Assembly (NCBI GenBank): GCA_963791815.1
Contig: CAWBTT010000001.1
Coordinates: forward strand, 41,720-105,719
Source: an uncultured Candidatus Micrarchaeota archaeon
GTDB taxonomy: Archaea > Micrarchaeota > Micrarchaeia > Anstonellales > Bilamarchaeaceae
Reading direction: 5' to 3'
Length of the DNA: 64,000 nucleotides
Shown: one piece after another, positions 1 through 64,000 of the stretch
Position numbering within the stretch: position 1 is the stretch's first letter
Layout of the letters: each line of letters begins with the position of its first letter
The notes under the pieces: generated by a model
What the model saw: the letters and a program-made list of their open reading frames with translations, nothing else
Database searches by the model: none
Told to the model about the DNA's origin: nothing
Position numbers and translations under genes: made by a program

Positions 1-67
1 TTGAGGTCAGCGCGACAGTGAGCGCCGGATACGAACTTAATTAATTTTTCCCTTTCTTTTATCTTTA

Positions 68-538
68 ATGGACTGGCGATCCCATTTTATCGCAGGAGTG
101 GTATTCGCAGTGATAGCCCTGCTTCTTTTTGGAGTCAAAGAAATCACAGTCCTTATCATGCTTGGGGCAATAGGAGGCTTCAGCGCATTGGTCCCTGACC
201 TTGACCATGATTCGAGCCAGGGAAGGAAAATGCTGGACGTTGCTTTCATAGGGTTCGCGTTCCTGACCGCTGTAACGACCGGGTGCGGAAGCGACATCTG
301 CCTCCCTGATTTTGATGGAATAGCTGAGATGGTGATTGTGTTCTTCGCAATCACGGGGATGTACTTCGTCTTCTTCACTTTCCTGAAGCCGACCCACAGG
401 GGAATAACCCACACCATGTTCGCGACGGTTGTTTTCGGCATGATCATGTTTCTGATTGCAGGAAGAGAGGTTGCGATTGCCGGGATATTTGGATACTTCT
501 CTCATATGATTGCAGACCAGCACATCAGGATAATCTGA
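68..538 (+). CDS. membrane-bound metal-dependent hydrolase-like protein (DUF457/YdjM-like)
   Basis: 156-aa ORF with several hydrophobic helices and His/Asp-rich loops (DLDHDS, THRGITHT, SHMIADQH) as in DUF457. The antisense ORFs at 37-523 look like mirror artefacts. Confidence 0.6.
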   Translation: MDWRSHFIAGVVFAVIALLLFGVKEITVLIMLGAIGGFSALVPDLDHDSSQGRKMLDVAFIGFAFLTAVTTGCGSDICLPDFDGIAEMVIVFFAITGMYFVFFTFLKPTHRGITHTMFATVVFGMIMFLIAGREVAIAGIFGYFSHMIADQHIRII

Positions 539-605
539 TTGTGGTAAGAGACAATAGATGGTGTTTTATAATGTTTTCAATATATCCATTATGGGAGGAG
601 ACAGT

Positions 606-1472
606 ATGCGCAGCAAGAAAATAGATAATAATAGAACTAAGAAAGGAATCGTCAGGAATATTGCTTTTGCAGGCGTCATGGCCGCTGGAATCATGCTCGG
701 ATGCTCAAGAACCGAACCAGCAATACCGCAGCAGGTACCTGTGGTTGCCATCCAAGAAAATGTATCAGCAACCAAAAATTCCACACCAGAAATTGAAGAG
801 GGAGAAAGATACTCATTCAATAGAACAAAGGAAGCCCCATTTGCATTCAAGGTAATAGAACTTAATGAAGAAACCGCAACTCTGGAATTTGATTTGGGCA
901 CAGTAACCCCTTCAGTTAACATTATCAGTCAGTCATTCAGGTTCAGCGGAGTGAAAGTTCAAAGGGACAAGGTGAATGACATAATGAAGAGAATGTGGAA
1001 TGAATCTGGCAATCCCCTGAGCAAAAGGGACCTGATGGTTGTGGATGTGGAAAACAACAATCCTGCGGATTCTGAAGGTACACCGGACAATGGTTTGGCA
1101 AGTCTCGACCAGACAAACGCCGAGCCAGTCAGAAGAGCTATCGAGGCGCTTGCGTATCTGGTGGATGGAACCAAGGCCACGAGCATCCGGATTCTCGAAA
1201 GCGACGCTGAGAGTTATCTTGTCGAAACTTCTTCAAGTCAGGCGAAACGCAGATTCCGCCTACAGAAAAAAATGGGTTTGAATGTTGAGTTTCTAAACGA
1301 AAAGGCAGGATACATGTCAATGGATTTCACTATAAAGCAACTGTCCACTGGTGCGGATGGAAAATTGGTCGCTGAATTAGGTCCAGACTGTGAAGGAAGA
1401 ATCAATATGGAGATCTTCATGTCTGAGAGCGCATCTGGAGGATTAGGGATATTGATCGAAGGATGCCGCTAG
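606..1472 (+). CDS. secreted/lipobox-type hypothetical protein
   Basis: Start moved to the in-frame ATG at 606, preceded by GGGAGGAG. Basic n-region, hydrophobic h-region and IMLGC lipobox-like motif. No recognisable catalytic motif. Confidence 0.55.
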   Translation: MRSKKIDNNRTKKGIVRNIAFAGVMAAGIMLGCSRTEPAIPQQVPVVAIQENVSATKNSTPEIEEGERYSFNRTKEAPFAFKVIELNEETATLEFDLGTVTPSVNIISQSFRFSGVKVQRDKVNDIMKRMWNESGNPLSKRDLMVVDVENNNPADSEGTPDNGLASLDQTNAEPVRRAIEALAYLVDGTKATSIRILESDAESYLVETSSSQAKRRFRLQKKMGLNVEFLNEKAGYMSMDFTIKQLSTGADGKLVAELGPDCEGRINMEIFMSESASGGLGILIEGCR

Positions 1473-1840
1473 AGGGAGGCTTCCTTCTTCTGCTCGCATC
1501 TCAAATCTATCGATTTCTCCATCCTTGACTCTATTATCCCATCATGGTTGAAGATGAAGAGTGTGACATCGCACCTATACATCTGAGGATTTGTGTACTT
1601 GTCAGCGTAGATTCTGACCGCTTTTTCCAGATATTCCTTTTTGCCAATGATTCCTACCCTAACCCTGCCCTTCCTAAGTTCGCTGTTTGGGCTGAGCGAG
1701 AGCTTTTCCGGGCATGATATGTCAGCTTCCACCCAGAATGGGGTTTTGGCCGAATTCTCTGCCCTTAGGATTACCTCGACATAATTCGATACGTAGCTGA
1801 AAAGAACGTCCGGATGATTTCTGAGTTTAAGCTTTATCAC
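1469..1840 (-). CDS. hypothetical protein
   Basis: 123-aa ORF with normal amino-acid composition. Its stop shares the palindrome CTAG (1469-1472) with the convergent gene. Confidence 0.45.
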   Translation of the reverse strand: MIKLKLRNHPDVLFSYVSNYVEVILRAENSAKTPFWVEADISCPEKLSLSPNSELRKGRVRVGIIGKKEYLEKAVRIYADKYTNPQMYRCDVTLFIFNHDGIIESRMEKSIDLRCEQKKEASL

Positions 1841-1901
1841 TGGTCTCGCCAGGAGTTACTTCGGCGATTATTATTATAATCTTTCGCTAGAGAATTCCAA
1901 T

Positions 1902-2354
1902 ATGATTCCAGAATCTCGTCTTATAAAATCAGAACTCACAATACGGGAACTGTCCCTTCCGGATGATGTTCTCCTTGCCAAGAAGTCGCTCATCAGATGG
2001 GTCGCATTATCATTGGGAATGATTCTTCCAAACGAGAGCAGGACCCTTATCCTTGACATCATGGATGTCATGTTCGAATACCATATCAAGGGCGATGCCC
2101 CTACAACCAAGGATATCCTTTCCACTATGGAGGATAAGGCAAAGGAAAAGCAGAACCCCAAGGCAGTCTACTACCATTTGCAAAGGCTCAAAGAGGCCGG
2201 GATAATAAACAGGAAAAAGGGCAGGTATTACCTTGGCGAGGGTGATGGAAAGAACCTTTCGCAGATTATGAAGGACATATACCTTAAGAGGGCAGACGAG
2301 GCATTCTCAAACATAGGAGTTGCCCTCACTAGGCTCGAGGCAAAATACAGGTGA
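1902..2354 (+). CDS. winged-helix (ArsR/TrmB-like) transcriptional regulator
   Basis: C-terminal segment AVYYHLQRLKEAGIINRKKGRYYL resembles a wHTH recognition helix plus wing. Its stop overlaps the GTG start of HMG-CoA reductase. Confidence 0.55.
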   Translation: MIPESRLIKSELTIRELSLPDDVLLAKKSLIRWVALSLGMILPNESRTLILDIMDVMFEYHIKGDAPTTKDILSTMEDKAKEKQNPKAVYYHLQRLKEAGIINRKKGRYYLGEGDGKNLSQIMKDIYLKRADEAFSNIGVALTRLEAKYR

Positions 2355-3604
2355 TTATTGTGAAGGAATTTTCAGGATTCTATAAACTTAGTGTGCAGGA
2401 AAGGCTGGAAAGGCTTAGGCAGTATGCAAAGCTCACTGACGAGGAAGTGAAACTGATTACTGACAGCGGCGCCCTGAAGTTGGAGCACGCTGACAAGATG
2501 GTGGAGAACGTATTCGGAGCAATCCACCTCCCAATGGGAATCGCGACCAGTTTCAGGATAAATGGAAAGGACCTGGTTGTCCCGATGGCCATTGAAGAGG
2601 CTTCTGTGATTGCCGCAGCATCAAGAGCGGCAAAGCAGGCATTGCCAGATGGTTTCAAGGCCGAGGCAGATGAGCCGGTCATGATAGGACAAATCCTGCT
2701 CGTCAACCTGGATGACTCTGAGCAGGCAATGAAGAACATTGAAATCAACAGGAAGGAAATCCTCCACGCTGGAAGCAATGCGATGAAGCATCTTGAGCAG
2801 TATGGATGCGGGGTCAAGGCATTCGAGGCAAAGCAAATCAGTACCGAAAGAGGAAACATGATAGTAATAAATTTCCACCTCAATGTCGGAGACGCTCAGG
2901 GGGCGAACATGGTAAACAGCACACTTGAGGCTGTTGCCCCGATGATTGAGACGGTCACTGAAGGGACCGCGAGAATTAGGATTGTCAGCAACCTGGCAAC
3001 TGAAAGAAAGGCCCATGCGAGCGCGGTTTGGAAAAAGGATGTTGTCGGAGAAAAAACAATAGAAGGCGTTCTTGACGCTTATGAATTTGCCAAGGCTGAC
3101 GTTTACCGCTGCTCGACACACAACAAGGGAATCATGAATGGTGTTGACGCTGTCGCGTTGGCAGTCGGCAATGACTGGAGGTCTGTTGAAGCTGGCGCGC
3201 ACACGTACGCGGCTCTTGGGCAGTACAAGCCATTAACTGACTATTACAAGAATGAAAACGGAGATTTGATAGGAACAATAGACATGCCGCTTGCCCTGGC
3301 AACTGTCGGGCCTGCTATGAACAGCAATCCCACAGCATCAATAGCGCTCAAGATACTCGGTGTCAAAGGGTCAAGGGAGCTTGCCGAAGTTATGGCCTGC
3401 GTTGGGCTTGCGAACAACTACGCTGCCCTCTCAGCCCTTGGAACTGTCGGAATACAGGAGGGCCATATGAAACTTCACGCAAGAACAATAGCTTCCCAGG
3501 TCGGGGCCGCTGGCGATGAGGTTGACAAGGTCGCTGATATTCTGGCAAAAGAGAAAAACTTTGACATGGAGTATGCGAAAGAGGTTCTCAAGAGGATAAA
3601 ATGA
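2351..3604 (+). CDS. hmgA: HMG-CoA reductase, class II type
   Basis: 417 aa, soluble. Motifs ENVFG, IEEASVIAAAS, GDAQGANMVN and GHMKLHAR match class II (Pseudomonas mevalonii-like) HMGR rather than the class I TTEGCLVA type. GTG start preceded by AGGTGAT. Confidence 0.9.
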   Translation: MIIVKEFSGFYKLSVQERLERLRQYAKLTDEEVKLITDSGALKLEHADKMVENVFGAIHLPMGIATSFRINGKDLVVPMAIEEASVIAAASRAAKQALPDGFKAEADEPVMIGQILLVNLDDSEQAMKNIEINRKEILHAGSNAMKHLEQYGCGVKAFEAKQISTERGNMIVINFHLNVGDAQGANMVNSTLEAVAPMIETVTEGTARIRIVSNLATERKAHASAVWKKDVVGEKTIEGVLDAYEFAKADVYRCSTHNKGIMNGVDAVALAVGNDWRSVEAGAHTYAALGQYKPLTDYYKNENGDLIGTIDMPLALATVGPAMNSNPTASIALKILGVKGSRELAEVMACVGLANNYAALSALGTVGIQEGHMKLHARTIASQVGAAGDEVDKVADILAKEKNFDMEYAKEVLKRIK

Positions 3605-4575
3605 TAGAATACTATTTTGGGTGCGGACTGATTGCTTTGTTGGTTACATTCATTCTTACGAAAACCCTCATCCCAAGGCTAAAAGCAGCCGGAATGACGG
3701 GAGGGGATGAGAACAAGTTGGATTCACCGCAAACGCCTGAGATGGGGGGAATCGCCATAGTGGCCGGGCTCAGCGCCGGGCTGCTGCTCGCGATATTCTT
3801 CCAGTCATTCCTCACATTGGATTTCAACCTGATTTTTGTGCTCGCGGCCCTGATTACCATAATATTCGCGGCCTTCATTGGTTTGACTGATGACCTTCTT
3901 GATTTGCCCCAGTGGCTGAAAGCGTCACTGCCGCTCTTTGCCGCCATTCCGCTGGTCGCTGTCAAGGCGGCAGGCAGCACGGTTTTAGGGATTCCGTTCC
4001 TAGGGACTGTTGATTTTGGGATACTCTACATTCTTGCATTGATTCCGCTTGGGGTCGCTGTCCCCATGAACCTGACCAATATGCTAGCAGGATTCAATGG
4101 CATGGAAAGCGGGATGGGGCTCATTATGTTCTCTGCAATGGCTTTGCTGGCGGTCAGCATGGGCTCGGTTGAGATGGCCCTGATAGCATTCTCAATGATT
4201 GGGGCGCTCTTGGCATTCTCATACTTCAATTTCTTCCCTGCCAGGGTATTCCCTGGAGATGTCGGTACTTTGACAATTGGGGCGGCGCTTGGAAGCATGG
4301 TCATTATAGGGAATCTTGAGAGCGCCGGTGCGATTCTTGTAATCCCATATGTCATTGACTTCTTCATCAAGGCAAAAAACAGATTTCCCCATACGAAACA
4401 GGAAATAAAGAACGGGAAACTTTACCCGAAAGACGGGAAGGTGAAAGGATTTGTCCACCTTGTGATGAAGCTCTCCAATGGAATAAGCGAAAGAAAGCTT
4501 GTCATGGTGTTTATCGCAATTGAGGCTGTTGTCGCGATTGTGGCCCTCCTCCTTTATTTCCGACCGTATATGTAA
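3601..4575 (+). CDS. polyprenyl-phosphate HexNAc-1-phosphate transferase (MraY/WecA/AglH family, GT4)
   Basis: 324 aa with about 10 TM helices. Conserved loops TDDLLDL, NLTNMLAGFNGMESG and PGDVGTLTIGAALG. ATGA overlap with hmgA. Confidence 0.8.
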   Translation: MIEYYFGCGLIALLVTFILTKTLIPRLKAAGMTGGDENKLDSPQTPEMGGIAIVAGLSAGLLLAIFFQSFLTLDFNLIFVLAALITIIFAAFIGLTDDLLDLPQWLKASLPLFAAIPLVAVKAAGSTVLGIPFLGTVDFGILYILALIPLGVAVPMNLTNMLAGFNGMESGMGLIMFSAMALLAVSMGSVEMALIAFSMIGALLAFSYFNFFPARVFPGDVGTLTIGAALGSMVIIGNLESAGAILVIPYVIDFFIKAKNRFPHTKQEIKNGKLYPKDGKVKGFVHLVMKLSNGISERKLVMVFIAIEAVVAIVALLLYFRPYM

Positions 4576-5264
4576 TCCCTGACGCAGGAGCATTTTTCAG
4601 CCTCGCTCAGGGGTACTGATTTCATCTGCACAGCAGAATCAGTCACGCTCAGGAGATATGCCTTGTCCCAGACGCTTCCCCGATTGCTCCTTGCAAGGAA
4701 GATGATGCCGATATCAAGGTCATGCCCAATGAATATTGGCCTTGTCAACCCACCATGCTGTTCTGAAAGCTTGTGCAGCGGGATGGTTTTCGTGAAGCGG
4801 AAGGAATCATCATAAGTGAAAACATCAATCCTTGCCGCGCTGGCAAGCCTTTTTTCAAATGTATATTCAAGCGGGTCGCGGTAAAGGGCAAGAAGCCGGA
4901 GTTTGCCTTCTGATTCGCCAAGCCGGACCGAATACCCATAAGGCAGTACATCATGGCATTTTGTAGGGACGCTTCCTGTGTACCTGCCATTCTCGAATAT
5001 GTGAACTTCGGTCTGGTAATCGGCTGCGATTGCCTGATACGTTGTTTTTCCAAGCGTATAGGCACTCTCTGCGACTCCGGTCATTTTTCTTTTTTCCATT
5101 CTGCGTTTTGCTGAATCAAAATGGGTTTTGCCTTTTATTAGGCCAAGCTGGTTGACAGTGTACATCTGAAGGTTGGAGCTTCGCAGTGGCTCAGTCTGAA
5201 TCAGATTGCAGCATGGCAATGAAAGCGATGCTGCGCACATTGCGCTTATGAGCAGTTTTCTCAT
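4554..5264 (-). CDS. secreted hypothetical protein
   Basis: 236 aa with an N-terminal signal-like MRKLLISAMCAASLSLPCC. No recognised domain. The 3' end overlaps the convergent gene by 22 nt. Confidence 0.5.
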   Translation of the reverse strand: MRKLLISAMCAASLSLPCCNLIQTEPLRSSNLQMYTVNQLGLIKGKTHFDSAKRRMEKRKMTGVAESAYTLGKTTYQAIAADYQTEVHIFENGRYTGSVPTKCHDVLPYGYSVRLGESEGKLRLLALYRDPLEYTFEKRLASAARIDVFTYDDSFRFTKTIPLHKLSEQHGGLTRPIFIGHDLDIGIIFLARSNRGSVWDKAYLLSVTDSAVQMKSVPLSEAEKCSCVRDYIYGRK

Positions 5265-5288
5265 AGATTAACATTAAATAAAACAGTT

Positions 5289-5996
5289 TTAATTCTTTAG
5301 GTTCTCCTTGAGCTTGGCTATTTCCTCTTCTGTGTTCATGCGCTCATACTCGCTCACATGGCCAAGGTCATACCAAAGGTCATCGAAGATATACGCGTTG
5401 ATTGTCTCCCCTTTCTCGAGCATCCTTGGGAAAACGTTCTTTGCAAAGTCTTCTTTTTCCTTAATGAAGTCGAATATTTCAGGCTCGAAAACATAGATTG
5501 CGATGTTGAAAAGCTGCTTCAGGGTCGGCTTTTCCCTGAACCCCGTAACATGCCCACCCTCAACATCAGCGACTCCGAATTGCAGTGGAATCTCGTGTTT
5601 TAGCAAAGCTATTGTGGCAACGGCGCCGCTTTTTTTGTGCTCTTCAACCATTTTCTGGATGTTGATGTTTGTTATGTGGTCTCCCATAGCGACTATGAAC
5701 GTGCCGTCCACTTTGTCCTTCAATGGGAGGATTGAGCCCGCGGTGTTGAGTCTTTCCGTTTCAATGGAATAATCGATTTTTGTCTCAAGCTTTGAGCCGT
5801 CCCCAAAGAAATCGACTATCTGCTCGTGGAGATAGCCGACTGTCAGGTAGTTTTCAGTAACCCCTCCTTTCTTGAGGTTCTCAATCACATATTGGAGTAT
5901 GGGCTTTCCGCCTACAGTGAGCATTGGTTTTGGCGCTTTGTAAGTGTATGGGCGAAGACGCGTTCCTTCGCCTCCACATAGAATAAATGCCTTCAT
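5289..5996 (-). CDS. sugar-1-phosphate nucleotidyltransferase (NDP-sugar pyrophosphorylase)
   Basis: N-terminal MKAFILCGGEGTRLRPYTYKAPKPML is the signature G-x-G-T-R-L loop of the glucose/mannose-1-P nucleotidyltransferase family. Confidence 0.85.
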   Translation of the reverse strand: MKAFILCGGEGTRLRPYTYKAPKPMLTVGGKPILQYVIENLKKGGVTENYLTVGYLHEQIVDFFGDGSKLETKIDYSIETERLNTAGSILPLKDKVDGTFIVAMGDHITNINIQKMVEEHKKSGAVATIALLKHEIPLQFGVADVEGGHVTGFREKPTLKQLFNIAIYVFEPEIFDFIKEKEDFAKNVFPRMLEKGETINAYIFDDLWYDLGHVSEYERMNTEEEIAKLKENLKN

Positions 5997-6018
5997 GGAA
6001 ATCAGAAATAGTTCTCTC

Positions 6019-6639
6019 CTAGACTATTAAATAGTATCCGATTAGAGCCCCTGTAAGTGAGCAGACAAAATTTGTCGTCCCTTTTGTTCCAAGGCCCTTT
6101 TCCTCTAAAACTCCGAACATGGTGTCAACAATTGAGCCTGCAAGGCCAGCAAAACCAACCAGCAGCGCCTGGGTCGGATCTAAACCGAAAAGGAATAATG
6201 CGGCGAATCCAATCGCGCCAGCTCCTGCAAATGAGCCTATTGTGCCAATCTTGCTCATTGCCCCGCTTGTTCCTGGCTTTGCCGCTTTCAAATCAAAAAG
6301 ATTGATTGGGTCTTCGGCATCCAGCACCCCGATTTCAGAGCCGAACTTGTCTGCCATTACTGCTGCCATTGACGCTATGAAAGGCATTGGACCGGTAATT
6401 GGGCTAAGAAGAGCAAGAATTGAAGGGAGCAGCCCGTTTGACAAAACATTTTCCCATCCGCGCTCATGCTCATAGAGTCCCATGTCGCGCTTGATTTCAT
6501 ATTCGTATTTGGTAACTGCAACTGCAAGGAAGAAAAAGACCAGCATAAGGAAAAGATATTCAGGGCCCCCGTAGAAGAAAAGAATTGCACCAAAAATCAG
6601 TGCAAGCAAAATCCCTTTCTTGTCGAGGACTCCTTTCAA
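6019..6639 (-). CDS. DUF92/TMEM19 (VTE6-like) integral membrane protein, putative CTP-dependent polyprenol(-phosphate) kinase
   Basis: 206 aa, polytopic. ERGWENVLSNG and ADKFGSEIGVL motifs resemble DUF92 (ADTxASEIG). Confidence 0.65.
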   Translation of the reverse strand: MKGVLDKKGILLALIFGAILFFYGGPEYLFLMLVFFFLAVAVTKYEYEIKRDMGLYEHERGWENVLSNGLLPSILALLSPITGPMPFIASMAAVMADKFGSEIGVLDAEDPINLFDLKAAKPGTSGAMSKIGTIGSFAGAGAIGFAALFLFGLDPTQALLVGFAGLAGSIVDTMFGVLEEKGLGTKGTTNFVCSLTGALIGYYLIV

Positions 6640-6651
6640 ATCGCCACCAGA

Positions 6652-7053
6652 CTATTTCTGGATTTTGATTTCGATTGATGAAACCTTGCTCATTGAGCCG
6701 TCCTCTGAGGTAAGCTCTTCAGTGGAAATGTGGATGTTTTCTACTTTGGCGTCTGGCATGAACCTGTGGCGCACAATCTCAACAACGTCAACCGCCCTTG
6801 AGATAAGTTTTCCCCTGGCTTTTACGGTCACATTGTCAGCACCATTGTTGAACTGGGTTACTACTGCAAGTACGTATCCCATGGTACCTTTCTTTCCTAC
6901 GAAGACAGTATTGTCATCTCTCATATTCGATGGCCTCCGCATTTCTCTTGGTGTTTCTACTGGCGGGGTCGGAGCCTCTGCTACCGGCTGGGATTCTTGT
7001 GTTGATTCCATCTTTGGTTGCTCTAATGTTTCTTCCATTGGTGTACACCTCAC
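6652..7053 (-). CDS. albA: Alba DNA/RNA-binding protein
   Basis: Core NTVFVGKKGTMGYVLAVVTQF...VTVKARGKLISRAVDVVEIVRHRF is a typical Alba fold sequence. The real start may be the ATG at 6924 (GGAGG 9 nt upstream), which would remove the 43-aa N-terminal extension of the maximal ORF. Confidence 0.85.
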   Translation of the reverse strand: MRCTPMEETLEQPKMESTQESQPVAEAPTPPVETPREMRRPSNMRDDNTVFVGKKGTMGYVLAVVTQFNNGADNVTVKARGKLISRAVDVVEIVRHRFMPDAKVENIHISTEELTSEDGSMSKVSSIEIKIQK

Positions 7054-7095
7054 TTCACTAGAAAAATAAACATCCCATCAAACAATATAAACCTT

Positions 7096-7712
7096 TCACT
7101 GTGTCCGATTGTAGGATTCGGCGAGCTTTCTTATCTCCCTGAGCTTGGCATTTGAAGATTCGATAACTGAGATTATCTCGACAAAGGATGCGCCCGCATA
7201 TGCTTTTTGGGAGTAGAGCCTCTTTAGATGGTCCCGGTAGCCGCTGTTATCTTATCCCGAATAAGCGGTCATTCTTCCGGATAAGCTTGCGGTTTTTGTG
7301 CCCCAAGGAAGGGGCATCGTGGCAATGCAGAGAGACGTTTTCTGAAAACTTTGAGTACACGTTTCTGATGTTTGAGATTGATTTTTGGGAAGGCGGTGTC
7401 TTGATTCCATTATCTGGCTTGATTCAATGGCAAGGCCCTTTGCCAAATCGCCAAGCTGCTCAGTCGCGTTTGACATGCGCACCAGGAGCACAACTCGTTT
7501 TACCATTTTCTTTGAAAGTTTCCTTTTTGAGAGCTCAAGAATCGCGGCCCCAATCACATCATCAAGATAGTCATTGAGAGCTTCAAGCTTCTCGACTTTG
7601 TGGAGGTTGTTGTCCTTTCCGGAAATCAAGAATCTCAAGCGAGTAGTCAAACATCTTCTTTGTAACTTCGAGTGAATAGCTCAGTTCCTTCCCTATTAGG
7701 GCGCATGCCTCT
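7096..7712 (-). pseudogene. fragmented PhoU-like C-terminal domain of the upstream Na/Pi cotransporter
   Basis: PhoU-like helices continue directly after the TGA at 7713, but in at least four different frames: DEEACALIGKELSYSLEVTKKMFDYSLEILDF / KVEKLEALNDYLDDVIGAAILELSKRKLS...TEQLGDLAKGLA / ISNIRNVYSKFSENVSL...RKNDRLF / YRDHLKRLYSQKAYAGASFVEIISVIESSNAKLREIRKLAES. Confidence 0.55.
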
Positions 7713-8699
7713 TCATCGGATTTCGGTAAGTACTGAACCAAGGTATTTCGGCCTGAAAAGGATTATCTCCTCCTCTTTTCCTGGAACGAAGTGATCTATG
7801 ACCTTTGAGAACGGCTTTAGGAGTATCAGGAAGATGGCAGCTGCTAGAAGGTTGAATGCCAGATGGGCATTGGCCATCTGCTGTGCGGGTTCTCCCCCAA
7901 ATGAGAGTATGAAGTCTGAAAACGGATAAAGGAACGGGATGAAGATGAGCACGCCTCCAAAATTGAAAAGGAAGTGCGCGAATGCTGCCCGTTTAGCATG
8001 CAAACCAAGTTTGAGAGCTGCCAGGAACGAAGTCAGTGTGGTTCCTATGTTTGCACCCATGACAAGCGGGATGCCCTGCTCAAGCGAGAGGAGGCCGCTC
8101 CCGACAAGAAGGACAACTATACCAGTCGTAACGGAGCTTGATTGCACAAATACTGTGAAGATCATTCCTGCCACAATCGCCACGAAAACGTTTGAGAGCT
8201 GGGCAAAGAGAGAGATTATCTCAGGGTCGGATTTGAGAGGCTCGATTGCGTGTGAAATCAAATCCAAGCTGAAGAAAACAAGGCCGAAATAGAATATCGG
8301 CTTTCCGAGGAATCTGTACTGCCTTCCGAAAAGTGAGAGCAGGAATCCCAAAAGGATGAAGAATGGGGCAATTGATGTGAGCTTGAATGCGACTAACTGA
8401 GCTGTCAGGGTCGTCCCTATGTTGGCGCCGATGATGACTCCGATACTCTGGGCGAATGTTATCATCCCGGCATCAACAAGCCCGACAGCGATAACCGTTG
8501 TTGCCGTGCTCGATTGTACAGTGGCAGTTACTAATGCGCCAAGGAAAGCGCCGCTGAACCGGTTGGCAGTTACTTTCCCAAGAATTGTTCGGAACCTTTC
8601 TCCCGCTATTTTCATTATTTCCCGGCTGAAATTCTCTATACCATAAAGGAAGAGTATCAGGCCAGGAATGATAGTGAATAGAAGTGAAAGGTCAATCAT
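7713..8699 (-). CDS. Na+/phosphate cotransporter family protein (transmembrane part)
   Basis: 328 aa with two Na_Pi_cotrans-like repeats (GALVTATVQSSTATTVI and FTVFVQSSSVTTGIVV; GANIGTT occurs twice). Ends at a premature-looking stop before the PhoU-like tail. Confidence 0.85.
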   Translation of the reverse strand: MIDLSLLFTIIPGLILFLYGIENFSREIMKIAGERFRTILGKVTANRFSGAFLGALVTATVQSSTATTVIAVGLVDAGMITFAQSIGVIIGANIGTTLTAQLVAFKLTSIAPFFILLGFLLSLFGRQYRFLGKPIFYFGLVFFSLDLISHAIEPLKSDPEIISLFAQLSNVFVAIVAGMIFTVFVQSSSVTTGIVVLLVGSGLLSLEQGIPLVMGANIGTTLTSFLAALKLGLHAKRAAFAHFLFNFGGVLIFIPFLYPFSDFILSFGGEPAQQMANAHLAFNLLAAAIFLILLKPFSKVIDHFVPGKEEEIILFRPKYLGSVLTEIR

Positions 8700-8723
8700 C
8701 AGAAGGAATTCGATAATTAGTTA

Positions 8724-9488
8724 TTAAAGGTTCTCGGAAAACCAATCAGCTACTTTTTTTGTCATCTCATCGATGTGGGAATTGTCCTTGAAGAGGTGGT
8801 CTGCCCCTTCTATGTATTCTATTTTCTTTGGTTCTTTTGCCCAGAGATGGAGCTTTCTGGCGTGGTGATGCTCTATAATATCATCGGCGGTGCCGTGGAC
8901 AACGAGCAGCGGCCGGTTCAGGCTGGCAACGGCGTGCCCAACATTGTGCCTGTCAATATCATGAAGAAATTCTCTTGTGAGCCTCATATCCCTTCCATAG
9001 ACAATCGCTTTGGAGTGGCCTTTTTCCTCTGCCTCTTTGACCGTGTCCGCAGGGAACACTTCACGAACACGCGCCGCCTGTGAACTGCCTGCTATGAATG
9101 CGACAGCTTCCAATCTTTTATCATGGTGGGCAGCAAGCAGGCTCATCATGGCGCCAAGGCTGTGCCCTGCAACGCCAATCTTTTTCATCCCTTTTTTCTC
9201 AAGAAAATCTGCAGCCGCCTTTGCCTCGCCAAGCATTTTTGTGTATGTCGCTTCCTCGAGTTTCCCCCCGCTTTCTCCGCTTCCTGAGAAGTCGAATCTC
9301 AATGTGGCAAATCCGTTCTCATTCAATGCTGCTGAAAGATGCCGCATCACCCTGTGGAATTTCGAGCAGCAAAAACAGTGGAGAAGGATTATGGCATTGC
9401 CATTGTGGCTCTCCGGGATTGAGAGGACTGCGGCTATACTGTCCCCCTCTGCATTGTTGAATGAAAGCTGCTCTTCCATGGATATCAA
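8724..9488 (-). CDS. alpha/beta hydrolase
   Basis: 254 aa with a nucleophile elbow GHSLGA and a C-terminal D...H (GADHLF) consistent with the catalytic triad. Confidence 0.8.
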   Translation of the reverse strand: MISMEEQLSFNNAEGDSIAAVLSIPESHNGNAIILLHCFCCSKFHRVMRHLSAALNENGFATLRFDFSGSGESGGKLEEATYTKMLGEAKAAADFLEKKGMKKIGVAGHSLGAMMSLLAAHHDKRLEAVAFIAGSSQAARVREVFPADTVKEAEEKGHSKAIVYGRDMRLTREFLHDIDRHNVGHAVASLNRPLLVVHGTADDIIEHHHARKLHLWAKEPKKIEYIEGADHLFKDNSHIDEMTKKVADWFSENL

Positions 9489-9641
9489 GTGGTTGGACGG
9501 GTTTTAAATGGTTGTTTTTGGTGTAATTTTATTACTTTTTTTGTTTTTTCGGTTTATTTTACCCGACAATTAGCGAAAGGTAGTAAATATTCACAGTGTT
9601 TTGAAGAAAACATATAAATATTACAACATTCATAGTTACTC

Positions 9642-9851
9642 ATGGAGGGGATGGTGATGAGAGAGGGCAGTTTGGCAGGAATGGGTTCCTTCGTCATGGG
9701 AATAGGTGGAGAAGTTGGCAAAGGTGCTGAGAGGGAGGCTCCGGTAAGTCTAGAAATTCTCTCCGTAGGGCCTCAATTTAGGGAAGTGGATTACCGGAAA
9801 AAATATGCACTGACTAGAAGCCCACCCTTTATCAGAGTTTTGCCAATGTAA
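9642..9851 (+). other. orphan transcription unit: 69-codon G-rich ORF or structured ncRNA
   Basis: TATAAATA box at 9613-9620 lies about 25 nt upstream of 9642. The ORF product has no recognisable family. The region contains a perfect long-range pairing CCGGTAA (9741-9747) / TTACCGG (9791-9797). Confidence 0.25.
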
Positions 9852-9924
9852 ATACTTCACTGGGTTGACGCCAAGCCGCCCCTCAAAATCCATTTTTAAT
9901 CTGTTCCTGACCAAACTGGTTTTT

Positions 9925-10824
9925 ATGTCGTATCTTTCTCCTATTGATGAGTATTCTGATTTCGCGTTCAGGATGCTCTGCCAGAAATATGGCGCAGTCT
10001 TTACCTGTGTGCCGCTTGTAAACAGCCTGGCAGTCCTTCAGGGGGAATTTTCAGATGTTGATGCTGTTTCTGATGAGAAAAATATCGGGGTGCAGATTGT
10101 TGGCTATGACCCTTTGGCAATCGGAAAGGCAGTTGCCATAATTCATGAGGAAAAACCTTTTGTGTCATGGTTCAACCTTAACTGCGGCTGCCCCTCGAGA
10201 AGGACTGTAGGAAGCGGAGGTGGAAGCGCCATGCTTGCTAGCCCAGAGAAGATACTTGATTCTGTAAAAGAGATGGAAAAAACCGATGTTCGCCTCAGCG
10301 TGAAACTCAGGATAAAGAAAAATCCGGAAATTACTGCGAATCTTTGCCAGGAAATTGAGGGTGCTGGTGCAGACTCAATAATCCTCCATGGAAGAACCCC
10401 TGGTCAGGCTTACACTGGTAAGGCAGACTGGGAGGCAATCAAAACAGTCAAGGAAAGCATTTCAATTCCGCTGATTGGAAACGGGGATATTGAAAGCGCG
10501 TCTGAAGGAAATCTATATGTGAAAAAAGGATATTGCGATGACTTCATGGTAGGACGGGCCGCCATGTCAAACCCGATGCTTTTTTCAGACAAGAAACCTG
10601 AGGGTTTTGATGATAAGATGAAAATCCTTGATGAATATATTGAAATCCACAGGAGATACTCTGAGCCTTCTGTCAATCGTGTCCGCTCAAAGGCAATCAA
10701 TTTCCTCTCCGGAGTGGAGGGAGCGGCAAGGCTGAGGAACAAACTAAGCAGGGCAAAAAACGTCTTCGATATACTAAACACAATAGAGAAGCATGCGAAG
10801 GAAATCGCTGAGTCTGCAGATTAG
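9925..10824 (+). CDS. dus: tRNA-dihydrouridine synthase
   Basis: Start set at the ATG at 9925 (the maximal ORF starts at a TTG at 9865). TIM-barrel flavoenzyme motifs LNCGCP and HGRT..Q; about 300 aa. Confidence 0.85.
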   Translation: MSYLSPIDEYSDFAFRMLCQKYGAVFTCVPLVNSLAVLQGEFSDVDAVSDEKNIGVQIVGYDPLAIGKAVAIIHEEKPFVSWFNLNCGCPSRRTVGSGGGSAMLASPEKILDSVKEMEKTDVRLSVKLRIKKNPEITANLCQEIEGAGADSIILHGRTPGQAYTGKADWEAIKTVKESISIPLIGNGDIESASEGNLYVKKGYCDDFMVGRAAMSNPMLFSDKKPEGFDDKMKILDEYIEIHRRYSEPSVNRVRSKAINFLSGVEGAARLRNKLSRAKNVFDILNTIEKHAKEIAESAD

Positions 10825-10858
10825 ATGCTGCGGTTTTTTTGTGAAGATGCATCCCCAG

Positions 10859-11212
10859 TTAGTGGCCATTTTCCTTGTGAAGATGTATCTCCCGGCTTAG
10901 CGACCAGCTGAGAACAGTACGTATTGCCACTATTACTGCAACTGTGAGTATGTCGTTGAAATCCGAGAGCACTACAAGGCGAATAAGGTCAGCGCTAACG
11001 AAGAAGTCCAGGGCAAATATTATCTTCTGTATAAGTGTTCTCTTTGTGTGTTCGTACTTATGGAAACGCTTGTCATGGAATATCTCTATCCGGGCAATCC
11101 GGTATATGGAATGCGCGATTGCGAATATGATGATGAGAACTCCGATTGATTCTACCAGGTAGGAAACCACAAGGAGTGAGTCGGTTAAAACAAGGGGCAG
11201 CTCAATCGACAT
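10859..11212 (-). CDS. DUF1622 membrane protein
   Basis: Start trimmed to the ATG at 11212 (MSIELPLVL), which avoids overlap with the antiporter gene. Small 4-TM protein with a FALDFFVSADLIR motif. Confidence 0.6.
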   Translation of the reverse strand: MSIELPLVLTDSLLVVSYLVESIGVLIIIFAIAHSIYRIARIEIFHDKRFHKYEHTKRTLIQKIIFALDFFVSADLIRLVVLSDFNDILTVAVIVAIRTVLSWSLSREIHLHKENGH

Positions 11213-11249
11213 GGAATTGATAATTAGGCATAAATTAAAAGCGTTGCTG

Positions 11250-12491
11250 TTACTTGCTGCCCCACCTCTGGAGGAGGTAGGAGAGCAGGACAGGCACAAG
11301 GAACTTGAATACAATTGTTGATGCGACTATAACTGAGTAGAGATCAGAACCTATTATCCCGTTGTCAAAGAGTATTTTCACTATGATTATGCTTGTGCTG
11401 AAGCGTACTGAGAGAGCGACGCCGAGTATGATTGAGCGCCGGATGCCAAACTCCTTCCTTCCCATGATGAGGCTCCCTAGAATCTTGGCGCCATTGGAAA
11501 CCAAGGTTATTGCTATTATCAGAAGCGGGAAGGCCATGACATACCCGATATCAAGTGTTGAGCCCACCCATATGAAGAAGAGAGGTGCAAAAAGGCCGTA
11601 ACAGACGGCCTTGATTTCTTTCTCGATAAGGGCGAGGCGGCTCTTTGGGAGGAAATTACCAAGAGCGATGCCGGCCAAGAGAGCGGCCAGAGCAGTTGTG
11701 TCGGCATACATCCCCACACCAAGGAACAGGAAAAGGACAAAAAGGCTGAAGAGGAATATTGACTCAATGTTCGCGTATTTGAACTGCCTCCCTTCTTTCT
11801 TGAACCTCATCAGAACGAAGGTAAGAAGGAACATTATGACCAGCGACAGAATGATGATGGAAACATCCACATGATTATGTGTGCCGGCCCCGACCATGAA
11901 CACCACCATGATAAGAGCCAGTACCTCTATGACATCATCAAGCGTGCCCACGCCTATGATTGTCTGCCCAAGTGGGGTGTTAATCATCTTGAATTCATGC
12001 AGTATCGGGACAAGGAGGGCCTCCCCCACAGTAGCAAATGAAAGCGCCACTATGAAAGAAATCAGAGGGTCATAGCCAAAAACAAGCGTGATGAAAATCG
12101 TCCCTATGATGCCTTCGAGGAAGATTATGAAGATTGTTGATTTGACAATGAAGCTTCCGCGCTTCATCATTTCCCCCAGATTTATCTCGAAGCCGATTAT
12201 AAAGAGCAGGAAATACATCCCAAGCTGGGCAAGGAACACAAAAGAATCTGATGATGTAATGGTTTCGAATGGATTGTAGAACGCGAGCAGGGAACCAAGA
12301 AGCAACGCGGCGAAAATCCAGGGCACCCTTATCTTCTCCACAATATGCCCGACAAAAAAAGTGAATAGGAATGCCATGGCTATGAAAAGGAACGTGTTAA
12401 TCTCTATGGAACCGATGCCAAGATATATCGCCCCAAATAGCACAAGGATAAGCGCGAGGACATATTTTAGCCTGCCTTTAAGCGATTCCAT
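11250..12491 (-). CDS. cation:proton antiporter (CPA/Kef-type Na+/H+ exchanger)
   Basis: About 413 aa with 11-13 TM helices. VGTLDDVIEVLAL motif typical of the Na_H_Exchanger family. Confidence 0.85.
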   Translation of the reverse strand: MESLKGRLKYVLALILVLFGAIYLGIGSIEINTFLFIAMAFLFTFFVGHIVEKIRVPWIFAALLLGSLLAFYNPFETITSSDSFVFLAQLGMYFLLFIIGFEINLGEMMKRGSFIVKSTIFIIFLEGIIGTIFITLVFGYDPLISFIVALSFATVGEALLVPILHEFKMINTPLGQTIIGVGTLDDVIEVLALIMVVFMVGAGTHNHVDVSIIILSLVIMFLLTFVLMRFKKEGRQFKYANIESIFLFSLFVLFLFLGVGMYADTTALAALLAGIALGNFLPKSRLALIEKEIKAVCYGLFAPLFFIWVGSTLDIGYVMAFPLLIIAITLVSNGAKILGSLIMGRKEFGIRRSIILGVALSVRFSTSIIIVKILFDNGIIGSDLYSVIVASTIVFKFLVPVLLSYLLQRWGSK

Positions 12492-12539
12492 GGCATAATT
12501 GCGCGGCACTTGATTAAATATTTTAGTGCTCTTTCCGCA

Positions 12540-13911
12540 TCAAGACACTTTCCAGGCATGGACAACGCTCTTATCTTCGTCCGCCAGGCGCTCCATCAGG
12601 TAGAGGATTCCGTTTTCACGGTCAAACGCGGCTGCCCCGACAAGATAGCGCTTTCCCATTTCATAATCATATCCAGGGTCAAGGAGATACTCATCAATAT
12701 CAAGCATCGCGTATGGCTGGGGCTCATGTGTTTCCATCGTCCTGCTTGCAACTTTCGCAAGGTCAGCAGGGTCGTAGAACAGTATCCTTGCAGAAATATT
12801 CTCAGCACCACCAGCCGCGGTTATCATGCGGCCAGTCAGGAACGTCAGGGTAAACTTCCTCAGGGTCCCCGCTTATTGGATAGACAACTCCATTTGAGAA
12901 TCCATACCAGGTTTTCCCAAGTGCTTTTGTTCCGACGAAAATTACTGCTGATTTGTTTCCTGAAGTTAGCCAGGCCCCGCCAGACCACTCATCCGATTCG
13001 CTGAAGTTTGTCATGGCAAGAGAGGAATCAGAAACTATTTCTACTGCCCCGGGATTTTGAGTTCCGTAAAGGAGCAAAGGAGTTACTGAAAGGGTGCTGT
13101 TAGCAGCCGTGTTATCATTCCATGGGCCATAGGCGAATAACGCGGGACCCCTCCCAGACCAAAGGCCGTCACGGAAACGCCCTGATGCCAGTCTCTTCCC
13201 AGGAGTGTTTGAAGATGCCCAGGATTCTGGAATCTCGAAAATATAATCATTGGTCGCGTAGCTTGTAAACCCGCCAAAATACCATGCGCCTTTTGTATTT
13301 GTCAAATCAAGGTCAGCCATTCCATGAGTTGGCATCTGCTCGAATTCAAAGTGCTCTCCCCATGAAAAGTATAATTTTCCTGATGTTTGAGACCCCTGAG
13401 CAGGAAGATATTCCAAACCTGCTCTTGGAATTTCCTGGTAGCCGAACATTCCGTTTGTTATGTCAGTAAAAGGCCTTAGGGTCGTTGCGCTGTTCATTGA
13501 ATCAAGAGAGCCAATCACTGGTTTCGGGATTGAGATTTCAGAAACCATCTGATGGTGGTCATGGCCCACCGCGTATAGTGAACCTGGATATCCATCATCA
13601 GGACCGCTTGAGTCCCCATCAGGGTAGAATGTCATGGCATAGCCGCTGTAGGCCCAGCTCGAGCCTCCAGATTCTCCCGGAAGCCTGAATGCCCCCAGGT
13701 AATGCAAATCTTTTGGCTGGAGAAGTTCTGTGGCTGCGGATGAGGGCACGTAGGGCGCTGGCTGCGCAGAAGCGTTGTTTGATGAATCAGTAGGAATCAC
13801 GGTGCTCTCGTTCGCTGAGGCATCCGAATCTGCAGAAGGCTGCTCTGAAACTGGAGCTTCAATACATCCGAAAACAAGCATCAGTGAAATCAGGACAATG
13901 AAAAGTTTCAT
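12540..13911 (-). pseudogene. secreted lipobox protein interrupted by a single frameshift
   Basis: ORF 12802-13911 ends ...PDWPHDNRGWWC*. ORF 12540-12827 continues the same protein in another frame (...AENISARILFYDPADL...). The shift lies in the run TGGTGGTGCTGA at about 12810-12822. N-terminus is MKLFIVLISLMLVFGC. Confidence 0.6.
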
Positions 13912-13934
13912 GAATAAAATAGAAAAGAAAAGAT

Positions 13935-14423
13935 TTATTTGGCATTAAGGTCATCGACAATATCCTGGAGGTCCTGCTCGTGCTCAACTTCTTCCTCCAT
14001 GATTTTGCGGACCATGTTTAATGAGATGAAATCCTTTGCCTCCATAACTTTCTGCAGAAGAACGTGATAAACTCCAATTGCGCACTGCTCACCCTTGATG
14101 TTTTGTTTAAGGATAGCCATCGTACTGTCGTCTGTTGGTACTTCATAGCCGCAGTTGCTCTCCTTTTTCCATTCATCAGGTGAAAGCAATGGAGTTCCCC
14201 CAAGCTGGATGATTCTCTCGCTAAGCATGTTTGCGTGCTTAAGCTCCTCTTCAGCGTGCTCCTCAAGCTCTGCCTGAACCTTTGGCCTCATGCGCCCTTT
14301 CACGACTTTTGCTCCGACCCAGTACTGATAGTATGCTAGCCATTCGTCTGCAAGGGCCCTATTCATAAGACCGACAATTTCCTTTACGTCTCCTTCAATT
14401 ATTTCAATTCCCTTTTGTGCCAT
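13935..14423 (-). CDS. DPS-like (DPSL) ferritin-superfamily protein
   Basis: 162 aa four-helix-bundle pattern with E..H di-iron ligands (EEHAEEELKHA, EEEVEHE) and the EQCAI motif seen in archaeal DPSL proteins. Confidence 0.8.
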   Translation of the reverse strand: MAQKGIEIIEGDVKEIVGLMNRALADEWLAYYQYWVGAKVVKGRMRPKVQAELEEHAEEELKHANMLSERIIQLGGTPLLSPDEWKKESNCGYEVPTDDSTMAILKQNIKGEQCAIGVYHVLLQKVMEAKDFISLNMVRKIMEEEVEHEQDLQDIVDDLNAK

Positions 14424-14489
14424 TAAAAAAACCTCTGCAATGTTGTCTCTGATAAGCCTAAAAAGGATAACTGTCGGCCCAAATGATGC

Positions 14490-14768
14490 CTATTTGGCAT
14501 ATTCGCGGCATTTTTCCTTGGCATAGTCCCATGCGGAGAATTTGCACCCCCCATCTCCAGATATCCAAGGATCCTCGCCATACATGGTATAGCCATTCCA
14601 GAGCGCTTCAAAACTGCTTTTCCCTTTTGTCAGTTTGCTGAAATATTCATCCACAAGTTTCTTGCATGCCGCGACGGCTTCCTCGCAGCTTTCGAATTCG
14701 CCATGCTTGTAGCGCTCGCTCTTGTCTCCATGGTGGAAGTTATCATCAATATACACGACGTACTTCAT
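14490..14768 (-). CDS. small hypothetical protein, translationally coupled to the HD hydrolase
   Basis: 92 aa. ATGA start/stop overlap with the upstream gene and a strong AGGTGGAGG SD 5-6 nt before the ATG. Confidence 0.6.
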   Translation of the reverse strand: MKYVVYIDDNFHHGDKSERYKHGEFESCEEAVAACKKLVDEYFSKLTKGKSSFEALWNGYTMYGEDPWISGDGGCKFSAWDYAKEKCREYAK

Positions 14769-15571
14769 ATGGGCCCCTCCACCTTCTCTATCTCTTTTTT
14801 CAGCATGGAATGGATTTTCTGATCAAAACTCATGGCCCAGGGAAGAAAGACCTCTTTAGTTTCTTTCAGGTATCTAATCTGTTTTTCCTTTGATGGGCAT
14901 CTGGCCAAATCACGAACATTGTCAAGGCGGTCTGCAAACTTCAGGGTTTGGATTTCCCTGCTAGAGTTCTTTATCTTCTCATAGTACTTCTCTTTCCAAT
15001 CTCCGACCCTCTGTTTGGGTTTTGAGACAGTGTCTACCGTAGAGGCCACAGTTGCATTGAATGCATCCTCAATATCTTCTTTGCTAACATCACTATCTTC
15101 TATGACGTCATGAAGAAGGGCTGATGCGACAAGGTTAGCGTCATTAATTTCAAGTTCTTCGAGTATAATGAGCGCTACGCGGTATGGATGTGTGAAATAT
15201 GGTTCTCCATCATCACGTTGTTGGTTCTCATGGACTTCCTTGGCCCCCTCATAGGCCTTCTTCACCAGTTCCCTCTCCTTTCCTTCAAATGGCTTAAGGA
15301 GACGCTCGGTGTTGTGTATGAATGACATGATTCCGCATGGGGTGGGGTTCAGCTTCTCAAGAGCCTCTTCCAGAGTCAGATTGGTTACTTTCCTCGCTGC
15401 CTCCACATGATTTTGGCAAAACCAGGCAGCGTATGGCGGGTGGCCCACCATGCCTTGTTCCACTTTCCTGTCGAACTCGAGCCCTTTCTCCGTCTTTTTG
15501 AAATAGATAAGGCCACCGCCTTCATCTGGGTTGAAGTCTTTATCGCATAGCTCACATATCGGAGGCTTCAT
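14765..15571 (-). CDS. RelA/SpoT-homologue HD-domain (p)ppGpp hydrolase-like protein (Mesh1/SAH type) with N-terminal Cys2-Cys-His domain
   Basis: Core GEPYFTHPYRVALIILEE...ASALLHDVIEDSD...KFADRLDNVRDL matches the HD_4 alarmone hydrolase signature. The N-terminal 90 aa carry CELC...CQNH. Start set at the ATG at 15571. Confidence 0.8.
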   Translation of the reverse strand: MKPPICELCDKDFNPDEGGGLIYFKKTEKGLEFDRKVEQGMVGHPPYAAWFCQNHVEAARKVTNLTLEEALEKLNPTPCGIMSFIHNTERLLKPFEGKERELVKKAYEGAKEVHENQQRDDGEPYFTHPYRVALIILEELEINDANLVASALLHDVIEDSDVSKEDIEDAFNATVASTVDTVSKPKQRVGDWKEKYYEKIKNSSREIQTLKFADRLDNVRDLARCPSKEKQIRYLKETKEVFLPWAMSFDQKIHSMLKKEIEKVEGPI

Positions 15572-15680
15572 AGTTATCACTGGATAGTAAGGAAAAAACA
15601 ATCAAAAACATGCCGGTAAATTGATTGGCTTGCCGGAAGAGGCTTTTCTTGTCCAATGCGGAGGGATGAAAGGTTGAGGA

Positions 15681-16130
15681 TTATCCGCCTCTTACTAGTT
15701 TCCAGATAAAGGAATAGAGTTCATCCACAACCCCTACAGGGGGGCCATAAGAGTTTATCATCTTGATTTCTTGCCCATCGGCAAGGATGATTATGGCATT
15801 GAAATCTGCGATGGGAGGCATGTTGTAGAAACTATCCTCACTCTCCCATATTCTGTTCGCGAGATTGATTATCTTTTCGAAATCGGCATCTGTGATGGCC
15901 ATGCTGCCCTCATCCGGCAGCTTCCCATACGGAGTGCTGTTCGCCCCATTGTTCTTGCCAAAGGAGAGTACCTTGCGCTCGATATCCACTACTGCCCTGC
16001 TGCCAGCGGACATAAGGCCTCCCCCAATTAGGACTATGCCCTTCTTGGGGAGCAGGGATTTGGCTTGCTCTGGCACCTTTTCGGCACCGCTTAGCTTGTT
16101 TTTCTTCTCGCCGAACAGCATAATAATCAC
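15681..16130 (-). CDS. hypothetical protein
   Basis: 149-aa ORF with no recognisable motif. Confidence 0.45.
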   Translation of the reverse strand: MIIMLFGEKKNKLSGAEKVPEQAKSLLPKKGIVLIGGGLMSAGSRAVVDIERKVLSFGKNNGANSTPYGKLPDEGSMAITDADFEKIINLANRIWESEDSFYNMPPIADFNAIIILADGQEIKMINSYGPPVGVVDELYSFIWKLVRGG

Positions 16131-16346
16131 ATCACGAAATCATGAGGCTGAGATACAGAGAAAACATCCTCGGGGCCTGCCCCTTGTGCAGAGCAGATAT
16201 TGTTCTTGGAGGCGGATAATAAAAGATTGCTGGATATGGCTAGTGCCATGGACAAAGGTTTAACTTTTTTTGCGATGGATACCTTGCAGGGATAAATGGG
16301 CCGCTTCCCAGATTGAAAGTGTGGCCCGTGGAGAAAAGGTGATAAG

Positions 16347-16697
16347 ATGGCAGATGAACTCATGGCAGGACTGGATGTTATGGCATATGGATACGAAGTT
16401 ACCGTTATCATCAATGGGATTGATGTAGGGGTGAAGGGAGGCAAATCAGAGAGTCTGCGCTTTTTTGGGGCGGAGAAGGCCGAAGGGTTACCTCCAGAAT
16501 ATAAAAAGCTAGCATGCCTCAAAGAAGGCCAGAATGAGATTAGTGTGAAGTATAAGAAAGTGCCTGATGCGAAAATGCCGAGTCTGACAATTAACCTGAG
16601 TACGGAAGAGCAATTCAAGAAAGGCGAGCATCTGTTCTATGTGAATAGTCTTGAAGATGATTCAGGAGACATCAAAGAGACATTCACATTGCCTTAG
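16347..16697 (+). CDS. hypothetical protein
   Basis: 116-aa ORF preceded by AGGTGAT. Preferred over the overlapping Ser/Pro-rich antisense ORF at 16127-16618. Confidence 0.5.
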   Translation: MADELMAGLDVMAYGYEVTVIINGIDVGVKGGKSESLRFFGAEKAEGLPPEYKKLACLKEGQNEISVKYKKVPDAKMPSLTINLSTEEQFKKGEHLFYVNSLEDDSGDIKETFTLP

Positions 16698-16752
16698 GGT
16701 TGCCCGTTACTAATCCGGAAGATTATAAATGGGCGAATGCTAAAGAAGAAAC

Positions 16753-17421
16753 ATGCCTTGGGACTTTGCCTTTTTGCTAGTAACTTTAAACTCCCTGGCT
16801 TTGTTGGCCAGCTTCGTTTACGCCTATTTTAAACCAAAGGAATGGAACTACTGGCTGATAACCAGGTCTTCTGATTATGTAGCCATATACATGCTTACCT
16901 TTTTCCTGATGCTCGCCTTCCTTTTTGTTTTCTCGGAAATCAGGGATTTTGTCATCCCCATATTCGCAATACTTTTTGTCATAATTTTGTGGGGGGCAGT
17001 AAGGGAGATAAAAATAACCGGGATGAAATCCGTTGTGCCCTTTGTCCTTTACCTTTCTTTGATGGGGCAGGTGATATACTCCGCGCTCTCTTCGCAAGAG
17101 CCGGCAACCGCTTTCACAAACCTTGCGGTTCTATATTTCGCCGGTATCTTGTTTATTGTACAGGCAGGGAGATTCCTTGGGAAAATATTGCTTATATCCT
17201 CCCCTAAACTTTACGAGGAACACATCTCTTTGATGAAGAAGAACTTCGGTCCGGAAGCGCCCAGGGTGATAAGATTTGAGGATGGGAGTACTTTGAGCTC
17301 ATTTACCGGCGCGCATGAATTCGCCGGCATTGGCATTGCTTACTGCATCTGGATTGTTATTTCTTTTATCCTTTTGCCGCATCCATTGAATCCTTTGGAA
17401 TGGGGGGATTTGGTAATATAA
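16753..17421 (+). CDS. polytopic membrane protein, unknown function
   Basis: 222 aa with about 6 hydrophobic helices. Confidence 0.55.
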   Translation: MPWDFAFLLVTLNSLALLASFVYAYFKPKEWNYWLITRSSDYVAIYMLTFFLMLAFLFVFSEIRDFVIPIFAILFVIILWGAVREIKITGMKSVVPFVLYLSLMGQVIYSALSSQEPATAFTNLAVLYFAGILFIVQAGRFLGKILLISSPKLYEEHISLMKKNFGPEAPRVIRFEDGSTLSSFTGAHEFAGIGIAYCIWIVISFILLPHPLNPLEWGDLVI

Positions 17422-17422
17422 T

Positions 17423-17469
17423 GCAGGGGAATTTGCTGGTTTCTTTTTTTACGATTTCCAATTTCCTGC
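17423..17469. terminator. imperfect inverted repeat with T-run between convergent genes
   Basis: GCAGGGGA (17423-17430) pairs with TTTCCTGC (17462-17469) including two G-U pairs. The intervening loop contains TTTCTTTTTTT (17440-17450). Confidence 0.3.
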
Positions 17470-18200
17470 TAGAGTTCCGGATTAAAGGCGAATGCAATTC
17501 TGTATGCTATTGGAGTAAGAAACCTTCTATATAGATGTGCTAAAGTCGATTCGGTTTTTAAATTAAGATCCAAACTCCTCTTACATCCATTCTGGGTGAA
17601 GGTAACCATGCCGTCGGCAGAATAGACTAAAGAAGGGATTTGGACCCCCTGTTTTTCAATCCATTGTTTTGTGGTCTCTTCAGTCGGTTTATCACGCAGG
17701 GTTTGGATATTTCTCGAAAATAGAAATTCTCCCCTTAATCTGAGGGCTGGGGAGGTTAACCTCGATATGTTAAAGCTGGAATTTCCTTTCAATGAAAAAT
17801 GGTGCAAGAAGAACGGGTCTTTATCTGGAGAAAAATCCACGTGAAATGATGCGGCTGTAAAATCACCCATGCTAAGCGAGTCAACAGCCTTGCCAAGCTC
17901 TATGGCGAATTCTATCATATCCATAGCCGGCTTATCAGGGAGGACAAGTTTGTATTTTGCGTATGAAAACCGGCAGCGGGCATTACTAGACATGCTCTCG
18001 CGGATGCGTTCGGCAGACTTTTCCCCTTGTTTTAGGGCCTCATGCTCAGTCACTTCTCGCATCAAGGATTCGCTAAAACCATCTCTTATTGCGATGACCA
18101 TAGGACGCTGGTGAGCAACACCACGTTCGATGAACCTACGATGATGCGAATTCTTTGGATTGTCTAATACTGCCTTTAGTCCATCTACCCGTTCAAACAT
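17469..18200 (-). CDS. hypothetical protein
   Basis: 243-aa ORF with normal composition and no recognised domain. Confidence 0.5.
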   Translation of the reverse strand: MFERVDGLKAVLDNPKNSHHRRFIERGVAHQRPMVIAIRDGFSESLMREVTEHEALKQGEKSAERIRESMSSNARCRFSYAKYKLVLPDKPAMDMIEFAIELGKAVDSLSMGDFTAASFHVDFSPDKDPFFLHHFSLKGNSSFNISRLTSPALRLRGEFLFSRNIQTLRDKPTEETTKQWIEKQGVQIPSLVYSADGMVTFTQNGCKRSLDLNLKTESTLAHLYRRFLTPIAYRIAFAFNPEL

Positions 18201-18350
18201 AATATTGTTCTTGTATAAAAGTCTTTATAAATCCCTATTTGACATTTTTTGTAACATTAATTCCTGCAACATTATGCGCCGCTGTTTTTGCAACTGAGTC
18301 TGACTAATGAAGTTATGTGCACTTTATCAGGAGAAGAACAGAAGGAAAAG

Positions 18351-18436
18351 TGCAGGGGAAGAGATTCGAACTCTTGCACGGACTAACCGATTAGGCCCTC
18401 AACCTAACGCATTTGACCAGGCTCTGCCACCCCTGC
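18351..18436 (-). tRNA. tRNA-Leu (anticodon GAG)
   Basis: Manual cloverleaf: acceptor GCAGGGG/CCCCUGC, anticodon arm UUAGG-UUGAGGG-CCUAA, long variable arm (CGG..CCG), T arm AAGAG-UUCGAAU-CUCUU, discriminator A. 86 nt. Confidence 0.9.
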
Positions 18437-18472
18437 GTGTGAATGTTAATCCTGAGGAAATACCCCAGGACA

Positions 18473-18514
18473 GTGGCAGTTATTGAACTTTGTTCAATTG
18501 TCTGCCACCCCTGC
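18473..18514 (-). promoter_or_regulatory. 14-bp hairpin in the tRNA-Leu leader carrying a 14-nt copy of the tRNA 5' end
   Basis: GTGGCAG(18473-79)/CTGCCAC(18502-08) and ATTGAAC(18482-88)/GTTCAAT(18492-98). TCTGCCACCCCTGC at 18501-18514 is identical to 18423-18436 (tRNA positions 1-14 on the minus strand). Confidence 0.5.
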
Positions 18515-18519
18515 TAAGG

Positions 18520-18547
18520 AAAATAATTGCATGAGGAAGAATCCTCA
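18520..18547 (-). terminator. small hairpin plus T-run just after the rpoD stop
   Basis: TGAGGA(18532-37)/TCCTCA(18542-47) with a 4-nt loop, followed on the minus strand by TTATTTT. Confidence 0.3.
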
Positions 18548-18551
18548 TGAT

Positions 18552-19208
18552 TCACTCTTTCTTTTTAGTAGTTTTTTTAGTTGTTTTCTTGGTTGTCTTT
18601 TTCGCTGCTGCCTTCTTTTTTGGAGCTGCTTTCTTCTTCGGTTTGGTTCCAAGAGCCTCTTCGATTGCCTCAAGGTCGCCTTCAATCTGGTCGCATGCCC
18701 TCGTCATTACATCGGCAGGCGGCATCTGATAGAAACTCTCGACAAACATCCTGATATTCTTCTCATCTTCGCCATAGCCAACAAGGCCGGCCTGGAACTT
18801 CGCGTGCTTTCTTGCGGTTCCAAGAATGGCTTTGGCCTCAAAACGAATGTGCTGGTTCGGGCCAAGAGTCGCTATATGAATCTTGCCCTTTGCTATGTTG
18901 ATGTCTTTGTCAGAACTTTCCACATCAGAGGCATAGACCGTCTTTGGACCTTCAGCGTCACAGGAGAAAACTATCTCCGCACTCTCTGGAGTCTTGTCCG
19001 GCGTTGTGATTGGCAAAAGACCAAGCCTGTGCGCCAGATATTCATCCCAGAACGCGCTCGTGTTGTCATAGTAAACTACTGTGTCTATTGCCAAAACAGG
19101 AACTCGTGACATTGCGAACCTGCGCACAACATTGGCGAACGTGGTTGAGAAATCAGAGGCAAGGAACTCAATCCGGTTCTCGTGTTTCTTATCGAGTACA
19201 AGCTTCAT
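18552..19208 (-). CDS. rpoD: DNA-directed RNA polymerase subunit D (Rpo3) with Lys-rich C-terminal tail
   Basis: N-terminal [21 protein letters not shown]...[12 protein letters not shown] matches the Rpo3/alpha-like dimerisation domain. The C-terminus is [30 protein letters not shown]. Confidence 0.9.
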
Positions 19209-19783
19209 ACTCTCCTTCCTCTTCTGCCGCCCTTTCTCTTCATGGAGTCTGTGGGCAGCGGAGTAACATCTTCAATCCTTCCGATTCTAACGCCAGTTCT
19301 TGCGATTGTCCTCACGACTGCCTGAGCACCTGGCCCGGGCGTCTTGAGTCCGACTCCTCCTGGAGCGCGGATTTTCACATGTACATGAGTAATCCCTTTG
19401 TCTTTGAGGGTGTTGACGACCCTGATTGCAGCCTGCATGGCAGCATATGGCCTTCCTTCTTCCCTGTGAGACTTCACGACCATTCCGCCGCTTGCCCATG
19501 CGAGGGTCTCGGCGCCGCTCAGGTCGGTTGCTGTGATTATTGTATCATTCTTTGATGAAAATACGTGGAGAACCGCGAGCCTTGTTTTCCTTGGCTTCCT
19601 TACAGGAACTGCCGCCTTTTCCGGCTCTTCCTTCTTCTCTTCAGCATTCTCCTCTTTAGGTGCTTCCTTTGGGGCTTCCTCTTTTGGAGCCTCCTTAGGC
19701 GCTTCTTTTGGAGCTTCTTTCTTTGGCTCTTCCTTCTTCGGCTCCTCCGCCTTTTTCTCTTCTTTCTTTTCTGCCATGAACAT
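19205..19783 (-). CDS. rps11: 30S ribosomal protein uS11 with about 60-aa K/E/A/P-rich N-terminal extension
   Basis: Core [19 protein letters not shown]...[14 protein letters not shown]...[19 protein letters not shown] overlap with rpoD. Confidence 0.9.
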
Positions 19784-19787
19784 TCAC

Positions 19788-20408
19788 CTATGCTGCCTCA
19801 GGCTTTTTTTCTGCCTTCTTCTCTACAGGCTGCTCCGGAGGTTTTTCCGGCGCGGGAGCTTCTGCCTTTGGAGCTTCTTTCTTCTCCTCTTTTGGAGCCT
19901 CTTCTTCATCCCCTTCAGAATGAACTGAAATGTCAATAGGCTTTGTGTATATGATTGATGATTCATCTTCAAGATTTACCATCACGCCGGGGCGTGTTAC
20001 TCTCCTCCCGTTCATGCTGACAAAACCGTGTGTGATGAGCTGCCTTGACTGTTTCATTGTTCTTGCCAAGCCTTTTCTCTGGACGATTGTCTGAAGTCTT
20101 CTCTCAAGGATTACTTTGACATCCAAACCAAGAATGTCAGCGACATCTGTGCTGTCTTTCACAAAGCCCATCCTCTTAAGCTTCTTCAGGATTTTCTCTG
20201 AGTCTGCCTTTCTTTCTTCTTCAGAGACTGCCTGAAGGCGTCTGGCCTCTCTCCTATACTTCTTAAGAGCGGCTGCTGCCCTCCAGAGTTCGCTTGTGTT
20301 TTTCAGGCCATATTCTATTCTCAGGCCCTTATCATGCGCAACTCTGTCCACATCCCACAGTTTCTTGGGACGGTCGAATTTATTTCTAAGTCTTCTTGGA
20401 TCGCCCAT
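19788..20408 (-). CDS. rps4: 30S ribosomal protein uS4 with about 45-aa acidic/Lys-rich C-terminal extension
   Basis: N-terminal MGDPRRLRNKFDRPKKLWD and an S4 RNA-binding domain (RRLQTIVQRKGLARTMKQSRQLITHGFVSMNGRRV). Confidence 0.9.
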   Translation of the reverse strand: MGDPRRLRNKFDRPKKLWDVDRVAHDKGLRIEYGLKNTSELWRAAAALKKYRREARRLQAVSEEERKADSEKILKKLKRMGFVKDSTDVADILGLDVKVILERRLQTIVQRKGLARTMKQSRQLITHGFVSMNGRRVTRPGVMVNLEDESSIIYTKPIDISVHSEGDEEEAPKEEKKEAPKAEAPAPEKPPEQPVEKKAEKKPEAA

Positions 20409-20412
20409 TCAA

Positions 20413-20994
20413 TCACTTCTTCTTTTCCGCTGCCGGCTTTGCGCCTGTCGCGGCCGCTACAGATTTCCTGATAACACCGACTGCCATTCCGTGCCTTCCA
20501 GTGTTCTTGGTTCTCTGTCCTCTTGTCTTCTGGCCAAATGTGTGCCTGAATCCTCTCCATGAGAACATCTTCTTTTCTCTGTCAACGTCTTGGCTGACCT
20601 CGAAAATAAGGTCGTTCATGATTACGTGCCTATCGTTTCCGCTTGTATGGTCAGTGTTTCTGTTGAGCAGGAATTTTGGAACATCATATTTCTCGAGGCT
20701 GAAAAGGAGATTGTCTATGTCTTCAACCTGCTTCTCGGTCAGGTCACCAGACCTTGTCTCAGGCTTGATTTTGAGTTCCCTCTCAATTGCCTTTGCCGCG
20801 ATTGCCGCGACTGTATGTCCGATTCCTCTGACGTGGAAAAGAGCCCTCCTAAGTGGGACCTGACCCTTGACATCCTTGCCTGCGATACGGACAATTCCCC
20901 TGAAGCTTTCTTTCTCGTCTGCCTTAGGTGCCTCCCTCTTGGCTGGAGGTTTCTTTTTTGGTGCTTCTTTTTCTTTCTTTACTTTCTTTGCCAT
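20413..20994 (-). CDS. rps13: 30S ribosomal protein uS13 with about 30-aa Lys-rich N-terminal extension
   Basis: Core FRGIVRIAGKDVKGQVPLRRALFHVRGIGHTVA...WRGFRHTFGQKTRGQRTKNTGR. Confidence 0.9.
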   Translation of the reverse strand: MAKKVKKEKEAPKKKPPAKREAPKADEKESFRGIVRIAGKDVKGQVPLRRALFHVRGIGHTVAAIAAKAIERELKIKPETRSGDLTEKQVEDIDNLLFSLEKYDVPKFLLNRNTDHTSGNDRHVIMNDLIFEVSQDVDREKKMFSWRGFRHTFGQKTRGQRTKNTGRHGMAVGVIRKSVAAATGAKPAAEKKK

Positions 20995-20996
20995 GA

Positions 20997-21254
20997 TTAT
21001 ACCCTCTCTACTGAATCTACCTCAACATTGCTTACTTTGTCTATTTCTTTGATTTTGGCCTCGAGATTGTCCATGACGCCCTCGGAGTCAGAAACTAAAA
21101 GTGACATTTTCAGAACCTTGATGCCAAAGCCAATGTCCTCTTCCCAGGATTTCTGCACCTTCGCAAGTTTGGCAACCTCATCGGTAACCGTGGGGATTGA
21201 GGCGGGATCCTCGACGTAAATTTTTATTTGTGCAATAACATTCAATTCTTCCAT
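20997..21254 (-). CDS. ef1b: elongation factor 1-beta (aEF-1beta)
   Basis: 85 aa. The pattern VIAQIKIYVEDP...IGFGIKVLKMSLLVSDSEG...VSNVEVDSVERV matches the archaeal EF-1beta fold family. Confidence 0.85.
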   Translation of the reverse strand: MEELNVIAQIKIYVEDPASIPTVTDEVAKLAKVQKSWEEDIGFGIKVLKMSLLVSDSEGVMDNLEAKIKEIDKVSNVEVDSVERV

Positions 21255-21399
21255 AAATACACCTTATTTAAGAGCCCCGATACTATTGTGTCTGATATAA
21301 CACTAGAATTACCGAGAAAAGGCAGAGATTAATTTAAAAGGTATAGTTATTTAAATATGTTCCTAAAGATGGCTTTCTGGTCTAGAACTACTTACTAAT

Positions 21400-21473
21400 G
21401 CCCCCGTGGTATAGCTTGGACAGAATGCAAGCTTGCGGAGCTTGAGACCTGGGTTCGAATCCCAGCGGGGGCG
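21400..21473 (+). tRNA. tRNA-Arg (anticodon GCG)
   Basis: Acceptor GCCCCCG/CGGGGGC, anticodon arm CAAGC-UUGCGGA-GCUUG, T arm CUGGG-UUCGAAU-CCCAG. The D-stem is weak (GUAU/GAAU), which lowers confidence slightly. Confidence 0.8.
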
Positions 21474-21477
21474 ATTA

Positions 21478-22323
21478 TTATATAGTGCTCAAAATGAGAC
21501 AGTTATCTCTTTTTCCATCGCCTATGTCTTTGAATATTTCCAATCCTTCCGGCGTGAGCCTCCCGATATCGAGCCCTTCCCCGATTGTGAATGGGCAGCC
21601 AAAGACAGTGTTATCCGGAGTTATGGCAAATAATGTCCTTCCGGCCGGGCAGAAAAGGTTCTCCTGGGCCAGCCTCTCCCCTTTTCCTCCGGGCCTGGGG
21701 CTGAATCCGGCAGCGAGATTCATCCTGAACTCATCCTCCTGATAATACGCCCTCACACCCCTGAGCAGCTTGAAGAAGGATGATTCTTGCTCCGCGTCCA
21801 TCACCATGGATGGGTCAAGGGAAGCTTTGCCTATCTTGGAATAGCGGAAGAAGCGGACCCTGTGCGCGCCCAAAGCCTTAGCCTTCCGACAAAGCTCCGG
21901 GAGCCCCTGGTAGTTGAGCGCGGTTATCAGTATGGAAAGGCAGACCTTCAGCCCCCCGCTGAGCACATTGCCTATCGCTGCCTCGATGGCAGAATCAGGA
22001 ATCGACCGGTTGCCCTCATCGAAATTATGGCTGATTATTACCTCTGATATGCCTTTCCCCTTCAAGGCCAGGACAATATCGGGCTCCCGGGCGGGGATTA
22101 TCCCGTTTGTGAGTATGTAATCCTGCCCCGCTTCCTTGTAGCAGTCGAGATAGCGCAGGTCCAGGAGGTTCTCGCTGCCTGAGAATGTCACCCTGAATCC
22201 CTGTGACATCAGCCTCCGCGTTGTCTCAAGCGCCTCTTTCGAATCCCTGGCTCCTTTATATGGTATATAGCAATAGCCGCATCTCGCGTTGCATTTGGAA
22301 TTCAGCATCAGCACTACTTGCAT
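21478..22323 (-). CDS. radical SAM protein with C-terminal SPASM/twitch-like Cys motif (rSAM-1)
   Basis: CNARCGYC (CxxxCxxC) begins at residue 11. C-terminal FCPAGRTLFAITPDNTVFGCP resembles an auxiliary-cluster motif. The stop lies 4 nt from the tRNA-Arg 3' end. Confidence 0.8.
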   Translation of the reverse strand: MQVVLMLNSKCNARCGYCYIPYKGARDSKEALETTRRLMSQGFRVTFSGSENLLDLRYLDCYKEAGQDYILTNGIIPAREPDIVLALKGKGISEVIISHNFDEGNRSIPDSAIEAAIGNVLSGGLKVCLSILITALNYQGLPELCRKAKALGAHRVRFFRYSKIGKASLDPSMVMDAEQESSFFKLLRGVRAYYQEDEFRMNLAAGFSPRPGGKGERLAQENLFCPAGRTLFAITPDNTVFGCPFTIGEGLDIGRLTPEGLEIFKDIGDGKRDNCLILSTI

Positions 22324-22342
22324 GTCCTTGAATCTGGAGAAT

Positions 22343-22420
22343 TCAGAGCCAAAGGCCGCGGACCAAAGGGGCGGGGCTGGCCCTTTTGCTGTGCATCAAT
22401 CCAATTCTCTTTCGGTCCAT
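22343..22420 (-). CDS. 25-codon mini-ORF (MDRKRIGLMHSKRASPAPLVRGLWL) between the DUF2156 and rSAM-1 genes
   Basis: The ATG at 22420 is preceded by GAGGTGA (22426-22432) at 5-nt spacing, the same SD used by other operon-internal genes here. It is below the 60-aa cutoff of the ORF track. Confidence 0.25.
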   Translation of the reverse strand: MDRKRIGLMHSKRASPAPLVRGLWL

Positions 22421-22459
22421 GGCAATCACCTCGATTATGGGATTTCGGGGTTTTCCACT

Positions 22460-23455
22460 TTATATGAATATGTAACAAATTCCAGCGTGAGGGCTTAGGC
22501 TCATTTTTCCGGATTTTTTCCACAATCCCGAGAAACCAGTCGGGTGAAACAGAAGAAAAATCAGATAAAGGTCGGCAATCCATACTTTTTTTGAGCAATA
22601 TGCGAATCTTGGCTCCCACCTGGGATTGAATTTTGATTTAAACCTGAATTGATTCTTTGCCGGGTACAGAGTATTGCCATGGACATACAACAAGTCCAGT
22701 AATAGGTTAAAATGACTGCCTCTGTGACCGTTGGAATTAATACCTGGGACAAAACCAAACGAAATTTCCATTACCCCACAATCCCCCAGAATCTCGCAGA
22801 CTTTTGAGATTAATAATTCAGACGCTCCGTTTGGGCTTTTCTTTCTGGTCCTTATTATATCCAGATATGCGATGTGTTCGTCGATACAATAAACGGATAT
22901 GTATCCAAGAATCTCTGGCCCTTTTTTGGCTGCGAATACCCTGCAGTTGCGTGAATCCAGATTGTTATTGACTATAAAATGTATGAAATCAGTATTCTTT
23001 TCAGATATCCATTCTTCATCTATCCCCCTAAGTAAATGCCATTGGCTGCGCTCAAGTTCAAACACTTCTATGCCCCTGCGGTTGGCTGATCTTGAGGCGC
23101 GCTTTATTTTGTCGCAACCAGATAGGGGGATTGTGATTATCGAGTCATCTCCGATGTGATATTTCCCATAGTGGGCGAATATGCCTTCGGTATCCTGCTT
23201 AGTACAGAAAAATATGGGCCGGAGGTTTTCCTCATCACAAAAGTTTTCGAAATGCTTCAGGATACTGCCTTTTTTTTCCATACTGCATATTGGTTCGCCC
23301 AATACAACTGCAAGGTTTTGAATCCTTGAATATGCGATGAACCCTCCGGGAGCATGAAACTTTTCCTTATCTTCTGAGAGAACCAAGTGGGATACTGGAT
23401 TGTTTATATGTTTTTTCAGCAAATCATATTCAATATCGATTGAATGTGAAGCCAT
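22460..23455 (-). CDS. stand-alone DUF2156 / MprF C-terminal-like aminoacyl-tRNA-dependent transferase domain protein
   Basis: C-terminal LYPAKNQFRFKSKFNPRWEPRFAY matches the (F)K.KFNP.WEPRY signature of LPG_synthase_C. No TM flippase domain. Start set at the ATG at 23455 (MASHS...). Confidence 0.7.
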   Translation of the reverse strand: MASHSIDIEYDLLKKHINNPVSHLVLSEDKEKFHAPGGFIAYSRIQNLAVVLGEPICSMEKKGSILKHFENFCDEENLRPIFFCTKQDTEGIFAHYGKYHIGDDSIITIPLSGCDKIKRASRSANRRGIEVFELERSQWHLLRGIDEEWISEKNTDFIHFIVNNNLDSRNCRVFAAKKGPEILGYISVYCIDEHIAYLDIIRTRKKSPNGASELLISKVCEILGDCGVMEISFGFVPGINSNGHRGSHFNLLLDLLYVHGNTLYPAKNQFRFKSKFNPRWEPRFAYCSKKVWIADLYLIFLLFHPTGFSGLWKKSGKMSLSPHAGICYIFI

Positions 23456-23479
23456 GGGAATATATTCTAAAGTAAAAAA

Positions 23480-23488
23480 TTTATATAA
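23480..23488. promoter_or_regulatory. shared near-palindromic TATA box of a divergent leaderless gene pair
   Basis: TTTATATAA is centred at 23484, 29 nt from the minus-strand ATG (23455) and 30 nt from the plus-strand ATG (23514). Confidence 0.35.
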
Positions 23489-23513
23489 CATTTACTCGGC
23501 AGATTGCCCGAAC

Positions 23514-24512
23514 ATGGTAATTTGGGCAATGACCAACAAATGCAACTTATCCTGCAGGGGGTGCTCTTTTTCGAAATTGAAACAAAAGGCAGAGGTGGGC
23601 TTGGAGGATATCGACATTGCCATAGATTTTTTCAAGGACAATAATGTGAAGATGGTGGCTTTGACTGGCGGCGAACCCCTAATGTTACCGCATTTGAAGG
23701 ATTTGGTTGAGAAGCTCAGGATGAACAATATAGTAATCGCATATATCGCGACCAATGGCACCTTGGTTGATGATGAGAAGGCGAAAATACTTGCCCAGGC
23801 AAACATCACTGGGCTTTCTGTGAACCTTGATTATTTCCTGAGCGAAGGCAGTCCGAGGGCGGCTGAAGGGGAGAGAATCAGAAACGTTGTGTCGGCATTG
23901 AAAAGGAACTCTGTCAATTTCTATGGCGGAGTCATCATTTCAAAAATAACAAAGGATATTGAAAAAACCTGCAACGAGATGAGGTCGCTGGGTATTGAAA
24001 AAATCTCATTCTCATACCCGCAAATGAAACAGATATCATATATGGCCGCCTCGGAGGACCCGCTTCTCGACTTGTCCGGAGATGAGGTTGTAAAGGTGGT
24101 TGAGGAGATAAAGGCCATAAAGAAGAGGATTCCGGTTTATAACACGGATGAGTCTTTGGATGAGTTCGCAAGGTATTATGGGGGCAGGGGATTCTGCTAC
24201 TCTTGCATGGGAGGAAGAAGGATTTTCTACCTTGACTGGAATCTGGACCTTTACCCATGCTTCAATAAGAAAAAAATTGGCAACCTAAATGAAGTGAACA
24301 AGCTCCCATCCTGCGAAGCCTCATGCAAAAAGTGCTCCCAGCACGCATTCAAAGACCCCAGCATTTTTTACCATGCAATTGAGGGCTTATACTTGATTAA
24401 GAGAGACATCTTTTCTGGAGACATATCAGCCGCCTATGAGACCCTCAAATCAGAACAAATGAGGGGTTCAGCAAAATCGCTTTTTGAGATAGCAAGAGGG
24501 CCATTCATCTGA
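23514..24512 (+). CDS. radical SAM protein with SPASM/twitch-like C-terminal domain (rSAM-2)
   Basis: CNLSCRGC near the N-terminus, GGEPLM SAM-binding motif, and C-terminal FCYSCMGGRRIFYLDWNLDLYPC...CEASCKKC. Start set at the ATG at 23514 (the alternative is 23454). Confidence 0.8.
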   Translation: MVIWAMTNKCNLSCRGCSFSKLKQKAEVGLEDIDIAIDFFKDNNVKMVALTGGEPLMLPHLKDLVEKLRMNNIVIAYIATNGTLVDDEKAKILAQANITGLSVNLDYFLSEGSPRAAEGERIRNVVSALKRNSVNFYGGVIISKITKDIEKTCNEMRSLGIEKISFSYPQMKQISYMAASEDPLLDLSGDEVVKVVEEIKAIKKRIPVYNTDESLDEFARYYGGRGFCYSCMGGRRIFYLDWNLDLYPCFNKKKIGNLNEVNKLPSCEASCKKCSQHAFKDPSIFYHAIEGLYLIKRDIFSGDISAAYETLKSEQMRGSAKSLFEIARGPFI

Positions 24513-25236
24513 TGATGTCGCTATAATCGCCAGGCTCAGGATATTTGCCAAGAAAAATCATCAAATCAGTCAGCAACCAAAATTTTAATGTGTTGAAATA
24601 ACCAAGCTTTTCGAATCTTCTATTTGAAAGTTTCACCCTCATCCCCCAGTTGAAATTTAATCGGTGGTAATACGGGGCCAGCCTCTTTGAGTATTCAATG
24701 TCCTCACACAGTATGCTGCGGTACATTCCAGTATTGAAGAAAAACTGTCTTTTGATGGCGATATTATTTCCGGAAAAATACCAGAAGCCAAGATGTTTTG
24801 TTATCAGGTTTGAATAGAATATCGAACTTGACAGCAAATCAGACAATAGATTGCCATAATGAGTAGGGCCGCCAACTGCCAGAGCGCCCCCATTGAATGA
24901 AGTGGACAGTTTTGTGAGCCAACCCGGACATGGTATTGAATCAGCATCAAGGAAGGCAAGTATTTCACCGGAGGATTTCATGGCGCCGAAATTCCTAGCG
25001 TCCCCGATACCGCTCCTTTTTCTCTTATACACTCTACAACCATGTTTTTTTGCGATTTCAATCGTCCGGTCCTTGGAATTCCCATCAACTATGAGAATCT
25101 CATAATCGGAGAAATCCGATGACTTCAATGCCAAGAGGCATGCCGAGAGGTTCTCCTCCTCGTTATACGTTGGTATGATAACGGATATTTGAACATTTTT
25201 TGTTGGGATTGAAACACCATTATTTTTCTTTGTCAA
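24505..25236 (-). CDS. family 2 glycosyltransferase, last gene of the crt operon
   Basis: ISVIIPTYNEEENL, ILIVDGNSKD and FLDADS (DxD) motifs. 4-nt overlap with crtYd. Confidence 0.85.
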   Translation of the reverse strand: MTKKNNGVSIPTKNVQISVIIPTYNEEENLSACLLALKSSDFSDYEILIVDGNSKDRTIEIAKKHGCRVYKRKRSGIGDARNFGAMKSSGEILAFLDADSIPCPGWLTKLSTSFNGGALAVGGPTHYGNLLSDLLSSSIFYSNLITKHLGFWYFSGNNIAIKRQFFFNTGMYRSILCEDIEYSKRLAPYYHRLNFNWGMRVKLSNRRFEKLGYFNTLKFWLLTDLMIFLGKYPEPGDYSDIIR

Positions 25237-25541
25237 AGTTTTTTATTTCGGAGCTGCCCCTTATTTTTCTTAACACTTTCCCATGAGGCTATTGTAGCAA
25301 TCGCAAGACTCGCCCCAAAGAGAAGATTTTCCAGCGGGATTATTGGCACGGCAATGCCAAGGGTTTTGCTGAAATCAAATGACCAGAGGCCAAGCAAAGT
25401 CATGTAATTGTCGAATATAAGCTGGAAGAAGACCGATATTGCTACTGCTATGAGCAGGTGCTTTGAGGAGAGCTTGACAACCGCGATGGCGTAATACAGG
25501 GAAGCTAGCAGGACCACTATTGATATTATTGTATATTCCAT
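25233..25541 (-). CDS. crtYd: lycopene cyclase domain protein (heterodimeric type, subunit d)
   Basis: Trimmed to the ATG at 25541. 102 aa, 3 TM helices, PLENLLF (PxE[ED]-type) motif. Confidence 0.8.
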   Translation of the reverse strand: MEYTIISIVVLLASLYYAIAVVKLSSKHLLIAVAISVFFQLIFDNYMTLLGLWSFDFSKTLGIAVPIIPLENLLFGASLAIATIASWESVKKNKGQLRNKKL

Positions 25542-25546
25542 GGCAA

Positions 25547-25864
25547 TCACTTCACGTATTTCTTCACAGCCTCCCAGACAATTATGTAGAAGAAAGGTAT
25601 CACTATGAAGAAAGCCAGCTCCTCCACGGGCTGGTTCACTATCACTATTCCGAGCATCTTGTCTAAACCAAAGGACCAGTGGCCAAGCTCTGTTGCCGCG
25701 ATGTCCCAAATCACGAATATTATCAATACGGGAAATATTGCCCTGAGGGCAAGCTTGTAGTCCAGCCTGATTTTCCCCACATAAGATATAAGCGCTGTCG
25801 AAAGGAGAACAAGAATCAGATATATGAGATAGAAAAATTCATCCAAATCAAACACCAAAATCAT
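25547..25864 (-). CDS. crtYc: lycopene cyclase domain protein (heterodimeric type, subunit c)
   Basis: 105 aa, 3 TM helices, PVEELAFF motif and WDIAAT..GHWSF. Confidence 0.8.
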   Translation of the reverse strand: MILVFDLDEFFYLIYLILVLLSTALISYVGKIRLDYKLALRAIFPVLIIFVIWDIAATELGHWSFGLDKMLGIVIVNQPVEELAFFIVIPFFYIIVWEAVKKYVK

Positions 25865-27338
25865 CCTTTATCCTCAACTCAAGAAGTTTTGATGACATCA
25901 AAACTATTGGCAAGCCTCCCCCCGGATGGGTGCTGGCCCCGACGAAATAAAGGTTCTTGATTTTCGGGTCTTTGTTCGGGGGGCGGAAAGCGGCCGACTG
26001 CAGAAGGGTCGGTGAAAGGCCGAAGGTGGCGCCTTTTTCAAGATTGAACTCCTCGGCCCAATCCTCCGGGGTAATCATTCGCTCATAAACAATCCTTTGC
26101 CTGATATCTGACATGCCTATTGAAGAGAGCCTGTCAAGAATCCTCTCCCTGAAGGCCTTTTTCTGCTTTTTCCAGTCTACTTTGCCGCTCAAATTCGGAA
26201 CCGGCACAAGCACGTAGATGACAGATTTGCCCTTGGGGGCAAGGGTGGGGTCATGGAGTGATGGATTGGCCACATATACCCCCGGCATCTCAGGCAGGAC
26301 TTTCTTCTTGAAAACATCGTCAAGCAAATCCGTATACTCCAGAGGCAAACTGAAATTGTGGTGCTCTGTTTCGTATGAGCCTTCCACCCCAAGATAAAGC
26401 ATGAATGTCGAGCAGCTTGTAGCAAGGGATTTGATCTTCTTGTCTTTCATATGCGGACGCTGCCGCTCAGGAATGAGCTTAAGGTATGTGTAGGGAAGGT
26501 CCGCATTTGAGATTATTATATCCGCGAACTCTGTTTTTCCATCTTCAAATTCGACCCCTTTGGCAACTCCTCCATCAATGATTATTTTTTTCACTGGTTT
26601 GTTTTTCCTAATTTTGATTTTTTCTTCTCCGCACACCTTTCCCAGCGCATCTGCGACTGAGTAAAGGCCGCCTTCCGGATACCATACCCCCTCAGTAAAT
26701 TCGATATATGGGACAATTCCGTAGACAGAAGGGATGGCATCTGGCCTCTCACCCAGGTAAATGGCCTGGAGCGAGAATGCCATCCTTACGCGGATATCTG
26801 AGAAGTATTGGCCGGTTTTTGAGTATAAATCCGTGAACGCGCCTCCCGAGATGAGCGACATGATTCCGGCAGGAGTGACCAGGTCAAGAGGAGAGTCGAA
26901 ATTCTTCATAATAAACTCATTCATGGCAATGTCATAGTATTTTTCATAGTCTGACATGAATTTTCTGTAATTTGGCGCGTCACCCAGGTTTATTTTTGAT
27001 ATGTTTGAAAACATTGTTTTTGGGAATGCTGATGGCTCTAGAACAGTTCCGTCATCGAAGTAGAGCCGGTACACCGGGTCGAGCTGATTGAGTTTCAAAT
27101 AATCATGGATATTGCGCCCGATATCGGAAAAGAATCCCGTGATAACGCTGGGCATAAGAAGCAGCGTTGGGCCCCGATCTATCCGGAAACCTTTCTCCTG
27201 AAAATTGCTGAGCCGCCCCCCAAGGATATTCCTGCGCTCAAAAATCGTGACATCAACTCCAAGGCGTTTCAACCTCACAGCCGAGGCCATGCCCCCTACT
27301 CCGGCTCCTATGATTATGGCTTTCATCGAGTTATTCAT
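25848..27338 (-). CDS. crtI: phytoene desaturase
   Basis: 496 aa. N-terminal FAD fold KAIIIGAGVGGMASAVRL and C-terminal LYFVGASTHPGGGLP, typical of CrtI. Confidence 0.9.
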   Translation of the reverse strand: MNNSMKAIIIGAGVGGMASAVRLKRLGVDVTIFERRNILGGRLSNFQEKGFRIDRGPTLLLMPSVITGFFSDIGRNIHDYLKLNQLDPVYRLYFDDGTVLEPSAFPKTMFSNISKINLGDAPNYRKFMSDYEKYYDIAMNEFIMKNFDSPLDLVTPAGIMSLISGGAFTDLYSKTGQYFSDIRVRMAFSLQAIYLGERPDAIPSVYGIVPYIEFTEGVWYPEGGLYSVADALGKVCGEEKIKIRKNKPVKKIIIDGGVAKGVEFEDGKTEFADIIISNADLPYTYLKLIPERQRPHMKDKKIKSLATSCSTFMLYLGVEGSYETEHHNFSLPLEYTDLLDDVFKKKVLPEMPGVYVANPSLHDPTLAPKGKSVIYVLVPVPNLSGKVDWKKQKKAFRERILDRLSSIGMSDIRQRIVYERMITPEDWAEEFNLEKGATFGLSPTLLQSAAFRPPNKDPKIKNLYFVGASTHPGGGLPIVLMSSKLLELRIKDDFGV

Positions 27339-27497
27339 TTATTCAATAATTAAAACTCTTTAGGAATTGACTGAAGCATGCCTGAGATTGCAAATCCTTT
27401 TTAAGACAAAATCCATCCAGGAGGGATGGCATGGTTGCTTTATTTGACTCTCCTTGGCTCTTTATTCCACAACCCTAACACTCGGTTGAGGCGGATT

Positions 27498-28244
27498 TCA
27501 TTTCTCCAAAGTGAAAACATCAATCTCATTGTCAGGGTTTGAAGGCGAGGGGAAGTGGAATGTGTCGTGCGAGACCACCTTCAGGCCAGTTGCCTCGATA
27601 AACCTGACCATATCATCAACGCTCCGGAAATATATCTGCCGGTCCAGGCTCCTGATTTTCTCATCGCCACATTCACGGTAATCCAGCTCGGTGAGCGTGA
27701 ATTCTTCGCTCCCATGCGCGAGCCTTATTTCGCCTATCGATGCGTTGTCCTTGAGATAGAACTCATAGAAAGGCTTGTTGAGTGCATTCTCAGCGTTCCT
27801 GAAATTCACTGCTGCCCTGCCCCATGGAACAAGAGATTCCCTTATCGCCGAAAGCATCGAACCTGGCGCATAAACCACCGCATTGACAGCGATTGCGATA
27901 TCAGCAGCCATAGGGAGTGGAGTTCCTTCTCTTACATCGGCTTGGAGGAATCTGACTTGTGGCAGTTCTTTTTTGGCTGAAAGAAGTGAGCGGGAGGAGA
28001 TGTCAAGGCCTATTATTGAGAGCTTTGATGTGTCAAAAAACATAAGCTCATTGGCGTGCCCGCAGGCAACATCAATAAGAACAGGCCTGGCGGTTCTTCC
28101 GATTTGCAATGCCCTCTCGACAAGAGGGGCGTGGAAGCGCCAGAAGTATTCTGGGTTTTTCGATGGGCTGTTTATCTTCTTCTCATATTGCCCTCTGGAA
28201 AATGAGTCATACTGGGGCTTTATTTTGTTCATGTGTTTTATCAT
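27498..28244 (-). CDS. class I SAM-dependent methyltransferase
   Basis: Motif I-like VLIDVACGHANE and overall Rossmann-fold spacing. Substrate unknown. Confidence 0.7.
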   Translation of the reverse strand: MIKHMNKIKPQYDSFSRGQYEKKINSPSKNPEYFWRFHAPLVERALQIGRTARPVLIDVACGHANELMFFDTSKLSIIGLDISSRSLLSAKKELPQVRFLQADVREGTPLPMAADIAIAVNAVVYAPGSMLSAIRESLVPWGRAAVNFRNAENALNKPFYEFYLKDNASIGEIRLAHGSEEFTLTELDYRECGDEKIRSLDRQIYFRSVDDMVRFIEATGLKVVSHDTFHFPSPSNPDNEIDVFTLEK

Positions 28245-28306
28245 TATAAGAAGTTATTATAAATGAGTATTAGTGCACATAATCAAAAAGGGATATAAAT
28301 TTTCTA

Positions 28307-29017
28307 ATGCATCTCAAAATCATGGACAGGCTCAACAGATCGGGCTGGATTTATCTATTCAAGTCGCTGCTTTCCCCATTCATCATAGGGCTCATCTTTT
28401 TCTGGGCAGCGGGGACGACAGATGTCCCAAGAGGATGGCTATTCCTTGGAATGAGCGCAATCCACATTTGGGCAAGCGCGATTATCCTCGCGATTTACAA
28501 TCCTGTAGTCTGCAATGAAAGGCAGGACTGGATGAAGAAAAAGGACACCAAGAAATGGGACCCCTACATCGTCATTACGTATGGCCTGCTGCAGTTCTAT
28601 ATACAGACATATCTGATGGGCCTGGATGTCGCAAACGGCTGGTCATATCTGGGAATGGAATTTGTGGTTCCAGGTATTGCCATATTCATCGCTTCGATTG
28701 TCCTGATTGTCTGGGCAATGACAGAGAACAGGTTCTTTGAGGTCACTGTAAGGATACAGAAGGACAGGGACCAGAAGGTGATTTCCAGCGGGCCATACCG
28801 CCATGTGAGGCACCCTGGCTATGTGGCCGTAATCCTCTGGGCTTTCGCAGGTCCTTTGATTGTTGGTTCATTGATAGGGCTGATACCTGGATTGCTGGTT
28901 ACGGCAATTATGATATTCAGGACGCATCTTGAAGATAAAACACTGCAGAAAGAATTGAAGGGGTACAAAGAATATGCAAAAAAAGTAAGATACAGACTCC
29001 TTCCTGGAGTTTGGTGA
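28307..29017 (+). CDS. isoprenylcysteine carboxyl / phospholipid methyltransferase family membrane protein
   Basis: Polytopic. C-terminal GPYRHVRHPGYVAVILW...E matches the ICMT/PEMT signature. Confidence 0.75.
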   Translation: MHLKIMDRLNRSGWIYLFKSLLSPFIIGLIFFWAAGTTDVPRGWLFLGMSAIHIWASAIILAIYNPVVCNERQDWMKKKDTKKWDPYIVITYGLLQFYIQTYLMGLDVANGWSYLGMEFVVPGIAIFIASIVLIVWAMTENRFFEVTVRIQKDRDQKVISSGPYRHVRHPGYVAVILWAFAGPLIVGSLIGLIPGLLVTAIMIFRTHLEDKTLQKELKGYKEYAKKVRYRLLPGVW

Positions 29018-29899
29018 CTACTGCGGTATCGCAAGAACCGCGATATTGGCGGTGCTCCGGACTTTTTCATCAGGGTCGCTTTCAGCTACTTCCCTGAGCC
29101 TCGGAACTGTGGATGGCTCAGCAATCATCCCAAGAACCCATGCTGAGCGCTCGCGGACCTTTGAGTCATCATGTGTCAATGAGTTGAGAACTTCCGGAAC
29201 TACCGGCGTTCCTATTTCACCAAGGACCCTCGCGCATTTCTTGCCGAGCGCCGAATCTGATAAACATGAAATCAGGCCAGAAACTGCCGGCATGCCGATT
29301 GCGACTAAAGCCTCTGATGCGCTTTGACGCATCTCATCATTGCCAAGGAGCTTTACGAGCGGCTCGACCGCCGTCTCATCCCCAAGAACTCTAAGAGCCC
29401 ATGCGGCCGATTTCCTTACCTCTGTTTTCTCATGTGTTAGATTCTCAAGAAGAGCAGGGACTGTTTTTGAGAGCACTTTGCTGCCAGGCATCTTGTTAGC
29501 GACGCTCTCAAGAGTAAATGCCGCAGATTCGCGGACCTGCCAGTCATCATCTGCAAGAAGGCTGATGAATGTTGGCGCGGCTTTCTCAAGAATTCCAACG
29601 CCTTGATTCAGTTCTGCGATTTCACCTGCAAGCTTGAGTGCTGGAAGGCGCATATCACCATCCATAGAATCGATAAGTCCTGGAACGGCCGGGCCGCCCA
29701 TTTCAATGATTTTTGCCCGCGCATCTGCATTTCCGCTCTTTACAAGAGGAAGCAGCCTGAGGACTTTTGCTCGCTCGGCCTGCTGAAGATGCGTTGCATC
29801 CCTCGGAGGCTCATTATGCGGTGTTCCGCACGCTGTGAGCGCTATGGCCGCAGTAAAAACGTATCTTGACAATGCCCTACCCATTTGAAGTTTTCTCAT
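29018..29899 (-). CDS. HEAT-repeat (PBS-lyase-like) lipobox protein
   Basis: Signal peptide with ALTAC, followed by repeated ...AVPALIxxLxDxDxxVRxxAAxALGxIG...-type units (for example DDWQVRESAAFTLESV and EVRKSAAWALRVLGDE). Confidence 0.7.
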   Translation of the reverse strand: MRKLQMGRALSRYVFTAAIALTACGTPHNEPPRDATHLQQAERAKVLRLLPLVKSGNADARAKIIEMGGPAVPGLIDSMDGDMRLPALKLAGEIAELNQGVGILEKAAPTFISLLADDDWQVRESAAFTLESVANKMPGSKVLSKTVPALLENLTHEKTEVRKSAAWALRVLGDETAVEPLVKLLGNDEMRQSASEALVAIGMPAVSGLISCLSDSALGKKCARVLGEIGTPVVPEVLNSLTHDDSKVRERSAWVLGMIAEPSTVPRLREVAESDPDEKVRSTANIAVLAIPQ

Positions 29900-29934
29900 A
29901 AATATATCCCACTAATATATATAATTAGCAACGT

Positions 29935-30996
29935 TTAAAAAAGAATTTCACGATAAAGCGCCAGATAATCAGAGATTGTTTTGCCTAAATCATAGGTTTT
30001 CATGTATTCTTTTCCACGAGAAATGATTTTTTTGCGTGTTTTTTCATCATGCAAAGCAGTCCGGATTCCTTCTGCAAGCGCTTTCGGGTTTCTTTCAACG
30101 AAAACCCCCGCTCCGTCGTACAATCCTTTCCAGAATGGCATGTCAAATGCTATAACGGGAACTTCACACGCAAGCGATTCTGCGAACACTGTGCCGAAAA
30201 CCTCATACAAGGATGGCATGACAACCGCGTCAGCGGATTTCTGAATCATGCATTTTTTGTTCCAGTCCAGTTTCCCAAGGAATTCTATGTTTTTCCCTGC
30301 CGCCATCTTTTCATATTTTTGCCGGTCAGGCCCATCCCCAATCACAAGAAGCCTTGTGTTTTCAAGATAATCCATTGCTTTTATCAGGTAGGAGACCCCT
30401 TTGGACCTTTCATGGAGCCTGCCAAGGTAAACAATTACTTTTTCTGAATTTGTTTTCAACTCTGTTTTCTGGACATTCTGGAAATGCTGAGCATCAACGC
30501 CGGTGTAAATCGTCCGGACATTGTCAAGGGAATACTTTTCACGCAGCTGCTCTTCCTGATATTTTGTGCACGCAACAAGAACATCAAGTTCTTTGAAAGC
30601 TTTTTTGTCAAGCAGCGAGACATACCTGCAGAAGGCTGATTCTGCTGCTTTTGAAATTATGTTCGATGGGGGGGAAAGCTCAAGGTAGGAATCAGCAAAG
30701 AAATGCGCTGTTGCTATCTTTGGCTTTCTTATGGATGAGCCTGCCGGGGCAAGGGCAGCGTTCAGGAAATGGACCGCGTCATAACCATGGAATTTTTTCA
30801 GATTCGAAGAAACGTTGTGAAGAAGGGGATACCTTGAATAGTATTCGAATTGCCCGGCAATTCCGCCCATAGACTGTTTTACTGAGCAGAGCTGAACGCT
30901 GTTTCCGCTCCCCTCAAGGGCGTGTTTCATATTGTTAAAGAAGGTTGTTTCTCCGCTTACGGAATCATAGGAATTGTAGCAGAGAAGAATGTTCAT
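29935..30996 (-). CDS. GT-B glycosyltransferase (CAZy GT4-like, Glycos_transf_1)
   Basis: 353 aa. C-terminal SLYEVFGTVFAESLACEVPVIAF contains the E-x7-E motif region. Confidence 0.85.
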   Translation of the reverse strand: MNILLCYNSYDSVSGETTFFNNMKHALEGSGNSVQLCSVKQSMGGIAGQFEYYSRYPLLHNVSSNLKKFHGYDAVHFLNAALAPAGSSIRKPKIATAHFFADSYLELSPPSNIISKAAESAFCRYVSLLDKKAFKELDVLVACTKYQEEQLREKYSLDNVRTIYTGVDAQHFQNVQKTELKTNSEKVIVYLGRLHERSKGVSYLIKAMDYLENTRLLVIGDGPDRQKYEKMAAGKNIEFLGKLDWNKKCMIQKSADAVVMPSLYEVFGTVFAESLACEVPVIAFDMPFWKGLYDGAGVFVERNPKALAEGIRTALHDEKTRKKIISRGKEYMKTYDLGKTISDYLALYREILF

Positions 30997-31023
30997 TGTA
31001 GAGTAAATAGAAAAAAGAAGAAT

Positions 31024-34000
31024 TTATTTCTTCCTGCCAGCGCCCCTTCTCCAGACTATCACTCCAGCCAGCAGGAGTGCAAGCAGGAGCACCAGGAAGA
31101 TAAGGCTTATTGTCTCGTCAAGGACCTGCGTGTCAGGCACATCCTCACCAGAAACCGGCTTTGGCAGAGCGTTCACCTTGATGGTCTCTACTGGCTCCCC
31201 GTCCTTAAGCAGAGTAAGTTCATATGGACCCTCAAGGTTCAAGGGAAGCGTCAGTTTCCCGTTTGAGTCTGTCCTTCCGTTCAGTATCCTGCCATCAGGA
31301 AGCTTAATCTGCACTTCGCAGTTCGCGCATACGCCGCCGCCCTCAGTCGCGTTTACAGTGATTTCCTCGCCTACAAACGCTGATTCTGGACCCTCAAGGT
31401 CGCGTGTTGGTTCACAGAGATTGTCTTGGCACACATAGCCTTCTGGGCAGTCTGGGCAGCCTTCCTCATCACCGCACTCATACTGGACCCACTCGTGGTC
31501 ATCTGCCATTCCGCAGAGGCCGGTCACATCTTCGCAGAATCCTGAATTAGCGCCCTCAGCTATGTTGCAGTATTCGGAGCTCTCACATTCCTCATCAGTT
31601 GTGCACCCCTCATCCTCAACACATTTGTTGTCAACGCAAGACTCAAGCATCTTGCAGTCAGAATCAGAGCAGCATTCGTACGGATTGCACGTGTGATTTT
31701 GCACATAGCCGCATGAGCAGTCGACTGGCTGGCACATGTTGTTCAGGCATTGTTCATTGTCCAGGCACTCGGCATCCTCAATGCACCCGAGTTCGCACTC
31801 GCTGCAAAGCACAAGAGTTTTTACTGTATCAGCTGACTGGTAGCCTGTTTTTGATGCCAGAATCTTCACCGGAATTCCGCATCCGACAAAGCCGAACTCG
31901 CCGCTGCTGTTGGTCGAGCCTATCGCGACATCGTAGAGCTGGTCCTTGTGGAAGACCTGCACACTGGCACCCTCAATGTCGTTTCCGTTTGAGGTTATCG
32001 TAACAACGCTGCCATTGCAGTTTGAGGAGAAGCTTATTTGGAGTTCATCTTCAGGACCAACTCCCCCGTCATCGTCATCGCCACCAATGAACTCAAAGAG
32101 GCCGACGATTGTACTTTCAGTGATTGCCTCATATGAGAGCTCATTGTTTGTCTCATTAGGAGTGCTGTTCATCCAAAGCCAAGTTCCATTGTCATAGAGG
32201 GCAAGCCTCAGTTTTGGTTCCAGGTAATCTGGCTCAAGTTCTGATTCGAGCCAGTACATACCAAGCCAGTCTATTGAGACTCCGCTTGTCAGGTTGGTAA
32301 TCCCAAGGAACTTCCCATTGAATGAGCGGAAGTATGTGGGATCTGGCCCTGGAGCAGCTACCCACTCAAGACTGTAAGCAGATGCCACCATATCATCAAC
32401 CGAAACGTTGGAGTAGTTCGTCAGGTTTCCAGCGTCATTGTCTATTATCACGTTATTGAGCGTGACCATTATTCCGCTTCCGTCAATCACAACATCCGGC
32501 GCTGCATTGTTGAAGTAGTGGTCATTGGTAACAACGGTGTTGTTCGAGTCCCGAATTCCCAGTCCCACACCCCAATTGACATCTGGGTGGCCATGGGCAG
32601 TGTTGTCCATGAGGACAGTGTTGTCTGCCGAATTGATGTTGAATCCAGCCTCGCCATTGCCATATGCGGTGTTGTCAGCGAACGTGTTTCCAGGAGACTG
32701 GAATGCAATGAATCCGCTGAGGTCATTGTTGTAAGCAGTATTGTTTGTTATGTTATTTGCGCTGCTTGTGCTCTGGCTTACCGATATTCCGTTTCCTCCC
32801 TGCTGGTTGTAGGCTGTATTGTTTACTATATCATTGTTGTCCGAATCAGAAGTCACCCCAATACCATCATTGACATTGGCGAACATCTCGTTCCTGAAAA
32901 TGTCGTTGTTGTCTGAGTTGTAGAGATAAACTCCGTCCCTTCCGTTGCGGCACATGACTGAGTCAGCGATTGTGTTGGAATTTGCTCCGTCAAGGTGAAC
33001 TCCCTGCGCATTGTTGTCGCAGAAGTAAGATGGGTCAACCAGGTTTCCGGTTGCAGATTCCATCCTAAGGCCATCATCGTTATTCGAACCATTGACGTTG
33101 ATGAAGAAGTTGTTGTTTGACTGGTTTGCAAAGAAGCCGATGTTGTTCTGGTCGGCGTTGCACCCCGTCAGGTTGTGGCTTCCTCCCTGGTCCAGGTGGA
33201 AACCAATGGTCTGTACCGGGCCTGTGGCGTTGCAGTTAAGGAATGTATTTCCACTGCTTGTAGTTGTCCTGAAACCATCAAAGACATTGTTGAAGGCGAT
33301 GCTGTCCACAAAGCGGTTGTTGTCTGAATTTTGGATGTAGTATCCCATCTGCTGGTTTGATGCTGCGTTGTTGTCAGTCAGGTTGTTGTTGTCTGAGTTG
33401 CTCAGGTAGAAGCCGTAGAAACCGTTTGCTTCTGAGTAACTATTCTCAACAACATTGTTGTTGCTGCTCGAATCCAGGATGAAGCCGTGTTGGGCGTTGT
33501 TGTATGCGCTGCTGTCCAGTATCGCTCCGTCGCTTGTCTGGTAGTAATATACCCCCCTCGTATAGTCTGACATGTTCGGGCAGTTGCGGACAGTCACGTT
33601 TGTGAAAGTGCCGTTTGAGACTACTGCGTGTGTCAGGCCCCCGGTGCCGTTGTTGGTTATGCTGTATCCGTCGCAGTCAAAGACAACATCGGATGATGCA
33701 ATCTTGATGCACGCGGTTCCGACTATCGGGGTTGCGTTGTTTGTTGAACCCTCGATGTCGTCAGTAAGTGTGTATGTTCCTGCCGAAGTAATCGGAGCAG
33801 GACATGCCCCCCCTGCAAGAATCGCGAACGTGCTGAAACTTGAGAGGTCCTCAAGCGAAAGCTCGTTGTTCACAGTGTCAGGCGTCCCGTTCAGGAGTGA
33901 CCAGGTTCCGCTGTAATCCCAGAGCTGCAGCATTGACTCGTCAAATCCTGGGAGTTCTGCAGTATTCCAGTGCCAGGTTATATCCTCTATTGTGTCTGCT

Positions 34001-36099
34001 GAGCCAGTATCATCTATCTCAATGAACTTCTGGTTGAAGCTCACCATCGGGAATGGGAGCGCTGCAGGCTGATTGTCCCAATCCATAGTATATGTGTCAT
34101 TGGTCGAGTCAGATAGGGATATGTTAGTGTAGTTGGTGTAGGTTCCGTCCGAGTCAAACACCACGCCGTCCATAGTGTAGTCAAGATTTAGAGAGGTTCC
34201 GGCGGCGCCCAAGTCCTCCCCGTTTCCATAAAGGTGGTCGTTGTGCAATCCAACTTTCGAGCTGTCCCGTAGCTGAACACCATAAGCTGAATTGTCATAT
34301 ATTTCATTGTCAAAGAGCTGGGCGTCATTAGAGTTCCAGTAAATCTCGATTCCGTCCGGGTTGTCGTGAAGTCTGTTCGCTGTTATGTTAGTGTATTCTG
34401 AAGAGAACAGATAGATTCCCGAATTTCCGTTTGAGTAAGCGTCGTTGTCAAAGATCGTCGTAAAGTCAGATCCGGTGCTAAGCCAGATACCATGGTTGTT
34501 GTCAGTTACATCATTCCCGCTAAGGCGGTTGTGGTCTGCGGAGAAAAGACGAATTCCCTCGTTTGTGTTGGATGAGCAGTTGTTGCCGGTAGCGTTGTTG
34601 TATTCCGAGTTGGAGAGCATCAAACCAATGTTTGAGTTGTCAAGGGCATCGTTTCCTGTGATGCGGTTGTAGTCGCTTGTGCTAAGATAGAATCCTTCAG
34701 CGTTTCTCTCTGCCGTGTTTGATGTGAGGTCAAGGTCAGTTGAGTTGCCAATATAGAATCCCCGGACATTGTCAGCTGCGTAGTTGTTGTCCAGCGTGCT
34801 GCTGTCCATGGAATCTATGTGGAATCCGTTCTGCCCATTTATCGAACCGTTGCAGCCAATAAAGTCATTGTCATAAAGGCCCACCGAGGCGTTCGAGCGG
34901 TATGCATAGAACCCATGCTCAGTGTTGCTGTATGAATCAACATTGTTGATTTCATTTCCAGTTGCCGGTCTTGGGGATCCTGGACCTTCGCTTGGCGGGA
35001 TATAATAATTTGTTATTGCAACCCCTGAGAGTGTGTTCGAATATGCGTCACTGTTTGAGAGGGTGTTGTTGGTCGAGCCATTAATCAGGTATCCATAAGC
35101 ACCGTTACTGTATGAGTCGCAGTTTGTCACAGTGTTGTTGTTGCCCTGGATGTTTACACCGCTCTGGCCGTTCCCAGTCGCGAGACAGTTGACTGTAGCG
35201 TCAACGCCGTATATCGAGAAACCATGTTCCCCGTTGTTGGTCGCGTTGTTATCAGTAAGGCTGTTGCCCACTCCGCCAACTCCGAATCCGTTTTCAGTGT
35301 TGCTCTCGGCAAGGTTGTCAGTGAATACATTGCTCTGGCCGCCGATTGAGAAACCGTCCTCAGTATTGCCGTAGGCGTAATTGTCGGTAAACACGTTGTT
35401 GTCGCCGAAATTTATGAATCCGATGTCATTCCCTGAAGAGTGGCAGTTTGTGACGAGGTTGTTCACGCCCTGGATTTCAGTTCCCCATAGGGTTGAGTCC
35501 GTTGTGTTGCAGTCAGAAATATTGTTGCCGTTAGTATCTACATTTATTCCGAAGGTATCCCCCTCAGTATAAACTCTTGTGATGACATTGTTGTTCGAAC
35601 CCTGCAGAAGGGTCAGCGTGGAATAGCCGTCATATCCATTGATATCTGATATCTGGTTGTTTGTCGAGTTGTACCTAAGGTACATTCCATTTTCCGGATA
35701 ACTGTTGTATATAGTAATATTAGAGAACTGGCTGTTTGATGTGTTCCAGATTTCAACATGGTGGGAGTAGCCTGTTATGTTCGGGCAGTTCCGCACGGTG
35801 ATATTGGTGATTTTTGCCGATGAATTGTCATTGACAAAAATACCGTATCTTGCCTGCGGCGGAAGGGCGGCGTTGTAATCTATCGAATAACCATGGCAGT
35901 CCAATAGGACATCGGAGCTACGGACCACTATGCACGCGCTGCCTAACCCTGCCGGCACTCCCGCACCAGTCAGGTCGTTAATCATGTCATATGTCCCGGT
36001 GGACGTGATTGCCTGGCATGATGAAACATCAACAGAAAAAACCAGGCCGCTAAAGGCCAAAAGAATCATAAATACAACAATATTTCTCGACATGACCAT
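31024..36099 (-). CDS. giant surface protein: two parallel beta-helix (PbH1/NosD-like) modules, Cys-rich modules, Ig/CarboxypepD_reg-like domains, C-terminal TM anchor
   Basis: 1691 aa. Signal peptide. Dozens of N/G/S-rich approximately 22-aa beta-helix rungs (..NxIxxNxxxxNxxxGIxLxxS..). The module CxxITSxGTYxL...ACI...DCxGYSI occurs twice. GGDDDDGG linker. C-terminal LIFLVLLLALLLAGVIVWRRGAGRKK. Confidence 0.85.
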   Translation of the reverse strand: MVMSRNIVVFMILLAFSGLVFSVDVSSCQAITSTGTYDMINDLTGAGVPAGLGSACIVVRSSDVLLDCHGYSIDYNAALPPQARYGIFVNDNSSAKITNITVRNCPNITGYSHHVEIWNTSNSQFSNITIYNSYPENGMYLRYNSTNNQISDINGYDGYSTLTLLQGSNNNVITRVYTEGDTFGINVDTNGNNISDCNTTDSTLWGTEIQGVNNLVTNCHSSGNDIGFINFGDNNVFTDNYAYGNTEDGFSIGGQSNVFTDNLAESNTENGFGVGGVGNSLTDNNATNNGEHGFSIYGVDATVNCLATGNGQSGVNIQGNNNTVTNCDSYSNGAYGYLINGSTNNTLSNSDAYSNTLSGVAITNYYIPPSEGPGSPRPATGNEINNVDSYSNTEHGFYAYRSNASVGLYDNDFIGCNGSINGQNGFHIDSMDSSTLDNNYAADNVRGFYIGNSTDLDLTSNTAERNAEGFYLSTSDYNRITGNDALDNSNIGLMLSNSEYNNATGNNCSSNTNEGIRLFSADHNRLSGNDVTDNNHGIWLSTGSDFTTIFDNDAYSNGNSGIYLFSSEYTNITANRLHDNPDGIEIYWNSNDAQLFDNEIYDNSAYGVQLRDSSKVGLHNDHLYGNGEDLGAAGTSLNLDYTMDGVVFDSDGTYTNYTNISLSDSTNDTYTMDWDNQPAALPFPMVSFNQKFIEIDDTGSADTIEDITWHWNTAELPGFDESMLQLWDYSGTWSLLNGTPDTVNNELSLEDLSSFSTFAILAGGACPAPITSAGTYTLTDDIEGSTNNATPIVGTACIKIASSDVVFDCDGYSITNNGTGGLTHAVVSNGTFTNVTVRNCPNMSDYTRGVYYYQTSDGAILDSSAYNNAQHGFILDSSSNNNVVENSYSEANGFYGFYLSNSDNNNLTDNNAASNQQMGYYIQNSDNNRFVDSIAFNNVFDGFRTTTSSGNTFLNCNATGPVQTIGFHLDQGGSHNLTGCNADQNNIGFFANQSNNNFFINVNGSNNDDGLRMESATGNLVDPSYFCDNNAQGVHLDGANSNTIADSVMCRNGRDGVYLYNSDNNDIFRNEMFANVNDGIGVTSDSDNNDIVNNTAYNQQGGNGISVSQSTSSANNITNNTAYNNDLSGFIAFQSPGNTFADNTAYGNGEAGFNINSADNTVLMDNTAHGHPDVNWGVGLGIRDSNNTVVTNDHYFNNAAPDVVIDGSGIMVTLNNVIIDNDAGNLTNYSNVSVDDMVASAYSLEWVAAPGPDPTYFRSFNGKFLGITNLTSGVSIDWLGMYWLESELEPDYLEPKLRLALYDNGTWLWMNSTPNETNNELSYEAITESTIVGLFEFIGGDDDDGGVGPEDELQISFSSNCNGSVVTITSNGNDIEGASVQVFHKDQLYDVAIGSTNSSGEFGFVGCGIPVKILASKTGYQSADTVKTLVLCSECELGCIEDAECLDNEQCLNNMCQPVDCSCGYVQNHTCNPYECCSDSDCKMLESCVDNKCVEDEGCTTDEECESSEYCNIAEGANSGFCEDVTGLCGMADDHEWVQYECGDEEGCPDCPEGYVCQDNLCEPTRDLEGPESAFVGEEITVNATEGGGVCANCEVQIKLPDGRILNGRTDSNGKLTLPLNLEGPYELTLLKDGEPVETIKVNALPKPVSGEDVPDTQVLDETISLIFLVLLLALLLAGVIVWRRGAGRKK

Positions 36100-36152
36100 G
36101 AATCGAAAGAATAGTTTAATAATATTGCGAAAAGGAAAAAAAAGAAAATTCG

Positions 36153-39100
36153 CTATTTTGACCTGCTCCTCCAGTAGAGTATGGCCCCGACCACAATCAA
36201 GAGCAGTAGCAGGAGGAATAGTATGGAGAAATCAAGCCCTCCAGTCTCAGTCGGCTTCTCAGGCTCATCGGGAGCCGGTTTGGGAAGCGCATCAACAGTG
36301 CTTTCGGCTCCTATGGCTCCGGCCATGACGAGCTTGTAGGTTCCTTCCATGTTCAGAGGGAGACTGAATCCACCCTCCGAATCTGTCTTTCCGCTGAAAG
36401 TCCTGCCATCTGGAGAGGTCACGGTGACATTGCAGCCTGCGCATGCCAATCCTCCTTTGGTGGCTGAGAGGGTCACGTTTTCCCCGACGAAACCAGATAT
36501 GGGCCCACTAAGGGCGCTGGTTTCTTCGCACTCGTTGTCCGTGCACACATAACCTGATGGACATAAGGCGCAACCAGCTCCAGTGCCGCACTCATAAACG
36601 ACCCAGGAATGGTTGTCAGCGTATCCGCACTCCCCTGTGACAGGCTCGCAGCTTCCCCCCGATTGACCTGATGGGATGTTGCAGAAATCTGCAGCGCTAC
36701 ATTCTGAATCAGAAACGCACTCTGCCTCAGGTTCAATTACAGGCTCAATGCACACTCCCTCAACGCAGGTTTCGTTTCCTGTGCAGTCGGTATCGAGAAC
36801 ACATTCAGGAACCGCTACAGGCTCGGCGCAAATGTTCGCGATGCATAGCTCCCCTTCAGGACAGTCGGCATCGACATTGCATTCAACGGCGCAACTGCCG
36901 CATGAGACAAGCTGCTCTGCAATCACTTCAGTGCCATAGCCATCCTTCTTCGCTGTTATCTTGACATTCACTCCGCAGCCTGTAAATGTGAAGGTGCCGT
37001 TTGAATCCGTGTTCCCGGATGCGACTGGAGAGAGGGTATTGGCATTGTCCACAAGGACCTCAACCTCATCTACAGGCAATCCGGCATCCAGAACAGTCAC
37101 TGTGCTATTGTCGCATGATGTGTTGAATGATACTGTGAAAGACTCGCTGGAGCCGCCCCCATTATCATCATCGTCGCCGCCCCCAAATTCCCAAACAGCG
37201 AACGTACTGAATGTGTCCACATCCGAGAGAGATATTGTGTTCGCAACATCATCTGGAGTTGAGTTATGGAAGGTCCAGTTATCTGAAGTATTGAATTTCG
37301 CAAGCCTGAAGTTGGTGTCAATGTAGCTGTCAAGCAGAAGCTCTGATTCCAGCCAGTTCCACACAATGTGGTCTATTGAGACTGCTCCAAACTCCCTTGA
37401 GATGTTCACGAACTTGCCTTCGAATGACCTGAACTCAGGCAGTAGAGGCGCTGGCTCGCTGTCCCAGTCAATTGAATACTGTCCGTCCAAATCAACGTTG
37501 TCTGTCAGGGAAATGTTTGTGTAATTGCTGTAGTTGCCAGTAGGATTGTCGAATATTACTCCAACTAGGTACAGGTCAAAAGGCCATGAGAAGGCAGATT
37601 CAACTACCATGTCAAGGGCGTTGTTGTAATAGTGGTCATTGGTAACCACCGTGTTGTTCGAATCAAAGATGTAAATACCATTGATTGAGTTGTTGAACGC
37701 TGTATTGTCAGAGAGGGTCTGGTTATCTGCTGTGATGTCAAACCCATACCGATTCTCATATGCAGAGTTGTTGGTAAACACATTGTCAGTTGAGAGAAGA
37801 GTCGAAACCTCGATGCCGCGAAAGGTATTCCCATGGGCCAGGTTGTTTGTGACCAGGTTGCCAGGGCTTGTTGAAAGCTCGATGCCGTTGTTGCTGTTGC
37901 CCCATGCAGTGTTATTGTTGACCGTGACATTCCTGCTTGATGCCAGGAAAATTCCGTTGAGGTTGCCTGATACCAGGTTCCCCTGTATTAAGCTGTTGTT
38001 AACGTTTGATACGAAAAGTCCATCATCAGCGGTGTTGTCGCAGAAAACAGAATCCAGTATTGTCAGGTTGTCAGATAATGCGACGTAGAGTCCATGGTCG
38101 CTATTGTCACAGAAGATTGACGGGTCAATTAGGATGTTGCTGGAGTTGGATGCATCAAACCCTGCATCCCCATTGAGAGATCCTCTTACATCAGTGAAAA
38201 TGTTGTCCGGACTTGATTGCAGGTTGAATCCATCCTCAATATTGTTGGTGCTGTTATCCCCATTGAACGTATTGCCTGTGCTCGAATCAAGGAAAAATCC
38301 ATTGTTTGCATTGGAATAAACGTTGTTGTTTGAGAGGGTGTTGCCCCCCACTGAATCAAATGCTATACCGTCCCCGCTATTTCCGAATATTGTATTGCCG
38401 CTAAGAACATTGTTCCCTGAGCCTAACGTGAAAAGAATTCCGTCGTCATAATTTCCGCTTATCCTGTTTCCTGAGAAGGTGTTGCCTCCAGAGTTGCCTG
38501 ATATTAAAACCCCCTCAAGACCAATTGTCTGTCCGTTGCTGGTAATGTTATTGTCAGTATATGTGTTGTTGCCCGAAGATACAGAGGCTGATAGTCCCCA
38601 GTTGGCGCTGTTGGAAATCACGTTATCGGTGACAGAGTTTCCGGATGCGCCGGTCAGGAGCAAAAGGCCGCTTCCATCGTTGCCCTGGATGCGGTTGTGT
38701 GAGAGAGTATTCCCAGTTGAGTTGATGCCGATGAACATTGCGTTGTTCCCGCTGTTGCTGACTGTGTTGTTGTGGATTGTCGTTCCGGTAACCGTTGACA
38801 TTGGGAAACCGTTGAGTCCGTTATTGTCAAGAAGGTTCATCTCCACATAACTGTTTGAAACATTTGCAAGAACAATCCCATACAGGCTGTTGTCCGAGGC
38901 GTTGTTCAGGCCCACGTAGAGGCTTGCGCCGCGGTCTATGTAAATTCCAGCCTCGGAATTGCCATGGAGTCCATTATCATAAATTATAGTGTTTGATGCA
39001 TCGTGAATGCGGATTCCCTCCTCAAAGAGGGTTATGTCCGGACAGTCGGTAATTAGTATGCCGCTTCTTGTTCCGTTGACCGCAACACCAATGGTGCCGG

Positions 39101-39344
39101 CCCCGCCGGTTCCGGTTATGGAATAGCCGTGGCAGTCAAGGACAACGCTAGTGGCAGCTATCTTGATGCACGCAGTCGTGCTTGAAGGGGACATCTCAGA
39201 AGCATTGAAAGGATCTCCGTTGAGATTGCCAATGAGGTCATATGTTCCCCCAGAAGTTATCTCTTGGCAGGCAGACACATTGATTGCGAATGTCATGCCA
39301 GCCAGCATAATAAGGCTTAATATTGCAACAAATAGTTTGGACAT
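36153..39344 (-). CDS. giant surface protein paralogue (one beta-helix module, same C-terminal architecture)
   Basis: 1063 aa. Same order of signal peptide, CQEITSGGTYDL...ACIKIAATSVVLDCHGYSI, beta-helix rungs, GGGDDDDNGG linker, Cys-rich block, CarboxypepD_reg-like domain and a TM anchor ending WRSRSK. Confidence 0.85.
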   Translation of the reverse strand: MSKLFVAILSLIMLAGMTFAINVSACQEITSGGTYDLIGNLNGDPFNASEMSPSSTTACIKIAATSVVLDCHGYSITGTGGAGTIGVAVNGTRSGILITDCPDITLFEEGIRIHDASNTIIYDNGLHGNSEAGIYIDRGASLYVGLNNASDNSLYGIVLANVSNSYVEMNLLDNNGLNGFPMSTVTGTTIHNNTVSNSGNNAMFIGINSTGNTLSHNRIQGNDGSGLLLLTGASGNSVTDNVISNSANWGLSASVSSGNNTYTDNNITSNGQTIGLEGVLISGNSGGNTFSGNRISGNYDDGILFTLGSGNNVLSGNTIFGNSGDGIAFDSVGGNTLSNNNVYSNANNGFFLDSSTGNTFNGDNSTNNIEDGFNLQSSPDNIFTDVRGSLNGDAGFDASNSSNILIDPSIFCDNSDHGLYVALSDNLTILDSVFCDNTADDGLFVSNVNNSLIQGNLVSGNLNGIFLASSRNVTVNNNTAWGNSNNGIELSTSPGNLVTNNLAHGNTFRGIEVSTLLSTDNVFTNNSAYENRYGFDITADNQTLSDNTAFNNSINGIYIFDSNNTVVTNDHYYNNALDMVVESAFSWPFDLYLVGVIFDNPTGNYSNYTNISLTDNVDLDGQYSIDWDSEPAPLLPEFRSFEGKFVNISREFGAVSIDHIVWNWLESELLLDSYIDTNFRLAKFNTSDNWTFHNSTPDDVANTISLSDVDTFSTFAVWEFGGGDDDDNGGGSSESFTVSFNTSCDNSTVTVLDAGLPVDEVEVLVDNANTLSPVASGNTDSNGTFTFTGCGVNVKITAKKDGYGTEVIAEQLVSCGSCAVECNVDADCPEGELCIANICAEPVAVPECVLDTDCTGNETCVEGVCIEPVIEPEAECVSDSECSAADFCNIPSGQSGGSCEPVTGECGYADNHSWVVYECGTGAGCALCPSGYVCTDNECEETSALSGPISGFVGENVTLSATKGGLACAGCNVTVTSPDGRTFSGKTDSEGGFSLPLNMEGTYKLVMAGAIGAESTVDALPKPAPDEPEKPTETGGLDFSILFLLLLLLIVVGAILYWRSRSK

Positions 39345-39467
39345 TTGTGGATATCAGGGAGATGGTTTAAAAGTTTTTGGAAAAGTTGATGAAGTGTCGC
39401 TTCGGGCAATACAATCCAAAGATGGGTCTATGCTGAGACTGAAATAATCTCAAATGGTCAAATCCAT

Positions 39468-39620
39468 TCATATAGATTTAAGGAAGCCATCTTCGCCGAG
39501 CTGGAATTTGTGCGCTGCGTTGGACCTGCACTGGAAGTGCTCTCCAACTTTCAGAACCTGGGAGTTCATAGCGAACGCCATAAAACACTCGGGGCAACCC
39601 ATTATATATTGGTTTTCCAT
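39468..39620 (-). CDS. possible 50-aa Cys2-Cys-His small protein (MENQYIMGCPECFMAF...QCRSNAAHKF...)
   Basis: Open frame in an otherwise unassigned 350-nt gap, with a CPEC...C-x5-H pattern. There is no clear SD and only A/T-rich upstream sequence, so support is weak. Confidence 0.25.
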   Translation of the reverse strand: MENQYIMGCPECFMAFAMNSQVLKVGEHFQCRSNAAHKFQLGEDGFLKSI

Positions 39621-39697
39621 GGGGAATCATCTCGATACTACTATTTTCTGGTCATTCTTCGTATCGAAGATGAGGTTTATAAACCAATGTCCCATGT

Positions 39698-40474
39698 TCA
39701 GTCGGTTTCAATGCCTGAGACGCTCATGCAGCTTAGGTATGATGAAGTTACCCACTTGCCATCCATGTTCTTTGTCAGAACTTCTGAAGTGACTGTGCAG
39801 TCCTCCATATACCGGTGCTCAGTGGAGTGGAAATACTCGATATCAAAGCTCCCACCTGAGAACGGAAGCACAGGGCTCTCGTTCATGAAGATTGCAACTC
39901 CCCTTGATACAGGTTCAACACCATCATCGAAAACTATGAATCCGGTTGCCTGGATGCTGGAGATGGGATTGCCATCGAACTTGACATCAGTCAGGGGGGC
40001 AAGGTCAAAGACTATGTCGCCTGGCTGTGAGTCAAGTGTTTTGCTTCGTTTCCACTTGTAAGTCACCTGCTCGAATGCACCCTCGTATTTCTTGAAGAAG
40101 TCATCCCTAATCTGAACAAGGCTCTCATCAAGCATCTGGTTCAGGGTCTTGTTTGACTTTGGCACAGTGTCAGTAAAGTCCTGGGTGTCGTTTTCCTCAG
40201 GCACTTCCTCGAGGTCGCACTCAAAGTTGCAGACGCAGTCTGGATAGGTCCCTGAAATATCCCAAGACCCTACGCACTGGATATGCGGCTGTGTGGGGCA
40301 GTATTCCTCACAAGTCATTGAAGCAGAATCATTTGTATCCGGAGTCTCATTTACAGCAGGCGGCTCTTGAGGGGTTGTTGGGCCAGTTGGTCCAGTATCC
40401 TCTGAGGGCGTTGTGGAAATGCATCCGAACAATAACAATATCCCGAAAAGAATCGCAAAAAATCTCATGGTCAT
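39698..40474 (-). CDS. secreted lipobox protein, unknown function
   Basis: Start trimmed to the ATG at 40474 (MTMRFFAILFGILLLFGC). T/P/E-rich linker followed by a Cys-containing domain. Confidence 0.55.
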   Translation of the reverse strand: MTMRFFAILFGILLLFGCISTTPSEDTGPTGPTTPQEPPAVNETPDTNDSASMTCEEYCPTQPHIQCVGSWDISGTYPDCVCNFECDLEEVPEENDTQDFTDTVPKSNKTLNQMLDESLVQIRDDFFKKYEGAFEQVTYKWKRSKTLDSQPGDIVFDLAPLTDVKFDGNPISSIQATGFIVFDDGVEPVSRGVAIFMNESPVLPFSGGSFDIEYFHSTEHRYMEDCTVTSEVLTKNMDGKWVTSSYLSCMSVSGIETD

Positions 40475-40742
40475 AAATCCCCAGCAAACGATTATAAACC
40501 CTGAAGGCAAAGTTCTTGGGGTGTTAATATGCCAGCATGTCCTCAATGCCATATCTACAAGGGGCTTTGGTCCCCCCTCAAGCAAGACAAGGAAGGCCAG
40601 TTTATCTGCAGTGTGAACAATATGCACAAATTCACCCGTGACCGGGATGGCAATTTTCATAGTGCATAAACGAAACATTTAAATATATCGGGTACCACTA
40701 GACTTCCATAAACATAATATCACGCGACCTCCCAGTGATAGA

Positions 40743-42050
40743 ATGACCAGTAGCCAGAACAAAGTAAAGAGACCAGACCCACAGCCAGCACCAGAGAGAG
40801 GCTTCGCCGGAAAATCCCCCCTAGTTTCAGGAATGCTTGCCAAAAGAGACCAGCTCATGGCCAGCGCAGTCATTCTCAAGTTGGTAAGCCGCGCAGTTGC
40901 AGATGCCCATGCAAAGGAGCAATATGCCAAAAAACTTTTCTCACTTGCAGATGAAATCTCAGATGCAAGAAGGTCTGAGAAAATTTTAACCATGATTAGG
41001 CAAACCATGCAGGAGGTTAGAGGAGTCCCTAAAACCAAAAGGGAAGCACTTGAGATGGCCCTTGAAAGAAAGGGAATCGCGGCCGAGATTATTGATGAAA
41101 AAGAAGCCAGACATTTCTCATTGTTCAAGATTAAGTACAGGGGCCAGGAAAGAAGCGTGCCATTCCAGAACAACATCATGGAAGGGAACGCGGTTGCCAA
41201 TTTCCAGAGGATTCTGGCAACTTCCGGCATAGTAGGAAACAACCGGGAACTCATGGAATCAAGAAAAGAGGAAATAGGTTCAGTGAGGCCCCCTGCAGAG
41301 CCCATTGAAGTCGACCATAAAAAGCTCGAAGGAAGAAAAATCAACTACGATGGCAAAATCGGCAGTGGGCTGATGCAGTTCACATATTACGCTGAAGGGA
41401 TAAATACGTCCATAGGAATCACAGGGAATCTAAGAAATGGAGAACTTCTTGCGGAAATTGACAGAAAGATATTCGAGATTCATGAAACTTTTGGTGCTCC
41501 CCTAGACGCTGCTGTAGTAGAGCAGCAGACATCAGAAAAGCCATGCCTCAAAGTGCCAGGCGACCTAGAAATCGAGAGGATTGTGAATGGGCTCCACTTT
41601 ATTGTCAGCAATAAAATCCCTGCAAAACGCATGCCTGAGGAATATCAAACGGCGATTGAAACTTTGAAGGCAAGTCCGGAATACCATGCGATCAGCACGG
41701 CCGCCCCAATCACTAAGGGTGAGGCCGGCGAATTCGCAAACGCATTCAAAGAGCTTGACACCACGGCCCATACAATGGTAAGGGTGCTTAGCCCCTGCGG
41801 AAATGAAGGGGAATTTACAGGAGAAGGAGAACAAATCATAACGCAGGCTCTTGGGCTTGGAGAAGGCAAGGCCAGCATAAACCCTGCCGCAATTAGCAAC
41901 ATCGCAACAGCCTATTCAATGCTCACAGGGCAGAGCACATCTGGGTGGAAAGAAGATGAATTTTCCCAGAAACACCAGGGAATGATGTTCACAATAAGAA
42001 AAAAAATGAAAGAGCTTACAGGAAACCTTATTTTCAGTCCAGTTCAGTAG
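40743..42050 (+). CDS. hypothetical protein (435 aa)
   Basis: Long ORF of normal composition. Preferred over the antisense Leu/Ser-rich ORF at 40679-41344. No recognised motif. Confidence 0.55.
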   Translation: MTSSQNKVKRPDPQPAPERGFAGKSPLVSGMLAKRDQLMASAVILKLVSRAVADAHAKEQYAKKLFSLADEISDARRSEKILTMIRQTMQEVRGVPKTKREALEMALERKGIAAEIIDEKEARHFSLFKIKYRGQERSVPFQNNIMEGNAVANFQRILATSGIVGNNRELMESRKEEIGSVRPPAEPIEVDHKKLEGRKINYDGKIGSGLMQFTYYAEGINTSIGITGNLRNGELLAEIDRKIFEIHETFGAPLDAAVVEQQTSEKPCLKVPGDLEIERIVNGLHFIVSNKIPAKRMPEEYQTAIETLKASPEYHAISTAAPITKGEAGEFANAFKELDTTAHTMVRVLSPCGNEGEFTGEGEQIITQALGLGEGKASINPAAISNIATAYSMLTGQSTSGWKEDEFSQKHQGMMFTIRKKMKELTGNLIFSPVQ

Positions 42051-42871
42051 CTCTTTGGAGTCACAGTAACTTTCATCACTGTTTCTGAAACCTGCGGATG
42101 CGGAGAGACCGGCCTTTGCGGGCTTGTCGGGGTCCCATTGTCAACATTATCTTTTCCAGAATCAGGCTGTCCTCCTGAGAATCCGATTCCGACTTCTGAG
42201 TTCTCCTCGGTTCCAGCGTCATAGTTCTGGGCTTTTGTAGTGGAATTCTTCGCCCCGTTTCCGGAAGTGAAAAGCGCAATGTTGTTGACTCCGGCGAAAC
42301 CGTCATTGGTCTGTACCAGCATCATCGCGCCTGAAAGATACGTTTCCCTTGGCTTGTCCCTTGGGACTTTCAATGTAAATGTTGTGCTCTCCCCAGGGGC
42401 TAGTGGGGTGTCAATCAGATATCTTGACACGACTCCTGCCTGAGAATCTATATAGTCGTAGAATGGGGCGTTGTTGCCATATTCAACGAGCGGTTCCATT
42501 TGTGAGGGCACCTTCTTGTTGATGTAATCTATGCTGAAGGGGGGCTTGTGCGCAACGAAAACGCCGGGGGACAGTGTCATGGTCTGGTGAACATTCTCTA
42601 TCTTGACCTCGAAAGTGTACATTGTCTTGCTGTCGTCCACCTGAACTGGCGCTGGCTCAGTCTCGTTCTCACCATTCATGATTTCCTCGACATTCTCCTC
42701 TAATTCATCCACACAATCCTCAATCACCTCGACTTTGTCTTCGAGCGCCTCGAGCTTGTTTTCCAATTCCTCGAGCTTGGATTCCATCTCGGAGGATTCT
42801 TCGGGCGCCTGTTGCGCGCAGCCAGAAAGCAGAATCATCAAAATCAGAGATAATGCAAGATAAACCTTCAT
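42044..42871 (-). CDS. secreted lipobox protein with coiled-coil linker and spondin_N-like domain
   Basis: MILLSGC signal, E/L-rich heptads, then SPGVFVAHK...LVQTNDGFAG, resembling bacterial spondin_N domain proteins (TND.F motif). Confidence 0.5.
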   Translation of the reverse strand: MKVYLALSLILMILLSGCAQQAPEESSEMESKLEELENKLEALEDKVEVIEDCVDELEENVEEIMNGENETEPAPVQVDDSKTMYTFEVKIENVHQTMTLSPGVFVAHKPPFSIDYINKKVPSQMEPLVEYGNNAPFYDYIDSQAGVVSRYLIDTPLAPGESTTFTLKVPRDKPRETYLSGAMMLVQTNDGFAGVNNIALFTSGNGAKNSTTKAQNYDAGTEENSEVGIGFSGGQPDSGKDNVDNGTPTSPQRPVSPHPQVSETVMKVTVTPKSY

Positions 42872-42905
42872 GGATTATGATAGGCGCTGTTAGTTTAAAA
42901 AAATA

Positions 42906-43016
<111 letters not shown>

Positions 43017-43046
43017 CTGAAGGTAAAAGATATGGTGTTAATTTTA

Positions 43047-44282
43047 TTAATCCTTGTCCTTGGAGTCCATGGCAAGCTTCAGGAAGGGATTCACATTCTT
43101 CTCCTTGACAGCTAGGACGTGCATAAGCACCACCTTGGCTTTTTTCCTGACTGCTTCAGGCACTTTTGCAGAGTTGGCAAGGAATGAGAGAGAGGCTTGA
43201 TCCTTGGATTTCTCAAGCGATTTGAGCACCACCCCCAGGTTGTTTTCAATGGCTTTCATTGCCTTGTCTGTCACCTGTGTCACTGATATGTCAGGGGCAT
43301 TTGAGATTGCCTGGACTATGATATCATAATTCTTGAGGAATTCCTTGGCTGCCCAGACAACGCGGACACGCTCAATGCTTCCAAGCCCATCAAGCAGGGC
43401 AGCAAGCTCAAATGGAGAATATGTCTTCTGGAGCTTCAGGTCCTGCGCCGCCTCCTCTTTCTTGGGAGCAGGGCCCAGGATTTCCACCTTGAGTTTTTCC
43501 GCTGCCTTGTATGCCTTGTTCCGAATCTCAAGCGGAACCTGCGCAAGTGATGAAAGGAACATGAGGGCAGGCACCATCCTTTTCTGAACCATGATATTGA
43601 TGACCTTGTCAGTGTCCTGCTTGATTACCTCAACCGCCTTTATCGTGACCTCAGTAACTGTCAAGAGCGGAATCTTGGCAACAGTGGGGGCAATCTTCGG
43701 ATAGTCGCGTATGAACTTTATTGCCGCTGGAATGCGAAGCTCTGGAATTTTGCTCTCCAGTTTCTGAATAAGGATTTTGACCTGTTGAGGAGTATATATC
43801 ACTGGAACCAAAGTCGGCGCCTTGGCCTCAGTGTGTTTTGGCTCCTGGAATTCTGGGCCTTGGACCCTTTTCAAAACTTCGGCTGCCTTGTCCCTGGTCG
43901 CAGGAGGTATTGACTCTGATTTCGCTATGAAACTTAGAGCTTTCGTTTTCCGCTCTTTTTCAAATTTCACAAGCATTTTCTGCTCATTTTTCAGTACGGC
44001 CGCGATGACAAGTTCCATGATTTCAGTACCTGAAACATCAGGAATCTGAGCCGCGGCCTCTGATACTGCCCCTTGGTTTTCAGCGAACTCTGAGATGCCT
44101 GAGATTTCACGGTCAGTGTTTTCCCCGGTCAATGAGGCAATTAGAGTACCCAGTTCATCAAGCGTATATGCCCTGCCAACGATTACAGCTACCTTCTTCT
44201 TGTATGGCGCAGGCTTTTTTTTCTCCACTTTGTGCACAGCCTTGTGCACGTCTTTTTTGTGGGTTCGCCTTGGGCCGCTCAT
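43047..44282 (-). CDS. hypothetical protein with basic N-terminus and three approximately 110-aa tandem repeats
   Basis: 411 aa. Repeats share the pattern Y(T/S)xxELxxL...PD(V/I)SxT(E/Q)(I/V)...(L/M)SF(I/L)AxSxx(I/V)PxxxRxKAxxVL. Confidence 0.6.
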   Translation of the reverse strand: MSGPRRTHKKDVHKAVHKVEKKKPAPYKKKVAVIVGRAYTLDELGTLIASLTGENTDREISGISEFAENQGAVSEAAAQIPDVSGTEIMELVIAAVLKNEQKMLVKFEKERKTKALSFIAKSESIPPATRDKAAEVLKRVQGPEFQEPKHTEAKAPTLVPVIYTPQQVKILIQKLESKIPELRIPAAIKFIRDYPKIAPTVAKIPLLTVTEVTIKAVEVIKQDTDKVINIMVQKRMVPALMFLSSLAQVPLEIRNKAYKAAEKLKVEILGPAPKKEEAAQDLKLQKTYSPFELAALLDGLGSIERVRVVWAAKEFLKNYDIIVQAISNAPDISVTQVTDKAMKAIENNLGVVLKSLEKSKDQASLSFLANSAKVPEAVRKKAKVVLMHVLAVKEKNVNPFLKLAMDSKDKD

Positions 44283-44364
44283 GGAATCAGTTAATCCTCT
44301 AATGTTTTTTAACCTGTCAGCAAAGCATTATATTCTCAAGTAAGAAAGAAACTAAGGGATACTT

Positions 44365-45135
44365 ATGTTTGGCGGAGAAGAAATAATTTTCACCGGTGCA
44401 TACAAGGGATTGAACCTCGGCATAAAATACGACGTTTCAGGAAAAGACGAGAAGGAAGTTTCTGCAGTTCTGACTGACATCAGTAATAATATTGAGCCTC
44501 ATGCTTTCGCGCTCTCGGGAATTGATGTCAAAGCGATTGACGGATTTGTCGATTTCAAGGGAAAGGGGATTTCCGGAGTATGCGATTACCTGAACAACAA
44601 ATCATCAGAATGGAACAAATGGGCAAAGGCGAATGTTGAGCGGAAGGAACTTATGCCTGTTGCTGAGTCATACCTTTTCAACAAGCTGCTTCATGAGGCC
44701 GGAATTGCATTCAAGACAGACGGAAAGTCCCCAATCAAGCCTGAAAAAGAGGAGATTGGAGATGTTATAGCGTTTGTCGGAAGATACAAAAGCTGGATGG
44801 CAATCAAGAAGCTTGGCCTTGACAATGTCAAGGACTATGAGGTTTCAGGGATTTTGGCCGGCATAAATTTCACGGTTGTCAACAAAGGATTCGACTTCGC
44901 AGGAATTGAGAAGGATGATGATAAAGTGAAGGCAATCACAAAGGGAAAAAGAAAGTCATACAAGAACGCAATCATGTGCCTGGAAGATGTCAAGTCCGAA
45001 GGGGAGAATCCATACCTTGTTGCCAAGGTACTTGAAGCTATTAATTATCGGCCGTATGCAAGCTCGCATATGCTGACAAGCGCGTATCCAGATATCAAAC
45101 CGCCTAAGGTAAAGGGGCGCAAACCAAAGGGATGA
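44365..45135 (+). CDS. hypothetical protein, translationally coupled to mevalonate kinase
   Basis: 256 aa, SD-like GGGAT before the ATG, basic C-terminal tail, ATGA overlap with mvk. Confidence 0.55.
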   Translation: MFGGEEIIFTGAYKGLNLGIKYDVSGKDEKEVSAVLTDISNNIEPHAFALSGIDVKAIDGFVDFKGKGISGVCDYLNNKSSEWNKWAKANVERKELMPVAESYLFNKLLHEAGIAFKTDGKSPIKPEKEEIGDVIAFVGRYKSWMAIKKLGLDNVKDYEVSGILAGINFTVVNKGFDFAGIEKDDDKVKAITKGKRKSYKNAIMCLEDVKSEGENPYLVAKVLEAINYRPYASSHMLTSAYPDIKPPKVKGRKPKG

Positions 45136-46031
45136 TTGAAATGGCAGAAGCAAATGGCAAGATAATACTTTTCGGAGAGCATTTCGTTGTGCATGGAGCA
45201 CCTGCAATAGCAGCTGGAATCTCGAGCAGCGTTATTGTAGAAGTTAAAAAAGCAGATAGGAACAGCATTGTCACTGAGCACCAGGTCTCTGAAAAGATGA
45301 GCGTGGATGGAATCCAAAGGGTGCTTGCGGTCATGGGGATTCATGAGCAGTATGAAGTCCACCTCAAAGGAGACTTGAAGACTTATGGCGGGCTTGGCTC
45401 TTCAGCAGCGTTCTGCGTCGCGCTTGTCAAGGCGCTTGCAGAAGAAAAGGGCATTCACCCGACCAAGGAAGAAATCAACAAATACGCCTATGAGGGTGAG
45501 AAAGCTTTTCATGGCGACCCGAGTGGAATCGACAACACCGTCGCGTGCTATGGCGGCATTGTCCAGTTCAAAAAGACACCTGAGAAAAACAACTTTGAGT
45601 TCTTTGAGGTTGGAAAGGATTTGGACGTAATAGTATCATTCACAGGAAAATACAGCCCAACTGCCAAGATGGTGGAAAGGGTAAGGGAATTCAAGGAGCA
45701 GGATGAGACTGAGTTTGCCCAGCTTATGGATGAATACGCTGACATTGAGCATGAGGGGCGAAAGTTCCTTGCAAAGGGAAAACTCAGGATGATAGGAATG
45801 CTCATGAACGCCAACCAGTCGCTATTATCTGAAGTCGGAGTCTCTGATGAGGCAAATGACAGGATAATCAAGATTGCCCTTGATGAAGGGGCTCTTGGAG
45901 CCAAACTGACTGGCGGAGGGGGCGGAGGCTGCTGCATCGCGCTCGCAAAGAATGAGAAACACGCAGCAGAGATTGCCAAGAAACTGGTTGATGCCGGATT
46001 CGATTCATTCACAGCAAGAATAACACACTAG
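45132..46031 (+). CDS. mvk: mevalonate kinase
   Basis: GKIILFGEHFVVHGAPAIA, GGLGSSAAF and KLTGGGGGGC GHMP-kinase motifs. Confidence 0.9.
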   Translation: MIEMAEANGKIILFGEHFVVHGAPAIAAGISSSVIVEVKKADRNSIVTEHQVSEKMSVDGIQRVLAVMGIHEQYEVHLKGDLKTYGGLGSSAAFCVALVKALAEEKGIHPTKEEINKYAYEGEKAFHGDPSGIDNTVACYGGIVQFKKTPEKNNFEFFEVGKDLDVIVSFTGKYSPTAKMVERVREFKEQDETEFAQLMDEYADIEHEGRKFLAKGKLRMIGMLMNANQSLLSEVGVSDEANDRIIKIALDEGALGAKLTGGGGGGCCIALAKNEKHAAEIAKKLVDAGFDSFTARITH

Positions 46032-46699
46032 TTCCTGCAATTAGGACATGGGGTCTTTACTCCAACCCTTTTGCATATTTTATTCAATGGACAGTCCGGA
46101 CAGGCAGGATTTCTTGGGGTGCATAATGTCTGGCCAAAGGCGACGAACGTCCTGTTCAGTTTGGGAAGGTATCTTTCAGGGATTTTCTTCACAATGGATT
46201 TCTCTGTTTCTTCAGGTCTTTTTGTTTTCACAAGGCCAAGGCGGTTGCTAATCCGATGCACATGGACATCAACCCCAAGCGTCTTTTTCCCAAAGGCCCT
46301 TGCAAGCACTATGTTCGCAGTTTTCCTTCCAACGCCTGGAAGTTTCAGCAGGCCCTCGAGAGTATCAGGCACCCCCGTCTTTTCCAGGATTTTGCATGAT
46401 GCAATCAGATGTTTTGTTTTTACCTTGTAGAATCCGATTCCATAGAGGATTTTCTCGAGTTTTTTTACTCCCAATGAAGAAACCGCTTTGGGGGTTTTGG
46501 CAACTTTGAAAAGGTTTGCGACAACCCTGGCAGTGATTTCATCCTTCGTCCTTGCCGAAAGCATTGTGAAAACTAGAATCTTGAAGGGTGTGTCCCCGGT
46601 CTCTTTTTCTGCACGGAAAACAGGAGGGTCTCTTTTCGATGCTTCATTATGCATCTGGTTCAGCATCCACCCGATTCTCTTCACAGCTTCTTTGTTCAT
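46028..46699 (-). CDS. nth: endonuclease III (HhH-GPD DNA glycosylase/lyase)
   Basis: HhH LPGVGRKTANIVL, catalytic D (VDVHVHR) and a 4Fe-4S loop C-x6-C-x2-C-x5-C (CTPRNPACPDCPLNKIC). Confidence 0.9.
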   Translation of the reverse strand: MNKEAVKRIGWMLNQMHNEASKRDPPVFRAEKETGDTPFKILVFTMLSARTKDEITARVVANLFKVAKTPKAVSSLGVKKLEKILYGIGFYKVKTKHLIASCKILEKTGVPDTLEGLLKLPGVGRKTANIVLARAFGKKTLGVDVHVHRISNRLGLVKTKRPEETEKSIVKKIPERYLPKLNRTFVAFGQTLCTPRNPACPDCPLNKICKRVGVKTPCPNCRN

Positions 46700-46857
46700 T
46701 CAGTGTTTTCACACAAGATGAAGTTATAAATTCGGCTTTTTGAGCGCAGCAATTCCAGGAATTCAAACATCGGGAATATGGTTGATTCCGAGGAGAACAT
46801 TCGGCCAAAACCGAAGAAAAACATGTTTGATATAAAAACGCGCTGGGTATACCTAGC

Positions 46858-48840
46858 ATGGACCTCAGGATATTTTTAATCGGGATTTTGGTCATGTCGG
46901 CATTTTATGGCTGTGTCACGCCAACCGACCCAGGCAACCAAACAAATGTGTCGGTCAATGTAACGGAGACACAAGAACTGAAGAAGTTCGCTTCTTTGGA
47001 TGAACTAAAGTCTTTCATTAAAGCCACCCAGTCGCAGAACAGGTATTACGATACCATGGACATTAATGTCGTGCCCATGGCAGCAGAGGCAGGCGGCACA
47101 AAAAGTGCTGAGAGTTCTAATCAGGCATCAGACTACTCCACCACCAATGTCCAGGTGCAAGGCGTTGATGAGGCTGATTTCGTAAAAACAGATGGCAGAT
47201 ATATCTATGTGCTATCTGCTAGCACGCTGGTGATAATGGATGCTTACCCGGCAGAGAACGCAAGCATACTCTCCGAGACAGAAATAAACGGCACCCCAAG
47301 CGAGTTTTATATCAATGGCGATGATTTGATTGTATTTACAAGCGGGCAGCCGGATGCGGTTCCGCTTAAAAATCCAGAAAGCAGCTATTACTATGGGCAC
47401 AGTTACACTGGGATTCTGCAATATGATGTTTCAAACAGGGCAGACCCGGAATTGGAGCGTGAGATATATCCTGAAGGGTATTATTTCGATTCAAGAATGA
47501 TTGGAAATCATGTCTATGTAATAGTGAACAAAAATGTCTGGTACTATGATGAGAATGACGACATACTCCCGCCCGAGCTCTATGTAGATGGTAAGAACGA
47601 GTCTGTTGCCTTGCCGGACGTATACTATCCCGACATTCCAGCGTATTCATACAGGTATTCAACTGTAATGTCAATTGACCTTGACGATACGGAAGAAAAA
47701 CCTGAGAGAAAGATATACCTTCTTGGAGATAGTTCCGAGATGTACGTATCAGAGGAGAACATCTACCTGGTACATCAGAAATATCCATACATGCCAAGGC
47801 CGATGCCACTTGTAGAAGAGGTGGTGAGCAAAATCGCGCCTGGAGCAATCATGCCGATAGAGCAGTCAACAGAAGAGACTGCAATCCACAGGATAGCAAT
47901 TGAGGATGGAAAAATATCATATGAGGCAAGCGGCAGCGTACCTGGCCATGTGCTCAACCAGTTCTCGATGGACGAATACAGTGACAACTTCAGAATAGCT
48001 ACAACGACGGGCTCGGTAAGCAGATTCAGAGGGGAGACAAAATCCACAAACAATGTCTATGTCCTTGACATGGATATGGATGTCGTAGGCAAGCTCGAAG
48101 ACCTTGCGCCAGGAGAAAAGATATACTCTGCCAGGTTCATGGGAAAGAGATGCTATCTGGTCACCTTCAGGAAAGTTGACCCATTGTTCGTGATAGACCT
48201 CAAGGATCCAAAAGACCCGGAGGTTCTGGGGAAATTGAAGATACCCGGATATTCGGATTATCTGCACCCGTATGATGAGAACCACCTGATAGGATTGGGC
48301 AAAGAAGCAATCCCTGCAGACGAAGGTGATTTCTCATGGTACCAGGGCGTTAAGCTTTCCCTGTTCGATGTCTCAGATGTCAGCAAACCAAAGGAGATAG
48401 CGAAATACGAGATTGGAGACCGGGGGACAGAGTCGTATGCCCTGCATGACCACAAGGCATTCCTCTTCAGCAAGAACAAGAGCCTATTGGTTATTCCGAT
48501 ACTGCTTGCGGAGATAGACCCAGAGCAGTATCCGCAGGGAGTTGAACCATACCAGTCTGGGGATTATACTTTCCAGGGGGCGTATGTGTTCAATCTGGAT
48601 ACAGCTGATGGATTCAAGCTCAAGGGAAAGATAAGCCATGTTGAAGGTGAGGACGCATACGAAAAGAGCGGATATTATTTCTACTCGCCATACGATGTGG
48701 AAAGATCCCTCTACATGGACGATGTCCTTTACACCATCTCAAAGAGCAAGGTCAAGATGAACAGCCTTGATGACCTTGAAGAGATTAATGAGATTGAATT
48801 GCCATACGAAGAACCAGATTACTGGTACTACTATGAATGA
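46858..48840 (+). CDS. secreted beta-propeller domain protein (Beta_propel family)
   Basis: 660 aa, lipobox-like AFYGC. YSTTNVQVQGVDEADFVKTDGRYIYVL is the characteristic N-terminal motif of this family. Confidence 0.75.
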   Translation: MDLRIFLIGILVMSAFYGCVTPTDPGNQTNVSVNVTETQELKKFASLDELKSFIKATQSQNRYYDTMDINVVPMAAEAGGTKSAESSNQASDYSTTNVQVQGVDEADFVKTDGRYIYVLSASTLVIMDAYPAENASILSETEINGTPSEFYINGDDLIVFTSGQPDAVPLKNPESSYYYGHSYTGILQYDVSNRADPELEREIYPEGYYFDSRMIGNHVYVIVNKNVWYYDENDDILPPELYVDGKNESVALPDVYYPDIPAYSYRYSTVMSIDLDDTEEKPERKIYLLGDSSEMYVSEENIYLVHQKYPYMPRPMPLVEEVVSKIAPGAIMPIEQSTEETAIHRIAIEDGKISYEASGSVPGHVLNQFSMDEYSDNFRIATTTGSVSRFRGETKSTNNVYVLDMDMDVVGKLEDLAPGEKIYSARFMGKRCYLVTFRKVDPLFVIDLKDPKDPEVLGKLKIPGYSDYLHPYDENHLIGLGKEAIPADEGDFSWYQGVKLSLFDVSDVSKPKEIAKYEIGDRGTESYALHDHKAFLFSKNKSLLVIPILLAEIDPEQYPQGVEPYQSGDYTFQGAYVFNLDTADGFKLKGKISHVEGEDAYEKSGYYFYSPYDVERSLYMDDVLYTISKSKVKMNSLDDLEEINEIELPYEEPDYWYYYE

Positions 48841-49586
48841 ACCATGGTGGAAACCGTTTTCCGGCCTTCGAGGACATCAATAATGCGCTCGGGCTTGGCA
48901 GCATTCACGATATAGGATGTTGTGCCAAGCTCAAGCAGTTCATTTATTTTTCCTTTCATTGCGCCAGTAACATCATTGGGAGTTTCCTTCAGATGCTTTG
49001 AGATTTCCGGAAAATTCTCTTTTGTAATTTCCGGGATTGGATTGCCTTCCTGATCAAGCACCCCGTCAACATTTGTGGCAAAGACAAGGAATTCTGATTT
49101 CTTTCCAAGCCATGCCATTATCTGGTCCCCGGAACATGGGGAGCCTCCAAGAGATTTGTCAGGGACAAAATCCCCATAGAGAACAGGCAGGTATCCATTC
49201 TCAAGATAGTCAAAAACAACCTGCTCCTGGAATTCTGATATTCTTTTGTTGTCCTGCTTGATTAACGCTGATGGCGCTATGGAAATCGCCGGTATCCCAC
49301 GGCCGATCAACTGCTTGATTAGCAATAGTGAAAGTTCTGAGCAGGCTGCGTGGGTATCTGCGAATCCAAGCTTGTGCCCTTCGTTTTTGATGCCATCCTT
49401 TATTCCATGCCTGATGACTGGGGCATGTCCGTATGAGCCAACCCCATGGACAATGATTAAATCGCGGACACCGTCGTTCCAGACCTTGGCAATCGCATCT
49501 GCCATTGATTCAATTCTTTCTGGACGGGCTTTCATGTAATCGGACTTGTCGGTTATGGCGCTTCCACCAACTTTGAGTATCTTCAT
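48831..49586 (-). CDS. ipk: isopentenyl phosphate kinase
   Basis: Amino-acid-kinase fold. MKILKVGGSAITDK and IVHGVGSYGH motifs typical of IPK. Confidence 0.85.
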   Translation of the reverse strand: MKILKVGGSAITDKSDYMKARPERIESMADAIAKVWNDGVRDLIIVHGVGSYGHAPVIRHGIKDGIKNEGHKLGFADTHAACSELSLLLIKQLIGRGIPAISIAPSALIKQDNKRISEFQEQVVFDYLENGYLPVLYGDFVPDKSLGGSPCSGDQIMAWLGKKSEFLVFATNVDGVLDQEGNPIPEITKENFPEISKHLKETPNDVTGAMKGKINELLELGTTSYIVNAAKPERIIDVLEGRKTVSTMVHS

Positions 49587-49653
49587 AAGGAGAAAAAGGT
49601 CTGAAAGCGCTTAAAAAGCTCTCTTTTTAAAGAGGAGAACATAAGGGATTAAT

Positions 49654-50184
49654 ATGCGTATTCTGCTTGCAATAACAGGAGCCTCAGGCCTTGAATACGG
49701 AAGGCGATTAGCAGAGGTTTTGAATAAAAATAACGAAACAAAAGTTGTTGTCAGCAGCGGAGCAAAGAAAGTGGCCGAAGCTGAAGGCACAGAGCTTCCT
49801 GAATCTGATTATGATGAGTTTGATTTCAGTTGCCCATTCGCATCAGGGTCAAACCCAGCTGATGCTGTCATTGTCGCTCCATGCTCATTGAAATCCCTTG
49901 GAGAGATAGCCAATGGAGTTGGGAGCAATCTGATTAGCAGGGCAGCGGAAGTTTCCCTCAAAGAGAGGAAGAAACTGGTCCTTGTTTTGCGTGAAACGCC
50001 ATACTCTCTTATTACAATCAAGAACATGGAGAAGGTGACGCTAGCGGGCGCTGTTGTTCTGCCTGCTTCCCCGGCATTCTACGGGAAGCCTGAAAGTGTT
50101 GATGATTTAGTTGATTTCATAGTCGCAAGGGTGCTTGACCAGATAGGAGTTGAGCACTCATTATCCAAAAGGTGGGGAGATTGA
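49654..50184 (+). CDS. ubiX: flavin prenyltransferase UbiX
   Basis: 176 aa. MRILLAITGASG and ...VAPCSLKSLGEIANG... match UbiX/Pad1. Confidence 0.9.
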   Translation: MRILLAITGASGLEYGRRLAEVLNKNNETKVVVSSGAKKVAEAEGTELPESDYDEFDFSCPFASGSNPADAVIVAPCSLKSLGEIANGVGSNLISRAAEVSLKERKKLVLVLRETPYSLITIKNMEKVTLAGAVVLPASPAFYGKPESVDDLVDFIVARVLDQIGVEHSLSKRWGD

Positions 50185-51473
50185 AAACATTCCGTGATTT
50201 TGTTGAAACATTAAGGAAAGAAAATAGGATGGCAGAATCGAAGAAAGTGTCGGCAAACCTTGATTTGGCAGGGCTGATGCTGGCACTGGATGGAAAACCT
50301 GTCTATGCCCCTGAAGTTGATGGAGTTGATTTTGCAGCTGTTGGAAATCTGTTTTCCACAAGGGAACTGGTCTGCGAGTACCTTGGATTCAGCAAGGAGG
50401 AACTTGTTCCAAAGCTTGTTGATGCGTTGAACAATCCGAAAAAACCTGAGCTGGTTCAGGATGGCCCGATACTTGAGAACAGCACTACTGATATCGACCT
50501 TTCAAAACTGCCAATCCCAATCCACGCTGAGAAGGATGGGGGGCCTTACATCGCATCGGCAATTGTGGTTGCCAAGGACCCGGAATATGGAAGAAACCTC
50601 TCATTCCACAGGATGATGGTTATTGACAAGGACAAGGTGGTGATGAGAATCCTCCACAGGAACCTTGATGAATTCATAAAAAGGGCTGGGGGAGAGCTTG
50701 ACGTTGCTTTCATTGTCGGGGCTCCGATTAATGTTTTGCTCTCGGCTGCGATTTCATCAAAAATAGGGCAGGATGAACTTGACTATGCCAACGCCCTCGC
50801 GCCTGTTAAAACAGTCAAATTGGAGAATGGAATCGAGATTCCTTCTGACTGCGAATTCGCATTTGAGGGAAAGATAACGAGTGAGATGGTGGATGAGGGG
50901 CCTTTCATTGATTTGACAGGAACCTATGATGTTGTCAGAAAACAGCCGCTCATGAAAATCACGAAGATGTATCACCGCAATGACGCTTTGTGGCATGTGT
51001 TGCTGCCAGGGGGACTTGAACATAAGGTCCTTATGGGAATGCCAAGGGAACCCACGATATTCAATGAAGTGAACAAAGTATGCCAGTGCAAGCGTGTGAA
51101 TATCAGCCCAGGGGGATGCTCCTGGCTGCACGCAGTGGTTTCCATTGTAAAGAAAAACGATGATGATGGAAAAAAGGCGATTGAAGCTGCCTTTGCAGGG
51201 CACAAGTCACTCAAGCATGTCGTTATTGTGGACTCTGACATTGACATAGATAGCCCAATGGATGTTGAGTGGGCATTGGCAACAAGGTTCCAGGGAGATA
51301 AGGATTTGGTTGTCAAGGAAAACCAGAAAGGCTCATCACTTGACCCAAGCGCTGACCCGCACACATACCAGACAACCAAGGCAGGATTCGACGCGACCAA
51401 GCCACTGAAAGACGCCGTTGCCTTTGAAAAAGCGGAGTGGAAGAAGGTAAACCCTAAAGATTATCTTAAGTAA
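50172..51473 (+). CDS. UbiD-family decarboxylase (candidate anhydromevalonate-phosphate decarboxylase)
   Basis: 433 aa of UbiD-like sequence (GPYIASAIVVAKDPEYGRNLSFHRMMV). Overlaps ubiX by 13 nt and sits between ubiX and the acnX genes. Confidence 0.8.
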   Translation: MGRLKTFRDFVETLRKENRMAESKKVSANLDLAGLMLALDGKPVYAPEVDGVDFAAVGNLFSTRELVCEYLGFSKEELVPKLVDALNNPKKPELVQDGPILENSTTDIDLSKLPIPIHAEKDGGPYIASAIVVAKDPEYGRNLSFHRMMVIDKDKVVMRILHRNLDEFIKRAGGELDVAFIVGAPINVLLSAAISSKIGQDELDYANALAPVKTVKLENGIEIPSDCEFAFEGKITSEMVDEGPFIDLTGTYDVVRKQPLMKITKMYHRNDALWHVLLPGGLEHKVLMGMPREPTIFNEVNKVCQCKRVNISPGGCSWLHAVVSIVKKNDDDGKKAIEAAFAGHKSLKHVVIVDSDIDIDSPMDVEWALATRFQGDKDLVVKENQKGSSLDPSADPHTYQTTKAGFDATKPLKDAVAFEKAEWKKVNPKDYLK

Positions 51474-51516
51474 CACAAATAAATACTTTTCGACACTAAA
51501 TAAGAATAGGGATTTC

Positions 51517-51741
51517 ATGAGAAAACATTCCGGAAAAGTCATGGTTTTGGGCCTTGGAGCCTCAGTCTTCGGACTGATACTCATGGCAGGGAGGAATTTC
51601 AGCAACGGCGTCTTTGGCAAGAGCGCTTCTGAGGCCTTGGTGGGACTGCTCAAGACAGTGGACGAGGCATCATGGATACTTCTCGTTCTTGGGATTACAG
51701 TGCTCGTTGTCGGAGCCTACATGTTCACGCAGCCCGACTAG
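51517..51741 (+). CDS. small two-TM membrane protein
   Basis: 74 aa with two hydrophobic helices. GGGAT SD 3 nt before the ATG. Embedded in the mevalonate cluster. Confidence 0.5.
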   Translation: MRKHSGKVMVLGLGASVFGLILMAGRNFSNGVFGKSASEALVGLLKTVDEASWILLVLGITVLVVGAYMFTQPD

Positions 51742-51775
51742 GTTTTTTTATTATCTTCTTTACTGATTTTGTTTG

Positions 51776-52948
51776 ATGAATCTAAGCGAAAGAGAGCAGA
51801 AGATGTTTGATGGCGATTTGGGTGAGGCTGCGCGCCAGTCAATGGAGATACTTGCTGCTCTTGGAAGGATTTACAAAGCAGAGAAAATGATTCCGATTAC
51901 AAGCGCCCAGGTCTCAGGCGTCTCATACAAGACAATCGGCGATGCCGGGTTGGAGTATCTTGAGGATTTGGTATCCAAGGGAGCGAAAGTCACTGTCCCG
52001 ACATTCCTGAACCCGGCCGGAATGGACCGGGAGCAATGGAAGGAGATGGGGATACCTGAGGATTTTGCCAAAAAGCAAATCCAGGTTTTGGACGCTTACA
52101 TAAAGATGGGAATTTCACAGACCTGCACATGCGCCCCATATTTCATTGGAATACGGCCAAAAATCGGAGAGCATATCGCGTGGGCAGAATCAAGCGCGGT
52201 CGCATTTGCCAATTCCATTCTTGGGGCAAGGACCAACCGGGAAGGCGGGCCATCCGCTCTTGCGGCGGCCATTTGCGGAGTAACGCCTGCGTATGGACTG
52301 CATCTCGAAAAGAATCGGATTGCAAATGTGAAAATCAATGTTGAATGTGTTTTGAAAACTTCTGCTGATTTCGGGGCTTTGGGCTCTGCTGTCGGCAAGC
52401 TTGTGAAAAGGAAATACCCGGCATTCACTGGAATCAAATCCGCAAGTGAGGAGCATCTGAAAGTGCTTGGCGCGTCAATGGCGGCAACCGGCTCAGTCCC
52501 GCTCTTCTTTATTGAGAATATCACTCCTGAATACAAAATTACTGATGATGCTGAAACCATATCATTTGGGGAGGCTGAATTGAAGGAGAGCAGAGAGAAA
52601 ATTGACGGCAGGGAGAAACCCAACCTTGTTACTATAGGCTGCCCGCACGCTTCACTGAAAGAAGTGGAGCAGGTTGCTAGAATGGTCAGCGAGAAAAAGC
52701 CCACATGCGAATTCTGGGTGTGCACATCAAGGAAAATCAAAGAAGAGGCGGACAAACTTGGATACACTCAAAAGATTGAGGCTGCAGGCGGAAGGATTGT
52801 CGCTGACACCTGCATGGTCGTCTGTCCGCTTGAAAGAATGGGATACTCTGTAACAGGGACAAACTCCGGGAAAGCGGCAAAGTATCTGCCGAACCTTTGC
52901 AAGCAGAAAGTCGCTTTCGGCGATTTGGAGGACATCCTTTACCGGTGA
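51776..52948 (+). CDS. aconitase X catalytic (large) subunit, DUF521: candidate phosphomevalonate dehydratase large subunit
   Basis: 390 aa with an N-terminal LSEREQKMFDGDLGEAARQSMEIL...ITSAQVSGVSY pattern of AcnX type II. Start at the ATG at 51776 (a TTG at 51773 is also possible). Confidence 0.8.
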   Translation: MNLSEREQKMFDGDLGEAARQSMEILAALGRIYKAEKMIPITSAQVSGVSYKTIGDAGLEYLEDLVSKGAKVTVPTFLNPAGMDREQWKEMGIPEDFAKKQIQVLDAYIKMGISQTCTCAPYFIGIRPKIGEHIAWAESSAVAFANSILGARTNREGGPSALAAAICGVTPAYGLHLEKNRIANVKINVECVLKTSADFGALGSAVGKLVKRKYPAFTGIKSASEEHLKVLGASMAATGSVPLFFIENITPEYKITDDAETISFGEAELKESREKIDGREKPNLVTIGCPHASLKEVEQVARMVSEKKPTCEFWVCTSRKIKEEADKLGYTQKIEAAGGRIVADTCMVVCPLERMGYSVTGTNSGKAAKYLPNLCKQKVAFGDLEDILYR

Positions 52949-52953
52949 TACTT

Positions 52954-53352
52954 ATGGAAATCAAAGCACGAAGCATTTCAAGGGGAATTGCATCTGGAGA
53001 AGTTCTGCTAAGCAGTGAGGCAATCGGTTTCCTTGGAGGAGTTGACCCGGAAACAGGAGATGTTATTGAACAGGGACACCCGCTTGAAGGAAAGAACATC
53101 GCTGGAAAGATACTTGTTTTCCCTAATGGAAAAGGTTCTACAGTAGGCTCATACGTAATGCTCCAATTGGTAAAGAATAACAAAGCGCCTGCTGCGATAA
53201 TCAATATTTCTGCCGAGCCAATCATAGTTGTCGGTGCGATAATTTCCGGGATTCCGATGGTTGACCAGCCTGAAAAAGATGTTTATCAGATTTTGAAGGA
53301 TGGCCAAAGAATAGAAGTTGATGGGGAAAAAGGAATCATTCAATTACTTTAA
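52954..53352 (+). CDS. aconitase X swivel (small) subunit, DUF126
   Basis: Trimmed to the ATG at 52954, preceded by GGTGAT. GEVLLSSEAIGFLGGVDPETG...FPNGKGSTVGSYV is the DUF126 pattern. Confidence 0.8.
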   Translation: MEIKARSISRGIASGEVLLSSEAIGFLGGVDPETGDVIEQGHPLEGKNIAGKILVFPNGKGSTVGSYVMLQLVKNNKAPAAIINISAEPIIVVGAIISGIPMVDQPEKDVYQILKDGQRIEVDGEKGIIQLL

Positions 53353-53761
53353 GCTCCACTGCCGGGATATTGCTCATGGCCCACTCGATTCTTGAGCGGA
53401 GTTCCCAGTGCTTGGAGTCTACATGGCGAACAAGGCTTGGCAATGCCCTCCAATCCTGAAGCTCAACAAAAGTCTCTGTGATGATTGCTTTTGTCAATGT
53501 CCCCCATTTGTTGAACGCCTCAATAAGAGCAGGAATAGCTTCCTTTGCCTTTTCAGGGTCTTTTTTTGCCAGTTCAGCAAGGCCAAGGCATGCATCATTG
53601 CGATCCATCAAACCACCTTCTCTGAGCATTTTTTGCAAAACAGGCATTTCTGTGATCGGTTCTTTAACTAATCCTGCCCCCTTAAGGGAATCCAGAATAG
53701 GATGCATGCCTTTTGGAAAATGATTGCGCTTGGTCGACCTGTCTCGCACTAGCCGAATCAT
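53336..53761 (-). CDS. HEAT-like repeat protein
   Basis: Helical repeats ...ACLGLAELAKKDPEKAKEAIPALIEAF... Start set at the ATG at 53761, behind an A/T-rich box. Confidence 0.45.
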   Translation of the reverse strand: MIRLVRDRSTKRNHFPKGMHPILDSLKGAGLVKEPITEMPVLQKMLREGGLMDRNDACLGLAELAKKDPEKAKEAIPALIEAFNKWGTLTKAIITETFVELQDWRALPSLVRHVDSKHWELRSRIEWAMSNIPAVELKVIE

Positions 53762-53900
53762 AGTATAATATATGTGTGGAAAAGGATTTTTAAATGTGTG
53801 TAAAAACATAGAATGGTGGCTATTAGGGGGTGGATAAGAACTGGATTGTTTTCAGGAGAATAAACACATTAATAAACATTTTCTAACAACTATTCAGACT

Positions 53901-55169
53901 ATGAAACGGGTAGCAAAGAGTAGTGTTCAGAGAAAACGAGGACTGATTACAAAGGCAAAGAGAGCATTTGCAGCACTTGCAATTGCGGGTATGATAACAA
54001 GCTGTTATGGTTCTACTCCAAGAGAAGTGGTCCCTCTAGTGACTAACCAGGAGAGAAATTGCGGAGAAGAAAGAGAAGAAAGAAATGAGCGTCCTGCAGA
54101 AACTGAGATGCCATTTGATTTCGATATTTCACAAAGAAAAGCTCCGGATGACTACTGTAAAGGATTTCCTGAGATTAAGGAATTTTCTCATATAAATAAT
54201 TTGGACCCGCTTTTCGTAAGGGCACTCATAGCCACTGAAAGTGGCTTTGACAGCTGCGCTGTAGTCAAAGCATGCTCGACGGGCAATATGTTGCCAGGCT
54301 GCTTTGAGCCTGGACCTGCCCAAGATACTGGATATGATACTGGATTCAAAGAGATGCACGACCCTGATGGAAGATGCGCATTGACAAACGCCCCAGGCAG
54401 CCACATCCCCATTTTTGATCATCCAGACCATAAATTCGTTGCGTTGGGACTCATGCAGACTCTTGAGCCCCCATATACTTATTGGCCTGCAAACCATCGC
54501 ACTGACAATGCCGATGGACCATACTTTGAAGTATTCAGAAAATCATTTTTGTATCCTCTGGATATCCATAATGCTAACAAAGGCCCCTCATGGTTCAATC
54601 CAGGCCCCTCATGGTTCAATCCATTCAAGTCCAGATATTCTCCAGATATCAAAGATGCAAAGGAATGCAATCCAAAGTTCAATCCATTCAACTCTAGAGA
54701 CTCGGTCTGTCTTGGAACAAAAAAGCTCAGTGATGCTATGCGATTTGCCAGAGCATGGGTGCTGGCCAACAGAGAACTTCTTAACTGGGACAGCAAGGAC
54801 ACTGAGAAAGACAGGGTTTTCACAATGTATGTAGCAACACACGTTTACGCAGGAACTTGGCAAAGTAGCGCGAGTACACATACCTCAAGGATGTGCGGCG
54901 AAAACGAAACAAAAGGGGACTGTTGGATGATTGGCTTCAGCGATCGCTCGAGAGTTGACAGCGAGTACTGCAATGAAGACGCTGGAAAACTCCCATATGA
55001 ATGCGTAGCTCCTGGAGTGCCAAGATACGAACCTCCCCACTTTTGCTACGGAGTTACCGATGTCATGCAGTATATGAGAGATTGCGAAATGCCTTTGTCA
55101 TACAGTATGGACGGTATCGGCCAGAGAGTCATGGAAATGTATTACCGGCTCAGGAACACGTGTCGCTAA
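53901..55169 (+). CDS. secreted lytic transglycosylase-like (SLT/GH23 lysozyme-like) protein
   Basis: Signal/lipobox ...AIAGMITSC. Catalytic-type motif FVRALIATESGFDSCAV followed by ALGLMQT, as in the SLT domain (E-S ... GLMQ). Confidence 0.7.
   Translation: MKRVAKSSVQRKRGLITKAKRAFAALAIAGMITSCYGSTPREVVPLVTNQERNCGEEREERNERPAETEMPFDFDISQRKAPDDYCKGFPEIKEFSHINNLDPLFVRALIATESGFDSCAVVKACSTGNMLPGCFEPGPAQDTGYDTGFKEMHDPDGRCALTNAPGSHIPIFDHPDHKFVALGLMQTLEPPYTYWPANHRTDNADGPYFEVFRKSFLYPLDIHNANKGPSWFNPGPSWFNPFKSRYSPDIKDAKECNPKFNPFNSRDSVCLGTKKLSDAMRFARAWVLANRELLNWDSKDTEKDRVFTMYVATHVYAGTWQSSASTHTSRMCGENETKGDCWMIGFSDRSRVDSEYCNEDAGKLPYECVAPGVPRYEPPHFCYGVTDVMQYMRDCEMPLSYSMDGIGQRVMEMYYRLRNTCR
54582..54623 (+). 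repeat. perfect 21-nt tandem duplication inside the SLT-like gene
   Basis: GGCCCCTCATGGTTCAATCCA x2 (54582-54602 and 54603-54623), encoding GPSWFNP-GPSWFNP in frame. Confidence 0.95.
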
Positions 55170-56248
55170 TCATACGAGCCTTCCATGCACCGGTCTGAAT
55201 TGCAGATGTAATCCTCGGGACAGCTCACATCATCGAACTCTATGTCATTGCCATAGCAGAAGTATTCCCGAAGCCGGTATTGGCCAAGGCAGTTGTCATC
55301 CTTCTCCTCATCATAAAGCTCTGTTGAGCCGGACTTGTAGATATTGAACCCGCCGTCGCTGTCATAGCAGTCGCTCTCGACGCATTTGCCGCCGGAGCAC
55401 TGGTAGCCTGTTCCGCACTCGATTTCCTCATGTGTCGCGGCGCTCTCGTTGAGGCAGTAGTATTCCTTAATCAGCCCCTCATCGATACACTCGTCCCATT
55501 CGTTGAGCAGAGTCCCCATGCCTTTTGAGTGAATTGTGCGGCCTCGCTCGAATATGTCCTTTCCTTCGTCCGTTTCAGTGCACAATTCCTCGACAACCTT
55601 GCACCCTCCCATATCACACCGATAACCTGCGGGACACTGGCTGTTCTGAGCTTTGAGTTCCTTATCCTTGCAGTAGTAGTCCTTTACAGTTGTGTAATCA
55701 ACGCAGGTGTCTGAATAGTCTGTCCCATTGAAGGATGCTTTGTCAATCCGGTAGACGTCAGGCTGTACAGGGCCGGCACATCCAAGGTCAGGTGGAGGTG
55801 GCGGAGGCTCTTTGCAAGCACCTTTATCACAGCCGTTTTCACAGAGGATGGACGCGTTGGCAGGCTCATTGTCAACGCAAGCGTACTCAAGAAGATGGCT
55901 CTCGTTGAGGCAGTAATCGCTGTAAGTTGCGCCGAATGTCAAACTGCCGGATTTTTTGGAGTTGATACCGCCGTCAGTTTCAGTGCAGTTGTATACGTTT
56001 GAACAGTCCCCGTAGGTAAATGTTACATTGGCAGCTTGAGCTTCGCAGTCAGTCTCATAAGTCAAACCGTCAGAGCCACAAGCAGGACCAAGGCAAATCG
56101 GCTCAGTAGTATTCGTCTGGTTCGTCATGTTGGTTTGATTCGTCATGTTGGTTTGGTTTGTCACGTTGGTAACATTACCATCAGGAACGTCTGATTGTGC
56201 GCACCCGAAAACCATTAACGCCGCCAATAACAGGATTAAGAGCCTCAT
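55166..56248 (-). CDS. secreted Cys-rich protein with N-glycosylation-sequon repeat, Kazal-like domain and repeated Cys modules
   Basis: Signal MRLLILLLAALMVFGC, then NVTNVTNQTNMTNQTNMTNQTNTT. CLGPACGSDGLTYETDCEAQAANVTFTYGDC fits the Kazal CGSDG.TY..(D/N)C core. Four or more modules follow of the type DYC..x..L.EY.C...x...C..GY.C..G.C. Confidence 0.65.
   Translation of the reverse strand: MRLLILLLAALMVFGCAQSDVPDGNVTNVTNQTNMTNQTNMTNQTNTTEPICLGPACGSDGLTYETDCEAQAANVTFTYGDCSNVYNCTETDGGINSKKSGSLTFGATYSDYCLNESHLLEYACVDNEPANASILCENGCDKGACKEPPPPPPDLGCAGPVQPDVYRIDKASFNGTDYSDTCVDYTTVKDYYCKDKELKAQNSQCPAGYRCDMGGCKVVEELCTETDEGKDIFERGRTIHSKGMGTLLNEWDECIDEGLIKEYYCLNESAATHEEIECGTGYQCSGGKCVESDCYDSDGGFNIYKSGSTELYDEEKDDNCLGQYRLREYFCYGNDIEFDDVSCPEDYICNSDRCMEGSYD
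56121..56174 (-). repeat. three imperfect 18-nt tandem repeats (coding NQTNMT units)
   Basis: TTCGTCATGTTGGTTTGA / TTCGTCATGTTGGTTTGG / TTTGTCACGTTGGTAACA on the plus strand. Confidence 0.8.
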
Positions 56249-56369
56249 GGATGAATAAATGAATAGAATTCTCTTAAATTTATGCATAACATTTACACTT
56301 CCCGCCAAGAAAAACCATTAAAAAGACTTCTCACAATTATATACTGTTAAAAACTATTTTACTTAACGG

Positions 56370-56909
56370 GTGGAGAATTTGACAGAACAAAAAACAACTA
56401 GAAAACCAGAAGGAAACTTGAAGAAGCCATTCAAGAAGCTTGCGGCAGCAGCCGTTCTTGCAGGCGGATTGGCAGCGGCATGCGCACCAGATGTGAGCAT
56501 CAACCTTATTCCATACACTCCTGGAGGAGATGGGGGAGCAGGAGCTTGTCTTTCAATAAGAGACGGAAGCACCAGCAAGGTCAATGAATGCGAGCAAAGC
56601 GAAGATACTGAGATGAGAACTGGCGAAATGGTTGTTGTTGGAAACGCAGCTTTCCAGCTTGCTGGTGTTGTTGACTCAGGAGCAACAAAGGCAGCAAGGA
56701 TTACACCTATTGACGGGGCAAACGAATGTTCAGCAGGAAACTCAGAAGATATCCTCGCAGGAAACACAAACGTTCTGACAGTCAATGGTGTTCAGTACAG
56801 CGTCGAAGTCTCTGCAATAGAGTATGACAGCGTTGGCGCAAAAGTTACAGTTTCAGTAACGCCATCATGCCACCAGGAACCGGACCTTGGCGCTGAGAGC
56901 AGCGTCTAG
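56370..56909 (+). CDS. secreted lipobox protein, unknown function
   Basis: GTG start, basic n-region, AAAVLAGGLAAAC signal. 179 aa. Confidence 0.5.
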   Translation: MENLTEQKTTRKPEGNLKKPFKKLAAAAVLAGGLAAACAPDVSINLIPYTPGGDGGAGACLSIRDGSTSKVNECEQSEDTEMRTGEMVVVGNAAFQLAGVVDSGATKAARITPIDGANECSAGNSEDILAGNTNVLTVNGVQYSVEVSAIEYDSVGAKVTVSVTPSCHQEPDLGAESSV

Positions 56910-57658
56910 TTTTTTCTTATTTCATCAAAACCAGTCATTTTTCTTTTCTCTTTATACGCCCAGACCAGCAGCTTCTCTAAATTATCGACATCGGCGGCAT
57001 TATAGCGTATCAATTTCTCAAGAGCAGCCTTGTTGCCCCTCCTGAAAGCACGCCACATAAGGACAGCGTCATATCCTGTGACCCCTTTCAAATCATCCTC
57101 ACGTTCAAGACCAAACTTTTCCTCGATTTTCTTAAGGCCCCCAGTCACTCCAACTGAGGCAAGAACGAAGCGAAGGTCAATATGCAGCTGCGGCATCTCG
57201 ACATCCATCTCACGCCTTATGAAAGGAAGGTCGAACAATGAGCCGTTGAATGTGACCACCATCTCGTAGTCTTTTATGTCATTTTTGAAATCGTCAAGAT
57301 TGTCCTCATAGACATAGCTGTGGGTCTTTTTCCCATCATAAACCCCTATGACAGTCAAGTGGTCCCTGGCAGTGCACCCAGTCGTCTCAATGTCCAGATA
57401 CGCTATTTTGTTGTAATGGGGAAACGACCTCCAGGTTTCGTTGGATGGAAGCGTTCTGGCAAAATGTGCCGGATTGTTGTTCAGAAGCGCGTGCTTTGAC
57501 CTTGCAATCATTGAACATGAGTTCTTATGGTATGGAGAATCCCCAAAGCTCTCGAGGAAATCGTTCCATGATTCTATACCCATTTTCCAGAGTTTTTTTT
57601 CTCTGGCAGGGCCAAAGTTGGGGAGAAAAATGAAGCTATGGTCAAGCATGAAGAACAT
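56906..57658 (-). CDS. RNase H-like 3'-5' exonuclease domain protein (YprB/PolB-exo-like)
   Basis: IAYLDIETTG (ExoI) and VVTFNGSLFDLPFI (ExoII) motifs. 250 aa. Confidence 0.7.
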   Translation of the reverse strand: MFFMLDHSFIFLPNFGPAREKKLWKMGIESWNDFLESFGDSPYHKNSCSMIARSKHALLNNNPAHFARTLPSNETWRSFPHYNKIAYLDIETTGCTARDHLTVIGVYDGKKTHSYVYEDNLDDFKNDIKDYEMVVTFNGSLFDLPFIRREMDVEMPQLHIDLRFVLASVGVTGGLKKIEEKFGLEREDDLKGVTGYDAVLMWRAFRRGNKAALEKLIRYNAADVDNLEKLLVWAYKEKRKMTGFDEIRKN

Positions 57659-57709
57659 TCGTTGAAAATACTTATTAAGCTAACCTGCAAAAGTCATGCG
57701 GTGTTCACA

Positions 57710-58738
57710 ATGGATTACGATTTGATGAAGGAACTTTCAGAGGCAGACGGCGTAAGCTCCCAGGAGACTGGAGTGGCCATAATTATGGAGAAAGAATTCA
57801 AGAAAAGGGGGCTAAAAACCAAAATCGACGAGTTTGGCAATGTGATTGCATATAAGAAAATCACGAAGAACCCACTGATACTCGGCGCTCACATGGATGA
57901 GATTGGCCTTATGGTCAAGCACATTGATGAGAAGGGATTCCTTAGATTCATGAAGATTGGCGGGATTGATGACCGGGCTCTCATGAACCAGCAGATTACC
58001 ATCAGGACGAGGAAGGGGATACTTCCAGGAGTTATCGGGGGCAAGCCGCCGCACATCATGAAGCCAGAGGAAAGAAAGAACACTGTCGATTACAAGAGCC
58101 TTTTCATTGACATCGGTGCAACCAGCGCGAAGGAAGCTGCCAGGATGGGAATTGAGATTGGGGATACTGCAACATTCTCAACAAAGTTCTACAAGCTTGG
58201 GAAGAAAATGATGACTGGAAAGGCCCTTGACAACCGTGTAGGGTGTTATGTCCTCATACAGCTGGCAAAAGGATTGAAGGACAATGTAGTTCTTCTTGGA
58301 AGCTCTCAGGAAGAGGTTTCCACATTTGGAAAGGGCGCCAAGACAGCCAGCTATACCCTTGACCCGCGGGCGTTCATAGCAGTCGACACCACAATTGCAG
58401 GAGACCACCCGGAACTCCGGCCTCATGATGCTCCGGTTTACCTTTCAAAAGGCCCCTGCCTTGTGCTTGTCGAGGCTGGCGCACGGGGGAATGTCGCAGA
58501 GAAGAATTTGACCAAGAAAATAATTGATATTGCAAAGAAAGAGAAAATCAAGGTGCAGATGGAAGTGTTTGATGGCGGGGCAACTGACGCGGCATCAGTA
58601 CACAACCTGAAATCCGGAATCCCTTCGATTGGGGTTTGTGTCCCTGCAAGGTATATCCACTCAACAGTGGGAGTCGTGCATGAAGGGGATATCGAAAACG
58701 ACATCAAGCTCCTGAAAAAAGTAGCTTCTGCGCTTTAG
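57710..58738 (+). CDS. M42 family aminopeptidase (FrvX/TET-like)
   Basis: Start set at the ATG at 57710. GAHMDEIGLMV, ALDNRVG, SSQEEVS and IPARYIHS motifs. Confidence 0.85.
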   Translation: MDYDLMKELSEADGVSSQETGVAIIMEKEFKKRGLKTKIDEFGNVIAYKKITKNPLILGAHMDEIGLMVKHIDEKGFLRFMKIGGIDDRALMNQQITIRTRKGILPGVIGGKPPHIMKPEERKNTVDYKSLFIDIGATSAKEAARMGIEIGDTATFSTKFYKLGKKMMTGKALDNRVGCYVLIQLAKGLKDNVVLLGSSQEEVSTFGKGAKTASYTLDPRAFIAVDTTIAGDHPELRPHDAPVYLSKGPCLVLVEAGARGNVAEKNLTKKIIDIAKKEKIKVQMEVFDGGATDAASVHNLKSGIPSIGVCVPARYIHSTVGVVHEGDIENDIKLLKKVASAL

Positions 58739-58774
58739 ATAGCAATAATAACAGAACGTGCCGTTTCATCTGTA

Positions 58775-59497
58775 ATGGCAAAGGACTGGAGAGCCTTAAG
58801 GCAGCTAATTAAGGAAGCGAACGTGGTGGTAGAGGTAGTGGACGCCAGGAACGTTCGCGGAACAAGGCTCCCACTGGCTGAAACCTGGGCAGGAGCAAAA
58901 CTCATGATTATCGCCAACAAGATGGATCTTGCTGATAAGACTCCAAATGACACCCATTTCGTAATCAGCGCCAAATACGCTGAGGATTCGGAGAGGAGAA
59001 AAATAATCAGTGAGATGGTTGGAAGAACCAAGAAAAGGCCTGTTAAGGCCCTGTTCATAGGATACCCGAACATCGGGAAGAGCTCGATTATCAACATGCT
59101 CGCAAAAAGAAAAGCCGCGAGGGTTTCCCCAGTTGCAGGAACAACGAAAAATATCCAGTGGATAAATATCAATACTGAGCTGAAGGCCACTGATTATCGG
59201 GGGGTTTACCCAAAAGGAGAAGATGAGGACGACCTTATGCGCAAGGGCGCGGTGAACATTGAGAAGGATGCTGAACTCCACGCTTATGCTTTTGCCAAGA
59301 GAGTGATTAGGAGCAAGAAGCTGAGGGCCTGGGTTGAGAAGAAACTCGACATGGACCTATCTGGCATTTATGATGAAGATGTGCTTTTCAGAGCCATAGC
59401 AAAGAGGAGAAAATTAGTTATTCGGGGCGGGGAGCTGAACACTGACGAGGCTGCCCGGATTCTGGTCAGATTGCTGAGGGACGCGCCGGAAATCTGA
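58775..59497 (+). CDS. circularly permuted GTPase (YlqF/RbgA-like ribosome biogenesis GTPase)
   Basis: G4 NKMD (IIANKMDL) precedes G1 GYPNIGKSS, with G3 D..G after it. This order is diagnostic of cpGTPases. Confidence 0.8.
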   Translation: MAKDWRALRQLIKEANVVVEVVDARNVRGTRLPLAETWAGAKLMIIANKMDLADKTPNDTHFVISAKYAEDSERRKIISEMVGRTKKRPVKALFIGYPNIGKSSIINMLAKRKAARVSPVAGTTKNIQWININTELKATDYRGVYPKGEDEDDLMRKGAVNIEKDAELHAYAFAKRVIRSKKLRAWVEKKLDMDLSGIYDEDVLFRAIAKRRKLVIRGGELNTDEAARILVRLLRDAPEI

Positions 59498-59540
59498 TAC
59501 ATAGTTGCTTTATAAATTATGTTATACATAGTTTCTATTA

Positions 59541-59996
59541 ATGGTGCTAGTAAGAAAACCGACAGCCCTAGGCACACCTCCCAGTAGGAGCACTTCGCCA
59601 ATGGAAGAGGGGCCAAGAAATGGCATCCTTGTAAGTAAAACAAAGCATGCCAAAATCCTGGTTGTTGATGATGACCCATTGCTTGCCAATGGAATTGCAA
59701 GAAATCTGAAGAAAATGGGTTTCGAAGCAGTGACCACTGATGGCAGAAGCGCCCTCGGAGTATTCCAAATGGAGAAATTCCATCTAGTAATATCCGACCT
59801 GGACATGCCATATATTAACGGCATCCAAGTCATAAAGAAAATTAAGGCGATTGCCCCGGATGCGAAAATCATAATATATACTGCAAATGAATCAGTCAGT
59901 GATTCTGAACTCTTGGAAGCGGGGGCCATAGATGTGCTTCATAAGCCAGTTGATATTGAAACATTGAGAAATTGCATTATTAGGAATTTGAGTTAG
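59541..59996 (+). CDS. single-domain response regulator receiver (CheY-like)
   Basis: ILVVDDD...VISDLDMPYINGIQV...KIIIYTA...KP receiver pattern. The N-terminal 35 aa are low-complexity, so the start is uncertain. Confidence 0.8.
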   Translation: MVLVRKPTALGTPPSRSTSPMEEGPRNGILVSKTKHAKILVVDDDPLLANGIARNLKKMGFEAVTTDGRSALGVFQMEKFHLVISDLDMPYINGIQVIKKIKAIAPDAKIIIYTANESVSDSELLEAGAIDVLHKPVDIETLRNCIIRNLS

Positions 59997-60006
59997 GTGA
60001 GCAGAT

Positions 60007-60447
60007 ATGAGAAAACTTACGCCAGTCCCACAGCCAGAGAAAATGACGGACTTCAAAAAAAGAGAACCCGCAGTTGAACCGCCGCAGAAGAAACTTGCTA
60101 GAATACTGGTTGTTGATGATGATAGCCTAATTAGGAATCTGATGGGAGAGATGCTTGATGGATACTCCGTTGGAACTGCGAATGACGGGGTTGAGGGACT
60201 CACTCTTTTCAAAGCAGGCGATTTTGACCTTGTTGTGACAGACCTTAAAATGCCAAAAATGAGCGGGATGGAACTTCTTGCTGAAATTAAACTAATTAAT
60301 CCGGATGCCAAAGTCATAGTAATCAGCGGCCGTCTTGATGTGGAAACTGTAGATATGCTTAAGCAGATGGGAGCTGCTGCCGTGCTTGAGAAACCCATGG
60401 GGATTCTTGAAATCGAAGAGCATGTAGAAAAAATCCTGCTCAATTAA
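60007..60447 (+). CDS. single-domain response regulator receiver (CheY-like)
   Basis: ILVVDDD...VVTDLKMPKMSGMEL...VIVISG...KP receiver pattern. Confidence 0.85.
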   Translation: MRKLTPVPQPEKMTDFKKREPAVEPPQKKLARILVVDDDSLIRNLMGEMLDGYSVGTANDGVEGLTLFKAGDFDLVVTDLKMPKMSGMELLAEIKLINPDAKVIVISGRLDVETVDMLKQMGAAAVLEKPMGILEIEEHVEKILLN

Positions 60448-60468
60448 CTCTAAAAACATTCATGCTGA

Positions 60469-61926
60469 ATGGAATTCATGAGAGCTTCGGTTTTACTCTT
60501 TCTGATTCTGGTTTTATCCACTTCTTTTGCTGAGACCACATGCTCCAGAGATAACTGCGAAATCACAATTACCCTGAAGATTGCTTTCCAGGGCGCTGAT
60601 GATGCATACATCAACAGAGCAGTTAACGAAATACAAAACACATGGAACGGGCCAAACGGCTACAGGACAACAGGGGACTGCAAATGCAAGATGAAATTCC
60701 AGGTCCTTACGACAAAGGCTCAGGACTGCAAAAACAGTCCTCCAAATGGATACCACTGCGTGATGGTGACTGACTACAACAATAACCCCCCTAGGAACCA
60801 GACCAACATCACAGGAGCGAAATACTACATAGGATACATGTACGGTGTTGCAACTGGCAATGGAAGCAACAGCGAAAAGGGCTGGTGGTCCAGTATCATG
60901 AGCAGGCCGGTAGATGCCAATGCGCCGCAGGGTGAGCATTACAAGGACTTTGCCCATGAAGCTGGCCATATGATGGGCCTTGAGGATGGAGATGGAGGAA
61001 TCATGTCCAGAACTTCCGGCGCCAATTCAGGACCAACCCAGGCCAACATCGATGAGATTGCCAATGATATTTGCGGTGCTAATGCATGCCCTGACCGGTG
61101 CTGCTGCGGAAACGGACAGGTTGACACTGGAAAAGGGGAACAGTGCGACCCAAAGGCCAATCCAAAAGGATGCGCATCCGGGCAGGCGTGCTGCGCTGTC
61201 TGCTGCGGTTGCTACGGATTGGTATGCATTCCAGCAGACAATGAATATTCAACCCAAAGCGATTGCAATGGAGCCTGCGGAATCGACTCGAAATGCTACA
61301 AGAATTACAAAACCGGATGCTGGAACTGTGTGAAGCAGACAGTTGTGGTTCATGAGACCTGCTATGACTCTCAGAATATTCGCGGGAACCAGGATTGCGA
61401 CCATGTTGAGAAATCATTCGTAGACCAGGGGGTTGATTTTTATGAGAACGACCTCGCTGCATTGCCAGTTCTTGGCGATGTCTTTGCCACTGAGAAAATA
61501 AACATCATCACTGATGAAGGGGATACTGGCCACATAATCACGAAGGAAAAGGATGTAACGAACTATGGCGGGGTTCTTCTTAGCGACCATAGCGTCACAG
61601 TAAGCACTGACAGGGAAACGATGAGCCTGATTGCAAGTTCGGATTTGACTGTCCAGCAGGCACTCGGAACCGGGAGAATCCAGATTGACGGCAATGGGAT
61701 AATAGATGGAATGAGATTTGGGATGTATCACTTGGCCTTTGATATTTTCAATTTATTCAACCCGGCGCAGGAGTTTGTACAGCCTGAGCAGGAAGATGAA
61801 TATCCGCAGGAGTATTATGACTCTCTTGATGTCTTTGACTCAAGTGATGCTCCAACAGACCCGAACCCAAGCGATATCGGAGAACTTCCAGATGAAGGTG
61901 AATTTGGAAAAATTTACCCGTCTTGA
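60469..61926 (+). CDS. secreted zinc metalloprotease-like protein (HExxHxxGxxD) with Cys-rich CGNG..GE.CD module
   Basis: Signal peptide. FAHEAGHMMGLEDGDG with HEAGH at 60955-60969. Downstream CCCGNGQVDTGKGEQCDP...CASGQACCAVCCGC, and an acidic C-terminus. Confidence 0.65.
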   Translation: MEFMRASVLLFLILVLSTSFAETTCSRDNCEITITLKIAFQGADDAYINRAVNEIQNTWNGPNGYRTTGDCKCKMKFQVLTTKAQDCKNSPPNGYHCVMVTDYNNNPPRNQTNITGAKYYIGYMYGVATGNGSNSEKGWWSSIMSRPVDANAPQGEHYKDFAHEAGHMMGLEDGDGGIMSRTSGANSGPTQANIDEIANDICGANACPDRCCCGNGQVDTGKGEQCDPKANPKGCASGQACCAVCCGCYGLVCIPADNEYSTQSDCNGACGIDSKCYKNYKTGCWNCVKQTVVVHETCYDSQNIRGNQDCDHVEKSFVDQGVDFYENDLAALPVLGDVFATEKINIITDEGDTGHIITKEKDVTNYGGVLLSDHSVTVSTDRETMSLIASSDLTVQQALGTGRIQIDGNGIIDGMRFGMYHLAFDIFNLFNPAQEFVQPEQEDEYPQEYYDSLDVFDSSDAPTDPNPSDIGELPDEGEFGKIYPS

Positions 61927-61954
61927 TTTTAAACATTGAATTCCAAGTACCTCC

Positions 61955-62335
61955 ATGCGCACATATGTCAAGGGCTCCCGCGCAGAAAGGGAACTGATCG
62001 ATTATTTTTCAAAGAACGGATTCTGCGTAATCCGTGCTGCCGGCAGCGGAGTGAATTCGCTTAGCCCGGACATACTTGTTTTCAGAAGAGGCATCCAGAT
62101 AGGTATTGAGGCCAAGGCTTGGGAGAAGACAAACCTTAACATTGACCGTGAGCAGTTTGTGAATCTCAAAAAATGGGAAGACACAAGCGGCATTACCTGT
62201 TTGGTTGGCTGGAGAAGGAACAGGAAGGGGTGGATGTTCGTTCCGCTTCCGCTCTTCAAGGAGAATGAAAAAAGTTTCGGAATTAACTGGGAAAACGCCT
62301 GCGCCCTTGGAAGAAAGCAGGAGGAACTACTCTGA
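61955..62335 (+). CDS. hjc: Holliday junction resolvase Hjc
   Basis: 126 aa. KGSRAERELIDYFSKNGFCVIRAAGSG...PDILVF...GIEAK matches the Hjc catalytic E...D...E-x-K layout. Confidence 0.85.
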   Translation: MRTYVKGSRAERELIDYFSKNGFCVIRAAGSGVNSLSPDILVFRRGIQIGIEAKAWEKTNLNIDREQFVNLKKWEDTSGITCLVGWRRNRKGWMFVPLPLFKENEKSFGINWENACALGRKQEELL

Positions 62336-63298
62336 TACTGGCGGGATGTAGTTTATCCCCGACTGCTTTGTGATTACTATTGAGTCGTAACCTCGTATCA
62401 AATCAGGAAATTTACGTTTTATCCGGTTCATTATCTCCATCATTTCCTCTACCCGCTCAACTTCCATCTCAAGTTCCATGTCCCAAGCCCCGACAGTTGT
62501 TGCAAGGGCGAAGATCCTGGGCTCATTCTGGCAGAAATTGTAGATTGCATCTAGGGATTTGTCATTTATGTTGTGCAGCGCTATAAGGGATTTACAGAAG
62601 ACCAGGTTCATTTTCCCATAATCCAAATCAACCCCGAACTTCGCTATTATTCCCTTTTTTCTCAGGGATTTCACCCTATGATTTACGTTCTGGGCAGGGA
62701 TACCGGTTTTCTTTGATACCGATGAAAAGCTGGAGCGCGCTGAAGGAACCAGAGCCGATAATATTGAAAGATCCTGCTCATCAAACCTTTCCTGTTTCGG
62801 TTCGCCGCCATACATTATCGGGAATATTTCATTTGATTCAGGCAGTAACCATTTGCGGTTGTAATAGAACCAGTTGACGTTGTGTATCACTTCCTTTTCC
62901 AGTATGTTCCTGCTGAATTTGTCCAGTATTTTCTTGAAAGTGTTGTAGAATGAAAATGTAGAGGTTGCCCAGGTGCAGAAAAGGGCGTCCCACCTTCCGG
63001 TCGCGTGAACCACCCAGCCAACTTCTGGGAGCGATTTCAGGTATGAGAAGAATTCCTGCTCTTTTTCCTGGTTTGTGTCCTGAAAACGTATGTATGTCTT
63101 GATATTGACAAAGCCAAACTTGGCAGTGTCAAGGTGGGTTGTATAGCCTGATATTGGGCCTTGCTCTTCCATACGGTGAATCCTGTAATTTACAGTGTCG
63201 CGGTTGCTCGCAATCTTTTTTGCGATTTCTTTTGATGACTGTCTTGAATTGATGTCAAGATGGTAGAGTATTTTCCGATCAAGGATATCCAAGGCCAT
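62327..63298 (-). CDS. tandem Lrp/AsnC-family regulator (two HTH + RAM-like modules)
   Basis: LDILDRKILYHLDINSRQSSKEIAKKIASNRDTVNYRIHRMEEQG and LDEQDLSILSALVPSARSSFSSVSKKTGIPAQNVNHRVKSLRKKGII, each followed by an approximately 80-aa beta-alpha domain. Confidence 0.7.
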   Translation of the reverse strand: MALDILDRKILYHLDINSRQSSKEIAKKIASNRDTVNYRIHRMEEQGPISGYTTHLDTAKFGFVNIKTYIRFQDTNQEKEQEFFSYLKSLPEVGWVVHATGRWDALFCTWATSTFSFYNTFKKILDKFSRNILEKEVIHNVNWFYYNRKWLLPESNEIFPIMYGGEPKQERFDEQDLSILSALVPSARSSFSSVSKKTGIPAQNVNHRVKSLRKKGIIAKFGVDLDYGKMNLVFCKSLIALHNINDKSLDAIYNFCQNEPRIFALATTVGAWDMELEMEVERVEEMMEIMNRIKRKFPDLIRGYDSIVITKQSGINYIPPVSE

Positions 63299-63393
63299 AA
63301 TTAATCAAATAGTTAGTTATTATTATATATTTTATGTTTTGAGGCAAAATAGTAACATAAAATTAAAATATCTCAAATTGTGTTATTTGGTGT

Positions 63394-64000
63394 ATGAAAG
63401 AGAAAAGAGTACTGCTGATATTTCCTGCAGCGCAGTCGCGCAGGCCGGTTTCGCTTGATCGGAATTTTCCACCAATAGGAATAACCAAGATTGCAACAGC
63501 GTTGAAAGAAAGGGAACCGCTCCTGGATGTTCAACTGGTTGATGAGGCATATCAGAGGATTCCGAAAATAAAAGAAGGGGATGTTGTCGGGATTAGCTGC
63601 ACGGCGCTCAACAGCAGAAGAAGCGCTGACATTGCCAGGTTGGCAAAACGTTCTGGAGCACAGGTGGTTGTTGGGGGGCCGCATGCAACCAACAGGGCAA
63701 GGCAGGCAGTTGAGGAGATTCCTGAAATAGATCAGGTAGTCAGAAAGCATGGGGAAGCTGCTTTTTGCGATATAATATTCAATTCCAATAAGGAGCAGAT
63801 TGTCAATGGAAAATCCGGAGATGCTCTTCCATTCCCGCTGCCCAACCTAAAGTTGTGGAAAAGCCTAGTCCCATATGAGCAGGTTTTTGACAAAAGTGCA
63901 TGGTCAGATGATTATATTGATGGATTTTTTCTTGAAACCCAAAGAGGCTGCAGCCAAAGCCCCAGATGCAGCTATTGTGTCCGCGGTCCAGATGGACTTA
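63394..64000 (+). CDS. B12-binding-domain radical SAM protein (5' part, runs off the window)
   Basis: Open frame from the ATG at 63394 to the window end; it is absent from the ORF track because no stop is reached. VLLIFPAA...PPIGITKIATAL and GISCTALN...VVVGGPHAT are B12-binding-domain-like, then ETQRGCSQSPRCSYC starts the radical SAM core. Confidence 0.7.
   Translation, partial: MKEKRVLLIFPAAQSRRPVSLDRNFPPIGITKIATALKEREPLLDVQLVDEAYQRIPKIKEGDVVGISCTALNSRRSADIARLAKRSGAQVVVGGPHATNRARQAVEEIPEIDQVVRKHGEAAFCDIIFNSNKEQIVNGKSGDALPFPLPNLKLWKSLVPYEQVFDKSAWSDDYIDGFFLETQRGCSQSPRCSYCVRGPDGL

Follow-up and report, generated by a model that had tools for sequence, protein, structure and literature searches.

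For the tRNA-dependent aminoacylation of lipids, bacterial MprF is the main known example, to which fungal sterol enzymes have lately been added. With the catalytic domain of MprF and related aminoacyl-phosphatidylglycerol synthases (aaPGS; structures 4V36 and 4V34), the DUF2156 protein encoded in the window, that is, in the whole 64,000-nucleotide stretch of DNA analyzed here, shares PF09924 over its full length, the motifs D-x-x-R and F-K-x-K-F, and a basic helix between the two halves. However, it lacks the N-terminal flippase/transmembrane domain, is only about 25% identical, and is of archaeal origin, and its gene is coupled to that of a radical SAM enzyme. Freestanding DUF2156 enzymes have been described in fungi, namely ErgS, which makes ergosteryl-3beta-O-glycine (PMC8913301), and, as a second enzyme for comparison, ErdS (PMC7334510). 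They are likened to the window protein by architecture, and they demonstrate that an isoprenoid-derived alcohol, rather than phosphatidylglycerol, can be the acceptor, albeit in eukaryotes and without radical SAM or glycosyltransferase partners. MprF of Streptococcus agalactiae converts the glycolipid Glc-DAG to Lys-Glc-DAG (PMC8893666); this tRNA-dependent aminoacylation of the product of a diacylglycerol glycosyltransferase is the logic proposed below for GT28 and DUF2156, although that enzyme is bifunctional with a flippase and works without a radical SAM step.

Radical SAM enzymes that remodel the sugar head groups of lipids are likewise known, examples being the calditol synthase Cds and the hopanoid enzyme HpnJ (PMC13459092). 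Cds and the set of HpnJ/HpnH, HpnI (GT2), and HpnA (SDR) resemble the present case in that a radical SAM enzyme and a glycosyltransferase, in part with an SDR, act on a lipid-linked sugar (PMC13459092). Radical SAM 2 (rSAM2) of the window is, however, not a member of the HpnH or Tes families (37.2 bits versus a cut-off of 225 and 36.7 versus 450, resp.), and Cds is likened by gene logic only. With SPASM/twitch enzymes (anSME, CteB, SkfB, BlsE) and viperin/MoaA, rSAM2 would share, according to its structural model, a partial TIM barrel followed by a C-terminal hairpin domain bearing cysteines; unlike the SPASM/twitch enzymes, it has just three invariant C-terminal cysteines, no match to PF13186, and no RRE. 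A published description of the cassette formed by DUF2156 and rSAM2 was not found in a literature search.

In the first-pass annotation of this DNA, the DUF2156 gene, two radical SAM genes, and a mini-ORF had been combined into one candidate undescribed tailoring system. Its open reading frames and motifs are all present (Table 1), yet they do not form a single four-part system. The best explanation, to which we give a little better than an even chance, is that two independent modules lie side by side: module A, consisting of radical SAM 1 (rSAM1) and its leader, and module B, a reduced copy of a conserved, putatively glycolipid-tailoring cassette. Close homologues of rSAM1 never occur with DUF2156 or rSAM2, the mini-ORF goes with rSAM1, and the minus-strand unit of DUF2156, spacer, and rSAM1 is not conserved among the loci of rSAM1 homologues. 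The notion of an undescribed system stands for DUF2156 and rSAM2, whose synteny extends across archaea and bacteria, and for GT2; with rSAM1 and the mini-ORF as further parts, it does not. The neighboring GT2 is a cassette component that had been left out of the annotation.

Table 1. Features of the locus, in window positions
Feature	Position	Strand	Basis
tRNA-Arg(GCG), region boundary	21399..21474	+	
Radical SAM 1 (rSAM1), 281 aa, short, twitch-like (putative)	21478..22323	-	invariant Cys and hhalign
Mini-ORF MDRKRIGLMHSKRASPAPLVRGLWL, 25 codons, first reading frame of the rSAM1 leader	22343..22420	-	SD and ATG
Conserved leader helix of rSAM1 (predicted)	22355..22423	-	predicted in three genomes
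TATA-like box TTCATATAAAG	22458..22468	-	read from sequence
DUF2156/LPG_synthase_C aminoacyl-tRNA transferase homologue, stand-alone, 331 aa	22460..23455	-	PF09924
rSAM2, 352 aa, probable start ATG 23454 (database and first-pass annotation: 23514)	23454..24512	+	PF04055
AT-rich palindromic element TTTATATAA	23479..23487	.	present in sequence
Small GT2 glycosyltransferase	24505..25236	-	PF00535
Lycopene-cyclase half genes (two)	25547-25864, 25233-~25541	-	TIGR03462, 45.8 and 40.6 bits
crtI	25848-27338	-	TIGR02734, 482.6 bits

As judged from its sequence, the DUF2156 protein has an intact domain and intact active-site motifs. The DUF2156 call was borne out by the profile search (PF09924, E=1.6e-31, 109.9 bits versus a cut-off of 27.5), the alignment covering residues 24-297 of the 343-aa form and profile positions 3-296 of 298, and residues 14-287 match the catalytic domains 4V36 and 4V34 with E~1e-12, an alignment to solved structures by which a double-GNAT fold is predicted. 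The features that define the family (PMC7334510) are a basic alpha(+) helix separating the two GNAT halves, the motif D-x-x-R of GNAT II, and, close to the C-terminus, F-K-x-K-F...W-x-P-R. In the window protein, these features are represented by D199-x-x-R202, F-K273-x-K275-F, and the basic helix segment KIKRASRSANRRG; D199, R202, K273, and K275 are nearly invariant among 30 stand-alone homologues, with whose N-termini the start at 23455 is consistent. PF09924 is the sole Pfam match of the 331-aa protein, which thus contains no flippase domain (PF03706), and the profile of bifunctional MprF (NF033480) gives 95.7 bits versus a cut-off of 600. In a word-indexed search the protein retrieved only itself, while in an exhaustive search of 1.8 billion representatives the relatives ranked 2 and 6 were members of the cassette described below (P0115 of locus L004 and P0119 of L008). 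Scans of viral contigs with DUF2156 and rSAM1 gave no matches.

That rSAM2 is a radical SAM protein was confirmed by its cluster motif CNLSCRGC, the invariant TGGEP, and its match to PF04055 (E=4.6e-19, 69.6 bits versus a cut-off of 29.5). Of the six C-terminal cysteines listed in the annotation, just three (C251, C269, and C294 of the 352-aa form) are invariant in the family of about 55 full-length homologues, and the SPASM domain PF13186, which had been expected in both radical SAM proteins, is matched by neither. In the AF2 model of rSAM2 (pLDDT 90), the nearest folds found with Foldseek are anSME, viperin, CteB, BlsE, and SkfB (TM about 0.5-0.6, E~1e-10); the superpositions on anSME, CteB, and SkfB span about 300 columns. 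The C-terminus is compatible with a twitch-like three-cysteine site, not with a full SPASM domain. Among PDB sequences, the closest matches are viperin-like enzymes, BlsE, and MoaA, which act on nucleotides or nucleotide-sugars; all NCBIfam profiles score far under their cut-offs. Membership in anti-phage defence was considered and rejected: the PADLOC pVip matches (47 and 30 bits) are confined to the N-terminal core, and the prokaryotic viperin profile NF038283 gives 40.7 bits for rSAM2 and 19.9 bits for rSAM1 versus a cut-off of 180. The closest orthologue, from a Candidatus Micrarchaeia MAG, is 58% identical.

The most probable start codon of rSAM2 is ATG 23454, not 23514: the 20 residues gained thereby, MGIYSKVKNLYNIYSADCPN, can be aligned with the N-terminal parts of family members and include an invariant proline. 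With this start, the start codons of rSAM2 and DUF2156 overlap head-to-head (CCATGG). The element TTTATATAA, which had been taken for a TATA box shared by both genes, is present about 25-32 nt from the DUF2156 ATG and could serve as promoter element for DUF2156; with respect to rSAM2, it lies inside the probable N-terminal coding extension. At the other end of rSAM2, the GT2 gene (PF00535, 105.7 bits) converges on its 3′ end and overlaps it. This convergent position is kept in all five type-I loci; orthologues occupying it in L002-L004 are 45-48% identical, and the L009 copy scores 300 bits on the GT2 profile. The arsenosugar-associated profile TIGR04283 gives 107.2 bits for the window GT2 versus a cut-off of 182.

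The orthologues of rSAM2, archaeal as well as bacterial, represent 12 distinct contexts, the window included. In 11 of these, an MGDG-synthase-like GT28 gene follows rSAM2 directly, at a spacing of 1-29 nt or overlapping in the eight contexts for which both gene calls are recorded. The full cassette comprises rSAM2, the translationally coupled GT28, an SDR, and a second radical SAM protein (paralogue or SPASM type); the latter two are present in most contexts and fused to each other in L007 and L174. DUF2156, GT2, UbiA, and a phosphatidylserine-decarboxylase-like protein are variable. Divergently oriented DUF2156 accompanies rSAM2 in seven of the 12 contexts (the window, L002, L003, L004, L008, L009, and L010), as compared to 0/162 loci with paralogous or distant radical SAM genes. 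Within the available contigs it is missing from the remaining five, and aminoacylation would therefore be accessory rather than core. The cassette GT28 proteins have diglucosyl-diacylglycerol synthase as best match, while the SDRs best match GalE in type I and HpnA/OleD/SdmB in types II-IV. Among the matches listed in a metagenome scan with the rSAM2 alignment, most belong to a distant Verrucomicrobia-type paralogue, L094 being the only orthologue; the paralogue loci L011-L029 were dropped, their neighborhood not being conserved. The window copy has neither GT28 nor SDR nor a second radical SAM protein of the cassette type and therefore may be decaying or rewired. It is a reduced version, or remnant, of the conserved uncharacterized cassette.

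Regarding function, the cassette would most likely tailor the head group of a membrane glycolipid or of an isoprenoid, a tRNA-dependent aminoacylation being part of this role; the window copy probably decorates a membrane sugar-lipid and possibly adds to it an amino acid from a charged tRNA. In this scenario, the acceptor, a membrane lipid or isoprenoid, would receive a sugar from a glycosyltransferase. With its putative three-cysteine auxiliary cluster site, rSAM2 would perform a radical transformation of the sugar, the head group, or a nucleotide-sugar precursor, and the stand-alone DUF2156 protein would move the amino acid from aminoacyl-tRNA to a head-group hydroxyl. The product would be a cationic or zwitterionic glycolipid.

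Because the PDB matches of rSAM2 act on nucleotides or nucleotide-sugars, the step that it catalyzes may, however, precede the attachment to lipid, or its substrate may be a non-lipid glycan. Accordingly, rSAM2 and the SDR could make an unusual nucleotide-sugar, from which GT28, GT2, and GT4 enzymes would assemble a cell-surface glycan on a polyprenyl carrier, with DUF2156 aminoacylating glycan or carrier; the assembled glycan would be destined for protein or envelope glycosylation. The GalE-like SDR of type I, the additional resemblance of GT28 to MurG, and MraY-like GT4 genes, which flank L003 and are also present in the window, agree with this route. We nevertheless regard it as unlikely, since the type II-IV SDRs are closer to lipid-acting HpnA/OleD/SdmB than to sugar-nucleotide enzymes, and the UbiA and phosphatidylserine-decarboxylase-like neighbors point to membrane lipids. 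Furthermore, to our knowledge all characterized DUF2156 enzymes act on lipids, VlmA excepted.

In this genome, GT2 is the last gene of the crtI-cyclase operon, co-directional with crtI and overlapping the cyclase gene by 4 nt. With GT28, SDR, and the second cassette radical SAM missing, GT2 would be translationally coupled to crtI and lycopene cyclase instead, so that a derivative of an isoprenoid or carotenoid may serve as acceptor here. In its specific form, namely, that GT2 glycosylates the carotenoid of the crtI-cyclase pathway and DUF2156 and rSAM2 modify the glycoside further, this idea draws on the full archaeal mevalonate pathway encoded in the window and on the acylation of the isoprenoid-derived alcohol ergosterol by a freestanding DUF2156 enzyme (PMC8913301). 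It is rather improbable, considering that crtB is absent from the window, that none of the orthologous cassettes examined at the DNA level contains crt genes, and that GT2 in orthologous loci pairs with GT28 and a SPASM radical SAM protein. The carotenoid target suggested in the annotation is thus peculiar to this window and not seen in the orthologous cassettes.

Module A is headed by rSAM1, whose ORF, CNARCGYC motif at residues 11-18, and C-terminal FCPAG...GCP were found as annotated. With PF04055, rSAM1 reaches 19 bits, which is under the gathering cut-off of 29.5; its assignment to the radical SAM proteins relies on the CxxxCxxC motif, which is invariant, and on the alignment of its profile with that of the rSAM2 family (hhalign, 98.9% probability, E=1.4e-17). 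In four homologues, C11/C15/C18 and C225/C243/C275 are invariant. An AF2 model, built from four sequences, is poor (pLDDT 60). Direct homology to the type-I SPASM radical SAM protein was dismissed (BLASTP E=1, hhalign E=0.005). Homologues of rSAM1 at 54-70% identity sit in unrelated housekeeping contexts, and the gene appears to be an independent orphan outside the cassette, encoding a putative twitch-type radical SAM enzyme. Given its adjacency to DUF2156 and its remote kinship to the rSAM2/rSAM-B clade, a functional link to DUF2156 may exist in this genome.

The 136-nt spacer upstream of rSAM1 holds, as reported, the 25-codon ORF behind a GAGGTGA sequence. Ahead of the rSAM1 homologues of L089 and L092, a Shine-Dalgarno sequence, an ATG, and a small ORF (27 and 33 aa, resp.) recur at the corresponding position. 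Conservation of the mini-ORF is therefore seen in position and in company with rSAM1, not with DUF2156, which both genomes lack, and for this reason the mini-ORF is counted as part of the rSAM1 leader. About 43 nt ahead of the mini-ORF ATG, a TATA-like box, TTCATATAAAG, extends over the stop codon of DUF2156, implying a putative promoter of rSAM1's own; in L089, a similar box, CATTTATAGTGG, occupies the corresponding position. In all three genomes, a helix is predicted that pairs the AUG-containing 5′ arm (22411-22423, GCCAUGGACCGAA) with a 3′ arm (22355-22367, UUUGGUCCGCGGC) and would sequester the AUG of the mini-ORF. When the helix is in register, 85% of the cells pair, versus 23-45% in slid registers; four pairs are changed on both sides, and in 9/500 shuffles the observed value is reached. 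The support for RNA structure is limited to this helix, as whole-leader folding energies in the three genomes are no better than those of shuffled sequences (z = -0.2, +0.3, and -1.3). An Rfam scan of the spacer returned no match, and a reading of the leader as C/D-box sRNA was rejected, the C box being absent in L089.

A rival reading is a RiPP-like system, in which the mini-ORF would encode a precursor; one or both radical SAM enzymes would mature this peptide, and DUF2156 would extend or aminoacylate it. Its conserved position directly upstream of a twitch-type radical SAM gene in three genomes, length differences that are multiples of 3, and the common C-terminal motif [LP]V[RH][GR][LR]W would fit a precursor. 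The motif, however, coincides with the 3′ arm of the helix, a helix with compensatory changes, and the RNA helix would explain the positional conservation equally well; the L092 ORF runs on into rSAM1 and has a different C-terminus. Mini-ORF and rSAM1 co-occur by themselves, neither being found with DUF2156 or rSAM2 elsewhere, and Pfam and NCBIfam scans of rSAM1, rSAM2, and their neighbors revealed no RRE/PqqD-like domain, protease, or exporter. We consider such a system very improbable. The RiPP or peptide-aminoacyl-tRNA-ligase logic that the first-pass annotation had put forward for the DUF2156 unit is unsupported. Enzymes of lipid and sugar metabolism (GT28, SDR, GT2, UbiA, and the phosphatidylserine-decarboxylase-like protein) are the partners with which DUF2156 is conserved; lipid aminoacylation, its fallback, is the better reading.

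If the tailoring of membrane lipids is pursued to its furthest consequence, the cassette would make a new class of glyco(isoprenoid)lipid, remodelled by radical SAM chemistry, aminoacylated in a tRNA-dependent manner, and common to DPANN-like and Thermoplasmata archaea and soil bacteria, and the rSAM1 leader could, separately, be a new translational riboregulator or a precursor peptide; this we advance tentatively, at less than an even chance. The co-evolution of a stand-alone DUF2156 protein with a dedicated radical SAM enzyme and lipid glycosyltransferases in archaea and bacteria points to an unrecognized class of membrane lipid head groups, for which the compact cassette provides a directly testable gene set. 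If the proposal is true, archaea would possess a stand-alone aminoacyl-tRNA transferase system that acts on membrane lipids, and, as far as could be found, the remodelling of head groups by radical SAM enzymes would for the first time be functionally coupled to transfer from aminoacyl-tRNA. Lipids of this kind could be of use as biomarkers; in archaea with small genomes, they could influence the charge of the envelope and the interactions between host and symbiont.

The conserved system at this locus consists of the stand-alone LPG_synthase_C (MprF C-terminal-like) gene DUF2156, the radical SAM gene rSAM2 and a GT2 glycosyltransferase gene, joined elsewhere by a GT28 glycosyltransferase, an SDR and a second radical SAM gene. 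The first-pass annotation had combined DUF2156, two radical SAM genes (rSAM1, rSAM2) and a mini-ORF into one candidate undescribed system, with RiPP-like logic as one reading and lipid or carotenoid modification as the alternative. All four features are present according to ORF listing and HMM scans, and the DUF2156 domain call is upheld, the HMM scan finding no flippase domain in the protein. The system is indeed undescribed, but its borders have to be redrawn, with rSAM1 and the mini-ORF lying outside. The archaeal host is reflected in the aEF-1beta and ribosomal protein S13 genes of the window; a Candidatus Micrarchaeia MAG is the closest genome in which rSAM2 has an orthologue (58% identity).

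Coordinates of features in the window and in comparison loci (L numbers)
Feature	Position	Strand	Remarks
Mevalonate pathway genes	2351-3604, 44365-46031, 48831-53352		
tRNA-Leu	18350-18436		found by ARAGORN, not by Rfam at gathering threshold
RpoD, S11, S4, S13 ORFs	18552-20994	-	long Lys/Glu/Pro/Ala-rich low-complexity extensions, e.g. S11 N-terminus (31-residue stretch), KK-rich tails of RpoD, S4, S13; RpoD, S11, S4 named from translations, S13 from database
tRNA-Arg	21399-21474		flank of region
rSAM1	21478-22323	-	281 aa; CNARCGYC; ORF listing
Spacer rSAM1 to DUF2156			136 nt; 25-codon ORF 22420-22343 behind GAGGTGA
rSAM1 leader	22343-22470; L089 9930-10080; L092 9915-10010	- (window)	
DUF2156	22460-23455	-	331 aa; PF09924, 109.9 bits (HMM scan)
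rSAM2	23454 (ATG) to 24512	+	PF04055, 69.6 bits (HMM scan)
GT2 glycosyltransferase	24505-25236	-	overlaps rSAM2 stop
Two lycopene-cyclase halves, crtI	upstream of GT2	-	co-directional with GT2
Tandem giant surface proteins	31024-36099, 36153-39344	-	1691 aa (Cys-rich stalk, C-terminal TM anchor) and 1063 aa (NosD/right-handed beta-helix repeats); 1691-aa protein similar by eye
Weak tRNA	42944-43013	-	Rfam 30.3 bits, cut-off 29; not found by ARAGORN
ORF with B12-binding domain	63394-64000	+	truncated by window end; possibly a radical SAM enzyme of class B
SDR-rSAM-B fusion	L007 12349-14415; L174 10030-12096		688 aa

A word-indexed search with rSAM2 returned about 55 full-length homologues (31-58% identity), the source names of which include Thermoplasmata, Solirubrobacterales and Myxococcota. 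Orthologues, taken as proteins scoring >400 bits on the family profile, were retrieved in 12 distinct genomic contexts. An MGDG-synthase-like GT28 gene adjoins rSAM2 in 11 of these, the window being the sole exception; where both gene calls are recorded (eight contexts), the two either overlap or are separated by 1-29 nt. Seven of the 12 carry a divergent DUF2156 gene (window, L002, L003, L004, L008, L009, and L010; in L002 its N-terminus is still encoded at the contig end). Of 162 loci whose only radical SAMs are paralogous or distant, none has it. When 1.8 billion representatives were searched exhaustively, no more than five DUF2156 proteins had E<1e-30. DUF2156 and rSAM2 co-evolve, since the rSAM2 cassettes L004 and L008 supply two of the closest matches, those ranked 2 and 6. 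A distant rSAM2 paralogue (27-29% identity; L011-L029, L095-L139) is widespread in Verrucomicrobiota and is also found in Lucifera butyrica, Desulfobacca, and an Akkermansia MAG; no conserved gene neighbourhood was found at these loci.

Four arrangements of the cassette are distinguished. In type I (window, L002-L004, and the Micrarchaeia locus L009), DUF2156 lies head-to-head with rSAM2-GT28, accompanied by a convergent GT2 and a SPASM radical SAM gene, and in L003 by a GalE-like SDR gene in addition. Type II (L008, L010) comprises rSAM-B, a radical SAM gene paralogous to rSAM2, and DUF2156 head-to-head with rSAM2, then GT28 and SDR genes. Type III (Thermoplasmata locus L005 and the contig with protein P0038) is composed of rSAM-B, UbiA, rSAM2, GT28, and SDR, and type IV (L007, L174) of a PS-decarboxylase-like gene, rSAM2, GT28, and a natural SDR-rSAM-B fusion. 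The best match of the GT28 proteins is diglucosyl-diacylglycerol synthase, and that of the type II-IV SDRs, including the HpnA/OleD-like portion of the fusion, is HpnA, OleD, or SdmB. As a Rosetta-stone link, the fusion suggests a common substrate for its two portions. In the window, the overlap of the GT2 3' end with rSAM2 is exactly that seen with GT28 in type I, so that GT28 looks to have been cleanly lost; the position of the type I SPASM radical SAM gene is occupied by the carotenoid genes.

DUF2156 is probably an active aminoacyl-tRNA transferase, as judged from its alignment (residues 14-287) with the solved aaPGS catalytic domains at E~1e-12. It retains D199-x-x-R202, F-K273-x-K275-F, and the basic inter-domain helix, an element described as binding aa-tRNA (PMC7334510). 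On L001, a Logan contig from the same organism, a 317-aa version is encoded, whose C-terminus (2762-2842) is unlike that of the window (22460-22520). Read in a different frame, L001 does match the final 27 residues of the window version; this is an indel or assembly difference close to the 3' end.

The rSAM2 frame is open upstream as far as the ATG at 23454, adding 20 residues (MGIYSKVKNLYNIYSADCPN) that align with the family N-termini and contain an invariant proline. The starts of DUF2156 and rSAM2 therefore probably lie head-to-head on overlapping CCATGG; the corresponding gap is 26 nt in L003 and 17 nt in L004. The supposed shared TATA box TTTATATAA (23479-23487) would sit inside the rSAM2 coding sequence. 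In the HMM scan the SPASM model matches neither rSAM1 nor rSAM2. Only three C-terminal cysteines (C251, C269, and C294) are invariant in the rSAM2 family alignment, and a three-Cys auxiliary site is probable. The AF2 model of rSAM2 (pLDDT 90) has anSME, viperin, CteB, BlsE, SuiB, and SkfB as closest solved folds, at TM values of only ~0.5-0.6; by sequence, viperin-like enzymes, BlsE, and MoaA match best. Against NCBIfam, every score, including those for Tes and HpnH, is far under the cut-off. rSAM2 is an uncharacterised radical SAM enzyme. In MoaA, a three-Cys cluster binds the substrate through its free iron; the likeness of rSAM2 to it may serve as a lead only.

rSAM1 and the mini-ORF form an independent unit. 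On the Pfam radical SAM model rSAM1 scores 19 bits, under the cut-off of 29.5, and besides the copy of its own organism only three database relatives were found (54-70% identity). These adjoin histidyl-tRNA synthetase, RNA ligase and CarS-like genes, or pyrimidine and ribosomal genes; DUF2156, rSAM2, or glycosyltransferases are beside none of the three, which speaks against the proposed grouping. Profile comparison shows rSAM1 to be shortened and distantly related to the rSAM2/rSAM-B clade (E~1e-17, versus only 0.005 for the type I SPASM enzyme). The leader upstream is unexpectedly conserved among rSAM1 homologues and clearly belongs to rSAM1; hence the mini-ORF, though present, goes with this gene alone and not with the DUF2156 system. 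rSAM1 probably has its own promoter: a TATA-like box, which in the window overlaps the stop codon of DUF2156, is common to the window and L089. The leader continues with a GGTGA element, an ATG 6-7 nt further on, and a short basic ORF (25, 27, or 33 codons). Window and L089 share 96% identity over a stretch of 27 nt, GGCTCTGAATTCTCCARATTCAAGGA, as against only 63% between the proteins.

In all three genomes a predicted helix of 12-13 bp, formed by the ATG region CCAUGRACC and a segment 32-47 nt downstream, sequesters the mini-ORF AUG. Pairing is found in 85% of cells in register versus 23-45% in slid registers, and the changes are compensatory, four pairs being altered on both sides (including C-G to U-A at -1 and G-C to A-U at +4); 9 of 500 shuffles reach the observed value. 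All differences among the loop lengths (41, 47, and 32) are divisible by three, as would also suit a coding constraint. On the strength of three sequences, the element may be a translated leader peptide, a RiPP-type precursor, or a purely RNA regulatory hairpin.

The archaeal-type mevalonate set of the window includes HMG-CoA reductase, a GHMP kinase adjoining DUF2666, an IPK-like amino-acid kinase, a UbiX/UbiD pair, and the large and small subunits of AcnX. Because this set is complete, the organism makes its own isoprenoids. AcnX, DUF2666, and GHMP kinase genes are also near the rSAM1 homologue of L092.

The cassette of DUF2156, rSAM2, and GT2 is probably a lipid or glycolipid head-group pathway, for which we infer the following chemistry. 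A lipid-directed glycosyltransferase would form a glycosyl-lipid; its sugar or head group, or the NDP-sugar precursor, would be remodelled by rSAM2 together with the SDR and the second radical SAM enzyme; and DUF2156 would esterify an amino acid from aa-tRNA to a hydroxyl. This mechanism is supported by three precedents, namely, the formation of Lys-Glc-DAG by MprF (PMC8893666), the acylation of ergosterol by the freestanding DUF2156 protein ErgS (PMC8913301), and the remodelling of lipid-linked sugars by the radical SAM enzymes Cds and HpnJ (PMC13459092). In a full-text search of an incomplete collection, no literature joining DUF2156 or aminoacyl-tRNA lipid transfer with radical SAM enzymes was found. 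The copy of the cassette in the window is reduced and attached to the carotenoid operon, and thus an isoprenoid acceptor is possible in this lineage.
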